Assembly (NCBI GenBank): GCA_964187785.1
Contig: OZ076415.1
Coordinates: 34,286,001 to 34,350,000 of the forward strand
Reading direction: 5' to 3'
Length of the DNA stretch: 64,000 nucleotides
Origin: Amphiscolops sp. MND2022
Taxonomy: Eukaryota
Positions 1 to 64,000 of the stretch are shown in pieces; the stretch's first letter is position 1; each line of letters opens with the position of its first letter. Made by a program: the position numbers and the translations under genes. The notes beneath the pieces are model-generated. The model was not told the DNA's origin. It made no database searches and worked only from the letters and a program-made list of their open reading frames with translations.

Positions 1-165
1 GGTTTCAGGTGAAGCATGTAGAACTTTTATAATACCGTTTTTGTCCAGTTCGAGCTAAATGGAAAAAATGACGAAAATAATATAGTCGGGCAGTTTCGTA
101 TATGACGAACTACAAAAGTTCTCCTTACAGCCAATGGAACGAAAGTTTCCATTTTTATTTTACAG

Positions 166-447
166 GAGACGTTGATTGACATTTCAAGAAGCACTGCTGA
201 GCAAGACATAACGACCACAAGCAGCGAATACGTTACAACCACCCTGGAAGAAAGCGAATCAGAAAAGGCTGACTCTTCAATTGTCAACTCAAGTACCGAA
301 ACGTCTTTAAACGAGACCATGGAAATAAACAAGGTCACTTCTGATGACGAACCTTCCGTTTCCGCGAGTCAACAGTCACGTGACGTGAACTCTGAGAGCG
401 AGACAGAAGCTGAGACTGGGACATCCAGTGCTTCTACTCAGAAAAAA
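166..447 (+). CDS. Exon of giant acidic gene (94 codons, ETLIDISRS...ASTQKK)
   Basis: tttattttacag|gag acceptor, aaa|gtgaat donor, phase 0-0. Confidence 0.8.
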
Positions 448-3400
448 GTGAATACTTTTCACTATTGTCACCACTTCTTTGTTATATCTTAATGTTTTCT
501 TAACTTATTTCTTATATCTTAACTTTTCCGACTTTTTACAAAATGAAACGAGACGCAAAAAAAAGACTGCGGCTTGACGTGGGAACCAGAGACGACCGGT
601 GGCGATATTCGAAATTTTGTTCAAAAAAATTTTTTAAAACAATATTTTGAACATACATGCTGTCGATTGACAAACATTTTGCCATTCGATTATTTGAATT
701 TGTAATTTGTTTCGACTGAGCTATATTTGGTCTACATCACTGCCTATAGTGGCTTCAAGATGCATTGTGTCCAAAAATGCCATATATGCTATCTCGAGTC
801 GACAAGTTACATAAAAACGATTTGTGTGTAGTCACTTAAATGTTGTGGATTTCAACTTTGCCGTCCAAAAAATAAGGATACGAAATATTTCCTCCAATGG
901 TCAATCTGTGGAAAAGATCTCAAACGAGGCAAATTTGTTTATACCAGGTCACTGGTGTACATCAATGGATTACCCTAAAGTTTCTGTCCGGGAATCAAAA
1001 ATAATAAGCTCACGTGCGACGGAATTATGCAAAAATATAGGCAGTGCTGGAAAAAAAACAACAAAAGTTACCCTATGGAATTATAAACTGGAAGCATCAA
1101 AAAACAATGAAGGACGTTTTGGTGAAACAAAAAAATCTAAAAAGTGGCAGAGAGTTTAAAAAAGTTCTGTCAGTCAAATGAATTTCAAAACTTGACCATT
1201 GTGAGATATCTAAGACTTTCCCGTCCTTTGGAGGCCAAAACTCTAGCCACTGGACCCACTGTCATTTTTATCGGAAGCTCTGGTAGTTTTTGTGACTGTC
1301 TTGAAAAAGCATCCTGTATAGTACTAATCAATCGCGCCTACCAAAAACATACATTTTAACACTGCCAAAACTTTGTGAACTTCATGAACTTACCTGTTGC
1401 TTGATTAAAGTTGATCGTTATCATTGAAGCTCAATTAAGGAAGTTTACATACTTTACAGAGTTTACATTATGGAAGTTTACTTACTTTCATTATGGACAA
1501 TGAAAATCAAGCAGCGTCGAAAATGTTAAGAACCTGTAACTAGATACGATCTTTTTCAGATGTAAAATGGTAATGAAAAATTTTGCGGTTCAGTAATTTT
1601 TCAAGTAAAATCAATTCCTTCTTTGAAATTGGAAAAATACCATAGCCCTGCTCTTATCTATGAAAATTAATTATTGAACGCTCAGCGCAGATTTCCCGAA
1701 AAAGCAAGCGTTTTAACAAATAGGATGCGTTGTATAGTTCGCGGCAAAAAAGATATGATAAAAACGGTTATTTCTCAACAACTAAAGTCGAAAGAAAACT
1801 GAAAATTATCATTACGAGACACATCTCGGTAACGAACTAGCAGGATCCTGCTAGTTCGATTTTTGACCAATCAGAGCGTGAAGATTATACAAAGCGGAAA
1901 TATGTACAATTATATTACCGTCAAATAAATTTCCCCTGCTCATGGTAACGGTAACATTGGGAAAAACGTTCCTGAATTGAGTTCATCAGATCTCTTTTAA
2001 TATCGGCCGTAATATTGTATTCAGATTCCAAGATTTTTTCTAGTAATTCAGCTTTTGTTCTTGAGCAAGTTTTTTCGACATGTTGTTTAAGTATGTGCCA
2101 AGTGTTTTCATTAGACGTCAAGTCAAGAAAATTGGCGGGCCTCTGCAAAATCTGCGAGTTGTTTTCAATGAAAATTGTTTCGTATCTTTTGCCGTATGGA
2201 CCGTCGCACCATCTTGTTCAAGTATCCAGCCATCTTCGAACAAAGCATTGTCATACGGAATGAACTCTCGGGTAATATCCCAATATGTGGATCTATTATT
2301 TCCATTTCTTTCCATAACTTCGAGATGACAACCATTGTAAGTAAGGCAGTCCAAACCAAATTTGACAGTAAACTTTGGCATCTTTTTCACTGGTTTCAGT
2401 GAGTTTGAGAAACTCCAAACTTTTAATGTTTTGCCGGGTAGTTGGAACACGCCCACATCTGTTACGAAAACATTGTCAAAGTTGAAGTGTTTCCCTTCTG
2501 TACGAAAGTTCAGGCGACTTTTTTATGTCAAAGTGATTGCGGGGACGTTTTTCGGAATAATTTTGCAAACACCAATTTTTGAGTTTCTTTGTATTGTTTT
2601 GGTATTGGGATATTTCCCACTTTTCTTCGCTAGCTCTTGATTTATGTTTCGGCGGATTCAGGTGTTTTCTTCATACGAGCAAGGTGACGTAATCACTTAC
2701 GGTCATTGACGTCGAAAATGGGAGGCCGGCCGCTCTCTAAACTCTCTTCATTCTGCAGGGCCCTGTGAGTTCTGTTGAACTTTTAGGAAGACTACATAGT
2801 TTGCGGAGTTGCGATTTATTTTGGGAAACAGTATGGTAGAGATATTGAAGTTGATTTCATTCAACTTCATGTTTTATTAACGTTAGAAAAAAATTTCACA
2901 TGAGGCGTGATCAAAGTTTTCAAACACCAGTTTTTACGTATGAAGATTCTTAAGAGTATTTGCATTCGATTTTAGTTTGGTACAAATCCCTAAATTCAAT
3001 AGGTCACGCACACTGAGGGTTAGAAATTTAGTTGGAGAATTTTTAAGTGGTTCATTTTTTGCCGCCAATTGTAGAAGTACTTGCACTACAAACAGTTTCT
3101 CTCAAAACAAGCCGGGATATGCTCGAGGTCGGTTCACTCTATTGAGCTTGGAGCGTTTTAACCACCGGACGAATATCAAGATCAACTTTCATAATTGCGG
3201 CTGACCTATCGTTTTGTCCTATTCTTTTAAAAAAGAAGTACCACCAATAGACTTGCAATTTAAACAAACTAAAACCGCCGACCAAAAACAGTTTTATATG
3301 GAACACCTTACCACAGATTACATAAAGAATGCAATATTATTACATGACTACGAATAGCAAAAAGCGAAGTAAGGCAACCTTGTTATGATTTAAAAAGTCT

Positions 3401-6400
3401 TAGTGGGACTACTATTTTAAATGATTTTGAAATCAAACTTCTGATTTTAATCATTTTATATTAAACTAGTTTTTACGGAAGCGTTAATTGTTTTAGTAAT
3501 AAAGATCAATACAGGGTTTTTCCCAGCATTTTACTAGTCGTTATTTCCCCCCACAAATTTATTTGCGAATTGGGGAGGAAAATTATTATCTGTGTTGCGT
3601 TTTTTAACCAATTCTACCAAACCTCCACGATCTCCATCTACTTCAGTTAGTACCTAATTTAGTTACTTTGGCTCAGTCGGTAGTGCGTTTGCCTGGCAGA
3701 CACGAGGTCGTGGGTTCGAGCACGTGCTGATGCGTTACATTTTTAGCGGAAAATATTCCGGTGCTAAGCGGGCGTGTTGTTTTCAATTCTCCGTTTTCAG
3801 GTTTTATCATCAAGGAATGAAGCAGAAGCTGATTCCGACACCGACGAGGAGATTGTCCCTGTTGTTCGCAAGGTGCCCGATCCTATTTTGTTCACTGGGT
3901 TGTCATCGAATGACTCGTTAATGGAAGGAAACGAGCTGTCTACTTTTGTTCCAAATTACATCTCCGAGGTTTGTTCCAGTATACATATTCGAAGAAGCAA
4001 CTTTAAACACGTTAGAGTGAACTTTCTCCTTTTTTATATTTTTCTAAATGCAAAAGAAAGATAAGAAGGATGTAAAGTTCACTGACAAAGATTTTTGACT
4101 GGTGTGGAGTAATTTTCAAAAGAAAATTTATGTTTCTCTCGCTCTAAACTGGCTAAAATTAACAACTCGCTGTCAAATAGGGCCGTATTTGGAGGTTAAT
4201 AAATTGAAGCACATTGAAAGTTTCAAGCATCAAAAACCGAACTTTTAAGCCTTGTTGAAAAAATGAATAAAATACTATGCCATTTCTAAAAATCAGGTTT
4301 TTATTACTTCGTTAAGTTGTTGTTAAGCTTAGCTAGAATCATAGTAGATCAATGAAATTTGTCAGGTTTTTCTAACTTTCTATTTTTGCATTGTCTCTAG
4401 GTTGTAGTCAAAATACGACTCAGAATTTTGTTATTTTCCGACCCCACATTTTAAAAATGGGGGAGGAAAATCATGATCTGTGACGCGTTTTTTTCCAAAT
4501 TTTGCCAAATCTCCACAATCTCCACCTTTTGATTACTTGACTATTTTATATAGCTACTGGTAACTAAAATAGTCAAGTACAGTAGAATCTGCCTAATTCG
4601 TATCACTGGGGACCGAATAAAGTAGTACGAATAGTGAGAAATACGAAATAACCGAATGATGTTACTTTGGTCTTCGCGAAATGGGGATCTAAGAAACATA
4701 CGAATTAAACGAAGATCCAAATTATCCGGATACGAATTAACCGGAGTTGACTGTAACTAAAATAGCATACAGCGGGAATAATATCTAAAGTCAAAAAAGG
4801 GAATAAGATCTAAAGGGAATAAGATCTAAAATTTCAGGGCGGGAATAAGATCTAAAAGGAATAAGATTCAAAATCACTAAATTTTAGATCTTATTCTTTC
4901 GATCCTATTCCCCCCTCCCAAAGTAGCTATGGCTCAGTTGGTGAAGGCGAACAGGGCGGAAAATATCCCGGTGCTTAGCGGGCGTCTTGTTGTTTTTAGT
5001 CAGTAAGAAGTTCGGTTAGACTAGATGGGGAAGAAAACACTTTAATTAAAAAGACATCCCTTCAAACGGTATGTGTTAAGTAAGACATCTCCGGCAGAGA
5101 TACCATACAAAAGCGCCCCATTCAAAGGCGACTGGCGGTTTTCAATCGGAGCATCACAAAGTGAAACACGGCTTTAATAGTGGCCTTTTTTCAATCCTCA
5201 CGAACTGAACACCAAAATAGCATTCTGAAAAATTTAAGTGGCCAAATTGTACCATTTGACACAAGGAACTGAACCATAATAGTTCTTCCTTCTTCCGTAA
5301 CAAAACCAGACGAGACTAAAGGGTCGTCTTTCGATTTTTTTCGGCACTCTGAGACTTTTTTCGAAAATTTTTCAATGTCTCCGAAGGATCACCTTTCATT
5401 TTTTGAGATTTGACAATATTGGATGTTAAAAAATCCAAAATGGTCCCCTTTGTTTTTTCGGGTACTATGGAAGAGAATACTTAAGCTTTGAAATCATTTA
5501 GCTATTTTTGAGCCTTAAGCGGGGTTCCGACTTATACCGTTCCCGGCTTGTTTATAATATTGGTAGTCACTCCAAATGAATATTTATCAGTTTTTTTCTT
5601 AACACGATGCATTAATACGTTGCTCCATTAAGAATTAAATAAATAATCTTTCAGAAGTAACAAAATTGGCTGTTTGAATGAGATTTGATCGGTGTGAAAA
5701 TGCTAAATTGGGAGTATTCATTCAGCGCTTCCAATTCAGTTCAATTAGAAGGGGAACAATTAAACTAGAACATTAGCGAGGCGCATCACATTGGCACGAT
5801 TATGCAAAATGGGCGCTTTTGACCAGGCGCTTTTGTCTGTACACGCTTCGAAATACAGATAATTGGTTTGATCTTTGAATGGTTTTCTCAATGAAATGAA
5901 ATTAAATGGGTTGATCTTTTCCATGTGGTTCCATGTTTTTCCTACATAAAATCATATGGTCTTACGTGATAATTTTCTATACATATTGACCCGAAGTCAT
6001 TAGATATTTATTGTGCCGACGCAATGTCGATGCATTGCAATTTCACGAAACATCCTTTTTGTGATAAAATTTAGATAAAAACTTTTCACTAGTCTCTCGT
6101 AATACTTCTAGAAAAAATAATGGGAATGTAGATGGTCAAATTTACTGAACGTGACTTAATCTTCAGTAATGTATCCAAGGTAAATTTGCTTGTATTCAAG
6201 TACGATAAAAGTCTGGACCTAGTCACACCAACAACCCCATCAGGATATCCGGAAGATGACTTTAGTGTAGCCAGTGAAGACGATATCTCAGTTCAGATTC
6301 GGAAACCCCCAGAAGCCTTCTCTGATCAAAATGTGGTTGATGAACCTTCAGATGAGAAACTTGATGAAGCAGCTGAAACCGATCAGCAAAGAATTCATTT

Positions 6401-9400
6401 AACGGAAGAAAAGTTCCCAGAAAACCTCCATGTTGATGTTTTTGAAGTTGCTGGGTTCGGGGACGGAACAAAGGTATTGATATTATTTTTGAACCTTCAT
6501 TTCATCACCGGAGCCGAAAAAGCAATTTTTTCGATAGCTAATGTGCTCTTGGTATTAAAAAAATGTATAATCCTCGGAGACTATAATTCGTTTTGAAAAA
6601 GGAAAGAATCCAATACTCCTATTCCAAATGTATTATCGGCACACAATGATGAAACAGTTAATCTGTACAAAATGACAAAACTGACATATGAGCATATAGT
6701 TGTTGACAAATATTAATAAACATAATTTCGAGATAGCAAATGAGTACTGAATAGAAAAACATATTTTTTTTATTTTTGTAAGTACCAAATATTTTCAGTT
6801 ACCGGGATTCGAACCCGCGATCTACGGCTTTAGAATCAAGCGCACTAACCGTTCGGCTATAGCGCCTCTGATTGGCTAATTTTTATTTGCTATATAACAT
6901 CCTCTGGGCCCAAGAAAATGCCATCATTATCTTTTTGCAAAAACAAAAAATACTTTTTATTTTCAATTACACGAAACAGTTTACATGGATTTTCAGATTA
7001 TATGTTAAATGTTATTGTTTCAGCGGTACATGTTAAACAAATACAATCAAAGTTTCGGATCGAATAATGAAACTAATGGGATTCGGAATCGGGAACTGGT
7101 AGGACGGGGCATAACTTCACAACGGGACGAACAAGACAACCGGTACTGGTCTATACTTCAGCGGAGCATGCAACGGCATCGCAACCGAGGTTCAACTTAA
7201 CAACTCGGCCTAGTGGATAATGTCCTCTTGGACTCGTTGGTTCGACGATCCAAACTAGGTCTCCGGTCCTGAGTTGTCGATGTTCAACTTCAGCACGCTG
7301 GTGTGATGGTAAAACGGAACCCGCAGTTCCTAACAAAAAGTGGTTTGGGGTCAAAGCGTCCAAATCCGTGGCATCAGGGCTAGCTGGAACTAACGGTCGT
7401 GCGTTCAGACTTTGTTCAACAAAGCAAAACGTGGTTATCAAGACCTCATCAGATAAGCGTCTGTTTCCGAGAATTGCGTAGAAAACGTGTTTGAAGCTTC
7501 TAACTACTCGTTCCCAGATGCCTCCATGGTGGGGGGCACTAGGTGGTTGAACTTCCAGAGTATACGCTTTTTGACGAGAGTTTCAGCCAAGACTTGTTGG
7601 TTCCAACTGGTGATGTTCTGTAGGAGTTCTTTTTCACTGGATATGAAGTTGGTTCCGTTGTCTGACCATAAAACTGATGGGGTACCGCGGCGGGCTGTAA
7701 ACCTTTCGATTCCCATTACGCAGCTGCTAGTGTCCATGGAAGGCACAACTCCGAAGTGTACAGCTCGTGTAGTCAAACAAATAGGAATCCCCATCTTTTC
7801 TCGGTCGATCTTTTCACAGAAACGTAGAATGGACCAAAGTAGTCTACGCCAGTGTTGGTGAAAGGAGGCTCCTTGAAGGCAAGTCTTTCTCGAGGAAGAT
7901 CAGCCATCATCGGACTGATAGTTTCCGCTCGACGTTTTCGACAAGTTACACATCTCTGAACTATTGTCCTCAAGGCGGTTCTAAGTTTGACGATGGCGAA
8001 CTGTTGCTGTACCAACGCCCTCAAGTAGTCCACACCCTGGTGGCAATGAGATCTGTGTAAATGTTCGAGGAATAAACGTGTAACTAAATGGCGACTGTCC
8101 AGTAAGACGAGAAGTTTTGCGTCAAAACAAGATACATCAAGTCGTTTTGTTCTACCAGTTGCTCGAAGTAAACCGTTGGGTCCAACGAAGGGGGAGAACT
8201 GTAAAAGTTTAGAGGATCTGCTGAGCGGGGAGGTCTTCAGCAGTAGCTTCTTTTCTATAGGGAAAGATTCCGATTGCGCCAGGTAGAAAAGCTTCCTTTG
8301 TGCAATCTCTAGTTCGCTTGGGTCCGTGATGGTACCCGTTTTGGAGCGGTAGGCCTCATTTTTTGGTATCAGACGCATCAGGTAGGCAACAACACGCAAA
8401 AGTTTCTCGAAGGAGCTATACTTATGCCACTCGAAAGTTGATGTGTTGATGTCCACATTGGAACTGAGAGCAATCTCAGTTTTGAGCGAAGGCCTTTCTG
8501 TACTTTGGTCGTTAAAGTCAGTTTTCAGTTTAAATTTTGAATGTTCCGATGGTTTGAACGGCCAATCGGGCGTTTTCAGAAACTCCGGTCCATTTAGTCA
8601 ATCGCTGCTCACTAATGATTTTGCTGAGAGGCCTCGCGTGCCTGCATCTGCAGGGTTTTCGCTAGATTTAACGTAATTCCACTCGTCTGTCGTTGTAAGG
8701 TCCAAAATCTCCGCCACGCGGTTCGCAACGAAGATTGGTTGCTTATCCAGAGAGTGTATCCACTGCAGAACAGTTGTGCTGTCGGACCACATGAAAGTCT
8801 TACTTATCTCCAGTGACAGGGCTTTCTCAACTTCTTTTCTAAGCCTTGCTGCTAGTAACGAAGTTTGTAGTTCAAGTTTTGGAATTGTCAGGGCTTTCAT
8901 GGGGGCGACTCTGGCCTTTCCGAATACAAAGGCGAGTTGTGTTTGTTCTCGGTTTTCCCTCTTGACAACCTTGGCACGTAGGAACGCGGCAGCGCTGAAC
9001 ACGTCTTGGGAACTATCACCAAACAGGTGAAGTTCCAACGTTTCGACTTTTCCCGGGAAAAAAGCTCGTGGGATGACGATGTCGACTAGGCCTGGTAGTT
9101 CTTCACTCCATTCAAGGAACTTGGTTACAACTTCAAGTGGTAAGTCGTCATCCCTTTGTTGTCCACTTAACCTCCAGATGTCTTTTAGCAGTAGTCGTGC
9201 TTTGACGGTATACGGTGCGACAAGTCTAATCGGGTGGTACACTGAAGAGACTAAACTCAGAACGATCCTTTGAGTTACTTTTGGCTTGACTTCAGGGTTC
9301 GTGCCACGACTGACTACGAGGGTGTCGGTACTATGGTTCCACTTTAGTCCCAACACATGTGACGAGTTTTCGGTGCTCGGGATTTCTTTACTTTCGGTTG

Positions 9401-12400
9401 GTGACGTGGGGTCAGTTTTCAGCTGTGGCGGAATGGTAGGCACGTTTGAGACGAACTTAGTTAGCTTAAAGCCACCTAATGAAAGCAAATTCACTAGATC
9501 CTTAGCTTTCCTGGTAGCTTCTTCTGCGGTTGGGCTGGATTCCAAGTAGTCATCCATGTAGAAGTTGTTGATGACGCTTTGGGCGGCTTCGGGGAAACTG
9601 TGATGCATTGTCGGTTGCTGTTCGTCTCAGGGCATGTGAGTCCTTGGATCCGAAGATGTGACGAACATACTGGAATACAGCAACTTCGGATGCTGGATCT
9701 TCGCGCCACAGAAAACGAAGTGAAGGTCTGTCGTCTGGAATGACACCGACTTGTAAAAACATTCCTCAATGTCAGCGGATACAGCGTGTGGATGTTGGCG
9801 GAATCGAATCAAAATGTGGATCAGATTCTGTAATAAAACTGGTCCGGTCAAAAGCAAGTTGTTTAAGGACTGACCTTGAAACTTGGCGGCGCCGTTCAAC
9901 ACACGTCGAAATTTGCCCGGTTTGTGGGGATGAACTACGGGGTGGTGCGGAAGGTACCACTCGCGGACTTCATTCACTTTGAAACAATCGCCTTTGTCGA
10001 CGTTCACAATGTACCCCTTTGAAAATTCGTCCTGAATAGTTTTGGAGTATCGCTCTTTCAAATCTGCGTCTTTCGCGAGACGGCGTTCTAGCGATATGAG
10101 CTGGACGAGTGCTGAAAAGTAATTGTTCGGTAAACTACTATCGTCCTTAGCCCAAAGCATACCAACCTGGTATCGGGACCCGTCGTGGTATGTCGTGTCG
10201 TCAAGTATCTTCTCCGCTCTCGCATCGGCAGCGGAACGGGAGTCTACCTGTTTGAATGCTCCGTATGATTCCATATCATACCAGCTACGGAGTTGGTTAG
10301 CTAGTTCTGAATCGACGTCTTTGTTAGTAGAAACAGCCTTGAAACATGTCGAATAAAATCCAGAAGTCGATGGAAGAGGTCCACTTAATACCCAGACCAA
10401 CGGTATACGGACGGCAACTGGAGTATTCTTACGGTCGGAATCGAAATACTCCAGCGGGCGGATAAAGTGAAACACGTCCTGACCTAGGATCATGTCGACG
10501 TCGGCATAGCTGTACTTCTGCAAAGATATTGGTTCCAAGTGAGGGTACTTTGTTTTCAGGTAGTTCACGTCGATCGTGTCGGTTCCCACATTCAGGTTTT
10601 CTCGGACGTATGGTTTGATGGTGAAAGGGGAGCAAGAGCCACTCGAATGAACCGGTGTCAACTTGAGCTCCACTATCTCCGTACTAATAACTTGATGGGA
10701 GTTAATCCCGTGTACAGTAAGTTTCGTCGGTACGCCTTGAACTTTCAATCTATTTGCCAATCTCGCAGAAATCCATGAATGGCTACAGGCTGAATCGCGC
10801 AGCGCTAAAACCTTTCCAGAGGTTGCTGTAGAATGCAATTCGACTTCCGGTATCTGCAGAAGACCCTCAACGTCCGTGACGGAAGGTAGGCCTGAGCTTG
10901 CTTCTAACTGCTCGTTTATCTTTGTTGCTCCGACACAGGTAGAAGATTCGGGATTTCGTGGTTTCGTTACTTGGTTCTTATTCGGAAAGATCCGGTCGGC
11001 CCCATGTAAAAACGTCTTGTGAGTGCTTCACATTTGCGGGGTTGCGGGCATTGACGGAAGGAATGATTGGCATTGAAACAAGAGAAACAAAGCTTGTTGT
11101 CGGTAACTAACTTTGCGCTCTCTGTGGGAGTTTTCTTACGGAACACCGGACATCTCCACAGAGGATGTTTCTCTTTACACGCCACACAATTTGGTAGTCT
11201 GTCGGACTTCGGTTTTGATGTGCTGTTTTGTTGGTTGTTTGATGTCGTTGCCGCGAACACTTTCGAAGTTGTCTTGGTTTTGTTGACACTTGGTTGGGGA
11301 TTTTCGTCCGACTTTGGTTTGCCCGATGCAGTCTTCATTCGTTCGTGAGCTTCAGTTTTATCTTTCAACCACTCATTGAAATCAATTAGTGTTGTTCGAT
11401 CTAAACTACGCTTAACGGTGTGCATCGACCAAGCCTCCTTCTTGTTTGGTGGGAGCTTTTGCACTGCTTGACCGAGTAGTGATGCACTTGACAGGTCTTG
11501 GTTGTATTTGAGCGATCGGAATACACCAACTAACGAACTTACAGTTGCAGAGTAGCTTATGATACTCTCGCTGTTGTGCATTTTCACCGGGGGTACATTT
11601 GCAAGTTTATCCAAGTATGCAGTCATTACTGCTTGAGGTTGTCCAAATTTGCGTTCAAGTGTTTTGAGAGCATCTTTGTACATGGCCCCACAGTAGGCAA
11701 ATTCGGCAATGGCGACCTTAGCTTTCCCGGTCACCAATGTTTTGAGATATGTCAGCTTGACATCATCTGTCAGAGGGGCAGAGTCAATGGGAGGACTTTT
11801 CGGATTGAGGACATTGATCGATGTACTCCCTTGCTTTCTGCAGTATTCTGTCATTTTCCACGGTGACATCATCTAACCACTTCTCTAGGCCGTCAGTTAT
11901 AGTTACTGGGTCGTTTGACTTCTTCGCGAGCTCCAACAGCTGCTCGTTCTTCGCAAAGGCTTTAGTCATTGTTTCGTTGCAATATGCAACTAATCGTTCA
12001 ACGCGAACGCGTCGTTCAGATTTGTTCACGGCATCGATGATATCTTTCTGGAACTTTTTCAACTCTGTTTCGATCTTTAAACGGCTGTCATGAAGCTTCT
12101 GAATCTTCTCTAACATGGGGTCGGTCATCGTTAATCGGAAATTGGTCAAACAACTTCAATCAAAAGTGGAACGGAATCTTTTTGGGCGTCAACCAAACTG
12201 TTAAGTCTGGACACAGTCCAAAACGATCAATATCCGAAAAAGGGGGCGTTTTGTTACCAGTAATGTAACGGTTGACAGTGGTGCTTCTGCACGAAGCGTG
12301 GAAGATTATTTTGTTTGGGTGAAAAGTAGTCTGGGACTACGAGGACGAAGACAAAGAACTTAAAGGTGCGCTCAAGGCGCTAACTCAGTGAGAAAGGTAG

Positions 12401-15400
12401 GGGGAACAGTACTGCCAGGATTTCAACCGGTCAATTAAGTCCGGACACCATTCTGACAGTCCAGGAAGGCGAAGACTGAGTTTTCAAGGTATCAACCAGT
12501 CAATGAAGACTGGACACAACCCTGAAGACAAAGGAAAGCGAGTAGAGATTTCAACCAAACAATCAAGTTTGGACACTGTCTCTACAACGGTTAACAAAGT
12601 ATGGGGGGCGGTGTTCACTGAGAGGTGTTCGGGGAAGCCCTTTTTGCAGCGTTGCGGGCACGCTTGCTAGGCCTCTTTGGACGGCTCTTGTCGGCGATGG
12701 CGGATAGTTGGTTTTCTTTCCGTAGGATGAAGTCGAGACTTTTCAGTCCAAGTTCAGGACTCTGGTGTAAAGCCTTATATTTTTTCAGAAACTCCGGATC
12801 CTTTTGTTTTTTTTCGACGAAATGAAATCCTCCACGATGCTGAATACTTCAATGTTATGATCGGTTTTCAAAACATTCAAATCCTCAAAAATGTTCGGCG
12901 TTCGATGTCGTTGGCAATAAACCAGAGCACTGAGCTTGTTCTGAAGGCCTTTCAGGACATCAATCAATTGCGGCACAGTTAAAGCTTGGAAATTATTGCT
13001 TTCATGTCGAGAAATGCTGTTATTTAAAACATCATGCCATATAACAATGGTATTTTTCACTTTCAGGTCTTTGGAAAGCAAACTCTGAACAATTTTTCTC
13101 GGATTTTTGGTGTTTTTGTTCAGACTCAGGCCCGGGATTGAAAAAATTTTTTCTTTATATTGCTCTTTTTTTTCGGGGGTTAACATTTCTAAAGCAAAAA
13201 CACACACACATGGTTTTCATATTAGCAGCCAGTTCGCTAGATCATGCTTTAGAAATGTTAACCCCCGAAAAAAAGCGAACTGGCTGCTAATATGAAAACC
13301 ATGTGTGTGTGTTTTTTTCACAACCTTAGGATATCCGAGATACAGTTTTTTAGAACTTTTTTAGCTACACTGATCACCAAAACTTTTACCCAGATCAAAA
13401 GTGTATTGAATTTTCGACCATGAAGGTTGTTCCAGTGGTATTTGGATTAGGACAGTTTTTTTTCAAGTTGGAATTTTTCTCGCTTATTTTTTTTCAGGAG
13501 ATGTTATTTGAATATTTCCGAATCAAAAGTCAAATCTGTTGGAAAATGGCAAGGTCGGGTTATAAGTCAGTTATGATTTGCTATCTCGAGAATTATAACA
13601 GTAATTAAGCACCTAACAAATCTTCCCAGAGTTATTTAGTACTCACGAAGTTTTTCATTACTCTGGGTTTTGCAAAACTTCAAGAATTCGCAATTTACTG
13701 GAACTGGGTAGAAGGATTAGGGAAGCCATTCTGTCCTTCTGCATGAATAGGGCCAACGTTATTGACAATTGCTGAATTTGAGTCGTCACTCTCGTGTTCA
13801 TCAACGTGAGTTGTGTCATCTTCGTCACCAGTCGCGTGAATTACTTGAATCGTAATTATATCAGTCTGCAAACTGCTGCCCAAGTATTTCTCCGTGGTAC
13901 ATCCCTTTCACATGTCTCCAGATTTAATCACATTTTCCCCAGCAGCCTTGTTTGTTCACAACGTTGTCAATTTTTTGCCTCAATTGTTTCCAATTGTTTT
14001 TTCAAAATTCTTTCAGCTAATTCGCTCGTTCGAAGCAGAAACAGAATATTCCTTGAGCAGCTTTTAGAGTATCAAGTCCACGCTTCCACAGTGTTATGCG
14101 AGAGTAGGAAGAAGAAAGTAACGGGGATAAAGAAACAATTAGACGTTCACTGCCTCTCTATGGCCACCATAAAAGAATGTATAATCCTCGGAGACTATAA
14201 TTCGTTTTGAAAAAGGAAAGAATCCAATACTCTTATTCCAAATGTATTATCGGCCCACAATGATGAAACAGTTAATCTGTACAAAATGACAAAACTGACA
14301 AATGAGCATTAGTTGTTGACAAATATTAATAAACATAATTTCGAGATAGCAAATGAGTAATGAATAGAAAAACATATTTTTTCTATTTTTGTAAGTACCA
14401 AATATTTTCAGTTACCGGGATTCGAACCCGCGATCTACGGCTTTAGAATCAAGCGCACTAACCGTTCGGCTATAGCGCCCCTGATTGGCTAATTTTTATT
14501 TGCTATATAACAGGTAACGCATTTAAACCAGAGAATTCGTGACAATCTTTGACCTATTTTAATTGATTGATTTTTTGTTTATAACTGTGGTTATACATTT
14601 GTAAGTCCTTCTTTTGAGTGGCTTTTCATTCTGACAAATTAATTTACTTCTTAAAAAATTTTAACTCACTTGCAACTGCGTATTCGCCCTATCCACGATT
14701 TCAAAGAAAAAAGTACTTTTTTATATTTTGTTCTTTCGTAAGTTCAATTTAGTTTCCAAGGGGTTTCAAACTTTATGTTTAGAAAATTTGATTAAAAAAG
14801 TTTCATTCTGGATAAAAAGCAAATTCCCAGGCACTTTTGAGTACCAACTGAACTTTGAATCATTTGTCTGTAGGAGATCGTTGTTGATCATCCTGAATCA
14901 TCTGTTACCAAACTGAGTACTAGAGACGAGTCTGTTAGTGAATACGAAACCTGGGAGAGCGCCACTGCGACACACGACACATCTCAAGAGTCAACTTCGA
15001 AGGTAGTAATTTTCTTTTTTTTCAACATTTCAAGTAAATTGTGCATGATCATGCTTCACTCATGAAAATATGACAGAATGCGTGGCAAAAATTAGGCATT
15101 CATAAGTAGCTGCTGTCAAATCCCCGGATCCGAATTAATGGTGCTTTCATGTAATTCCATACATGGCCCCATGTGATCAACGCAGTTCCTTCACTGCACG
15201 GAACAAAGCCATATAATTCCCGTACTATTCTATACATGAAACCATTTGGTTCCATCTATAGAATCGCACAAAATTTCATGCCGCATCCGGGTCTTTACAA
15301 AGCGTGGTTGTAGCGTACGTACCAGAATCGCAGTAATCCTTACGGCCACGCTCAGTCTAGTTGTAAACTTACCTATAGGTAAGTTTACAACTAGACTGAG

Positions 15401-18400
15401 CGTGGCCGTAAGGATTACTGCGATTCTGGTACGTACGCTACAACCACGCTTTGTATACATTTTTGCGTCTGGCAACTGAACCCAAGTAATGTTATCTCAC
15501 TCAACGTTAGATTTGTTTTTGAGACAATGGCAGGTATCATTGGCGAATGTTTTTCAAGTTTAATATTTTGGTGATCACTTTTTGTAAGTAACGTGTTTAG
15601 GATTCAAAAATATTCACAATCGATGCAAGTATTTACGTTGTTTTTAGGTGCTTACTGAGAAACATGACGATACACTAGAATCTGTGGGCGAGAGCAGGGA
15701 AGTTGCTGTTATCGATTTCACATTGGAAGATGAAGTGAAGCCCCAAAATGTGTCAGATGAAATCGAGTCATCATCCGTGAGTTGCGATTTCATTGAATCT
15801 AACCTAAAAAACTTCTTATGAAACAAATATCATTTGAATTGTTTGAAACCCAAGAAAAAATGTTTTTCGATGTCTATATTTTAAATTTTTTGAGGTGTGG
15901 AATCATATATGGTCAGCTTGGAACCATGTATGGCTCATAAAATGATCAGTTTTATGCTTCCGGGGTTGCCTTAACATGCAATTTATATGGCTTTTCTCTG
16001 ATTAGCCTGGAATCCAACTGCTTAATTTAGCAGACTATGATTTGTCAGCCTGTGTTTAGCTGAGAGGGAAGCCCAGTTAATATTTATATTTATTGCGTTT
16101 TAATTGGGGTTTTTTTCTATTTCATCAAAGGTTTACTGAAAGATTTTTTTTACAATGTACACATCAATGTATATGTCAGAGTAGGGATGCTTATTCCTAT
16201 ACATCTCCAAAACCTGATTAAGAACAGTAACAAGACGGGAACGGCCCAAGTTGGTACCCGTCTGTTCAAAAAGATCACAGTGTTTGAAATATTCGGTGCC
16301 AAAAAAACACGGATGGGTACCCTGGAGACTCGAACACAGCTTTTTATGAACCGGAAACTTCAGAAAAACCAGAATAATAAAAAATATATATTTTTTCATT
16401 TTTGCTGTCAAGCAAAGTCTCAGAGTTCCGAAAACACAAGAGAAGACCCTCTGAAATTGCAAAACGCTTTTGCTTCGTAAGCGCCGACTAAAAATGACTA
16501 CCACAACGAAAAGACATGAACTCCAAAATGATGATCCTCAATTGAGACAATCGGTGAGTTTTACAGTTTTTACAGTTTTTACAGTTTTTTCATTTTTAAA
16601 TACTGAAATAATTTCAGGAAGTTGCTGAAAGCAAAGATGATACATCCGAGTCAGCGAGTGATTCGAGATCAAATCAAATTTACATCGTCAACCAATCAGC
16701 ATCTGAGGTGAGTTTTCTGAGACTGAATCAACGGATACCCAATGAGACTCTATCATACAGACTTACCAGTTAAAACTGCTACTTTTGAATACCCTGCAGA
16801 AAAATTTAATTACTCAAGCGAATAGCAGTTTTTGATAACATCAAATGATTGAACTTTCCAATCAGTTTTTTCCTCTTTTTATATACAATTTTCTGTTTTC
16901 AAGGCGGTGTCCGAAAGCCATGATGATACTTTCGAAGCCGTTGCTGATGCCAAGGAAGCCACAGCTTTGGATTCATCATTTGAAGAAACAATCATGCCCC
17001 AGGTGAAGGCACCAGTTGAACAAGCCTCAGTGGATTTGCTGCCGCTTGATGATTTCTCACCCGAAAACGATCTACCCGAATTCATACCCAATCATATTCC
17101 AGAAGTAAGAGCTGATATTTCCTTGAACGTTTTTGACAATGGGCTGCGTTTCGCAAGGATCCTGCAAAATACTTGCAAGTTAGGTACCAGACTCAGGGTT
17201 ATCCCAGTTAGTGTTATCTTAATGCACAAAAATTAGAGCTGACGTACAGAAATTAGCAAACATAGTGTACTGAGTGCAACAAAAAGTTTCATTTGCTTAA
17301 TTTTTAGAACAAACATTCACCATGAAGCAGTTGGCATGTTTTCAAACTCATTTACTTAGATAAAAATGATTCTTTTAGTATGCTCTGGGAAGCCCTACCG
17401 CGTCGCAGCGGCCTAGGCCAGACATAACAGACACAGAAATGGAAGTTTTGTCTGAAGATGAGGTGTTTATTGGCTCAAAGGGTGCTCAACCTGTTACTGA
17501 GGAAAAAGAAACTTCCATTGCTTTATCTCAGGTATCTTAATACAAGTTTTAGTTTTTAAAATTAAACATTCATTCGTTCAGGCATTTTTAAATCTTTGGT
17601 TTCTCGAAGATGAACAATTTGAAAATAAATGTGAATGAAATGTTTTTTTTAGCTGGAAACTTCTTCTTATGTCACTGCAACCAAAGACACTGATGGAAAA
17701 TCAAGTAGCTTGGATGATTCTGCGTCTACTCTTGAAGAAGTGCAAAAAGTAGAGCCGTTACAAAGCGCGCCTTTCGAAATAATGTTGGATGAACCAATTA
17801 CTATCATGGACAAGACTGATGTGACGTCAGATTCTTCAAATCGTGAACAACTTGAGCAGGAAGCTCAGACGACTGTTGACAATGAAACATTACGTCATTC
17901 GGTTAACCGGATCACGAAACCACCTGCAGAGTTCGACAAAGGATCCGAGTCAGAATCCGAAGCATCATCGTCTGAGGATGACCCAGCATCGGTAATTTGG
18001 CTTAAATTTTAATTCAAATTTTTGAATCTTGATTCACAATATGCATTGAAATCACCCGAAGTTCTGCAAGTGTTCATGAAATGTCTCTATGAATAATACA
18101 TGCGTGCCCACTAAAGTTTTCTTCGCATATGCTAACGTTTTGGAGTTTCTTTGGCGAAAAATTCTTCATCGGAAAATTAAAAAGATTCTGAGCAGGTTTC
18201 CTTTAGTTTTTGTTTTTTTCCACCCATAATAAAAATCAGAAACGATAAATTTTTTCTCTATGGAAAATATTACAAATCTGTACCAAAAACATAAGTGCTT
18301 CCACAGAATTCAACGGGGAAAATAAAGTTCATAGCATATGTAGTTGTTGAGTTGTTTGATTTTTTTTGTATATGAAGAAAAGTACCAGAACGTCCTTAAA

Positions 18401-21400
18401 ATAATGAATGTCCTTTTTGAAGTATCCTATTCGAAGACGACATGCTAGCGAAATTTTCAAACTTCATTTCAAATCTTACAAAAGTGAACCACAATTTTAC
18501 TACTTGAAACGTTTGCTTTTGCGGAACTCAGAAGTTTCTTTTTTTTACTTTGGTAATTTTTTACGTTTGCAAAGTTTTTAACGATCTTAAAATTCCTCTA
18601 ATCGAGCGTTTTTGCAAAAAGCGGTATCCCTAGCTGAAATTATTTGCGCTTTATACGTTTTTATGAGTTGCCAAGCACATTTTTCAAAACCCTATGAAAC
18701 TCTGAAGGTAAGTTTCATGCTCCAATATGCCTTGTAGTATTGGATACTTATCGAGGCTTACAATTCATACAGCCGATCCTAAAATTGGTAGCAACTCTTT
18801 GCAGTTAAGAGTCCTCTTCCGGAGCTTTTAGCACTTTCTGAGGCGTTATCTATTTTATCGCCAATCTAATTCGAAGCATCTTCAGTCAGTTCGGAAGTTG
18901 CAATTTGTGGAATTTTTAGATTTTGGCGTTTTCATGAAAATCCCATCCATTTTGTTACTGCTTATTTGACAAAACCTGGTGTTTACCTAGTAGACAAAAC
19001 ATAAATACAGGCCATGAATCGACGCCAGCCATGTAAATGTTAGAATCGGTCAAAGTTAAGTCGATCCCTTAGAGCCAAGTTTACTAAGTTTACTTTTTGA
19101 GCGAAAGTATTCTTAAATACTAAACTGGACATCCAATTATCATAAAACAGGAAACACCCCAAATGGGTTTTCTAGGACACTAATACATGTGGAGACACAA
19201 AATTTGGCACACGGGTACATGCCTAGTTGAGCTACTTGTTGATAAACCGGTTCCGGCTTTTTAGCACTGGAAGTGCACTAGGTCGATCCCCCAATGAAAA
19301 ACCCTCAATGTCATGTAAATCGTCGCCAGTTGACCCTACGCTCGTGAAACTTGTCCAAGATACTCACATACCAACCTTGAGTGAAGACATTAAAGGTACA
19401 TAAATCTGTCCATTGCGTGAGGAATATTGTTTTTTAGGTTACTCCGGACCGGAAACGTGGGCCCTGTAGAAAAAAGGCATTTGACATTAGCTTGTAATAT
19501 CTCAACCGAAACTTAAACACGAATATAGTCGATTGCTAGCTCGAATGGAACTCCCCATCCAGGGGTTACCGCGATGAAGAAATAAACTGTACGCAAATCA
19601 TGTAACTCAGAGACCATCAACCATAGGACTTTTTAAAACAGTTTGTAGGAACGTTAGATGACACGGAGAAGCTTCAATGTGACAGGCCAGCCTCAATTTT
19701 TTCTCATTGGGAGACATCTGAAAGTATGGCAAATGTACGATAAAAGGTGGAAAACAGCAAAATTTGGGTGATAAATTATGCATTTAAATTAGACGAGAGC
19801 ATTCGCGATGAACTGCACTCAAATGACAGAGAAGTACCCCAAGGGTAGGGAACTTTCAAACCATGTAAGTGAAGGTTTTTGAGTTATCCTCTCTATTTCG
19901 GTAATATCTTTGAAGACTTGAATGGTCATGGAAATTGAACATCAGACAAGTTATTGCCTGCCAAAGGACGATATGTAAACATGTATGTTGGTAAAAACAT
20001 TCAATCTCGAGATGCCGACGCCCAAAAAAGTGAATGCCAATTATGACAAAATGCGAGTGTGAGATCACCAGAAACACTTGCCATGAACAATTATACATGA
20101 GGAGGACTTGGAACCTACCTAACTGGCGCGTTAGAGAGCTAGGAGCAAGTTGAGTTTAGCGGAGGCAAGAGACGTGTTTGAGGTTAGACTCGCGGTTCTC
20201 AAGAGTGACGCTAGAGTCTGAGACTCTCTCTAGGAATAGGGAAGCATTAGAGCTATTTCGTTGCTCGCGGATCTAGAGTATTGGGATTGTGCAAGCGACT
20301 GTGTGTGGAACTAAATCTTAGCCAATTTTGTTGTAGTTATATAGCTGATTGGATTATTCTCAAAAGATTGAACTATAGTATTGCGCTTTCAATTTTTGTA
20401 CTCAATCGCATTTAACCGGAGAGTGTTTTGGAGAAAAATCTAGCAGAGGTAAAAATTAATGTTAAAGCCCATTCCACCAAATAAAACTATTCTGTTAAGG
20501 TTAGAATCTTAGGATAATCTCTCCACACCCGATATCTAAACACTTTACACCATTTAGCTTCACTTTCATCGTGAAATTCATTCAACTGTTATTGTATGAG
20601 TTGGTACCAAACATAAAGTGTGAAAACAAAGTGTTCCCGTTGGTAACGAAATGTAAATATTTCTAATTCAAGGTAAATTTACCTAACCTTAAAAATATGT
20701 ATACACTCACTTAAATGAATGAAGAACGAAAATAGGCCCAATTTCATACAAAGATGACAATGATAAGGATTTTTCCAGCAGTTCTGCTTTGGGATATTAC
20801 AAACATATATGGAAAGTCATTATGATTGTTAGCTTTCTATGAAGCTGGACCTGTATTTGTTTTTCACCCAAAAGTATTATTTGTCAAATGCATAAATTTT
20901 TCGAGAAAAATATCATCTGTGAACTGTTATACACTAATCAGGTCTTTTCTATCGGAAAATTGTGCTTGAGTTTGTATTGATGATAGTTTCACTTTGCAGG
21001 AAGCTGTCGAAAGCGAAGATGAATCATCTGCATCAAAAAGTGACCCGAATCAAATCTATGTCATCAACAAATCAGCGTCTCAGGTAATATTTTGCAAGGA
21101 CACTCAGGTTTAGTGTATTGTTATTTGGACTCTAAAACAAAAACTTTTCGTTCAATAGTTGCAATTTTTGATTTAAATTTCACCTCAAAAACATTTTGAA
21201 ATCGTCCGACTGGAAAACGTCTTTTTTTCAACGCATTTTTTTCTAGTTTCAAAACCAAAAGCAGACCTTGTGTTTGTTTGAGAAGATCGCTGAAACTGAC
21301 AAAGTGTCAAGTGCTTTGGAATCCTTTGATAGTTATCACTAATTGAACTCTTAATTCTAGGTTGAGGTTGTGTCAGAAAATCACGATGACACTATTGAGT

Positions 21401-24400
21401 CCATCAGTGAGGTCATAGAAGTTTCCGCAGCGGACTCAACTTTTGAAGCACAAATTCTGCCTGAAAAGCGACTTCCAGTCGAGCAAGTCACGGTAGACAT
21501 GCTACCATTAGACGGTTTCTCATCAGAAGATGATCTACCTGAGTTCATTCCCAATCATCGACCGGAAGTGAGGTTCTTTCAGAGATATTGAACATAAACC
21601 AGCTTGAAATTTCGTTATCTTATAACTGAAATTTACTGAAATTACTGAAATTATTCTAATTATGTTGTTTGCCCTCTTAGGCGCAAGTGTTAGGCTAAGC
21701 ATGGAAGTTTTCAAAAAAGCAAGCTTGACGTCAATGAGTATTTTTTAAAGTTATCTTTCCTTGAAAATATTTTTGGCATCAACCATTCTTGCCATATTTT
21801 AAATTCAACACGCTGGTACTGTTTCAGTATGCTATCGGGAGTCCTACACTGATCCGTTCCTCAAATTTTGAGAAAGAATTTTCGGGAATGGAAGTTTTGT
21901 CAGAAGATGAAATGATGATTGGTCTGAAAAGCCAACCTGTGACCATCGAGGAAAGACAACGAACAGAAACGCCATCACAAGTTAGATTATCCTTGACATT
22001 CCAATTTCCAACGGAGCTCATTTTTCCAAAATCCAATCAATTTTCCGTTGGCTTTCACGAACAACATCGTTATTAATCAAAGATATTGAAAATAACATCT
22101 ATGATTATGTTCAGTCAGATCTAAAGAATTTTAGTAAGTTTTTGAAGTTGCAAACAAGCGGTCTGGGGCTTTTTTTGAAAATTGTAACTCTTTTCATGAT
22201 AGCTTTTAATTGAAAGTTTTTGGGAGTTCATTGATGGTTTTTGAAAGCAACGGAGATGAATTAAAAGGTTGAAAAAGTCCGAAAAAAAATTGGTTCTACT
22301 ACAAATTACAATCCAGACAAATTTTTGTACTTCAGTGGGAAACAGCGTCCGAGGATTCAACATTAGAGACCCGAGACGCCTCGAGTGTGTTGAATGAATC
22401 ATCTTCCACAGCTCGAGAGGGGGTTGAAGAAGAAGTTGAATTACTTACAGAACAACCTGGTGACCTCATAGCATTGGAGAGTCTACCATTTGAAACTACA
22501 AATGACGTAACTGTTTCTGCTCAAAGCGAGAATGCCGAAACTTCAGATTCATCAGACGAACTTGAAACTGCCAGTGAAGATATGACATCACACGATGAAA
22601 GCGAGAATGTAATCAAAGCTCCGGTTGAGCTGGACAAAACTGCTGAATCGAAAACAGAGCTTTCCTCAGATGATGAATCTTCATCTGTAAGTTTTACTAT
22701 TTTTTTTTCATTTTAACGTTTTAGTTTCGATTCAGAGAAAAATTTGAAGTTTTCAGTGTCTTCAGATGCGAATTTTCAAGTACAATGTTTGTTTTTTTTT
22801 TTCAGTCGACCAGTGATGATCATACTATGAACGAAGCTCCAAAATCTCATGAGTCATCCCTCAACCGATCATCCAGCAGCGCTGATGACGACCTCAAATT
22901 CGAAGTGCGCTCACCTCCGCCTCAGTTCGCAGACTTTGAGGCCTTAGGAAACTTACAAGAATCTGTCAAAGACGAGAGCCAATTCGTTTTTGTTCCGAAC
23001 AGAATAGCAGACTGGGGTAAATCAGAAGATGAAGAAACCTCGGAGCGAATGCGGAAAACTTCCTCAGATCTTGACCTTGCCAGTGAGGATGAAGTTTCTG
23101 TGCGATTAAGGAAACCTCAGGAAGTTCCTGCTGAAGAGACTGAACAGTCTTCTGAAGTCAATCAGCTTGACGAAAGCCAGAACACAGAAGCAGTGAGTAT
23201 TCACATTGAATGAAAAATGAAAATTAAAAACATGCAGTCTATATTATTAAACGTAAGTTTTCGAAAATTTTTCTTATGATCATAGTTCAACTCAATGTAC
23301 AATAGACATCAAGTGGTAAACAGATTTGTATCAATCGTAATGTTTTAGTCGGTGGATGCTGAATCATCCCACCACAGCCCTTCAGAATCAGAAATGTCTT
23401 CAAAGGACCTGAACAAGTCATCAGAGACAATCGAGGAAGCAATTGACATTGAGATACGCCAGCCTACCCAGACATTTCTGGACCTTGAAAACCTACAGAA
23501 CTTACCAGAAGCGTCATCATTAGATCTGCCACTGTTTACACCGAACAAACGAGACTTTTCGGGTTCAGAAGCTTCGATAGTTGGTAACAAAGAGTTTGCA
23601 AATAACTCCGATTTGAAATCAGCCAGTGAAGATGAAATTGCTGTTTCAAAGAAAGGCGAAATGATTGAAGAGAAAGCTACTGTAGCTGAAATAGAAAATA
23701 GGACGTCTCTTGAAACTGCGCCTCCAGAGATCAGTTTAACGAGAACAGAAGTAAGTTTTTTCTCAAAAAATAAGCAACAAAGCAACAACTTAGGACATTT
23801 TTCACAGTTAAGGTCTTGTGAGGACCAAAAACGACACTTTCACATCTTTTCTAGGATCAGAGCCAAGATGATGAAGTTAAGATGGATACCTCGGAGGCTA
23901 ATCTCTTTTCGTACGAGACGGTGACATCAACTGAATATGAAACAGTAGAAAGCACATTCGAAGAGATATCTGAAGCATTAACGTCGAAGGCAAGCACTGA
24001 GGTAAGACCATTAAAAAATCAAGTTATCCTTCTCCCTTTTCAAAATTTACAGACCTTGTTTGTGGCCAATTGCAATCAAACTATAGCGTTAATTTTTAGT
24101 GGGCGCTTCACAAAGCGAAACACGACTTTAATAGTTGCTTATTTCAATTCTCGCGAACTGACCAAAATTGTTCTACGAAACTTTAAGGTGTAAAATTATA
24201 CCATTTGGCACAGTGAACTGAACTATAAAAGCCGTTCCGTTTTTGAAGCGTAACTTACAATACCGCAACACCGGTCCAGACTATAGGATCCCCCTTTCGA
24301 TTTTGTTCGGTATGTTAGGACTTTTTTTGAAACTTTCTGTCTGCAAAGGGCCCACCTTCATTTTTTTTGATATTTTGCAACAAAATGGATGTAAAAAAAT

Positions 24401-27400
24401 TCATCTTTTTGTGATTTTTTCAGTTAAGAAAAGTGCTTTTTAACATCTTCCCCCTTGAAGATTGTTACTGTATACAAAAATTATCGAAGTGCCACTGCGC
24501 CTCTTGTTTATATAAACCACAGTCACCTCTCAGTATTACAAGTTTCAAATGATTTTTTACTGTTTCAGAAAGAAAGTGAAACTCGGGAAACCAGCACGAA
24601 ACAAGATTCTACTTTCGTTGAAGATGAAAGTTTCACTGAAACTACAGGGAAAGAGGAGAACAAAGACATAAACTCTTCTGCAGTATCCACACAAGACACA
24701 GAGCAGTCAGTTCCAATTGAGAGAAAACTATTGGCGGTTGAATCTGCAATCGGTCTGTCTGGGAACTTGCATGATGTTTCAACCACTTCGGCCTCTGAAA
24801 CCCAAAATACATCAACAGTGTCAGCAGCAAACGAATCAGTGAGATATTGTTTCAATTTCATGCATTTTCACGCGAATTTGAAGAAAAAAACATCGATTGA
24901 ATCTATAGTACACGAAGTTGAGATCCAATAGATACCAATAAATACTTCGTTATAAATGAATATGTGAAGAAACATCTTACAGAAAATCTGGAAAAGTATT
25001 AAAAAGTATTTTAATTTTCAGACCTCGCAGCTTTCGCAACGAGATGATGACAAGGAAAGTTCAAAATCGGACTCAGAAACAGATCAAGAATCAGAAAATG
25101 TTAGTCTTCATCACAAAATTCTGAAAATATTTAATAAATTGATATCGTTTTATGAATTTAATTAGCTGAAAATTTTGCTTCTTTTTTGAATTTTTTGCAT
25201 CTCTCTAATTCTTTCAGTGTTCAGATACCACTAAGACATGTGGTTGATTTCAATGATAATTTTGTAGTATCTTCAATAATTTTTTAAAATATTTTCTGTA
25301 GAAGCAGTCAAACCGTGTTGAGCTCAAAGAGGCTCAGAAGTTGTCTGTGGTGCAGATGTCTTCCGAGAGCGAGATGAACGACAGTCAAACTGTCCCAGAG
25401 GAAGACAAGAGTCGCATCAGTGCAGCTGAAATCAGTGACATCACTGAAGAGGTTACAATGTCTTCAGATTCATTTGAATGCTTCAAGTTTTATTATATTC
25501 GAAATTAGTGTAGAGCTTGGTAATGGAAAAAGATGCAGACATTCGTGAAGCTTTGGCAGTCTATATATTTCCAAGGCATAAAAACCAAGACAACATGGCG
25601 GAACTGGCATCAATAGGGCTCAACATTTGCCAATTTAAGGTATCAGGTTGAAGATACTAGAACCGGTCTTGGCGTCCTTATAAAAGGAACTTTTAATTCA
25701 TATTGAGAGACTGATAGTTATTAAACAATTATAGTATAGCTTGGAGTTTCATTTTCACGAAAAACATGTCCGTTAAAGTGGGTTTGTGAAAAACATACAT
25801 TGAGTTCGAAATCTCGTAGAATCATGAAATCGGAGCTATGAGTGATAGACAGTGGGATGCAACGATTCGACAATTAAAATTTTGCTATCACTAATTTTGT
25901 CATCATAATGCATCATCGCTTTTCAGCTCGACGAAGACAAACCCGTCGTTAAAGCCGAAGTTTTGCCGGAAGACGAAATCAGCGAGAGTGCAACTTCTAG
26001 CGACACTGAAGTTGAACCAGAAATAAAAGATACAAATGAAATAACAACCAACGAGCCAACAACGAACGATAATTCAGATGAGACGACAGTGAAAACAGTG
26101 ACAATCAAACAAGGCGCGCCCGAGGAACCTAATCTGCAAACTCAAATGGAAACTTCCTACGAGAAATTGAACGGGACTTACGAAATAGAAGCTGATACGT
26201 CGCTATCCACAGACAATGACGCAATATCAGAAAATTCCGATTCGGACGCAGAACCAGCTGAGTCAATGGAAGAGAGCGAACCAGAATCTGATAGCATTGA
26301 ACCAGCCGAGCCCGCAGATTTGAATGGTTTTGTTGTGAGGTTTGATTCAACTGTGGAGTCGAGCCAGCTTTCGGTGATTAAAGAGGAATCTTCGATAGGC
26401 GAAAGTACCGAACAGACAACTTCTCATCATACTTCAATGGCTTCAATTACAGACGATAAAAGTTTAACTCATCTCGAAGACTTCACAGAGCATTACAAAG
26501 ATGAAGACCACGAGATTATCCAAGTTATGAAGGGCTGGAATGTCATGTCAGGAGCTGAACCAGCTGATGGAGTTTCCGACGATGACCTGATGGACTTCAT
26601 TCCTTGGCTTGAGGTCAAGCACGAAATGGAAAATATGGAAGAATTGGAACAGCCCCAAAAGGAGGACATGACACGATTCATGATCGTGGAAGACCCCATT
26701 GAGCCTGAGCATATGTTTAACATCGACTGTGGGGTTGCTTCTGGTGATGACGATAATGCCATTGAACTTTTTGAGCCTTTTGCGTATCCAGTTTTAGAGG
26801 ACGAAGACTTGCGGTTGCATAAAATACCTCCAAGGTTGCAAGCCATGGAGCTAGAGATACCAGTTGTAGCTGCACCTAGTAAACTCGAAAGCGAAATGTC
26901 TGGATTTAGCTCCGGAGAAGAAGATGCCAGCTCTATTGTGGATGACAATGAAACCAAACAAAACGAAGATAATATCAGCCAGAAGCCCGACAAAAAATCA
27001 TTGAGTAAAGAGTCCGATGAAAGTTTTGACGTTCCAAGCTTGGATGATGTTTTAAGAGCCCATTCAAGGAGTGAACTATATGACCCTCAAGCGATGAAAA
27101 CTGGGCAGCTTGAGCAATCTACAAAAGACAATACTTCTTCCCAAGAGGTTTCTGAAACGAAGAGTGAGCCAACTGAACAAAAAAGGGAAGAAGTCGAAAA
27201 TTCAACTCTAGAAGAATCAGCTTTGACCGCGGGTTTTGACGAAGAAAAAACTGATCAAGTTATTCCAGTTGTTTTTCCAGGAGCACAAATTGAGAATGAA
27301 CCAGATCAAGTTCATAGAAAAGAAGAATCATTACTTAAAACAGAAGAACAGAACTTAGAAGTTCCACCCAATGAAATCTCAGCTGACGATGTCTATGATG

Positions 27401-30400
27401 AGCTGCAGAGTTCCAAAATGTCAGAAAAGTCCTCGAGTGATGAACAGAGTTTTAAAGATCAAGTTCAACGACCACTTGTCAACAATCAAGAAACTCTGGA
27501 ATCACAAAACACGACAAATGAACAACCAGATGATTCTGAATCTGGTTCAGATCTTATACAACCCAAAGTAGATACGATCAATCAAACGGAAGAATCAAGA
27601 AATACTACTGCAGTCACTGAAACTTCCGACTCAGATTCGAGTGGGCAACTTATCAAAGCTGAAGAACCAAATCAAACCACGGAATCAGAATCAACTAAAG
27701 AGAAGTCTTCTAAAGTTGAAAATGCTGATACTACAGCGGAAACGTCCGGTGAGTTAAGGAATGATATTCCTGAGCGCGAAACTTCTGTTGATCAAATCAA
27801 TGAAGTTGTAGGCGAAAACGTATTAGTCGAGTCAGAACTGCAACCTGTAGAATCTGAGAAGCCAAACCTTTTGGTCGCATCGGAAATGGTTTACGATAAA
27901 CCTCAAATTGAACTTCAGAAAGATAACGAATCTGAAGATGAAGAATCAGACGAATCCAAGTCAGATCAGCAAGAAATTAAAGTTTCTGCTTCTGATGTTT
28001 TGCCTACTCATGAACGGGTAACTGACGCACGAAGCACAAATGAAGATTCGCAAGAAAACGAAACTACTATTTCAGAATCAGAAAAAGCTGGAGAAAATTC
28101 AGAAGCATCTTCGAAGAAATCTTCAACGTCATCTTCGGACTTTGAAAACCTGTCAAGTGATGCAAAAGACGAGCTCGTTCAAAAGAAACAAGAAGAGGCA
28201 GAAATTAAATTAGACGAACTGAATCCAATGGCCAAGCTGGAAAGTAGGAATGGCTTCGAAGTTGGAGGTGGCCTGGATAACTTGCCTCAAACTGACGATC
28301 TTCTGGAGATCCAGAGCGGATCCAGTTCAATGCTCCATGGAAAAGAAAAAGAGGAACTCAACGAGTCCGCTTCAGATTTTGTTCCTGAACTTGAAGCTTT
28401 TATTTCTAGCCCTATCGATAAAAGAGTTTTCGTCTTGGAAGCACCAGAAAATGCCAAAACTGAGAACCAGAATGAAAGTACTGCATCCACTGTTGAAGCA
28501 AGTTCAAAAACTGACCTCAAGCCAAAAGTTATTGACCCAACTACTGATGGTCAATCGGAATCCCAGGACGAGAGTGATGTCAAAGATGAAACTCTTAAAG
28601 AAGGGGAAAAACGTTCAAAGAAGTCAACGACAATGGAAGAATCAGAGTTGTTCGAAACTGCTTCTGAATCTGAAGATCTTTCAACAGTTTCGGATAACAG
28701 TAACTTGGTATCTTTTCATGGAGATGATCAAATTGAAAAGTTTGAACCTGTTCAAGTTCAAGAAACTAATGACTTTACTCTGGAGCAAGTACCGGTCATG
28801 TCTGATATAGGTTTATATCAGACAGAAGATGTAGCATCTAATAAAGATGACCGTTTCCATCCAGTTGAAAAGTCCGCCTTTAAAGATATGAGTTCAAGCT
28901 CAGAAACTGCAAAAGAACCAACGGAAGGTGAAATTGAAGCGAGCATTGACAAATCAGTCGCGTCTGAAAAATCAACAGAAGAGTCCAAAGTTGAACAAGA
29001 AACCCATCATGTTGAAGAAAAATCGAAAGCGAATGAGAGTTCTGCAAACGATCAAGACGTTGAGAATACAGAAGCTTCAAAAGACGCGGAATCAAGTACC
29101 ACTTCTGATCAAGACTCAAGTTATAGTGAAGCTGTCGAGAGACCAGAAGTCTTGACTCCTCAAGTTGGTCAACAAAAAGATGGAGTCAGCCAGGGAGAAA
29201 TGAATTCAACTCAAGTCAGCGAGAGCTCTGAAAATCTAGAATCAAGTTCGGCTACTGAATCGGAGAAGATTGAGCCTAGACTTAGTAAAGATAAGATCAG
29301 TTCTGTTGCTGACAGTAGTTTTGATCCGGAAGACAAGGTTGAAATTGCTGCAGCAGAGAAGCCCATTGATGCAACTGATGAAACGAAAACGCTTGACTCG
29401 AGTGCTTTAAATCAGCGAAGTGAGTTACATGACTCATCAATGGAGGAAAGTAGAAATGTTACCAAGGACAAAGACTCCAGTTTTGAGGGAAGCGAAAGCA
29501 AACCTGGCGGTATTAACGAGGATACAACTGGAGTTGACGAGACTTCGAACAAAATTGATTCAAGTGTTGTGGATGATGCCCAAACTGTCGAAACAAAAGT
29601 AGTTGAAGTTGAAATTGTAGATGTAACAGTTGATAGTCGAAAAGATGAAAGTTCGGAATCTCTTGAGGAGGCATTGGACAAGCAAGGCTCTCAAACACTT
29701 TCAGAAAATGATACATCAAAAGAAGCTGAAAGTAGTGCTGCTGAACTTGAAACAAAGCCCGAGGTAGAAGTATTGACAACACAAAATGAAAGTATCAACC
29801 AAACTTCTGACCTTTCCAAAAACGACATTTCTAACAAATCGAAAGATTCCGATCTTGATGAGTCAAAGGATGTCGAAGAAAACGCCCGGGAAACTTCAAG
29901 ACTGGATTCTGACATAACTGTTGAAGAAACTTCTGACCGGGATCAACCGGAGAACAAGAAAACTATAGAGGCGACTTCAACTCAGTTGGATTCCAGCGTT
30001 TCGTCCAATTCAGAAACAGGCGAGTACAAAGTTGCTTCTCAGAAAGATGATTCATCTGATTCAAATGACGACGAATCTGAAAAAGAAGCCGCATCCGCGA
30101 ACGAACAACTTGCTGCAAATGTAAGCTTGGAGGTGAAGAGCAATGAGGAAAACGCTCAAATTTCCATCGATGAAGCGGAAGACTTGATACAACCAGAGAG
30201 CGAACCTGAACTGCACGAGTACGAAGAGATCCTAGAAGCGGGAAGCAAGAAGTTTGCTGACATAATTATCAATGCAGATGTTGCTGAAGAAGAAAACATG
30301 CAAGTTCCGAGCTATGACATCAATGTTCAAAACCAAATGGAAGAAATTCAGGAAAAGTCTGATCATCTTCAGACCCGCCATGAAAGTGACGATGAATCAG

Positions 30401-33400
30401 TTTTATCTGATGAAAACAGCTCGACTTCTTCAAACGCAAATGAAGAAAAAAATGTTGTTTCTTTAGAGCAAGAGTTACTAAAAGCTGGATTCGTTACTCA
30501 AACTTCGGGAAATGACAGTGCTATGTCGCCAGAAAACGACAATGACAGCAATGCAAACGAGAAAGATCTTCTGGAGGAAGCACTAGACGATGATAAAGCT
30601 GAGTATGAAGTTCTTGTTGATGATGTTGTCAAATCTGAAAGCCATGACAACCAATTGGAAAGTGGGGTTTTGAACGCAGGTTTGAAACTTGAAGTTGTTG
30701 ACAAAGAAATTGATATTCCAAAGGACGTTTCTTCGACCGAAGATGATGCCAAAGTGAGCGAAGATATTGCCAATTTGTCGACAAACGACAAAAATTTGTC
30801 TGGATCGGAGGAAAAAGAAAGCGAAAAATCCCATGGCGAAAGCGGAAAAAGCTTGCAAAGCCCAGATGTTTCAAAGTCGAATGTTTCTGACGCTATAGAT
30901 GAAAGCCAGGATAACAAAACTGAAGATGAGCCATCAAAGTCTGATGACGTAAACCAGCTAAATAAGTTGCAAGCAGAGCCCGTTTCCAAGAGCGCAAACA
31001 CGACAATTGAGACCGAATCTGCTGTTGACAAAGAAAGCGATCTGGATGTTTCTATGGAGATAAGCCGAAATGTTGGGCCGGGTGAAAACCCATTGGCGCA
31101 ACTGAATGAACCGTTTGAAGGTCCATCAGCTGTTTCAGAAAGGAGGGAGTCTTTTGGATCTTCTGATGAATCCAAGAGAGACCAAAAGTCTGAGGCCAGT
31201 GAACAAGCGCCAGTGATCAAGCAGGCAGAAAGCTCATTCAGTGACACAGAATCTGAGTCAGAAGGAAATTCTGAAGCAGAAAAAGAAGAAAACGTGAACA
31301 GATCGCATTCTTCTGTTGAACAAAGTGAAGAACCAGTTGAAGAAGCGATTGTCGCTGAAAATGATATCAAAGATGATTTGATGGAAGTTCCGGCCGCTAC
31401 TGTTGATGCTGAAATGAACAAATCAGGAAATGAATCAACTGTATCTGATGCCGATGAAGGAAAGAATGAAGTCTCGTCTATTCTAATCGCAGCGATAGAT
31501 AAAGAAAATGCACCTTCAGATCGTTCAGATGAAAGTTCACGCAGTGACAATGAAGAAGAAGAACCGGAAAAGCCAACTGTGCCATTCGTTGAAGAGATGA
31601 GAGCACCACCTCAAGGTTCGAAGGACGAAGCGGACTCTTCGTTTGAAGCGTCTAAAAACGAAGAAGAAAAAGAAGGCGAGGAAGAAGAAATGAACGAATC
31701 TGATAGCTCTGACAACTCTAAAAACGAAGAAAAGTATGAAGTGACACCTTCAAAATCACAAATACCAGATTTTAACGTCGATCACTTTCTACTTGTCTCA
31801 AAAGTTGATACTGATCAAGTGACAACATCCCAGCATCCAAGTTTGGATGATATAACAAAAAAAGGCGAAGATCAAATAATAATCCCAGAATATTTTGTCG
31901 ATGTTTTTGCTGAAAACGCTGAAGAACAGGATGATTGGGAAATTGTTCAGGAAGATCTCGGAAGCCCAGATCCTAAATTGATCATACCCGCAAAAGATTA
32001 TTTGAAAGGGGTCTGTGACAATACTCCAGAGGAAGAAATTTCAGCCATTCAATTCGAAAACGATGTCGATGAGTCATTCCCATTCACTTATGACAAACTT
32101 GCTGAGGTGGAAGCTCCTTCGCGAAACGAAAGTTTGGATGAAAAGGTGCAAGTGGCTGAAAGGGCAGAGACTTTAGATTCTTCTGCCTCAAAGAAGCAGG
32201 ACGAAGCAGCAATTAAGGTTGATGACGATGATTCGGAAAACTTGTCAACTTATACTGAAAGTTCGACAACAGCTGAGTCTTCGGCAAATGTTTCTGGAGC
32301 CAATTTGTTGGAGGAGGAAATCAGAAAAAATGGCGAATCCAATTTGCAGGCAGCGCCAGTAGATTCAGATGTTCGTACCTCTGAAATGAAACAAGACGTG
32401 GATGAACTTCAGGGAAAAACATACGAAGAGATTCATCAAGTTGAAAGAGAAGAGAAGGAGGGAGAAACTGTTGATGATGTAGAAATTAACGACAATGTGG
32501 AAAAAGAGGAAGCATCTCCGGAGATTTATAAAGTTGAGAAAGAAACACCCTCTGATGACTCAGACAAGAGTTTAAGTCGTGAAGATTCCGTTGAAGAAGA
32601 GCTACCACCGGTTGAAAAACAAGAAGTAAAGGATGATAGCGATGATGAAGAAGAAAAAGGAGAAAAAGAAAAAGTTGATGTTGAGGCCAGTAAAGAGTCA
32701 CTTGTAGAAATTTCTTCAAAAGACTCGGACGAGGAAGAAGATCAAGATGCAGAAAACGAAGAATCAGAGGATGATAGAAAGGATGACCGTGGTGAAAAAG
32801 AATTTCAGCTACCGGATAGCGAAAGCGAAACAGAGCCAATTGTTGACCAAAGCGATATCTCCGAAAAAATTGATGTTGAAAAAGACATTTCGAAAGATTC
32901 TGTAGCCACAGTCGGAAGCGATCATTCTGGTCCTGCTGCTATTGATAATGTTGAACTATCAGCTACTCTTAAATCACCAGAAAATTATGCGAAAATTCCT
33001 CAAGAAAAAGAGAATAGTGACAGTGAATCAGATAATTCTGACACTGAAACCTCAAAGAGTGACGGTCAAGAAAAAGAAGCTACCCAAAATGTCACTGATG
33101 TTTCATCAAAACAGTCAGCTGCAAACGAAACAAGGGAGTTGATTGAAGCCATAGGAGATTCAGAAGACCCATTACAAACAGAACTCGTTGATGAAATCGA
33201 AGACAAACCGCCCAATGATTTATACAGAATGGATTCGAAAGAAAATGATGCATCTAATGATGATCTATCACAAGATGTTGAGGCCATGAAAAGTGAGGAA
33301 AAAGTAGATTTGATACCTGATCAAACAGGAGAAGACAGAACACCACAAGTTGTTGAGTCAGAAAGCGAAAACGAATTGACTGAAAAGGCAGCTGTTGACA

Positions 33401-36400
33401 ACGCCGTCGGGAAACCTGGAAAAGAAATGTCGACACACGATAACGAAGATGAAGATGTAAAAACTTCTACTGCAAGAGAAGAAGAAAAGTTCGTCGAAGA
33501 TACCAAGCATGATTCTGAGAGCGAAAGTTCTTCAGCTTCAGATGAAGAATCGGAAAAAGTTGAAGAAAAAGAAGACTACGAGACAAACGTTTCAAAGGAT
33601 GAAGATGCCCAACAGGAAAATGATGCCGAGACAAGTGAAATTCAAAGAGACTTCGATCGTAATAGAAGCGATATCTCGTTTGGTAAAGCTGAAGTTGAAA
33701 AACAAATTTCAAAGGATTCATTGGAATCGAGTAGTGTCGAATCCGATTCTAGAAATGAGAGCGAATCTGATGACAATGAAGATGAAAAACCAGCCAACGT
33801 GAACCAACTGAATGAAGAAAGTTCCGTTGAAGAAGCGATGCAACAAATTGGGAAAGAAAAGGAGGAGGAAAGAAAAGAAGAATCAGACGAAGAAGAAGAA
33901 GAAGAAGAAGAAGAAGAAGAAGAAGAAAAAGAATTAGACGAAGAAGAAGAAGAAGAAGAAGAAGAAGAAGAAGGAAAAGGGCAAGACAAAAAAGAAGAAG
34001 ATTACGAAAAAATGAAACCTAGTGAACAAAAACCGAGTGAATCATCAAGTTCAGAAAGTTCAGAGGAAGATGAAAAATTCATAGTGACTCAGTCGACGCC
34101 TAATATTCCAGATTTTGACGTAGACCTTTTCTTGACGGATCCGAAATCGGTGTCTGGAAAATCACAGGCCGCTTCATCAATCGCATACGATGCGAAAAAG
34201 TCTGATAAAGAGCAGTTGATCATTCCTGAATTCTTTGTTGATGTGTTTGCTGAAAATGCTGAAGAACAAGATGACTGGGTTATAGTCCAGGAAAATCTTG
34301 GAATCCCAGATCCAGGACTGATCATACCCGCTAAAGACTGGTCAAAAGAGGGTCACGAAGATAATCCAGAGGACAAAATTTCCGCCATTCAATTTGAAGA
34401 GGACGTTGATAATTCATTCCCATTCAGTTACGACAAATTGGCAGAACTGGAGAAGCTTTCTCCCCGTCCAAGTATTATTGAGAAAGCAGTCGAAGAGAAA
34501 GAACCGAATAATTTGGAGACCTCAGTTTCAAAGAAAGAAAGCAAAGCAGCCAGTGAAATTGATCACGATGATCTGGAGAATCTTTCGACATATTCCGAAG
34601 ACACTTCTGAAGCTGCGTCCTCGAAAAATACTTCAGGCGCCAATTTATTTGAAGATGAAATCGAAAATGTTGAAAATTCGAACAGCCTTCAAGCTGCATT
34701 ATCGTCGGTCTACAATAGAAGTTTATTTGATCCGGTAATTGATGAGTCTGGTACAATTTCGGTTAAACCATCCGAAATTAATAAACCCCAGTTGCCCACT
34801 GAATACGCTGAAACTCATCCAGAAGGCAAAGTAGAAGCTGAGATGTTGTCGAATTCTATGCGTCTCTTTGAGGTTTCTCCAACCAATGACACTGCTTTGC
34901 CGCTAGAGATCCCACTAGACAATTATGTACATGAAAAATCAGAAAAAAGAAAAGCTAGTTCGCATAGCGAAACTCTAAGCGATGATGAATCGGTACCAAC
35001 GGAACGAAATGAAGTTCCGCCAATGAGTGAAACGATCCGGTGTTTCATGGAAGCCAAGGGGTTCCATGGTACTTTGGAAAGTGATTCGAACATTGAACCC
35101 GATGACAGTCTAGCTGAGGAAAATACAAGTAATGACAGAAACAACATCGAGGGAAAAGATGATACACAAGTTTCGAAAGATTCGTTGGAATCAAATAGCA
35201 ATGAATCAGACGCGGATAGTGTTGAGAATGTGAAACAGTCAGAAGTTGTGCTAAGAAGTGATCATTCTGACAGTCAGAGTGATGAAAAGACGAAAGATAG
35301 ACGTTCCAGTGACTCAAACGAGTCTCAAAGCCAAGATTCCGACAGTGAAAAACAAAATGAAGACCTAAATCAGGAAACGGCAATTCAAGCACCGCAACCG
35401 GAAACTGTCAATGAGGTCGATAATGCATCTGGTAAAAGCGATGATTTTGAAAAACCGCCTATCGATTTCTACGAAAGTGAAAACAATTTTAATACAGAAA
35501 ATGAATCGGGATTTTCAATGCCTTCTAAGACTAAGCATTTCCAGCCGAAAAGTAGTGCTAATGTCAAACCATGGGAGTACCATTTCTCATCGAAAGGATC
35601 ACACGACACAGAGGAACCCCCTGAATCTAAATCCGATATACCTCAAAAATCTGGAACAGACGAGCTTTCAACAGCCAAAATTGAGGAACAACTTTCTAAT
35701 CTTGAAAAATTGGCAATGTATCCTCAACCTTTGACTGCGCCTGCTGAGTTTGAGGATGAAGCCAATAATGATAAAGATGTAGAAGAAGAGTTAAAAGATT
35801 CAGTAGTCGATGACATTCCGATTAATGCTGAAAGTCCTGTCCATCAGACGCTGGAATCGGCTCCAGCATTCTTAAGGACTTCGAGTCAAGAAAAATCATC
35901 AACTGAGGTTGAGAATGGAGTGATTGATTCTGAATCCAAAATAGTCGAAGACATTCTAAGCACTAACAATGACTGGACTCAACCTCTGGAATTAGCACCA
36001 GACTTCTTACCAACTACTACAAGTCAAGAAAAGCCAGAGATGACCCTTTTCGACTGGAGAAACTTCGATCTCCCAGTTCCATCAACAGATCCAGACTTGG
36101 ACTTCAATTTCAAAACCCCTGACAAGGAAAGCCCAAGCTTTGCAACTGGTATGACTCTTGATATGCCTTCTGAGAGAATACCAGAGAAACCAAATTCGGT
36201 TCTAAATCTGGTGGACCAGTTTGAAAAAGAGATTTCAGATCAACAAGTGAGCAAGCACCCGACTTTAAGGCCCGTTGTGAAGAAAAAACCGACCTTTTTG
36301 CCAATGGAGCCCACGTCCCAAGATGATGTTGTGTCAATGGAAGACAATGAATTGTCACAAAATCTCATGTCAACTCCCCAATTTGACCCTGAAAGTCTAC

Positions 36401-39400
36401 CTCAATTACCAAACGTGTATGAGATTGCGGAAAAGGTCATGAACAAATCAAAAGCCAATGAAACAGAGCACAGACCTTTAAGGCAGTCCCAGCTTTTCAC
36501 AGTGAGTCATTCATACACTCATAAAAATTTCCTCAACGTTTGGTTGAAAATTCAGGCTTCCTTGGATAATTAAATGTGCTAAAAGTTCATCAATATAAAC
36601 CCTTCACATTGATTGTTTTCCAAACCTCTCATGGAATTTCAATTTCAATTGAAAACCTTTCACGGAAGGAAATTTTAAAAGAATGACTTTTCACAAAAGT
36701 GTTTTTCATTCAAACGCAATCAATCCTCAAAGCTGCAAAGTTTCAAGAAATGTTTGTCATTCTTTGCTTTATACCTTGAAGATCCTCTAATGTAGTTCGC
36801 GTTAATTACATTCTTTTTAAAGTCATTCATTGTTTCCAGAAAATATCTGTGGGCGAAGAGCTGAACATACCGACTCCCATCAAAAAAGAGCTGAAACCGA
36901 GGTCTCCTCCTAAGTGCTTCGATGGCAACTGCGTCATGCCAGTTTACGACCAGCTGAGTGAGATGCTACAAGAAGCACGAGTGCATTTGGAATTGATCGA
37001 AAAGCAGGTAACTTTTAGGTTTTTCCTATGGGTTGTAAGAATTAGTTAGTCGCGAAGAAAGTCAGCTATCCTATTGTACCAGAAAATTCAAACCTTCATT
37101 CCACAGTTTAGGAAAGGACCTTACCTATACAATTTTTTGGTGGTCAGTCTGCAAAATTTGAATTTACTTCATGGAAAAACCGTTCAAAAATTCATTTAGC
37201 CAAAAACTTCAAAATTGAAGTAGCAATTTTTGTGTTGAAGAACAAACATGATTAGTTGGTCAAATTTGAAAGTTTGAAAAATTCATAGTTTTAAAACAAT
37301 TTCACCAGCTAAGGAGTGGTATATTTTCCACTTTGCTGCACTTCAGTATCATGCATACTTGAAATGCTGAAAAAATTTCACCAAAAGTTGAAAAATTGAA
37401 ACGAAGATTTCATAGAACTACGAAAAAATTTACTTGCAAAAAAGTTTAGTTTAGCGTTCAAGAAATGTTCAAAACTTGTACGAAGTTCAAAATTTGCACA
37501 AAAGTTGCTATGTGACGCTTTTACATTTTGGCATTCCGTTGATCAAAAAAGGATATTTTATTGAGTGCAAGGTCAGGTTAACTCTCACGCTTATTGTAGT
37601 AAACTCATAGCCAGATCGTATCAATCATGGGCCTCATACACGATTCCTGCGAATTTCCTGTACAGAATATAATAATGAATGGTAGTTATGTTGCATAATT
37701 CATTACAATAAATTTTTCCACGCGCCCTTTGTTTTTGCAAAAGCGTTTCTAGTAACTTCGGGCATAACATTGATTAATCATAAATCATGTTATCGCACTG
37801 AAAAATCCCGAAATTGTTGCATTCATCTGAAGTTTTTATTCAAAATTTGGTAGTTGAGAATACGGCCCTGTCACATGCAATTTTTTAGCATTAGTAAACA
37901 ATTTCTAGGACTTCGGGATTGATACCAGCTTTTCTAATTAATTTGCTCACGAATCGTACAACTACTTTACAAATTATTAGTTTGAATTAGGTTTGGAAAT
38001 GCAAAAAATTTTTTATGGAGTTGCTGCGTGCGAGGTGGCCACTGTATACGAACTTTATCATGCGTGTCGTATTTCGATTTTACTACGACTTCACGCCAAT
38101 CGTCGTACGTATCGTGGCACGATTGCGACTAAGCTCACGACGTACTACAACTTCCATGGAATGTCAACCCTGGTATGCTACGAGCCTATTTTAATTTTCG
38201 ATTTATAGAAAAAAAACCTCCTTTTTGGCTATGAAAGAGGTTATGGCAAAATGCGAAAGATGAAAATATTCCAAAGTTGTGGTCTACATTTTATGAAATT
38301 CCATGGATCTAAGATTTATTTGTTTCAGCTTGAAAGACCACTAGAGTACACGACAATTTCATTCTCGTTGCCCGAAATTCATCTACCTCCTTACGACTTC
38401 CGTGACTCCTCTGTAAGTTTGAATACATTTGATAGATATGAATTTCACTGTTGCTGTGCTTCCCATATATTCTCTCCCCAAAAAACATCGGAAAAAATTT
38501 TTGATTCACGTTTTTTGAACCCTGGCCTCTCGGCTCAAAGGGGCTTCATTTTCAATAACAAACTTGAACAAGAGAACGACGTAGAGTCTCGAACCCAGGA
38601 CCTCTTGGGTTGGAGTTATCCAGAGATAACTATACATTAATGGGCTCATTAAACTCAATCTTCCGTGAACAACTTATGGAATTATTGAAATTATGGAATT
38701 GTTTTAAATTATATTAATAAATGCAGTTCCCCAATTGGAAGGTCATTAGGTGATCACATCAGAATTGGAAAAATTCCAGTCCCCATCGCAGATAATTGCC
38801 AAAATCTGAACTTATCGAAGGGTTTTTGCTTCCCGTGTATAAAATTTGGACCCTTCATATTCTTGACACTAACTTCTTCCATTGAAGACACTCTTATGTG
38901 AACTTTTAAAAGGTATAATACAGTGTTTTTTAAAGACATTTTTATGAAATAGATTTGAGGCAAGCGAAAAGTTTTTTTTTCAACTCGAAATGTTTTGAGT
39001 GTTAAACTGACTTTAGCAATAGTTTTTTGAGGTGAATTACATTGGGTCGTGTCTCTAAGTATAAGTATTCAAGCGTCGGTATATGTGATTAACGTCTTCA
39101 TATAGAAAGTTTCATTTTTGTAGACAAAGAATTTGGAGAAATTGTTACAAGAAGTGGAGGAATTGGAGACTAAATGTCGCAATTACGAGCAGCACCACGA
39201 TGACTCATTTCGATCATCGACATCTAGTGGAGAAATGAGCGAGGAACACAGCAATACACTTGATAAGGTTTTTTGACACATCTTGTTCACGTTCCCATTG
39301 TTGAAGGTAACCGATTGGTCATAGTTAATAGTAGCATCATTCATTTCATCATTGGCTGGAAACCTTTAGACAAAACCTCAGGTTTGAGAGCATCGGATTC

Positions 39401-39981
39401 AAATCTGATATAACCAGTTGGGTCAACATCCAGATAACCCACCTGATGTTGCAATATTGCCATTTTCTCCATTTTTGTTCCAATGACAAAAATGAAAAGG
39501 TTAACAATTTGTACGAAAGACTGAAACAAAAACGCTACGATCCATTATTTCGGCACTTTTCTTTTCAGACGCTTCTTTTCATTTTGGCAATTTAAGGCTC
39601 CATCTTTAAAGGATAAATCTAAAGGCATGTTGAAATTAGCCTAAAAACACGGCTGAGCAAACAATTTTCCGCTGCCCACATATGAAATATGGGCGGAAAA
39701 TGATAAAGCTCAATATCCTTTAGAAAAAAATTGGTGAATCGAAAAAATACTAGCCAGCTTGAAATAGTAATTCAAAACATTTTTCCTCCATATTTTAGAG
39801 GAAAAAGAGCCAGGCGAGCTCGAGTGGAATGGCAGATCTGGAAGCAGAACTGGACGAGATAGAGAGTATTTTGAATGCCAGTCAGGCCCAAAAAGACATG
39901 AAGGAAATTGAGGGAAAACTGGCTGAGGTTGAACAAGGACTCAAAATCGCTAACACCAACAACGCCAAGATCGAAATGGAT
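166..39981 (+). CDS. Giant multi-exon gene encoding an acidic Glu/Ser/Asp-rich, probably intrinsically disordered protein (>=5,049 aa in this window; N-terminus lies left of the window, 3' end uncertain)
   Basis: 24 segments bounded by pyrimidine-tract/AG and GT(R/T)AG-like sites, each a multiple of 3 nt, stop-free and of the same acidic composition; summed length 15,147 nt. No known domain recognised. Confidence 0.8.
1833..1858. repeat. Perfect 26-bp palindrome CGAACTAGCAGGA/TCCTGCTAGTTCG
   Basis: Read directly. Confidence 0.95.
1921..2680 (-). pseudogene. Decayed Tc1/mariner-superfamily (Tc1-like) DDE transposase
   Basis: Frameshifted pieces FDNVFVTD..F.L, ILEQDGATVHTAKDT and PANFLDLTSNENTW match the Tc1 motifs FSDE, QDxAxxH and WPxNSPDLNPIENxW. 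Confidence 0.85.
3660..3780 (+). mobile_element. tRNA-derived SINE-like element
   Basis: A box TGGCTCAGTCGG (3669-3680), B box GGTTCGAG (3713-3720), tail gcggaaaatattccggtgctaagcgggcgt shared with 4922-4990. Confidence 0.65.
3801..3968 (+). CDS. Exon (56 codons, VLSSRNEAE...FVPNYISE)
   Basis: ccgttttcag|gtt and gag|gtttgt; ending resembles the FIPNHIPE endings of exons 16904 and 21361. Confidence 0.75.
4580..4753. mobile_element. MITE, Tc1/mariner-pogo type
   Basis: TA on both sides; imperfect 25-bp TIRs CAGTAGAATCTGCCTAATTCGTATC / CAGTCAACTCCGGTTAATTCGTATC. Confidence 0.75.
4780..4912. repeat. Cluster of GGGAATAAGATCTAAA units ending in inverted copies
   Basis: About five direct units followed by ttttagatcttattc and gatcctattccc. 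Confidence 0.85.
4922..4990 (+). mobile_element. Internally deleted copy of the same SINE-like element
   Basis: A box TGGCTCAGTTGG then directly the tail gcggaaaatatcccggtgcttagcgggcgt; B box missing. Confidence 0.55.
6201..6473 (+). CDS. Exon (91 codons, YDKSLDL...GDGTK)
   Basis: gtattcaag|tac (weaker AAG acceptor) and aag|gtattg; carries ASEDDISVQIRKPPE, echoed as ASEDEVSVRLRKPQE in exon 22806. Confidence 0.7.
6556..6899 (-). repeat. E1 3' LTR (344 bp)
   Basis: Direct repeat of 14170-14512 with about 8 differences; sense start TGTTATATAG; preceded by PPT. Confidence 0.92.
6900..6911 (-). promoter_or_regulatory. E1 polypurine tract (GGGCCCAGAGGA)
   Basis: Abuts the TG of the 3' LTR, about 160 bp after the pol stop at 7073. 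Confidence 0.7.
7073..12128 (-). pseudogene. E1 gag-pol (Gag with Cys/His knuckles, DSA aspartic protease, YMDD RT, Pao RNase H, integrase), frameshifted and with internal deletions
   Basis: ORF-track fragments 12149-11784, 11872-10967, 10838-9627, 9608-8598, 8456-7773, 7794-7504, 7441-7151 are consecutive parts of one polyprotein. Confidence 0.95.
12190..12576 (-). repeat. Four copies of a 25-nt hairpin motif GTGT-CCRRWC-N6-GWYYGG-TTG upstream of E1 gag
   Basis: Copies at 12190-12214, 12424-12448, 12493-12517, 12552-12576. Confidence 0.9.
12615..13317 (-). pseudogene. SGNH/GDSL-hydrolase-like ORF inside E1, upstream of gag; broken by a template-switch duplication and a 1-nt frameshift
   Basis: Reconstructed VFILAASSLDHAL...IPGLSLN...IVIWHDVLNNS...LVYCQR...YKALHQ resembles SGNH blocks I, II, III and V; judged by eye. 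Confidence 0.55.
14152..14169 (-). promoter_or_regulatory. E1 primer-binding site TGGTGGCCATAGAGAGGC (18 nt)
   Basis: Starts TGG, abuts the 5' LTR, 17/18 identical to the E2 PBS. Confidence 0.88.
14170..14512 (-). repeat. E1 5' LTR (343 bp)
   Basis: Direct repeat of 6556-6899; followed immediately by the PBS. Confidence 0.92.
14411..14479 (-). promoter_or_regulatory. tRNA-like Pol III type-2 promoter cassette in the E1 LTR (second copy about 6798-6866)
   Basis: A box TAGCCGAACGG at +8 (14472-14462), B box GGTTCGAATCC (14428-14418); CCAAT box AGCCAATCAG immediately upstream. Confidence 0.8.
14874..15002 (+). CDS. Exon (43 codons, EIVVDHPES...ESTSK)
   Basis: tttgtctgtag|gag and aag|gtagta; translated by hand, no stop. 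Confidence 0.7.
15296..15455. mobile_element. Perfect spacer-less 160-bp palindrome; probable fold-back MITE (CAAAGCGTGG... flanked by TA)
   Basis: Two exact 80-bp arms centred on 15375/15376; outermost dinucleotides TA. Confidence 0.85.
15648..15776 (+). CDS. Exon (43 codons, VLTEKHDDTLES...IESSS)
   Basis: tttttag|gtg and tcc|gtgagt; HDDTxE motif shared with exons 16904 and 21361. Confidence 0.8.
16229..16494 (-). mobile_element. Helentron/DINE-1-like (HINE) non-autonomous element
   Basis: One end AACAAG-[G(A/C)CG GGAA CGGC hairpin]-AAGTYGG, other end GCGCCGACT-AAAAA (inverted subterminal repeat). Confidence 0.5.
16618..16707 (+). CDS. Exon A of cassette 1 (30 codons, EVAESKDD...NQIYIVNQSASE)
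   Basis: atttcag|gaa and gag|gtgagt; paralog at 21000. Confidence 0.85.
16904..17104 (+). CDS. Exon B of cassette 1 (67 codons, AVSESHDDT...EFIPNHIPE)
   Basis: ttttcaag|gcg and gaa|gtaaga; paralog at 21361. Confidence 0.85.
17379..17531 (+). CDS. Exon C of cassette 1 (51 codons, YALGSPT...MEVLSEDE...LSQ)
   Basis: tcttttag|tat and cag|gtatct; paralog at 21828 of identical length. Confidence 0.85.
17653..17991 (+). CDS. Exon D of cassette 1 (113 codons, LETSSYVT...DDPAS)
   Basis: ttttttag|ctg and tcg|gtaatt. Confidence 0.85.
21000..21083 (+). CDS. Exon A of cassette 2 (28 codons, EAVESEDE...NQIYVINKSASQ)
   Basis: actttgcag|gaa and cag|gtaata. Confidence 0.85.
21361..21567 (+). CDS. Exon B of cassette 2 (69 codons, VEVVSENHDDT...EFIPNHRPE)
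   Basis: aattctag|gtt and gaa|gtgagg. Confidence 0.85.
21828..21980 (+). CDS. Exon C of cassette 2 (51 codons, YAIGSPT...MEVLSEDE...PSQ)
   Basis: gtttcag|tat and caa|gttaga. Confidence 0.85.
22336..22686 (+). CDS. Exon D of cassette 2 (117 codons, WETASED...DESSS)
   Basis: tacttcag|tgg and tct|gtaagt. Confidence 0.8.
22806..23192 (+). CDS. Exon (129 codons, STSDDHTM...QNTEA)
   Basis: (t)n-cag|tcg and gca|gtgagt. Confidence 0.85.
23349..23750 (+). CDS. Exon (134 codons, SVDAESS...LTRTE)
   Basis: tgttttag|tcg and gaa|gtaagt. Confidence 0.85.
23855..24001 (+). CDS. Exon (49 codons, DQSQDDE...KASTE)
   Basis: ttttctag|gat and gag|gtaaga. Confidence 0.85.
24569..24838 (+). CDS. Exon (90 codons, KESETRE...AANES)
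   Basis: tgtttcag|aaa and tca|gtgaga. Confidence 0.85.
25022..25099 (+). CDS. Exon (26 codons, TSQLSQRDDD...ESEN)
   Basis: aattttcag|acc and aat|gttagt. Confidence 0.75.
25302..25451 (+). CDS. Exon (50 codons, or 48 with the in-frame acceptor 6 nt downstream; KQSNRVELK...ITEE)
   Basis: ttctgtag|aagcag|tca tandem acceptors and gag|gttaca. Confidence 0.7.
25927..36501 (+). CDS. Giant exon, 10,575 bp (3,525 codons), acidic low-complexity
   Basis: Uninterrupted 3,536-aa ORF 25963-36573; acceptor gcttttcag|ctc 36 nt upstream in frame; donor aca|gtgagt. Confidence 0.92.
33889..33972 (+). repeat. Coding (GAA)13-AAAGAATTAGAC-(GAA)11 repeat (two poly-Glu runs)
   Basis: Read directly; peptide D-E13-KELD-E11. 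Confidence 0.95.
36840..37007 (+). CDS. Exon (56 codons, KISVGEE...CFDGNC...LELIEKQ)
   Basis: tgtttccag|aaa and cag|gtaact. Confidence 0.85.
38329..38412 (+). CDS. Exon (28 codons, LERPLEY...FRDSS)
   Basis: ttgtttcag|ctt and tct|gtaagt. Confidence 0.75.
39124..39267 (+). CDS. Exon (48 codons, TKNLEKLLQEVEELE...LDK), coiled-coil-like
   Basis: tttttgtag|aca and aag|gttttt; heptad-like Leu spacing. Confidence 0.75.
39799..39981 (+). CDS. Exon (61 codons, RKKSQASS...DLEAELDEIESIL...IEMD), coiled-coil-like
   Basis: tattttag|agg and gat|gttagt; donor choice less certain. Confidence 0.75.
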
Positions 39982-40319
39982 GTTAGTGATACAAGCCGAG
40001 AATGGTATACGTCGGCACCCCACCTTGGGCTTGGAAGGCTTGGAAAACGCAACTTACCTGAAATTGTTGAGGAACAATTCTCATTCTCACAGTGTCGAAA
40101 AAATTCAGAGAGGACCTTTCGGGATTGAATTTTTGGTCGGCGCTTTTCGTTAGAAGAAGCCGACTATAGTGGTGCCTTTTTAAAAGAGCGAACTGACAGA
40201 TATCTATAATTTGATATAAGTTGCAACCATTCCGCTAACTTTCTCTCGCCTTTTGCCCATAGGTTAACACGGATTTCCAGGCCTGGCTACGGGAACGAAG
40301 AAGCAAAAAAGGGTGGGTT

Positions 40320-40544
40320 CATTACAGTGCATAGGCAAGCTATTTTGCTGCTTGTCGTGGAATCCGGGACACGAAAGTTGAGGCAGTGCGTACAGCTAAG
40401 CATTTGTTACTGGAATCCGTGAAATCCGTGACTATGACGTAATTTGCCAATTTTGCACGGTTAAAGGTATGGTTGTAGAATCCGAGGTATCCAAAGCACA
40501 AAATTGTGCTTTGAGCAAATTTAGCTTGCCTATGCACTCTAATG
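40320..40544. mobile_element. MITE with TIR CATTA(C/G)AGTGCATAGGCAAGCT
   Basis: Terminal inverted repeats; internal GGATTCCAC motifs; longer inverted copy at 57163-57962. Confidence 0.75.
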
Positions 40545-41779
40545 TTCAAGTCCCGCACTAAACCAATTTTTTATGCCTGCAAAGGTTCATGAAAGACCAG
40601 AGGAAGTTGTAATAAGTGGAAGTTAGTCAAAGTTTGACTGAATTGCGGAAAAGTGTATTTTTGGACTCACTTCCACTTTTCACTAACTACGCGCCTTGAC
40701 TAGTTTACACCATTTTCCATTACGCGCGTTGACACAGCTACAAGGTCCAGGCATAGAGTGTCTTGACCATTTTACGATGCGTGACTGGAATCCACTTTAC
40801 AGGGATGTGTCTCGTAATGTTCTTTTCTGCACTATGCGACTTTTTTGAAAAGTTTTCATTTCGTCAAAGGGTACCATTCGGTTTCATAAACGATTTCGGC
40901 TGAAAAAAGCGTTTTGCAAGCTTAAAGCTACTTTTTCGGCACTATGAGATCTTCTTCCCGAGCAAAAATGTTTTCGTAAAACTCTTACTTTACAAAAATT
41001 AGGTTTTAGATGTTTCAAGCTGGCAAAAACTGATGTTTCTTGTTTCTTCAGATATTGAGGTATTTTCCAATTTTCTAATCTCTGCAACTTTGCGAGGTTG
41101 TCACGATTTAGTTTTTCATTCAGTGAGTGTGTAACATATCCCTTTTATATTTCTCAGCTGTGATCACGCGATGAGGTTTCGTTTGCAAATTTTCTGTTCA
41201 GACTTAAATATTAGTTGACATCTAAGTACATCTATGACATCTATGTAAGCTTCTACTATTGTTGCTTTTAATCCTGCTCTTAAAAATTCCCATGTTTCAG
41301 TCATAATAATTGAGAGCCAGCAGAACGTTTTTGTAGTTTCTCTTCTGGTGATATCTTCCAAAAATAGAAACGCTCCATGTTTTTTAAAAGGGTTTTGAAG
41401 CTTATTAAATCCTTTTGAACACAGACTGTCAATTGAAAACAATTTTAGCTTTTTCATAAGCTAGAGTTTATTAGAAATCTCGAAAAAATTCTAGTGTCAT
41501 TTGAAGACGACATGCTTCCTATTCTCGTTTCGAGCTCGTCAGAGCCTGGGAAAATGTTTCACAACCCTACCGGAAAGGACCTGGATTTTTCACAATAACT
41601 TTTTTCAATTCCCTCAAATAACTTCTATAATTTTTAAATCATTTTTCATAATTTTTTCTCACAAATGTGAGAGAGTGAGCAATGCTAGATTAATCAACTT
41701 GTTCTTTATGATCGAAATGATGTGTATTATAAAACTTCGTCAGAAATGAATAAAAAAACTCACTTGAAATTCTATCAGG

Positions 41780-42917
41780 AATTTTCAGGTTTGGTAACAG
41801 GGCTTGAGAAGCAGGTCACAGGTTCGAGTCCCACACTGAACAGGTTTTTTAATGTCTGCGAAGGCAGGGAAAGACCGTCAATTATAAGCAAACAAAGCGT
41901 TTTGCGAGCATAGAGGACCCCTCAAAATTTTTCAATTTCTGTTGAAGAGAACCGTTTTCCGCGTCCCAAAGGTTATTTTTTGGGTGTTTTCGGAGTTGAG
42001 AGTTTTCGCAATAAATAACCCTTCGGTTTTTTCGAAACTGTGCGACTTCCCGAAAAGAATATTTAGTCAAAAAGAACCCCCTTCACTTTTTGAAAAAAAA
42101 TCGGCAGGAAAAACAGCGTTTTGCTAACTTGGATGGTCTCCTTCCGGGTTTTTTGGCACTATGATACTTTTTCAGGAAAAAAATTCAAAATTTTCATTCA
42201 AAAACTGTGTTTTTTAGTCGGCGCCTTTTCCCTTAAGGAAAAAAGCCCGACTCTTACAGTGAGTAGTTTTTTTTTTCAGTTGACAATCTCACTCTGAGTG
42301 GTCCACTTTTCTTACAATTTTTGTTCATCTTTCATATTTGTTCATCTTCCATCTTCGACCCAGCCGGAGAGCGTGGGTTCGAATCCCGCACTAAACCATA
42401 AATTTTTTAATGCTTCCAAAAGTACAGGTGAGACCAAAGGGTCCCCCCTTTGGGTTTTTTTTCGGCACTATGCGACTTTTTTTCGAAAACTTTCGAAATT
42501 TATCAAAGGGTACCCCCTTGATTTTTTTTGAAGTTTTCGGTTTGTAGAAAACGTTGAATGAGCCTGAATGGCCTCTTTTTGAGTTTTTCGGCATTGTGCG
42601 ACCTAAAAAATACTTTTTTTCGAAAAAAAAATCAATTTTTTTTTGAAAAAAATTTTTTTTCCAAATTTTTCCAATAGTTGTTCCTTGAATATTTTTGAGC
42701 CTAAGATATGGCGCCGACTTGGGACGTTCCCGTCTTGTTTATGTTTGGATTTAGGGAAAAAGCGGTTGTGGAGTCTTATGGGTATCCTTTTGGGTATTTG
42801 TTGGCATTGTAAAATTGATAAATATTATCACAATAGAGTCCTCAAGCATAGTTATAACACTTTATTTTCTAATTGAACTTCGAGCGGAGCGCCGAAATAG
42901 GCCGTTCCTTGCTTGTT
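41780..42917. mobile_element. Cluster of the same HINE-like modular repeat, with tRNA B-box fragments
   Basis: TTTTTAGTCGGCGC hairpin end at 42211-42252; GCGCCGACT...CTTGTT ends at 42739 and 42917; shared tcggcactatgcgactttt modules. Confidence 0.5.
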
Positions 42918-43153
42918 ACTCTTTTCATGTCCTGATTAGATTGTTGATTTAATTTATTGCTCATCTTCCCTGGTTGGAACTGCTTGAACTTTTTACATGT
43001 TTTTGTAGGTTACCAACATAATTTTTCATGATTTTATAAAATTCTCAAAGAAACGTTCATGCAACAAAACTTCACTGATTCGATTTATTTTTATCAAGCT
43101 GCCTATTAAATGCATCCTAAATTTTGCGCCGCAAGGTTTTGCAGGTTTCATTA

Positions 43154-43250
43154 TGAAAATCTTTAAAAGAACTAAAGATTGTATTATCAATCAAAATTAA
43201 AATAACAATGAAACTTGAGGAAAATTATTATTAATAACCGCAAAGTCAAA
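43154..43250 (-). repeat. E2 3' LTR remnant (97 bp)
   Basis: Roughly 90% identical to 49608-49703; fused directly to truncated integrase, so PPT and most of the LTR are deleted. Confidence 0.88.
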
Positions 43251-45687
43251 CACGAGCTAGTGGATATAGCCCTCTAGGTGAGGTCGGTTCAACAATCCAC
43301 ACGAGATCTCCGGTCTTAAGATCTCTGTTTGGGTGCGATGACCACTTCGAACGGCGGTTCAGAGTGGAAACGTATTCTCTTAACCACCTGTTCCATATTG
43401 TATCGGAATAAGCTTGCGCTCGGGCGTAACGCTTGCGATGGTCGACGTTTGCTTGCTGATGCGAAGGCAGTACTGAACTTGAAGTTCCATGTAGAAAATG
43501 ATTTGGAGTAAAGGCGTCCAAATCGGTTGAATCTGCACTAGCAGGTACTAACGGTCGTGCATTCAAACTTTGTTCTACGAGACAGAACGTGGTTGCAAGG
43601 ATTTCGTCTGTCAGACGTCTATTTCCGATGACAGCGTAGAACACGTGCTTGAAACTACGTACTAAACGTTCCCATACACCTCCATGGTGCGGAGCACTGG
43701 GTGGGTTATATTTCCACTGGATTCCTTTCTTGACAAGTAATTCAGTGAAGACTTGTTGATTCCAGTTTCTGACGTTCTGTAACAGTTCTTTGTCCCTTGT
43801 AACAAAGTTAGTGCCGTTGTTGGACCAGAGAACTGACGGAGTACCTGGTCGGGCAGCAAACCGTTCAATTCCCATGACACAACTGCTGGTGTCCATTGAT
43901 GGTACAACTTCAAAATGGACGGCCCGAGTAGTTAGGCAAGTGAAAAGAAAACCCCAGCGTTTCTCAGTAGAACGTTTCACGGACAGGTAGAATGGACCAA
44001 AGTAGTCAATTCCGGTGTTGCTGAATGGAGGTTCTTTGAAAGCGAGCCTCTCCCGTGGAAGATCGGACATCATGGGAGCTAACGTGTCAGCTTTGCGCTT
44101 ACGGCAGATGATGCACCTGGATACAATTGACCTCAATGTTGTTCTCAATTTGACAATTGCGTACTCCTGCTGGATCAACGCCCTCAAGTACTCAACACCC
44201 TGGTGGCATTGATTTCTATGAAAATTTTCCAGGAACAACCGAACTAGTGGATGACGGCTATCAAGTAGAATTGGGTGTTTCATGTCAAACGTGGCAACAT
44301 CCAGCTGTTTTGTGCAACCGGAAGCTCGCAGTAAACCATTAGGCCCAATGAAAGAGGAAAATTCAGCAATTTTAGAAGACTTGTTGAAAGGGGAAGACTT
44401 CAACAAGCACTTTATTTCGGTGTCAAATGACTCGAGTTGTACCAGATGGAACAATCGCTGTTGAGCATCGTCGAGTTCAGCTGGATCCGTAATAAATCCA
44501 TTGTCGGTGGGCTTGGATTCGTTCTTTGGGAGGAGTCTCAACATGTAAGCCACAATGCGCAGAAGCTTCTCGTACGAACTGTACTTCTGCCATTTGAAAG
44601 TTGTTGCAATTTCGGTTACTGTTGCGGTGATTGTAGTACACTGATGTTCTTTGGTTTCGTTAACTTTAGTGGAATCAGCGCCTTCGTTGAGCTTTACTTT
44701 CTGACGAAAGTCGTCCGGAAGTTTGAAGGGGAAGTCGGATGTTTTTAGAAAGTCCGGTCCAGACAGCCAACAACTGTTCAAAAGAGCAGTTGCAGACATT
44801 CCCCGGGTGCCTGCATCAGCCGGGTTGTGAGCTGTAGGGACGTAGTGCCACTCATCAACAGTTGTTAAGTCTAGAATTTCGCATACTCGGTTAGCAACAA
44901 ATGTGGGTTGCTTTTCTGAAGAAGTTAACCACTGAAGCACAGTTGAACTATCGCTCCACATGAAAGTTCTGTCTATCTTCAAAGACAGTGCACGGAGGAC
45001 CTCTGCGCGAAGTCGTGCTGCAAGTAATGCGGCTTGTAGCTCCAACTTTGGAACAGTTAGTGCCTTCTTTGGAGCCACTCTTGCTTTTCCAAAGACGAAA
45101 GCCAGCTGTGTCACAACATCGTGGTTATTTACTAGTTTTCCTCGCAAGAAAGCGACTGCGTTGAAAGCATCTTGTGAGCTATCACCAAACACGTGCAGCT
45201 CAATTGTTTCAACTGTTTGACAGAAGTAACTTCTTGGTATGGTAATTTTATTCAAAGTTGACAACTCATTGCTCCACTCCAAGAACTTTGTTACAATATC
45301 GTCTGGCAAGTTGTCGTCCCACTGCTGGCCACTGAGCCTCCAAATGTCTTTCAAAAGCAGGCGCGCTTTGATGGTGAACGGCGCGACGAGACCAATTGGG
45401 TCGTATACAGCGGATACCAAACTCAGAACAACCCTTTGAGTGATATTTCGGTCGGTGTTTGAACTTGTTCCTCTGCTAACAACTAGGGTGTCTGTTGGGT
45501 GATTCCATTTCATTCCAAGAACGTGCGAGAGTTTCTCCGCAGTCGGAATCTCTTTCTCCTCCGTGGTTCTGGTGTCGGTGTTCGGATCTACTTCGATGGG
45601 GATGCTTGGTACATTAGACACGAACTTTGTCAGTTTAAACCCACCCAAAGCGAGCATTTTAACAAGATCTTTTGCTTTGTTAGAGGC
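43246..45687 (-). pseudogene. E2 RT C-terminus, RNase H and integrase (803-aa open frame, truncated at YPLARV)
   Basis: GGFKLTKF, KARVAP, TGIDYFGP, GVWERLVRS motifs. Confidence 0.95.
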
Positions 45688-45853
45688 ACTCCGTCAGTTC
45701 TCTGGTCCGACAACGGCACTAACTTTGTTGCAAGTGACAGAGAACTGTTACAGAACGTCAGAAACTGGAATCAACAAGTCCTCACTGTTTTTCTGTGGAT
45801 TGTTACTGTCGAATTGTCAATAATTGATAACAGCATAGTTGATTTTCAGAACT

Positions 45854-45878
45854 GTGTCCAGACTTAGTTGTCTGGTTC
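45854..45878 (+). repeat. Fifth copy of the 25-nt hairpin motif, upstream of E2 gag
   Basis: GTGT-CCAGAC-TTAGTT-GTCTGG-TTC. Confidence 0.85.
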
Positions 45879-45984
45879 ATGTTCTGAAGTTGATTCTACT
45901 GTTTCGAACATAATTTAGTGCTGAGAACGATACAATCCGTGTCCTAATAACACACTATATTGTTCAAAAAAAAGAAAACATTCA

Positions 45985-48900
45985 ATGGCTGATAGGATGC
46001 AAGAGAAAGTTGCCAAAATGCATGCTAGCAGTGCTAAAGCCGAAGCGGAGCTCAACAAGATCCAACAAAAGCTCAATGACGCCATTGGAAATGCCGAACG
46101 ACGTGTTCGCGTTGATCGATTAATCACCTCGTGTGAGGAAGCTATGACTACAGCTTTTGCAAAAACCGAACAACTCCTAGAGTTAGCCAACAAATCATCC
46201 AACCCAGAGTCACTAAAGCCAGACTTAGAAAAGTGGTTAAACGACATTGCAATCAGAAACAATGAACTACTGACGAAAGCTCGCGATTATCTGGAGAAAT
46301 GTCTGCAAACCGACAACGCTTCGCAAACTTCAATAGTTCCATCAACGAACAAGACAAAGTCCAGTAAAGTTTCAAGCTCTCTTCGATCAAAGACGTCAAG
46401 TCAACGGCAGAAAGAGCTACTCATTGCAAAACAAAGGCGGGAAGAATTTGAGAAGCAAAATGAAGCGGCATCCGACTGACTCAGCAAAAGCAAGATATTG
46501 AAATCAAACGAATGCAGCAAGAACAAGAGCGTCTCAAGGAAGAACTTGCACTTAGAGTCGCCGAGGTGCAGGCAGAGAACCTCAAAAAACTGGCTGAGGC
46601 GACACTGATTTAATTAGAACTGCAAGATGATCTGTCGGCGACAAATGAAGATTTCCAGGAGACGCTATCACTGTTGAGTGAGGAGAGCCACGAACATCAG
46701 TCAACCCGAGTTAACAACTGGGTTAATAATTCTCCCAATTTGATATCTGCTACCAATCAACGTGCCCCTGAAGCACCGGTTGTTGAATCGAATCAGGAAC
46801 AGACTGTTGGTACGCAACCATTGCCCTTAGCTGCATCTCCATCAAATGAAAACGCTACTGTATTAGCGCCTACATTTGTTACGGTGCAAAATAGTGTTCC
46901 CCCCAAACGGAAAACACCACAGGTACGGCTCCACTGTCGCTTACAACAACTGAGCCTTTGAACCACCCCACCAACACGTTTGCTGGTTTACTTGGCCAGC
47001 TTCCGCGTTTCCCAGGTCAAACTAGTTTAACCGCTACTAACTCCGCTGCTACTGGTTTGTTTTTGAATCATGCTAGCACTTTGCAACATCCTTGTCCTTC
47101 AGTAAGTATCGCTTCAGCACCGACAATAGCTCATTCTCGACCTAATCCGAGAGTCACACTTCCAGTAAATCACGTTTTACCTAACTTGTCAGCCTAGAGT
47201 TTTCCGGTTTCCAAATCCTTCCAACAATCAGCAGTCACCACCTCTGTAGTGCTACCCCCCGCTACCAGCTTACCCACAGTCATTCCATCCAACAATAGTG
47301 TCTTATCTACAGCACAAGTTTTCCCAATAACGAATAGAGGAACTGCTTACTACGTGCAGCCGACTGCCGTGGTAACATCGACAACAAACTGTAGTGTACC
47401 TCAAACTTTAACAACGTTTCCTAGTGTTACTGCCCCTCCTTTCGTACCTGCAAGTTCGTTTACTTTGCCACAACCGTCTGCAAATAGTTTCACATTGCAA
47501 GACCTTGCACAGATTTTGACTTCGACGAAGAAAGACCATCTCCCTGAGTGGAAACTGGCACAGTTTAATGGCGACCCTCTTCAATGGCATGAATGGTTTG
47601 GCCAGTTCAAGAGTGCCATTTATTCGTCTTCACTTACAAACGACGTGAAGCTTACTTAGCTGAAAACACTAGTTACTGGAAAAGCCAAAACGGCGATTGC
47701 TGAGTTTGCATATTGCGGGACAATGTACAAGGACGCACTGAAGACCCTTGAACGGAAATTCGGCCAAACACAGACTGTGGTCAGTGCCTACTTGGACAAC
47801 TTAGCGAATGTTCCTCCAGTGAAAATGCATAACAGCGAAAGCATCATAAGTTATGCAGCTACAATTTGCTCCTTGGTTGGTGTTTTCCGATCTCTGAACT
47901 ACGTTCAAGACCTTTCGAGTGCTTCACTGCTCGGTCAAGCGGTTCAAAAGCTTCCCCCGAACATGAAAGAAAGGTGGTCAATGTATACGGTGAAGCGAGA
48001 TTTGAGCCGACCGACTCTGATTGACTTCAATGATTGGCTGAAGGACAAAGCTGAAGCTCACGAGAGGATGAAATCTGCCACTGGAAAACCTAAAGTTGAA
48101 GAAACTCCAACCGGAAACGTAACGAAAACCAAGACCAATTCTAAAGTGTTCGCTGCAACAACAACTTCCACTAAAAATACCATCGCAACCAAGCCGTCAA
48201 CCCAGAAATTCCAAGTCATTTGTGTAGTTTGTAAAGATAAGCATCCAATGTGGCGATGTCATGTGTTCAGAAAGAAGATTCCAACTGAACGAGCGAAAGT
48301 TGTGGCCGAGAACAAACTTTGTTTCTCATGCTTTAATGGACAACACTCCTTCCGCAATTGCCCACAGCCACGCAAATGCACCAAAGATGGCTGTGGAAGT
48401 ACGCACAACACTTTGCTACATGGTGCAGAGAAGATTTTCCCGAGAAAATATGAGTCTAGGAAAGCGGGCAATGGTGAAACAACTACATGTAGCGTAACGA
48501 CAGCGATCCAAAAGAAAGACGAAGTCACCTCATGCCTCCCTTCCATCTCTGATGTGAAAGGATTATTACAAATAACGGAAGTGGAAGTGCACACTTCTGA
48601 GAAATCTGCAAAAGTCTTAGTTTTGTGCGACTCAGCGTGTAGCCATTCTTGGATTTCCTCCGAGCTAGCTGACAAACTTGACGTGCGCGGCACGCCGACC
48701 AAACTGACTGTACACGGAATTAACTCCAATAAGGTTGTTGACACTCAAATGGTCGAGCTCAAGTTGGCACCGGTTCATTCGGGTGGCTCTTGCTCCTCCT
48801 TTACAGTCAAACCTTATGTGCGAGATCAACTGACTATTGGAAACGATGTTATTGACGTAGATGAGTTGAAGACTCGCTATTCCCACTTAGAACCAATCGC

Positions 48901-49595
48901 TCTTAGCAAGTACAGCTACACAGAAGTGAAAATGATTCTTAGTCAGGACGTTTTCCACGCTATCCGCCCACTGGGCTATTTCGAATCCGACCGTCGAAAG
49001 ACCCCAGTTGCCGTCCGTTTACCGTTAGGCTGGGTACTGAGTGGACCCCTTCCGTCGACCACGGGTCTATTTTCGACCTGCTTTAAAGCTGTCACTCAGA
49101 ATGAGCACGATTGTACACTCTCCGACCGACTCCGAAGCTGGTACGACATTGAGTCGTACGGCGCGTACAAACAAGTGGATTCCCGTTCCGCAACCGACGC
49201 GAGGGCGACAAAGATACTTGATGAAACAACATACCCCGATGGGTCCCGATTCCAAGTGGGTAAGTTGTGGGCCGACGACGAAAGTTGTTTACCGAACAAT
49301 TATTTTTCTGCACTTATTCAACTGGAGAGGAATGTTTCTCCAAGTTGGAGTTATCCCACGTGACAGACCATCACTTCGATTTTTGTGGCGGGAGCACCCA
49401 GCAGCCGAAGTTGCTGTTTTTGAGTATGTTCGGCATATTTTCGGTTCTAAAGACTCGCCAACATGCGCTAACTAGGCACTGAAACGAACTGCCACAGATA
49501 ACCAAGCGAACTTCCCAGATGCAGCACGAAGCGTTCAGAACAACTTTTATATGGACGATTACCTCGAATCAAGTCCAACAGCTGACGAAGCCTCT
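45985..49595 (+). pseudogene. E2 gag, protease and RT N-terminal part (inverted relative to its own LTRs), with stops, frameshifts and a deletion in RT
   Basis: LPEWKLAQFNGDPLQWHEWF, CVVCKDKH/CFSCFNGQH knuckles, LCDSACSHSW, ends at NFYMDDYLESSPTADEAS. Confidence 0.95.
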
Positions 49596-49607
49596 CAATG
49601 GCCACCA
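49590..49607 (-). promoter_or_regulatory. E2 primer-binding site TGGTGGCCATTGAGAGGC (18 nt)
   Basis: Directly follows LTR end ...ATTTTCA; 17/18 identical to the E1 PBS. Confidence 0.9.
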
Positions 49608-49927
49608 TGAAAATCTTTAAAAGAACTAAATATTGTATTATCAATCAAAATGAAATAACAATGAAAGTTGAGGTAATTATTATTATTAACCGCCAAGTCA
49701 AAACTTGATCACACAAACATTAAAAATGACTCATTTTATGATATGAATTGCAAGGCCTTTTCGAGAGTATTTTTACCAAAATTGGCGAAATATTTCCAAA
49801 ATATAAAATTTTTTACATGTCCGGGAATCAAACCCACGTCGGTCAATTACCGGCCTTGTATTCTACCGCTAAGCCAACCTGTCTTAATATTTGTTTGTTT
49901 TAAATTAACGATATTGCTACCGCAACA
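49608..49927 (-). repeat. E2 5' LTR (320 bp, TG...CA)
   Basis: Bounded by PBS and TSD. Confidence 0.92.
49815..49883 (-). promoter_or_regulatory. tRNA-like Pol III type-2 promoter cassette in the E2 LTR
   Basis: A box TGGCTTAGCGG (49876-49866), B box GGTTTGATTCC (49834-49824; one mismatch to GGTTCGATTCC). Confidence 0.72.
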
Positions 49928-50715
49928 CATTAAGACGCCGTTCTAATTTTGAAAGCAGCTGAGACCGTCATCAATTTTACCGCGCTTTCAATGCAATTAA
50001 ACTTCAGTCATATTATAAGTATCAAAGTCGTGTCATATTCAGCGTGCTATCTGATTATTCTGATTAACGGTGATTACATAAGATACTTACTTGAGAAACT
50101 TACACGTGAAAACAAAGTGATCGCGGTGGTGAAGAAGTGGAAAAGTTTTCAATTTCAATTGAAATAGTGGAAGCTGCATTGTAATCCTACAAAATGTTTC
50201 CATGCGGGCTCCCGGAAATTTCCATGTTTTGTAAAAAAAAATTAGCCTGCATGTTTCCATGCAGCATTTAAAAAGTTCAAGCAATCTCGACTAGGATTGT
50301 TATTCAAATCTCGGTAATCTTCTTTCCAATAAAATAATTTATCTTGTTTTGAAGTTATAAATTTTGCAACTTTTGAAAGAAAAAACCTCAGCAAAAGTTC
50401 CAATAATTTTCACTTTTCATCTTTTCTTGTTTAAGGTGGCAGCTTTGGAATTCGAAACGGGGAAGCTTTTCAGTGACCTCAACAACGGAATACAGGTAAA
50501 CAAATTGCTTAATGCTTTTTCATTTTTTACTTTTTCGTTTTTCCTTATTTTATTCTCATTTTTCATTTACTCCGGAATTTGGAGTATCTTCCGTTGAGTC
50601 GTAATAATATACCTAATAATATACCCTAATAATATATCGAACTTCTATTCTGTACTAACGAAACTTAGACTGACAAAATTTTCAAATTATTAATATCGAT
50701 CATTTCCTTTTTCAG

Positions 50716-51062
50716 TTCGCGAAACAGTTGACTTCTCTTCTGAAACTAACATCTGTCTCTTCTTCCTCTTGTTTCTCCCATGTGACAAACTCAAGGAAAT
50801 TGAAACTGAAGAACCATCTTTCCAAAATCTTTTCCAGTTTGGAATCCATGTTCAAAAAATTGACTCAAAAACTAAAACACGGTTTAAAATACTCCAAAGG
50901 TCACTGTCGAAGTGTGAACAAGGCGTCGATCCCTGGGTTGATCACGTTCGAAGAGCACTTGCTTGTGAAGAGAAACTTGTTTGCCACCATAAATGGCAAT
51001 GAGACTTTCAAACAATACAACAGCGAGAAATCGTGGCTGGTCCTTGATTCGAAAATAATTGA
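50716..51062 (+). CDS. Candidate further exon (possibly the 3' part of the giant gene)
   Basis: cctttttcag| acceptor and ga|gtaaga donor flank an open frame; composition is not acidic and linkage is unproven. Confidence 0.3.
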
Positions 51063-51950
51063 GTAAGATACACTAGAAATCACAAACCTCATCATCACAC
51101 AAGTATTTTCTCAACAATCATTTATCATATTCATTTCCAGGTTGTGTGTCATGGCTTGTTCAGTCATGGATAATAGTGGCTGATATCATTGCATGATTCA
51201 TCCATCCATGACCAATCCAACAAAATTCAATTATAAATTATAATTCATCAAAATATCCCATTAAGCTAAGGCTCTTTTCTGGCAAAAAAAAACTGTTCTG
51301 ATAGACGTTAACTTCCCTTTATGAAAGAAGATTTTACTTTTGATTAGGCCAGCATAAAGTTTTCAAAGAAATATACTTTCAAAAATTTTGGTGGTGGGGG
51401 GAAAACAGAAAAGAGCCTAAGCCAAATTAAAGAGGCACTAGTAGGCCTTCCTCCGAAAAGGTCTCAATTGCTATGAAACAAATAACAATTATTATTCAAA
51501 CTTTTTTGTAGAAGTAACGTTTTTATTTTTTCTCTGGCTTGCCTGTTAAACAAACAGTCTACACTGGCATGAGAGCCACCAAATATGGACAGGGACATAC
51601 CTCATCCGCAATTAGACGGAGATGTAATTGCACAAACTATTTTGAAATTCTGGAAGGTCCTTATTAGATAAGAACGTAGTACGACCTTACCACGATAGGA
51701 GTTACATTGCCGTGAGGGTAAACATCGTGAGTTGATCGCATACTTTAGGTTCTCTTGAGAAAAAAAACAAATCAGAAGTACAATATTGTTCGACATATAG
51801 AAATGTTCATACCGTCCCGTTCATGTAAAGAGTTCGTATACAGTGCCCTAAATTCACGCAGACTCCAGATAAAAGAATCACAGCAATTTCAAGACTAATT
51901 TAGACATCTACTTTGCAAAGTAGCAAAAAGATTTGTTAACAAGCCAAATA

Positions 51951-53107
51951 AACAAGCCGGGACCGCCCCAAGTCGGCGCCCGCTCAAGTTTTTTGAATAC
52001 GCAAAGGACACTGTGTTTGAACTTTTATCACTCTCTCAGTGCCGGAAAATACCCCAAAGGATACGCATAAGACTCGCAAAACACTCTTTCCCAACTTGAA
52101 ACACAAAAAATCCATTTTCCAAAAAAAATCTAATTTTTCGGAAAAGTCTCAAAGTGCCGAAAAAAGAACTTTCAGCTCGAATATCTACCTTTCTCTAGCC
52201 GAAATCAGCTAAGCAAGCGGGAGCCTTTGACCAAATGAAAGTTTCGGAAAAAACGCACAGAGCCAAAAAAGCTTAAACAGAGTATGATAAAATTTTGAGA
52301 ATAAAATGGCTGTTCGTTGTAAAATTGTATAACAAGCCGGGAACGGCATAAGTCTGCGCCATATCTAAGGCTCAATAACAGCAAAAAGACATGAAAGTGT
52401 CAAAAAACTCAAAGTATCAAACTCACGAAAAACCTGAACGACGGAACTGGCGCTAAAAGAGGGATCCTTTCGCATTTTTTAACATCAAAAAATTGAAGGG
52501 TGAAAAAATTTGGTGAAAAAAAGTTTCCGAAAAAAGTCTCACAATGCCGAAAAAAACTGGAAGGGGGAACCTTTGGGATTTTTCAACATCCATTTTGTCG
52601 CAAAACATCAAAAATTTGAAGGGGGACCCTTTGGGGATTTTTTTGGAAAAAAAGTCTCACAATGCCGAAAAAAAAACTGAAAAGGGGGACTCTTTAGTCT
52701 CTCCCGGCATGGCATGTTACGCGGAAAAAGGAAAAAAAACCCTTTTGGTTCAGTTCGCTAGGCCAAATGATTCAATTTGGGACCATAAAATTTTGTAGAA
52801 CTCTTGTATAACTATTTTGGTCAGTTCGTATGGATTGAAAAAAAGAGTCACAATAATACTCGCGTTTCACTTCATGAAGCGCCGACTAAAAAAGGTCTCA
52901 CATTACCAAAAAAATCTAAAGGGGGGCCTTTATCTTCAAATGATTTTGTATTAACTCTAGACATCCTAAAATTCAAAAGGGGGACCTTTTTGTATCATCG
53001 AAAAATTCTCCAAGAATCGTTATATCAGGTGTATCGAAACATTTAAAAAAACTCACGAAAAGTCATCACTATAGTCGACTCTTCCAAAGAAGAGCGCCGA
53101 CTAAAAA
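51951..53107 (-). mobile_element. Cluster of HINE-like repeats (most complete unit 52331-52893)
   Basis: AACAAGCCGGG ends at 51951 and 52331; GCGCCGACTAAAAA ends at 52893 and 53107; related pieces near 5300-5552, 24290-24400, 40000-40170 and 40800-41100. Confidence 0.55.
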
Positions 53108-54770
53108 TGATTTTCAGTTCGAGAAGCTGAATCCGCGAGACTAAGCTATTAAACCTTAATTAGTTTGTCTACTACGAAGAACCATTCCTAATGACACCAC
53201 TGTACTATAGTACCAAAACTTCAACGAAAGCTTCGAATGAATTTATAATTTTTAGGCAATTTCAAGTTACTTATATGATTTCTATCAATCAGTGTTATGC
53301 ACAAAATTACAAAAAAATATCCTACATTATTGACAGGTTTCATAGTTTACCCAACGAAGTATCCTGAAAACGCGCATTTCGTAATAGAATATTACGCTGT
53401 GAGCATCAACTTAGAGTAGGTTCGAAATTTGTATGGAGCAGCAATAATTTTGAAGATGAGTAATTCACATTGTTACCCTGGAGTCCTATAATTTTCTAGG
53501 AATTTTCTCTCCAAAGATTGAGAAGCTCAAGCGATCAGGAAGAAATGAAGTTTTCCTTCAGTATCGTTTTGATTTTTCGATTTTTTGATATCTTAAAATT
53601 TTTTTTTATCTTTGTAAGATTCGATTTTGGAGTAATGATACATCGTAGTAAAATGTACATAAGAGGGTTTACCAAAATTTGTGAATAATTTGATTCTCCG
53701 ACAATTTTTAATCTCTCTGGTTTTAACAGTTGCACTCAAACTTTTGAACAGACTGCGAATAATTAATTATATGCGACGTTGTTGTTTTTTTTAAAAAAAT
53801 CTGGCATTACGCCCTCGTCACTGAAAAACCGATGGTAGCTTGTGATTTTCGTTCCGCTCTATTTAATTAACTGCATGTCGCGTTTCATCACAGCTGACTT
53901 AACTTTATTGTCTTTCATCTTTTCAGTCGAAATAACTCACTTTAATCTAACGAGATAGCTTCTGTATTACTTTTTTCATGACACTCAAATTTTCTTCGTT
54001 TCAGAGGTAGCTAATCTGAGTCAAATCTACTGTCAATGCTCCTGATCATCACAGAACCAATCAATTCAGAGATAAAATTATCCTTCATTTCGAATGGTGG
54101 AAAATGTCAATTTCGCCGGATACATTTGCTATATATTCAATCAACAGATAATATCATTTTTAGCATTTTTAGTGATTGTCATACATGTTTCTATTTTGTT
54201 TCTACTGAAATTGAATCTATATGCGGACAGTGAATTCATTTTATTTTCCTAAACTTTTTCACTCTACTTAGGTAGGAGCTGTTAAAATGAAAGTTTGACA
54301 AATTCCAGTTTGAATCTGAGTGATTCGCCTATCAAGACTGTGGAGCACTGATTGACTTTACCGAATGTTCGATTCATGGTAGTCGTGTATTTACGCAACT
54401 AAGTTACTATGTAGTCGAACTCGTAAAACACGATGGCCATTGCTACGATGGTGACGTTGATTTTTTACTGATGCAAAGATTAGTTGATTAGTTACTAGGT
54501 AGCAGGTAGTAGACTCGACCAATAATGGAGCCGAAGTGTTAGCGCGATTGAAAATCCGGTTGCACGAAAAATGGGCTAACAATCAGGGTTTTGAAAAGGA
54601 ACATGTGAAGTACCAATTTATCTTCCGTTCTTACGAGTAAAGGTTGAAAAAAATTGAAGGTGAGGGTTTCATCACAGTTTTCATGAGCAAAATGAGTTAT
54701 GAAGATGCGTTTTAAGATCTTCTGCAATTGGATAAAAAAAGGGTGACACCACATCAAAGAAATGGTTTGA

Positions 54771-56879
54771 TCATTGGTGAATAACAATTTGACGAAACAT
54801 CTCGGCGAGGGTTGCGTTCGATATTCCGGCCGTTAGATGTTCAGGTTTGGAGATCAAATCAATCGAACATATTATGGTTTCTCTTGTGAATCTAGGCAAA
54901 CAGCCAAAGAGAAATCCATCAGCGGACATGCACGCAGATGAACCATAAAAATTACGATCACTGTGAATTGCGTAATCGATGAATGAATAATCTACCCACT
55001 GTAATTCTTTCAGATAATTATATGTATCATAATCCATGTCTGCAAGATCTTCTAACGCCTCTATGAACCATCTATGAGTCATTCCATTCATGATTAATTC
55101 ATTGTCTGCACTCAAAAAAGTTGAAGATTTAGATGAACCATCTAAAAACATGTAAGCACGTCTCAAACCCAAGTGGAAAAACCAGGCATCTTCAAAACTC
55201 AGACTTGCCAAACTAATGGAGCTTTCGATAAAGTTTTTGACGTACAGCAGTTCTTGGTATGTTCTAGGGTAGAAAAGCACCGAGCTTTGAGAACGGCAAA
55301 AGTCCATTTGTTCAGTCAAATTCAATCTTTTTTCGACACTCTTCTCGATAAAATAACACCTTTTGTATGGAACGCTCACTTTCCCATACTTTGCGGCACA
55401 CAGTTCCCTTGGCTTCAGCATTTGAGGCAGAAGGTCTTGACAATTGGCGATGGCTCTCAGTCTACCCGGGTTCATTTCAAACTGCATCGACTTCGAAATC
55501 TTGTAAGGGGCTTCTTTTAAATTGATGGTTTCGAACTGAACCACAATAGATCCTAGAAACGAAGTGCAAAAGCACACTATAACAGCAGCTGCTAGAAAAA
55601 CTATAAAATATCTAAACTTTGCTTTCTCCACAATCTTAGATTTGTTTGTTTTGCAATCTTTCGACTTCCTACTAGTAGGGTTATGGGTTTTCGGCAAACG
55701 AGATCCTCCTTTCCTGGTCATGAATAAAACCTTGAAAATCTTGACCAGAAAGGCACTGTGAGGTTTCAAAACGGCAAGAAGAATTATAGGATTCAAATGT
55801 GAATAAAGCAGAGACAATGACTGTCTGATGACGTAATAAATCAAGTTTCTCTCGTTTTCTTCTATTCCATCAGAGCGTAAGCTGATACCAACAAACAGAA
55901 GTGCATAGTATGGAATCCAGGTGCTTAGCCACAACAGCCAACTGATTGCAAATGCGATTGTCAAACTTCTATTGCGAGACTGGTTGCGATTTCGTTTCAG
56001 TAAAACATGGGCCACTTTGATGTAAAGACCAGCAGATAGTAATCCAGGAACTACCAAGCACACCAAGCAATCAAGGAACAGTCTCAAACTATGTCTCACT
56101 TGGAAGCTAGCGCAATTATGCAGAAACATATGGATCCCACCCACGACTTCTAAAACTGATTCGATCGGAGACTTTTTGGAAGCTACCCTTGGGTATATCA
56201 TTAACCCCATGAACAAAAAATTGACCCCCATAGCTAGGAAAGGGTAAATAATTATCACAGCTGCAATAATGAACAGGACTTTTCTCGTCAAAATGTTGTC
56301 CGTGGGGTAGCACACGTTACAGAAGCGAATGAAAGCGCATGCGGTTACGCAAATCCCTGTAGAATATTCGTTCAACATGTTTTTCAAAACGGTTGTGATG
56401 CAAACTATATACTGATCGGATTGCGTGAATAAAGTCGGAAGAATTAGGTCAATTGTATTGAACGATTTACTTATATCCTGTTTTACGAAGGAATAGTGGT
56501 AAAGTTCGTAAATTATGTTACTAATACCAGGACCCAGGATATCTATGAAAGCTTGGAAAATGATAGGAAAATTAGAAAGACTTCTACTTTTTTTGTCCGA
56601 CAGAAGAGCAGCGACAAGAATAGTGTTGAAAATAGTACAAACAATACTGCCAGCAATTGTTATAATCTTGGATATCCAAAGATTGGCAATTTGGCTGTAT
56701 TGCACAATGAATTCAGGTTTTTCTCCATAATCCAACCGGACTGAAACCAATTGTAATAAAAATAAAGATCCGGGTCTGGTGTCGTTTCTTGTATAAAATT
56801 GTAGAAAGAGTCTATTGGGACAAGATACATCTTGACTGCTTTGATGGAAAATGTCTGAAACATACAAAAACTGTTGCAA
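54771..56879 (-). CDS. Class A (rhodopsin-like) GPCR with an extra eighth hydrophobic helix and a C-terminal C-type-lectin-like domain; true start unresolved
   Basis: Seven helices with N in TM1 (IFN), D in TM2 (QAFID), IRF..VCYP for DRY, P..Y in TM5, TWIP in TM6, LNPII in TM7; then FRYFIVFLAAAVIVCFCTSFLGSIVV; then RCYF, FC, WFFHLG, ACM, GC, IIC. Confidence 0.8.
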   Translation of the reverse strand: MQQFLYVSDIFHQSSQDVSCPNRLFLQFYTRNDTRPGSLFLLQLVSVRLDYGEKPEFIVQYSQIANLWISKIITIAGSIVCTIFNTILVAALLSDKKSRSLSNFPIIFQAFIDILGPGISNIIYELYHYSFVKQDISKSFNTIDLILPTLFTQSDQYIVCITTVLKNMLNEYSTGICVTACAFIRFCNVCYPTDNILTRKVLFIIAAVIIIYPFLAMGVNFLFMGLMIYPRVASKKSPIESVLEVVGGIHMFLHNCASFQVRHSLRLFLDCLVCLVVPGLLSAGLYIKVAHVLLKRNRNQSRNRSLTIAFAISWLLWLSTWIPYYALLFVGISLRSDGIEENERNLIYYVIRQSLSLLYSHLNPIILLAVLKPHSAFLVKIFKVLFMTRKGGSRLPKTHNPTSRKSKDCKTNKSKIVEKAKFRYFIVFLAAAVIVCFCTSFLGSIVVQFETINLKEAPYKISKSMQFEMNPGRLRAIANCQDLLPQMLKPRELCAAKYGKVSVPYKRCYFIEKSVEKRLNLTEQMDFCRSQSSVLFYPRTYQELLYVKNFIESSISLASLSFEDAWFFHLGLRRAYMFLDGSSKSSTFLSADNELIMNGMTHRWFIEALEDLADMDYDTYNYLKELQWVDYSFIDYAIHSDRNFYGSSACMSADGFLFGCLPRFTRETIICSIDLISKPEHLTAGISNATLAEMFRQIVIHQ

Positions 56880-57162
56880 CTAGTAAGAGTTAAAGTTGAT
56901 TCTAGTGGTACATCTTTGGGTTTTCTAGTGAAAAGTGCCTGACTATTAAAATGGCTAGTTTTTTTCGTCACACCAAACAGCTCACCCTGTATGCATCACT
57001 TTTTGTGCATTATGCACTTTCACCATAAGTATCATGAAATTCACCATAAAATACTTGATTTTGAACGTCCAATCCGTTTGAACAATATCAGTTCAGAAGA
57101 GGGTGCATGAGCAGAAGAGAAAGAACACCCCCGAAGCAAAAAGTTACTGGCAGAGTACCCCC

Positions 57163-57962
57163 CATTAGAGTGCATAGGCAAGCTTAATTTGCTCAAAGCA
57201 CAATTTTGTGCTTTCAATACCTCGGATTCCACGACCAAACCTTCAACCGTGCAAAATTGGCAAATTACGTCAAAAGTCCCGGATTCCACGGATTTTGTCG
57301 TGGATTCCAGTAACAAATGCTAAGCTGTACGCGCTGTCGACATGCCGCTGTGCCCCGGATTCCACAAAAACGTAAGTTTTGCTAAACGAACCAATCAGAT
57401 TGCAGAAATTATAAATTTCCTGGATTCCACGACTTTATGCTTGACGCGACACCTGGCATCTCTTCTTGAATTAAATTCAAGTGAAAGAGTGAACAAACAT
57501 AATTTCATGCACTACTTTTCGTAAATTGATTCAAAATGATTCAGACTACCACACAAATGTTCGTGTTTTACGAAGTTCAGTACCAGTTTTGATCAAAGCT
57601 GCCACAACATCACAATCTGTCATTATTTGATGACATGCTGCAATTTTGGTACCAGTCATGAATATCTCTATTCGTACTTTGGGATTTTTCGTGTGAATCA
57701 AAACAATTTCCATTGATATAAAATTGATTTATTTCAAGTCCTTCTGCCTTTCCAAGAATGATCACTCAAATTCTGAGAGCAGCGGCAAACGCGTCATTAT
57801 AGTAGCAGTATTGGCGTAGAATGCAGGATAAGCACTGTCGTGGAATCCAAGACACGCTCAACATCAAAGTGAAATTTTGTCCTGGATTCCACGACTTTTC
57901 TCAATTTTCGTGTCCCGGATTCCACGAAAAGCAGCAAAATAGCTTGCCTGTGCACTGTAATG
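57163..57962. mobile_element. Longer (800 bp) member of the same MITE family, opposite orientation
   Basis: Same TIRs; both terminal about 110-170 bp blocks align with 40320-40544; multiple GGATTCCAC motifs. Confidence 0.75.
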
Positions 57963-60900
57963 TCGGAATACCACAAAAGCCTTAGACAACCCAAAATTGT
58001 ACCATTTCACCCAAAACATACAGTCCGAGAGTTCTGCCGATTTTGCAAAGAAATGCGGACACGCCCGGTGCAATTTCCCACGGACTGTTCCGCAGGAACA
58101 AAGCTCAATATTACTGTTTCAGACGCTTGTTTTGACATACGTTGTGATTGATTAATGCTTATTTGCCGGTGTATGATGATGTCGGATCTGTTAAATGTAG
58201 GATCCCCTATTTTCATCATTTTTTCCCTTAAAAAATATGTTTCGCCTGAATACTTTTTTGGAACTCGGGTGTATGTAGGAAGTCGCAGGAACCTTGGGAT
58301 TCGTTTTTACGTGGTTGCGGGACGTGTCCTGACTTTGAGTGTGCCGGCACGTCGCCACGGAGATCTAACTTGGGCGCGTCCTCGACGTTCGGAAAATTCC
58401 TCTAGGAGACCACCTTCGGGACAAAAACTGATGTCTAGAGTTGTAGTAAGATAATCTCAAGTCAAGGCACTATAGGCATTGTCCCAGCTCTAGTATGCAG
58501 ACTCTAGCTTGACGTTACACCAAGAGTCTACTACTTCGCAAATTGTTTTGCTTTCGAACTCTGCGGATACTTACACCGACAGCACAACCAAAATCCAAGT
58601 ACATTAAACAGATAATAGTCGAGAAAAAAAGAAGAAAAAAGCACCCTTCCGCGGGGTCGGTTGTCCTTTTCAAAACAAAGCTTTTTCTTGATATTATTGT
58701 CGCATTGCCAGCTATTGTTCCATATTTGAGGCTAACTGAGGTTTTAGCTGCTGTGATTTAGTGACTTGCTTAGAGTCACAAAGGCTTGCTTCATTGAAAC
58801 AAATTGGAATCGAAACCTAGATTTTCATCAGTAGATAAATTAGCGTAAAAAGGCGATACTTAGTGCTTACGTTTTATATTGGTTTTCTTAGTTTTCGAGA
58901 AGCAGGCATGAATTCATTGTTTGTTAGCACGTAGGATAAACAAAACCTAATGTCAATTTTACAGCAGACACGGTTGGTGTCGAATTTGTAAATAATACTC
59001 GTTGCAGGATACTCGTTCGCAGAGAAATTTACGTTCGCAGCGAAACAACTAGACTCTGACGCGCAGGTTATTGTTATAGGATCTGAGAAACGATTCAGGG
59101 GACTTACAAAGAAAAAAGTGATTTTCTAGGGAGTTGGAATTTCTTTGTAAATTATTCAGTTCTTAACTTTTCAAGAATCCAATTGCTGCGATCAAATAAA
59201 TGCATTGGCGATCAAATTTTTCTGTTGAGAAGAGCAAAAACAAAAGTTAATCAGTAATGTTGAAATCTTTATGCCGATACTAACTTTTTTCAGGCCTTGT
59301 GATTAGAATATTCCTGTTGCGTGGTTTGTTTCTTCTCTGGTTTAATTGTTTTATTTACCTTTCTGAATTCTTTTCTAGCGTTCAATTTTTTGTTTCTGCT
59401 TTGAATTCATGCAGTGTTGCTATAAACATGCTAATTAGCTCCCCTTTCAACGTTTCTCCCTATGAACTAACGTTTTGATAATTTAAAAACAAAACATTCA
59501 AGAATCTCATTTCAAGTGGCTTCTGTTCTCAAGACACAAACACAACCAGCGACTCTGATATAGAGAAAAAATAAATAAAAGAGAATACAAGAATGCACGC
59601 AACAATAATTTCTGTGCCTAATGAAACATGCTTCGTGCAAATGTAAGTCAAGACAAGATCTCATGAACAAACAATAACACATTTTGGGGGAGTTTCCATT
59701 TTCTGTTGAAAAACACTACTTTCATCATATACGTCGAAGTAATTTATTTTTCAAACGTCATTGTGCGTGAAAAACTACTACGTATATGACCTCGCTTTCA
59801 ACGAGTACCTAGAAATTCAAATGAAAACAAACTTTAATAACCAAATTTTAGCAATCAATTGTTGGGCTTTTGTTGAAAGTCAAACGTTTCCGGAATTTGA
59901 CTTGATCATAGAAGATTATAAATGCCATCAAAATTATTTTGCTAAGTATGTGTTTTTGGGCCATCACTTTTCTTTAAAAGATTCGCATGATTTTTGATCA
60001 GCTTCCGCACCTTGTTTTTTATCAAAAAAAAGCTCAAAAACTGCTGGCCTTTTTCAGTTTATTTTCTTCGCTCGCTCCCGAACGAGAAAGTCTAAACTTT
60101 AGTCGTCATTTTTGATAACATCACAATTGTTCAACGTTAACGGCATATAACCGGCCAGATCTTCAAAAAAGCGAACTCTGTTTCATTATTGGAAGAGTAA
60201 GTCTATCATGTAAACATTGTTTGAGCTGAAACTATACTGCAACACGAGGCGCAGTGGCACTGCGCTACTTTCAGAAATTCTGAAACGATTCTGCCGATTG
60301 AAAAAGTATATAAATATGCTCAGGACGTTTTTTATGAAAAAAAAGTTACAAAAAGTTTCGAAACACCCAAAGGGTGGCTTTCGTTCCCGGAAAGCACTAC
60401 CTAAGTTCGGATAAAGAGTGCTGGGCCCACATGGGAGTGCTTTTATTCGAAATTCGACCTTCTGCTTAAAAAACGCATTTCATTTTGGATATAACGTCAT
60501 AGTTCGGATAGTATTGAAAAAAAGGTTGATACATTTTGAGAAAAAATCGGTGAAACCAAAACTTCTGAGTTGTCTATTAACGAAAAAGCCTTAGAAACAA
60601 TGATACCCGAAGGCGGCACCCATTAGAAACACCCGATATTGCTTTCTAGTAAAGTAGGCAGGCTGGAAGAAAGTCCCGTGTGAGGCCAGTGTGAGGTCTG
60701 TGGTATGCGGCACCTTCAAGTCTTAATTCAATACCAAATATGCAACCGGACATTTTAATATCGTGGAGAAATCTCACTATTGATCTAGAAAATTCCTCCA
60801 TATCAATTCTACAGAAAACTTGCTTTCATTTCGTAGCCAAGATACGATACAAGTCGGGAAAAACCTTAATAGTTCGCAAAAAGCGCATTTACTGGTTGTT

Positions 60901-61094
60901 TCTTATTACAAAAAAAAACATTTTATTGACCTTCAGAATAGTTCCATATGGTTATAGTCTAACCCCCTGTCTCAGACCGCGCCCTGCCTTAGTAATTTAA
61001 AAACAAACTGAAACTAAAGCACTAGAGACAAGCTGTGTTAGTTATTGACTTTGTGATGTCACAACACTAAGAAAGGTACTCAAAAGGACTTTAA

Positions 61095-61545
61095 TCTACG
61101 TTACCATATCGTCAGCCATTTAAAACAGCGCTGAAAGAACAACTTCACGTCATCGCTGCGTCAGAGCTTTGGCAATCAGGTTGAACAAGCGCAGCTATGA
61201 CAGCTAGGATCGAAAATGGAACTTTACGTCAACACTACGTCAATCACCAGTCACGGTTTGAATTATACGATTTACGTCAAATGATCAAAGCGGAATTAGT
61301 CAAATGAAATTCGTCGACGCTACGTCAATACTAAATAAAGGTGCCCCAAGATTTATTCCAAAGCAGGTCGAAAATGCTAGAGAGGACTGAAAGTGAATCT
61401 ACGTCAACAATACGTCGCAAATATGCTAGCTTAGACTGATCTACGTTAGCACAGCATCGCATATAGAACAGCTAAGTCAGGATTTTTACGCCAACACTGC
61501 GTAAACAATTGTACAAAAGAAATCACGCGCACTGCGTTAAATGAA
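61095..61545. repeat. Degenerate array rich in TACGTCAA (ATF/CREB-like half sites)
   Basis: Exact TACGTCAA at 61225, 61236, 61273, 61321, 61400 plus variants. Confidence 0.7.
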
Positions 61546-62649
61546 GGTAGAATAAGATAGAAACTAAGGGTTTTAACAGGGATCGCAAACGTTAGACTGA
61601 AGTGACTTTTATTGGAAGTTGTATCATTGAAACCAAATGAGAATGAAAGTCACAGTTTATTACTGAATGGAAATTCTAGTACTCGTAATTATTTGTTATT
61701 TACTTTGAAAACTTTTCACGGCTCAATGAAGGTTGAGTGCTTTGTGAATTTGCAGCGATTGTTGTTTTTGATAATAAGTTAACTTTATCAATGTCTTACC
61801 TAAAAATCAATGTTTACCTAAAAATATTGGGTTAATCGTACTATACGTTTTTTGTCTATTAGCTGGATTTGTTGGATAACAATTTTTATGCAAAGGTCCG
61901 TTTCGTAATTTTCAATTTTCTTTTTGCGTCGTCAAAAAATCCATCTAAATTGGTTTATTTTTTGCCGACCAAGGTGGAAATGGAGGAAATACTTGTGCAC
62001 GTCAGCGTTAACTCAGCATCAATTTCTACCGCCGATTAAGCTGACAAACCAGGAATACTTTCGGTCTGTTGATGAAACGTAAAATTTATTTCCTGCTTTG
62101 GGAAAAGACTTGTGACGCCCGAGTGAAATGATTTGCTGATGTATCATGACTAATTCTGAAATGGGAAAATTAATCGAATGTCGACGAAATGTCGACTTAA
62201 TCAGGAAATTTGTCGATATTCGTCCTGAAAAAGCAGGATATGACTAATATTTCGAGGTAAATTGGTGTACGCAAATACGAACAGATGCTTCTTAGGGAGA
62301 AAAATTACCGTAGATTTTCTACGAAGATTCAATTGATTGTTCTAATCTTTGCTTTCAAAACGCATACAAGTGCGAAAATTAACTTGAAAATCATTTTTAA
62401 AACAACAATTTCCTTCACTGAAGATTGTCAACAAGGATCCAGGAGAGTGAAGCTGTTCGTCAGGAGGCCTCAGAAGTTGAAACCCTGATTTTGTGTTCCT
62501 TTTTTTGTTCAAAATACTAATTTTGGTGCCCAAGACCTCATGATTGCGGGCCCTTTCTGTCAAAAACCGACCGGAGTAGAAAATAGCGAACTGAAGAGAT
62601 TGAGAGCGTTCCTAAAGCAGAAATAACATCTGGAATCAAGAGTCTACTT

Positions 62650-63230
62650 GTAGATGGATTCTCAGAAAGAATTGCTATAACTTTTAGAACCCTTTCCTAG
62701 AGCGGACGCACTTTGTCCCGAAAATCAAGACGAATATACACCAATGAAGTGTTGAAATCTCAATGATATTTACATACCCATCCAGCGTGAGAACCTGAAA
62801 CCAACGAAAGTAGCAACTTCACGAAAAATATCCTTGATTTGCTCTATTAAGAGAATGTTCCCTCCTAAAAAGCAAAGACAGAACAATGGTAATCCACATT
62901 AGTCGAGTACAATGACATCATTGCAAACACCAACTCGACTTTGGGATCAACAACGATTTAGAAGGTGAATTTAGCCCCAAAGCGCGACACTCCCGTGTAC
63001 GCCCAAGGATTATCTCTACCCATCAAAATCAAAGAAGACCTCACAGTCGCACTTGCCCTTATGCAAAGATACGATTTATTCATTACCCTCTGGTTCTCCA
63101 AACGCGCAAGCTTGATGATAAATGACTCATTGTTTGACAACTACATCAACAAAAACAACCACCCCGTCAGTACCTTGTCAGATGCAGCCCAACACTTGGC
63201 GAGGACATCGATTAGCACGAAACGTGGCAC
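62650..63230 (+). pseudogene. Ty3/Gypsy-type pol relic (region just upstream of RT and RT N-terminus), internally deleted
   Basis: LVEYNDI...KVNLAPK..PVYAQ.L.LPIKIKEDLTVALALMQ.Y...TL.FSK.AS and NHPVSTLSDAAQHLA; the PIFA...LRxxVDxRxIN block expected between them is missing. Confidence 0.65.
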
Positions 63231-64000
63231 CAAAAGCTGGCAACATACTGGGTATTACCCTCCTCATATTCATGACCCGGCAGTATAACCCTTCCACCAG
63301 AGACAAGTGAGTTTGCTATCCTCTGTAAGTAGGAAGAGTAGACCTCCAGTGGTTGAATTTGTTTTAGACAAATTACAATGGCGTAGTCTCTGAAACTCAC
63401 ATTCCCCATTCGACGCGTCAGGAAAAACTCACCTGTGCAAATACTCATGGGGAAAGACACTGTCATTAGAATTCAACACAAAGGCTTAATGGTACGCGGA
63501 AAGTTTCAAATCAAAGGATTGTTGAATAGCGAGCGCGTCAGCGTCACTAATACGCACATCTCACTTAAAGTACAAAACTGAGTCTCATCTTCACTATGCA
63601 AATCGTAATCTATTAAGAACAAAGGAGTCTGAGACAACCCAATATACAATAGCGTAAGATTGACGTCACAAATGACCAGGGTTGAAACAACACAAAGCAC
63701 TATACCACAACATTGACGTCAGATATTTACCGGATTAGATCAAAATATGAAGACTCAAGATTATTGTCATAGGAAACGCTGGGTCAAAATAACTATTTAT
63801 TAGGTGACGTGAAAAAGGACTCAAAAATGTTATAAAATGAACAAACTATTAAATGAAGAAAAAACCAACGAAAAAGCGACAATGTCTCTTCTTGACAGAA
63901 AAATTTTTTCAACAGTTTAGCTCAGGAGGGTTAAAATGATCAAACAGCCTATCAAAAACTTATGAAAATACTCTATAATCCTAAAACTTTCTACACCATT

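Follow-up and report, generated by a model that had tools for sequence, protein, structure and literature searches.

The minus strand of the analysed window, a 64,000-nucleotide stretch of contig OZ076415.1 from Amphiscolops sp. MND2022, carries an open frame of 702 codons at positions 54771-56879. No stop interrupts this frame between its seven-transmembrane (7TM) part and its C-terminal tail, and five parts can be told apart in the product: the class-A core with its seven helices, a linker rich in K and R, a hydrophobic helix of 24 residues, the stalk and a domain with six cysteines. The range 54771-55610 singled out in the preliminary description of this locus is exactly that of codons 424-702 together with the stop codon. 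The length of the frame is far from chance expectation in DNA of 38% G+C; by our own estimate, with stop codons at ~6% of positions, such a frame would arise with a probability of ~1e-19. Over positions 54600-56934 or more, Logan contigs that derive from four DNA-type runs on a single sample show zero indels; as this sample is probably the individual that was used for the assembly, they do not constitute independent support. A single variant, at position 55233, was observed within the frame, and its codon reading is synonymous. The product of the main exon comprises, in order, an N-terminal ectodomain, the 7TM core, the linker, an eighth transmembrane helix (TM8), the stalk, a domain of the C-type lectin-like kind (CTLD) and a C-terminal tail (Table 1).

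Table 1. Features of the receptor gene, with positions in the window; residues (aa) are numbered along the 702-codon frame.
Feature	Positions	Strand	Basis
3' splice acceptor of a phase-1 intron, with pyrimidine tract TTTTTGTATGTTTCAG	56855..56872	-	homologous acceptor in paralogues
Main coding exon (last exon), including stop codon 54771-54773	54771..56854	-	uninterrupted frame; indel-free contigs of four runs; start set by conserved acceptor
Extracellular N-terminal segment, aa 10-67, with NDT sequon and LDY motif	56679..56852	-	in-frame alignment with paralogue N-termini (NSSFVP...TVDY)
Class-A (rhodopsin-like) 7TM core, aa 68-375	55755..56678	-	hydropathy, conserved columns, AF2 helices, Foldseek, paralogue Pfam scores
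Helix 8 and K/R-rich cytoplasmic linker, aa 376-423	55611..55754	-	charge count; model
Eighth transmembrane helix, aa 424-447, predicted N-in/C-out	55539..55610	-	hydropathy and charge bias
Stalk, TM8 to CTLD, aa 448-493	55401..55538	-	low conservation; modelled as low-confidence helix
Long-form CTLD, aa 494-675	54855..55400	-	AF2, Foldseek, VIA-align, PDB profile matches, atlas feature search
Acidic, tyrosine-rich insert EALEDLADMDYDTYNYLKELQWVDYSFIDYAI at the CTLD long-loop position, aa 607-638	54966..55061	-	alignment A1: paralogues have (DY)n runs there
C-terminal tail beyond the CTLD, aa 676-702, with NAT sequon	54774..54854	-	not conserved among paralogues; low-confidence AF2 helix

The 702-codon frame contains no in-frame ATG upstream of aa 168. 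The locus had been described as holding a complete 7TM in one open frame, and the word applies to the core, with its seven helices and class-A fold, and not to the coding sequence, the first in-frame ATG of which would come only at that point. The conserved 3' splice site at 56855/56854 indicates instead that the start codon belongs to an upstream exon that was not seen: a pyrimidine tract ending in TTTCAG occurs at the homologous position in L010, L014, L017, L018, L020, L023, L024, L025 and L027, and in these paralogues it is located immediately 5' of N-x-S/T and (T)VDY motifs. From the sequence we infer that the main exon is spliced to such an upstream exon, expressed and translated as one chain. 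Some family members, among them L007 and L016, do have an ATG of their own. A 5' frameshift, owing to an error of 1 bp in the A5 tract close to position 56712 (the neighbouring frame has an ATG and reads MYLVPIDSF...), was considered and rejected, since the main frame aligns to the paralogue N-termini (N-x-S/T...VDY), the contigs of four runs are indel-free and the acceptor accounts for the absent ATG. The N-terminal segment itself is weakly conserved, with a mean identity of 14%. Genes of this kind are prone to mis-annotation, either by truncation at an internal Met, as in the public gene call at this locus (P0001, 535 aa), or by being split into two. A word-indexed homologue search with the whole protein matched only this truncated gene call and one relative.

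Hydropathy analysis identifies seven helices between approximately aa 68 and 375. The window copy possesses the core motifs N1.50 (IFNTIL), D2.50 (FIDIL), R3.50 (AFIRF), P5.50 (VVPGLL), W6.48-x-P (TWIPYY) and NPxxL (NPIILL), as well as C160 and C256, the TM3-ECL2 disulfide pair of class A, while the D of DRY and the Y of NPxxY are substituted. R176, P269, N294, W312 and N354 are among the conserved columns of alignment A2, with R176, P269, N294 and others being invariant or nearly so, and in the family alignment R3.50, P5.50, W6.48, N7.49 and the TM3/ECL2 cysteines are invariant or close to it. The full-length AF2 model contains seven helices plus helix 8, with pLDDT values of 80-95 in the helices, and its best 50 Foldseek matches are class A GPCRs throughout (probability 1.00; TM-score by target 0.49-0.74); the fold matches of the core include the NK1R, SSTR3, CXCR2, muscarinic, adenosine and beta1 receptors. 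A Pfam search with the window protein returned no match to either 7tm_1 or Lectin_C at E<10, and its match to DUF5313 was discarded as a chance match. Homologous paralogues and library relatives score 48.1 (P0002), 45.6 (P0089), 42.6 (P0101), 42.1 (L017) and 40.3 bits (P0093) against 7tm_1 (PF00001), all above the gathering score of 30.5 bits, and the window copy matches its paralogues in phmmer searches at 1e-42 to 1e-62. As modelled, the core of the window copy is a class A GPCR fold.

The preliminary description placed a basic cytoplasmic linker ahead of an extra, 24-residue hydrophobic helix at aa 424-447, and both were recovered. The 40 residues between the end of the 7TM-profile match and TM8 (aa 384-423) include 13 K/R versus two D/E, while the helix gives rise to a hydropathy peak at aa 425-443 with a Kyte-Doolittle 19-residue mean of 2.57. 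In the full-length AF2 model a short helix follows TM7, with disorder next. The number of K and R residues in the 20 positions before TM8 exceeds that after it in 34 of 38 family members (means of 5.97 and 2.53, respectively), and a comparable helix is present in 63 of 69 library relatives, at a median distance of 46 aa ahead of the CTLD. The stalk has an identity of 14% and a dN/dS of 0.5, and AF2 extends TM8 into it as a low-confidence helix.

All six cysteines of the pattern originally quoted for the tail were found, i.e., C0 (494), C0' (508), C1 (528), C2 (650), C3 (660) and C4 (671), and they fit the three-disulfide pattern of a CTLD. Six is also the modal cysteine count among the near-complete CTLDs of the family (40/76); in the family tail alignment no variation is seen at C22, C36 and C56, while complete members also possess the three cysteines nearest the C-terminus. 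A WIGL-type motif reads WFFHLGL in the window copy (family consensus WFIHLGF). Helix alpha1 of the CTLD bears a conserved sequon, NLT (aa 520-522), and 49 of the 76 family domains have N-x-S/T there. The proposed lectin-like domain was borne out by structure prediction: the AF2 model of the tail (pLDDT 76.8, pTM 0.73) has a CTLD fold, with its best 50 Foldseek matches all being CTLDs (E 1e-5 to 2e-4; 199 matches at E<=1e-3). VIA-align superimposes it on solved CTLDs with Z scores of 13-14.9 and an rmsd mostly of 2.2-2.5 Å over 120-128 of 126-137 target residues, and finds 537 chains at Z>=8. The closest structural matches include collectin-11, langerin, CD23 and the mannose-receptor CRD4. Furthermore, 92 of 100 matches in an atlas feature search fall in the Lectin_C set.

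From sequence alone, the assignment to the CTLDs is marginal. PDB profile matches to CD94, CD69 and CLEC2D were obtained, these being marginal (E ~0.003-0.008), while the window tail did not match Pfam Lectin_C (PF00059) and thus did not reach its gathering score of 22.6 bits. Lectin_C was detected, below threshold, in five of 29 paralogue tails (best E 0.0048), the family profile retrieved P0114 and P0116, two bona fide Lectin_C proteins, with a library-wide E of ~1e-4, and aligning the tail profile to a single bona fide CTLD with hhalign yielded a weak result (probability 10%, E 0.003, 30 columns). Because the Lectin_C gathering score was missed and the hhalign result was weak, homology to CTLDs rests on the fold and the motif pattern.

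Based on the charge bias around TM8, the six cysteines in disulfide pattern and the conserved N-glycosylation sequon, the CTLD is most likely extracellular, in agreement with the orientation first suggested for it. The acidic, tyrosine-rich insert, modelled by AF2 as low-confidence helices, occupies the place of the Ca2+/sugar-binding loop. None of the EPN, QPD and WND motifs is found in the CTLD of the window copy, and among the 76 near-complete family CTLDs WND and QPD occur in none and EPN in one. In this respect the domain resembles the CTLDs of type II receptors that do not bind sugars.

The gene belongs, as a divergent member, to a family that numbers well over a hundred genes: a six-frame search of the genome with the tail gave at least 147 matches. 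The search for paralogues of the same architecture, which the preliminary description had advised, was productive: in all 32 paralogue frames that were fetched the 7TM and the tail share a single frame, with no stop or frame change between the two halves. Family members are fast-evolving, mostly single-exon genes arranged in tandem clusters. The closest paralogues of the window copy are only ~30-36% identical to it, which indicates that its lineage is old; we infer that it represents an old, isolated lineage in which all hallmark residues have been kept. Mean identity to the window copy is 36% for the CTLD core and 33% for the 7TM, while median dN/dS values are 0.33 for the 7TM, 0.22 and 0.27 for the CTLD core, 0.44 for the loop and 0.66 for the linker. 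Judging from these ratios, both halves are under purifying selection, the CTLD core as strongly as the 7TM. Relatives are also present in two ENA assemblies, ERZ25074608, which includes the window's own sequence, and ERZ26859043, and the best match of P0093 in the Amphiscolops sp. genome is 42% identical. One subfamily, represented by L044, has an intron inside the cytoplasmic linker. Five further loci have short tail-carrying frames, and in four of them a 7TM segment lies directly upstream on the same strand; the exception, L045 (C7:51.09 Mb), consists of tandem exon fragments that resemble pieces of a duplicated gene. A stand-alone type II CTLD ancestor in this genome was rejected on the basis of these four upstream 7TM pieces.

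GPCRs possess seven helices, with the N-terminus outside and the C-terminus inside the cell, and sensing domains that have been added to them are normally N-terminal. It is probable, in our view, that the gene encodes an eight-pass receptor in which a class-A core carries a C-terminal type II CTLD module that has an extracellular recognition role and modulates the core in cis. The cytoplasmic C-terminus of the rhodopsin-class core would here be joined to a whole type II CTLD-receptor module, in which a basic segment in the cytoplasm leads into an N-in/C-out anchor helix, followed by the stalk and the long-form CTLD. The continuity of these elements with the core agrees with the original comparison to a type II lectin appended to a class A receptor. 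With the anchor helix in this orientation, the CTLD would be positioned outside the cell, beside the receptor's own extracellular face. It would act there as a tethered recognition module for protein or non-canonical ligands, which would be bound via the variable acidic, tyrosine-rich loop region; vertebrate NK-type CTLDs have a comparable mode of ligand binding. Occupancy or position of the CTLD would then modulate the 7TM core in cis and, through it, G proteins. The full-length AF2 model (pTM 0.52; pLDDT <50 at model aa 372-415 and 433-478) does not place TM8, the stalk or the CTLD confidently with respect to the 7TM bundle, and modulation in cis therefore draws no structural support from it. 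A family this large, clustered in tandem and made up mostly of single-exon genes, would fit a repertoire that has diversified for sensing or recognition and may be chemosensory or immune. More tentatively, these proteins could constitute an undescribed receptor class in which a class A GPCR is under the control, in cis, of its own extracellular CTLD and the acidic and possibly sulfated tyrosine-rich loop of the CTLD is a tethered ligand or a ligand-capturing lid on the 7TM pocket, with hundreds of genes forming a combinatorial recognition repertoire.

The same architecture may be real and the CTLD nevertheless be a dimerisation, trafficking or surface-anchoring module rather than a ligand sensor, with ligands being bound in the 7TM pocket as in ordinary chemoreceptors. 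NK-type CTLDs form dimers, and the top sequence matches of the tail, i.e., CD94, CD69 and CLEC2D, are type II receptors that occur as dimers. No part of the protein is more conserved than the CTLD core (dN/dS 0.22; 36% identity versus 33% for the 7TM), as would be expected of a structural rather than a diversifying role, and the absence of the sugar-binding motif points in the same direction. However, the long loop, which is the usual ligand surface, varies in both length and sequence and carries lineage-specific acidic, tyrosine-rich inserts, as would be expected of a recognition surface, and we consider a purely structural role rather unlikely.

It is also conceivable, albeit improbable, that the window copy is dead or dying, being an orphaned last exon that a transposon has cut off from its first exon or promoter and whose frame is still undecayed. 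The frame lacks a start codon, other members of the family are visibly broken by stops, and immediately upstream lie a high-copy MITE-like transposon (57163-57962, ~300 bp upstream of the exon), which could have separated the exon from its first exon, and a further repeat (56950-57040). Against this, the lineage is old and yet all 702 codons are open and the hallmark residues of both domains have all been kept, the missing ATG is accounted for by an acceptor that is common to intact paralogues, and the sole in-frame variant that was seen is synonymous.

The preliminary description further proposed that the receptor couples glycan or microbe sensing to G-protein signalling, which would make the tail a true Ca2+-dependent carbohydrate-recognition domain. 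Invertebrate pattern recognition is served by large, expanded families of CTLD proteins (PMC7308585), and collectin-11, langerin, CD23 and the mannose-receptor CRD4 are among the structures nearest to the tail. A similar fold is, however, no proof of sugar binding, the acidic, tyrosine-rich insert of the window copy takes the place of the loop that bears these residues in lectins, and the EPN/QPD and WND motifs are essentially absent family-wide, leaving glycan sensing unsupported and this part of the proposal very improbable. Least probable of all is that the locus yields two independent products, a GPCR and a stand-alone type II CTLD receptor, through an internal promoter or start (e.g., M387) or through proteolysis of the linker: TM8, stalk and CTLD alone do have the full layout of a type II receptor, the linker intron of one subfamily marks a separable module and an in-frame Met is present at aa 387, but this Met is not kept in paralogues, the halves are undivided in every fetched frame, 7TM segments accompany four of the five short-frame loci and the genome yielded no member that stands alone and has a start of its own.

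The eight-pass receptor favoured here shares with class A GPCRs (PF00001) the seven-helix core, R3.50, P5.50, W6.48-x-P, N7.49-P, the TM3-ECL2 cysteines and helix 8. It differs from them in that the chain crosses the membrane once more beyond the core, by means of TM8, so that its C-terminal end is a folded domain outside the cell, and in that DRY is reduced to (F/L)R(F/Y); its sequence is also very divergent, with the window copy missing the Pfam model altogether. Vertebrate type II CTLD receptors (CD94/NKG2, CD69, CLEC2D/LLT1 and NKR-P1; LOX-1 and CD23) exhibit the same order of parts, beginning with an N-terminal segment in the cytoplasm and continuing through an N-in signal-anchor helix and a stalk to a long-form CTLD at the C-terminus; they likewise mostly lack sugar-binding motifs, and they provide the best sequence-profile matches and are among the best fold matches. 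In contrast to these receptors, the cytoplasmic end is here continuous with a GPCR in 32 of 32 frames and is devoid of ITIM or ITAM-adaptor motifs, the long loop bears an acidic, tyrosine-rich insert, and identity amounts to only 12-21%.

Adhesion GPCRs and polycystin-1, the latter with a C-type lectin domain, also combine a lectin-fold ectodomain with a multi-pass signalling core, and the idea of regulation in cis is common to both cases. Their lectin domain is N-terminal, however, their core is a 7tm_2 domain or an 11-TM polycystin and they have a GAIN/GPS site, whereas the core described here is 7tm_1 and its lectin-fold domain, being C-terminal, reaches the outside only by way of an additional helix. 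Pfam searches of family members detected neither 7tm_2 nor GAIN/GPS, and found 7tm_1 only. The sea-urchin 'surreal' GPCRs and the chemoreceptor expansions of molluscs and nematodes are mostly intronless, lineage-expanded class A families, which resemble the present family in having hundreds of fast-evolving, tandem-clustered, mostly single-exon genes per genome. To our knowledge, none of these invertebrate families has been described as having an eighth helix that leads to an ectodomain at the C-terminus. A full-text literature search, which covered few subscription journals and does not prove absence, brought up no account of a 7tm_1 receptor that carries a CTLD at its C-terminus.

To this family the window adds a divergent, isolated member, a conserved upstream splice site, statistics on selection and topology, and the negative result on sugar-binding motifs. 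A large family, under selection, in which a folded domain is brought outside by an eighth helix would show that an ectodomain can be coupled to a class A core by another route. If this is correct, two receptor types that are kept apart in vertebrates, i.e., type II CTLD receptors and GPCRs, would be united in one chain, and the family would offer a tractable system for the gating of a GPCR by an ectodomain that is tethered beside TM7.

The receptor sequence forms a single open frame on the minus strand (Table), in which Kyte-Doolittle profiling and inspection identify seven hydrophobic helices (~aa 68-375), followed by a basic linker (13 K/R versus 2 D/E), an eighth hydrophobic peak at aa 425-443 (Kyte-Doolittle score 2.57) and a tail of ~255 residues with cysteines at positions 494, 508, 528, 650, 660 and 671. 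The succession of 7TM, basic linker, hydrophobic helix and Cys-patterned domain in one frame, as claimed in the preliminary description, is thereby confirmed, and the cysteine-containing string quoted there occurs as written in the tail. Independently assembled contigs of four sequencing runs, which represent one sample and probably the same individual as the assembly, cover the frame region; none shows an indel, and substitutions number two at most. The sole in-frame variant, 55233 G>A, affects a third codon position and retains Asn (AAC to AAT).

The public gene call at this locus, P0001 (535 aa, 100% identical), starts at aa 168 and thus without TM1-TM2, because the frame contains no earlier in-frame ATG. 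A textbook 3' splice site, TTTTTGTATGTTTCAG/AC, is found a short way into the frame; its pyrimidine tract and TTTCAG are common to nine paralogue loci (L010, L014, L017, L018, L020, L023, L024, L025 and L027), where they agree in codon phase and in placement relative to an N-x-S/T motif. The window exon therefore starts at 56854, with the intron in phase 1; the start codon would sit in a predicted upstream exon. Other subfamilies (L007, L015, L016, L019, L022 and L030) carry an MG(S/A)xTT start within the same exon. A 5' frameshift, suspected on account of an ATG in a neighbouring frame, was rejected, as the N-termini of paralogues (N-x-S/T ... VDY) line up with the main frame, the run contigs are free of indels and the conserved splice site accounts for the absent ATG. 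Very-high-copy repeats occur directly upstream of the receptor exon. One of these, ~800 bp in length and ~300 bp from the exon, has 22-nt inverted ends (CATTAGAGTGCATAGGCAAGCT, 91% complementary) and a CATTA end. Summed contig depth ranges from thousands to hundreds of thousands, with a large number of contigs breaking off at its edge (57161-57164), and the element resembles a MITE-like transposon of high copy number.

Alone, the window protein reached no Pfam model. Paralogues and library relatives exceed the 7tm_1 gathering score (48.1, 45.6, 42.6, 42.1 and 40.3 bits), and the window copy matches such members in phmmer at 1e-42 to 1e-62, by which it is clearly homologous to them. In the family alignment of 38 sequences, R3.50, P5.50, W6.48 with P6.50 and N7.49-P7.50 are invariant or near-invariant, as are the paired cysteines of TM3/ECL2, and the window copy displays the class A hallmarks AFIRF, VVPGLL, TWIPYY, NPIILL, C160/C256, N1.50 and D2.50. 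The full-length AlphaFold2 model contains helix 8 and 7TM helices with pLDDT 80-95. Class A receptors make up all of its best 50 Foldseek matches (TM-score by target 0.49-0.74), including NK1R, SSTR3, CXCR1/2, M4, A2A and beta1.

Sequence comparisons of the tail point weakly, and in one direction, to a C-type lectin-like domain (hereafter CTLD). A profile of 29 paralogue tails returned CD94, CD69, CLEC2D, CLEC5A and tetranectin as best solved relatives (E 0.003-0.13), while Pfam gave Lectin_C below threshold in 5/29 tails and Xlink in 3/29; hhalign of the profile against a single true CTLD yielded a weak match, with a probability of 10%. Searched against a library of 1.84 billion proteins, the profile found 118 proteins, the weakest of which (E ~1e-4) include P0114 and P0116, two genuine multi-CTLD proteins (161 and 284 bits for Lectin_C), and 92 of the 100 language-model atlas clusters nearest to the tail belong to the Lectin_C set. 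Decisive for the predicted CTLD fold was an AF2 model covering aa 473-702 (pLDDT 76.8, pTM 0.73): its best 50 Foldseek matches are only CTLDs, with 199 matches at E<=1e-3, and VIA-align superposes 120-128 residues, essentially the whole of CTLDs of 126-137 residues, at Z 13.0-14.9 and an rmsd of mostly 2.2-2.5 Å (Z>=8 for 537 chains). The proposal of a CTLD fold is thus borne out by both structural searches. The motif order C0...C0'(RCYF)...C1 on helix alpha1...WFxHLG (WIGL position), followed by F-S-x-D...C2...C3...C4(xCSxDF), is that of a long-form CTLD.

With a class A core, TM7 ends in the cytoplasm, where helix 8 also lies. Across 38 family members, K+R per 20 residues averages 5.97 before TM8, the eighth membrane helix, versus 2.53 after, with an excess before TM8 in 34. 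Of the 69 library relatives whose upstream sequence is long enough, 63 have a hydrophobic helix a median of 46 residues ahead of the CTLD. The canonical six-cysteine pattern is kept in family CTLDs, and 49 of 76 domains bear an N-x-S/T sequon on helix alpha1 (NLT at aa 520 in the window copy). Because of this charge bias, the conserved helix and the cysteines and sequon, TM8 is indicated to be N-in/C-out and the CTLD to be extracellular, disulfide-bonded and glycosylated, supporting the outward orientation originally suggested. In the full-length model TM8, stalk and CTLD are without confident placement (pTM 0.52).

A six-frame search of the 1.07-Gb genome with the tail alone gives at least 147 matches; many fall in frames of 550-720 codons, and many are clustered in tandem. 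Paralogues of this architecture are present: all 32 extracted frames join 7TM and tail. Five further loci where the tail lies in a short frame were fetched, and in four of them a 7TM piece immediately precedes it, upstream and on the same strand. The L044 subfamily has an intron within the cytoplasmic linker, as deduced from the ~450 bp separating 7TM and TM8+CTLD exons in its tandem pair, unlike the single-exon window copy; this is consistent with TM8-stalk-CTLD having been gained as a module. Locus L045 holds two near-identical CTLD exon pieces spaced 2.86 kb from each other. The fetched 10 kb contain no 7TM match, and the pieces may be gene fragments that arose by duplication or transposon capture.

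Median Nei-Gojobori dN/dS over 11 paralogue pairs was 0.33 for the 7TM, 0.22 and 0.27 for two CTLD core segments, 0.44 for the loop, 0.50 for the stalk, 0.53 for TM8, 0.66 for the linker and 0.80 for the N-terminus. By these values the tail is translated, under constraint no weaker than that on the receptor core, and selection acts on the predicted 7TM-CTLD fusion as a trait of the family. The window copy, with no other family member in the window and closest paralogues ~33-36% identical in conserved parts, is an isolated, old lineage. Two ENA assemblies also hold family relatives: ERZ25074608, in which the window locus is found too, and ERZ26859043. The 687-aa member P0002 (locus L033) from the former is at best 51% identical to matches in the window's genome (DNA <=85% over short stretches), representing either a region missing from the chromosome-level assembly or a second related genome in the sample. 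For P0093, from ERZ26859043, the closest match is L043 (42%), a divergent 659-aa subfamily member with a canonical ERY motif (AVERYLAVC).

Table. Coordinates of the receptor frame, family loci and other features (C numbers, sequences of the window's genome; L numbers, paralogue loci)
Feature	Sequence	Position	Strand
Receptor frame, 702 codons	window	54771-56879	-
Codons 424-702 and stop, exactly	window	54771-55610	-
Region covered by run contigs	window	54600-56934 or more	
High-copy repeat	window	56950-57040	
~800-bp high-copy element	window	57163-57962	
Open frame, 3536 codons	window	25963-36573	+
Four consecutive open frames, 227-403 codons	window	7773-11872	-
Tail-match clusters (examples)	C9	43.28-43.78 Mb; 12.7-13.8 Mb	
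Tail-match clusters (examples)	C13	16.0 and 19.2-19.4 Mb	
Tail-match clusters (examples)	C10	26.3-26.6 Mb	
Tail-match clusters (examples)	C11	28.7-29.0 Mb	
L044 7TM / TM8+CTLD exon frames	G000:C11:29002500-29012499	3464-4309 / 2263-3018	-
L044 second exon pair	G000:C11:29002500-29012499	6332-7210 / 5164-5919	-
L045 CTLD exon pieces	G000:C7:51092500-51102499	2295-2750; 5159-5614	-
L043 frame	G000:C2:14134195-14139003	1333-3309	+
Tails with long (DY)n/(YD)n runs	L024	2524-3309	
Tails with long (DY)n/(YD)n runs	L018	2614-3336	
Tails with long (DY)n/(YD)n runs	L027	2573-3328	

Elsewhere in the window, the 3536-codon frame is set in strongly purine-skewed sequence (AT skew up to 0.36, GC skew up to 0.24), and the four consecutive frames, in the G+C-richest part (46-47%), may be a mobile element.

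The long-loop region bears the Ca2+/sugar site in true lectins. In family CTLDs it is variable in length and in many paralogues filled by (DY)n/(YD)n runs, with three or more repeats at this position in 9 of 76 domains; long runs also occur in paralogue tails other than those tabulated. The window copy carries a shorter, degenerate version, an acidic Tyr-rich insert at aa 607-638. These acidic tyrosine repeats could be tyrosine-sulfation sites.

The analyses show an 8-TM chain that combines a class A core with a type II CTLD-receptor module. The CTLD would act as a tethered extracellular recognition module whose variable acidic loop region would bind non-sugar ligands; its binding, or its repositioning beside the extracellular face of the bundle, may modulate the 7TM core and, through it, putative G-protein signalling. 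Alternatively, the CTLD could have a structural or dimerising role, or the frame could give rise to two independent products. True lectin activity is countered by the scarcity of sugar/Ca2+ motifs in 76 near-complete family CTLDs (WND 0/76, QPD 0/76, EPN 1/76): the domain is a CTLD but, judged by motif, not a lectin. It is closer to type II receptor CTLDs that bind no sugar than to collectins, with a non-canonical site possible. The first reading thus stands as to architecture and outward-facing CTLD, whereas its glycan or microbe sensing finds no sequence support. A dead copy at this locus is opposed by the intact frame and kept hallmark residues, which argue for a functional rather than decaying gene.

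Both Pfam 7tm_1 receptors and the CTLD superfamily are already known, and regulation of the helical bundle by an ectodomain is an established principle in adhesion GPCRs, LGRs and polycystin-1; the window family differs from these in that its class A C-terminus is predicted to re-cross the membrane and display a CTLD. A full-text literature search of incomplete coverage, representing absence of evidence only, found no description of a class A core with a C-terminal CTLD. On computational evidence, what appears new is the arrangement of known parts, i.e., class A core, re-crossing C-terminus and CTLD. The size and clustering of the family suggest a sensory or immune recognition repertoire.
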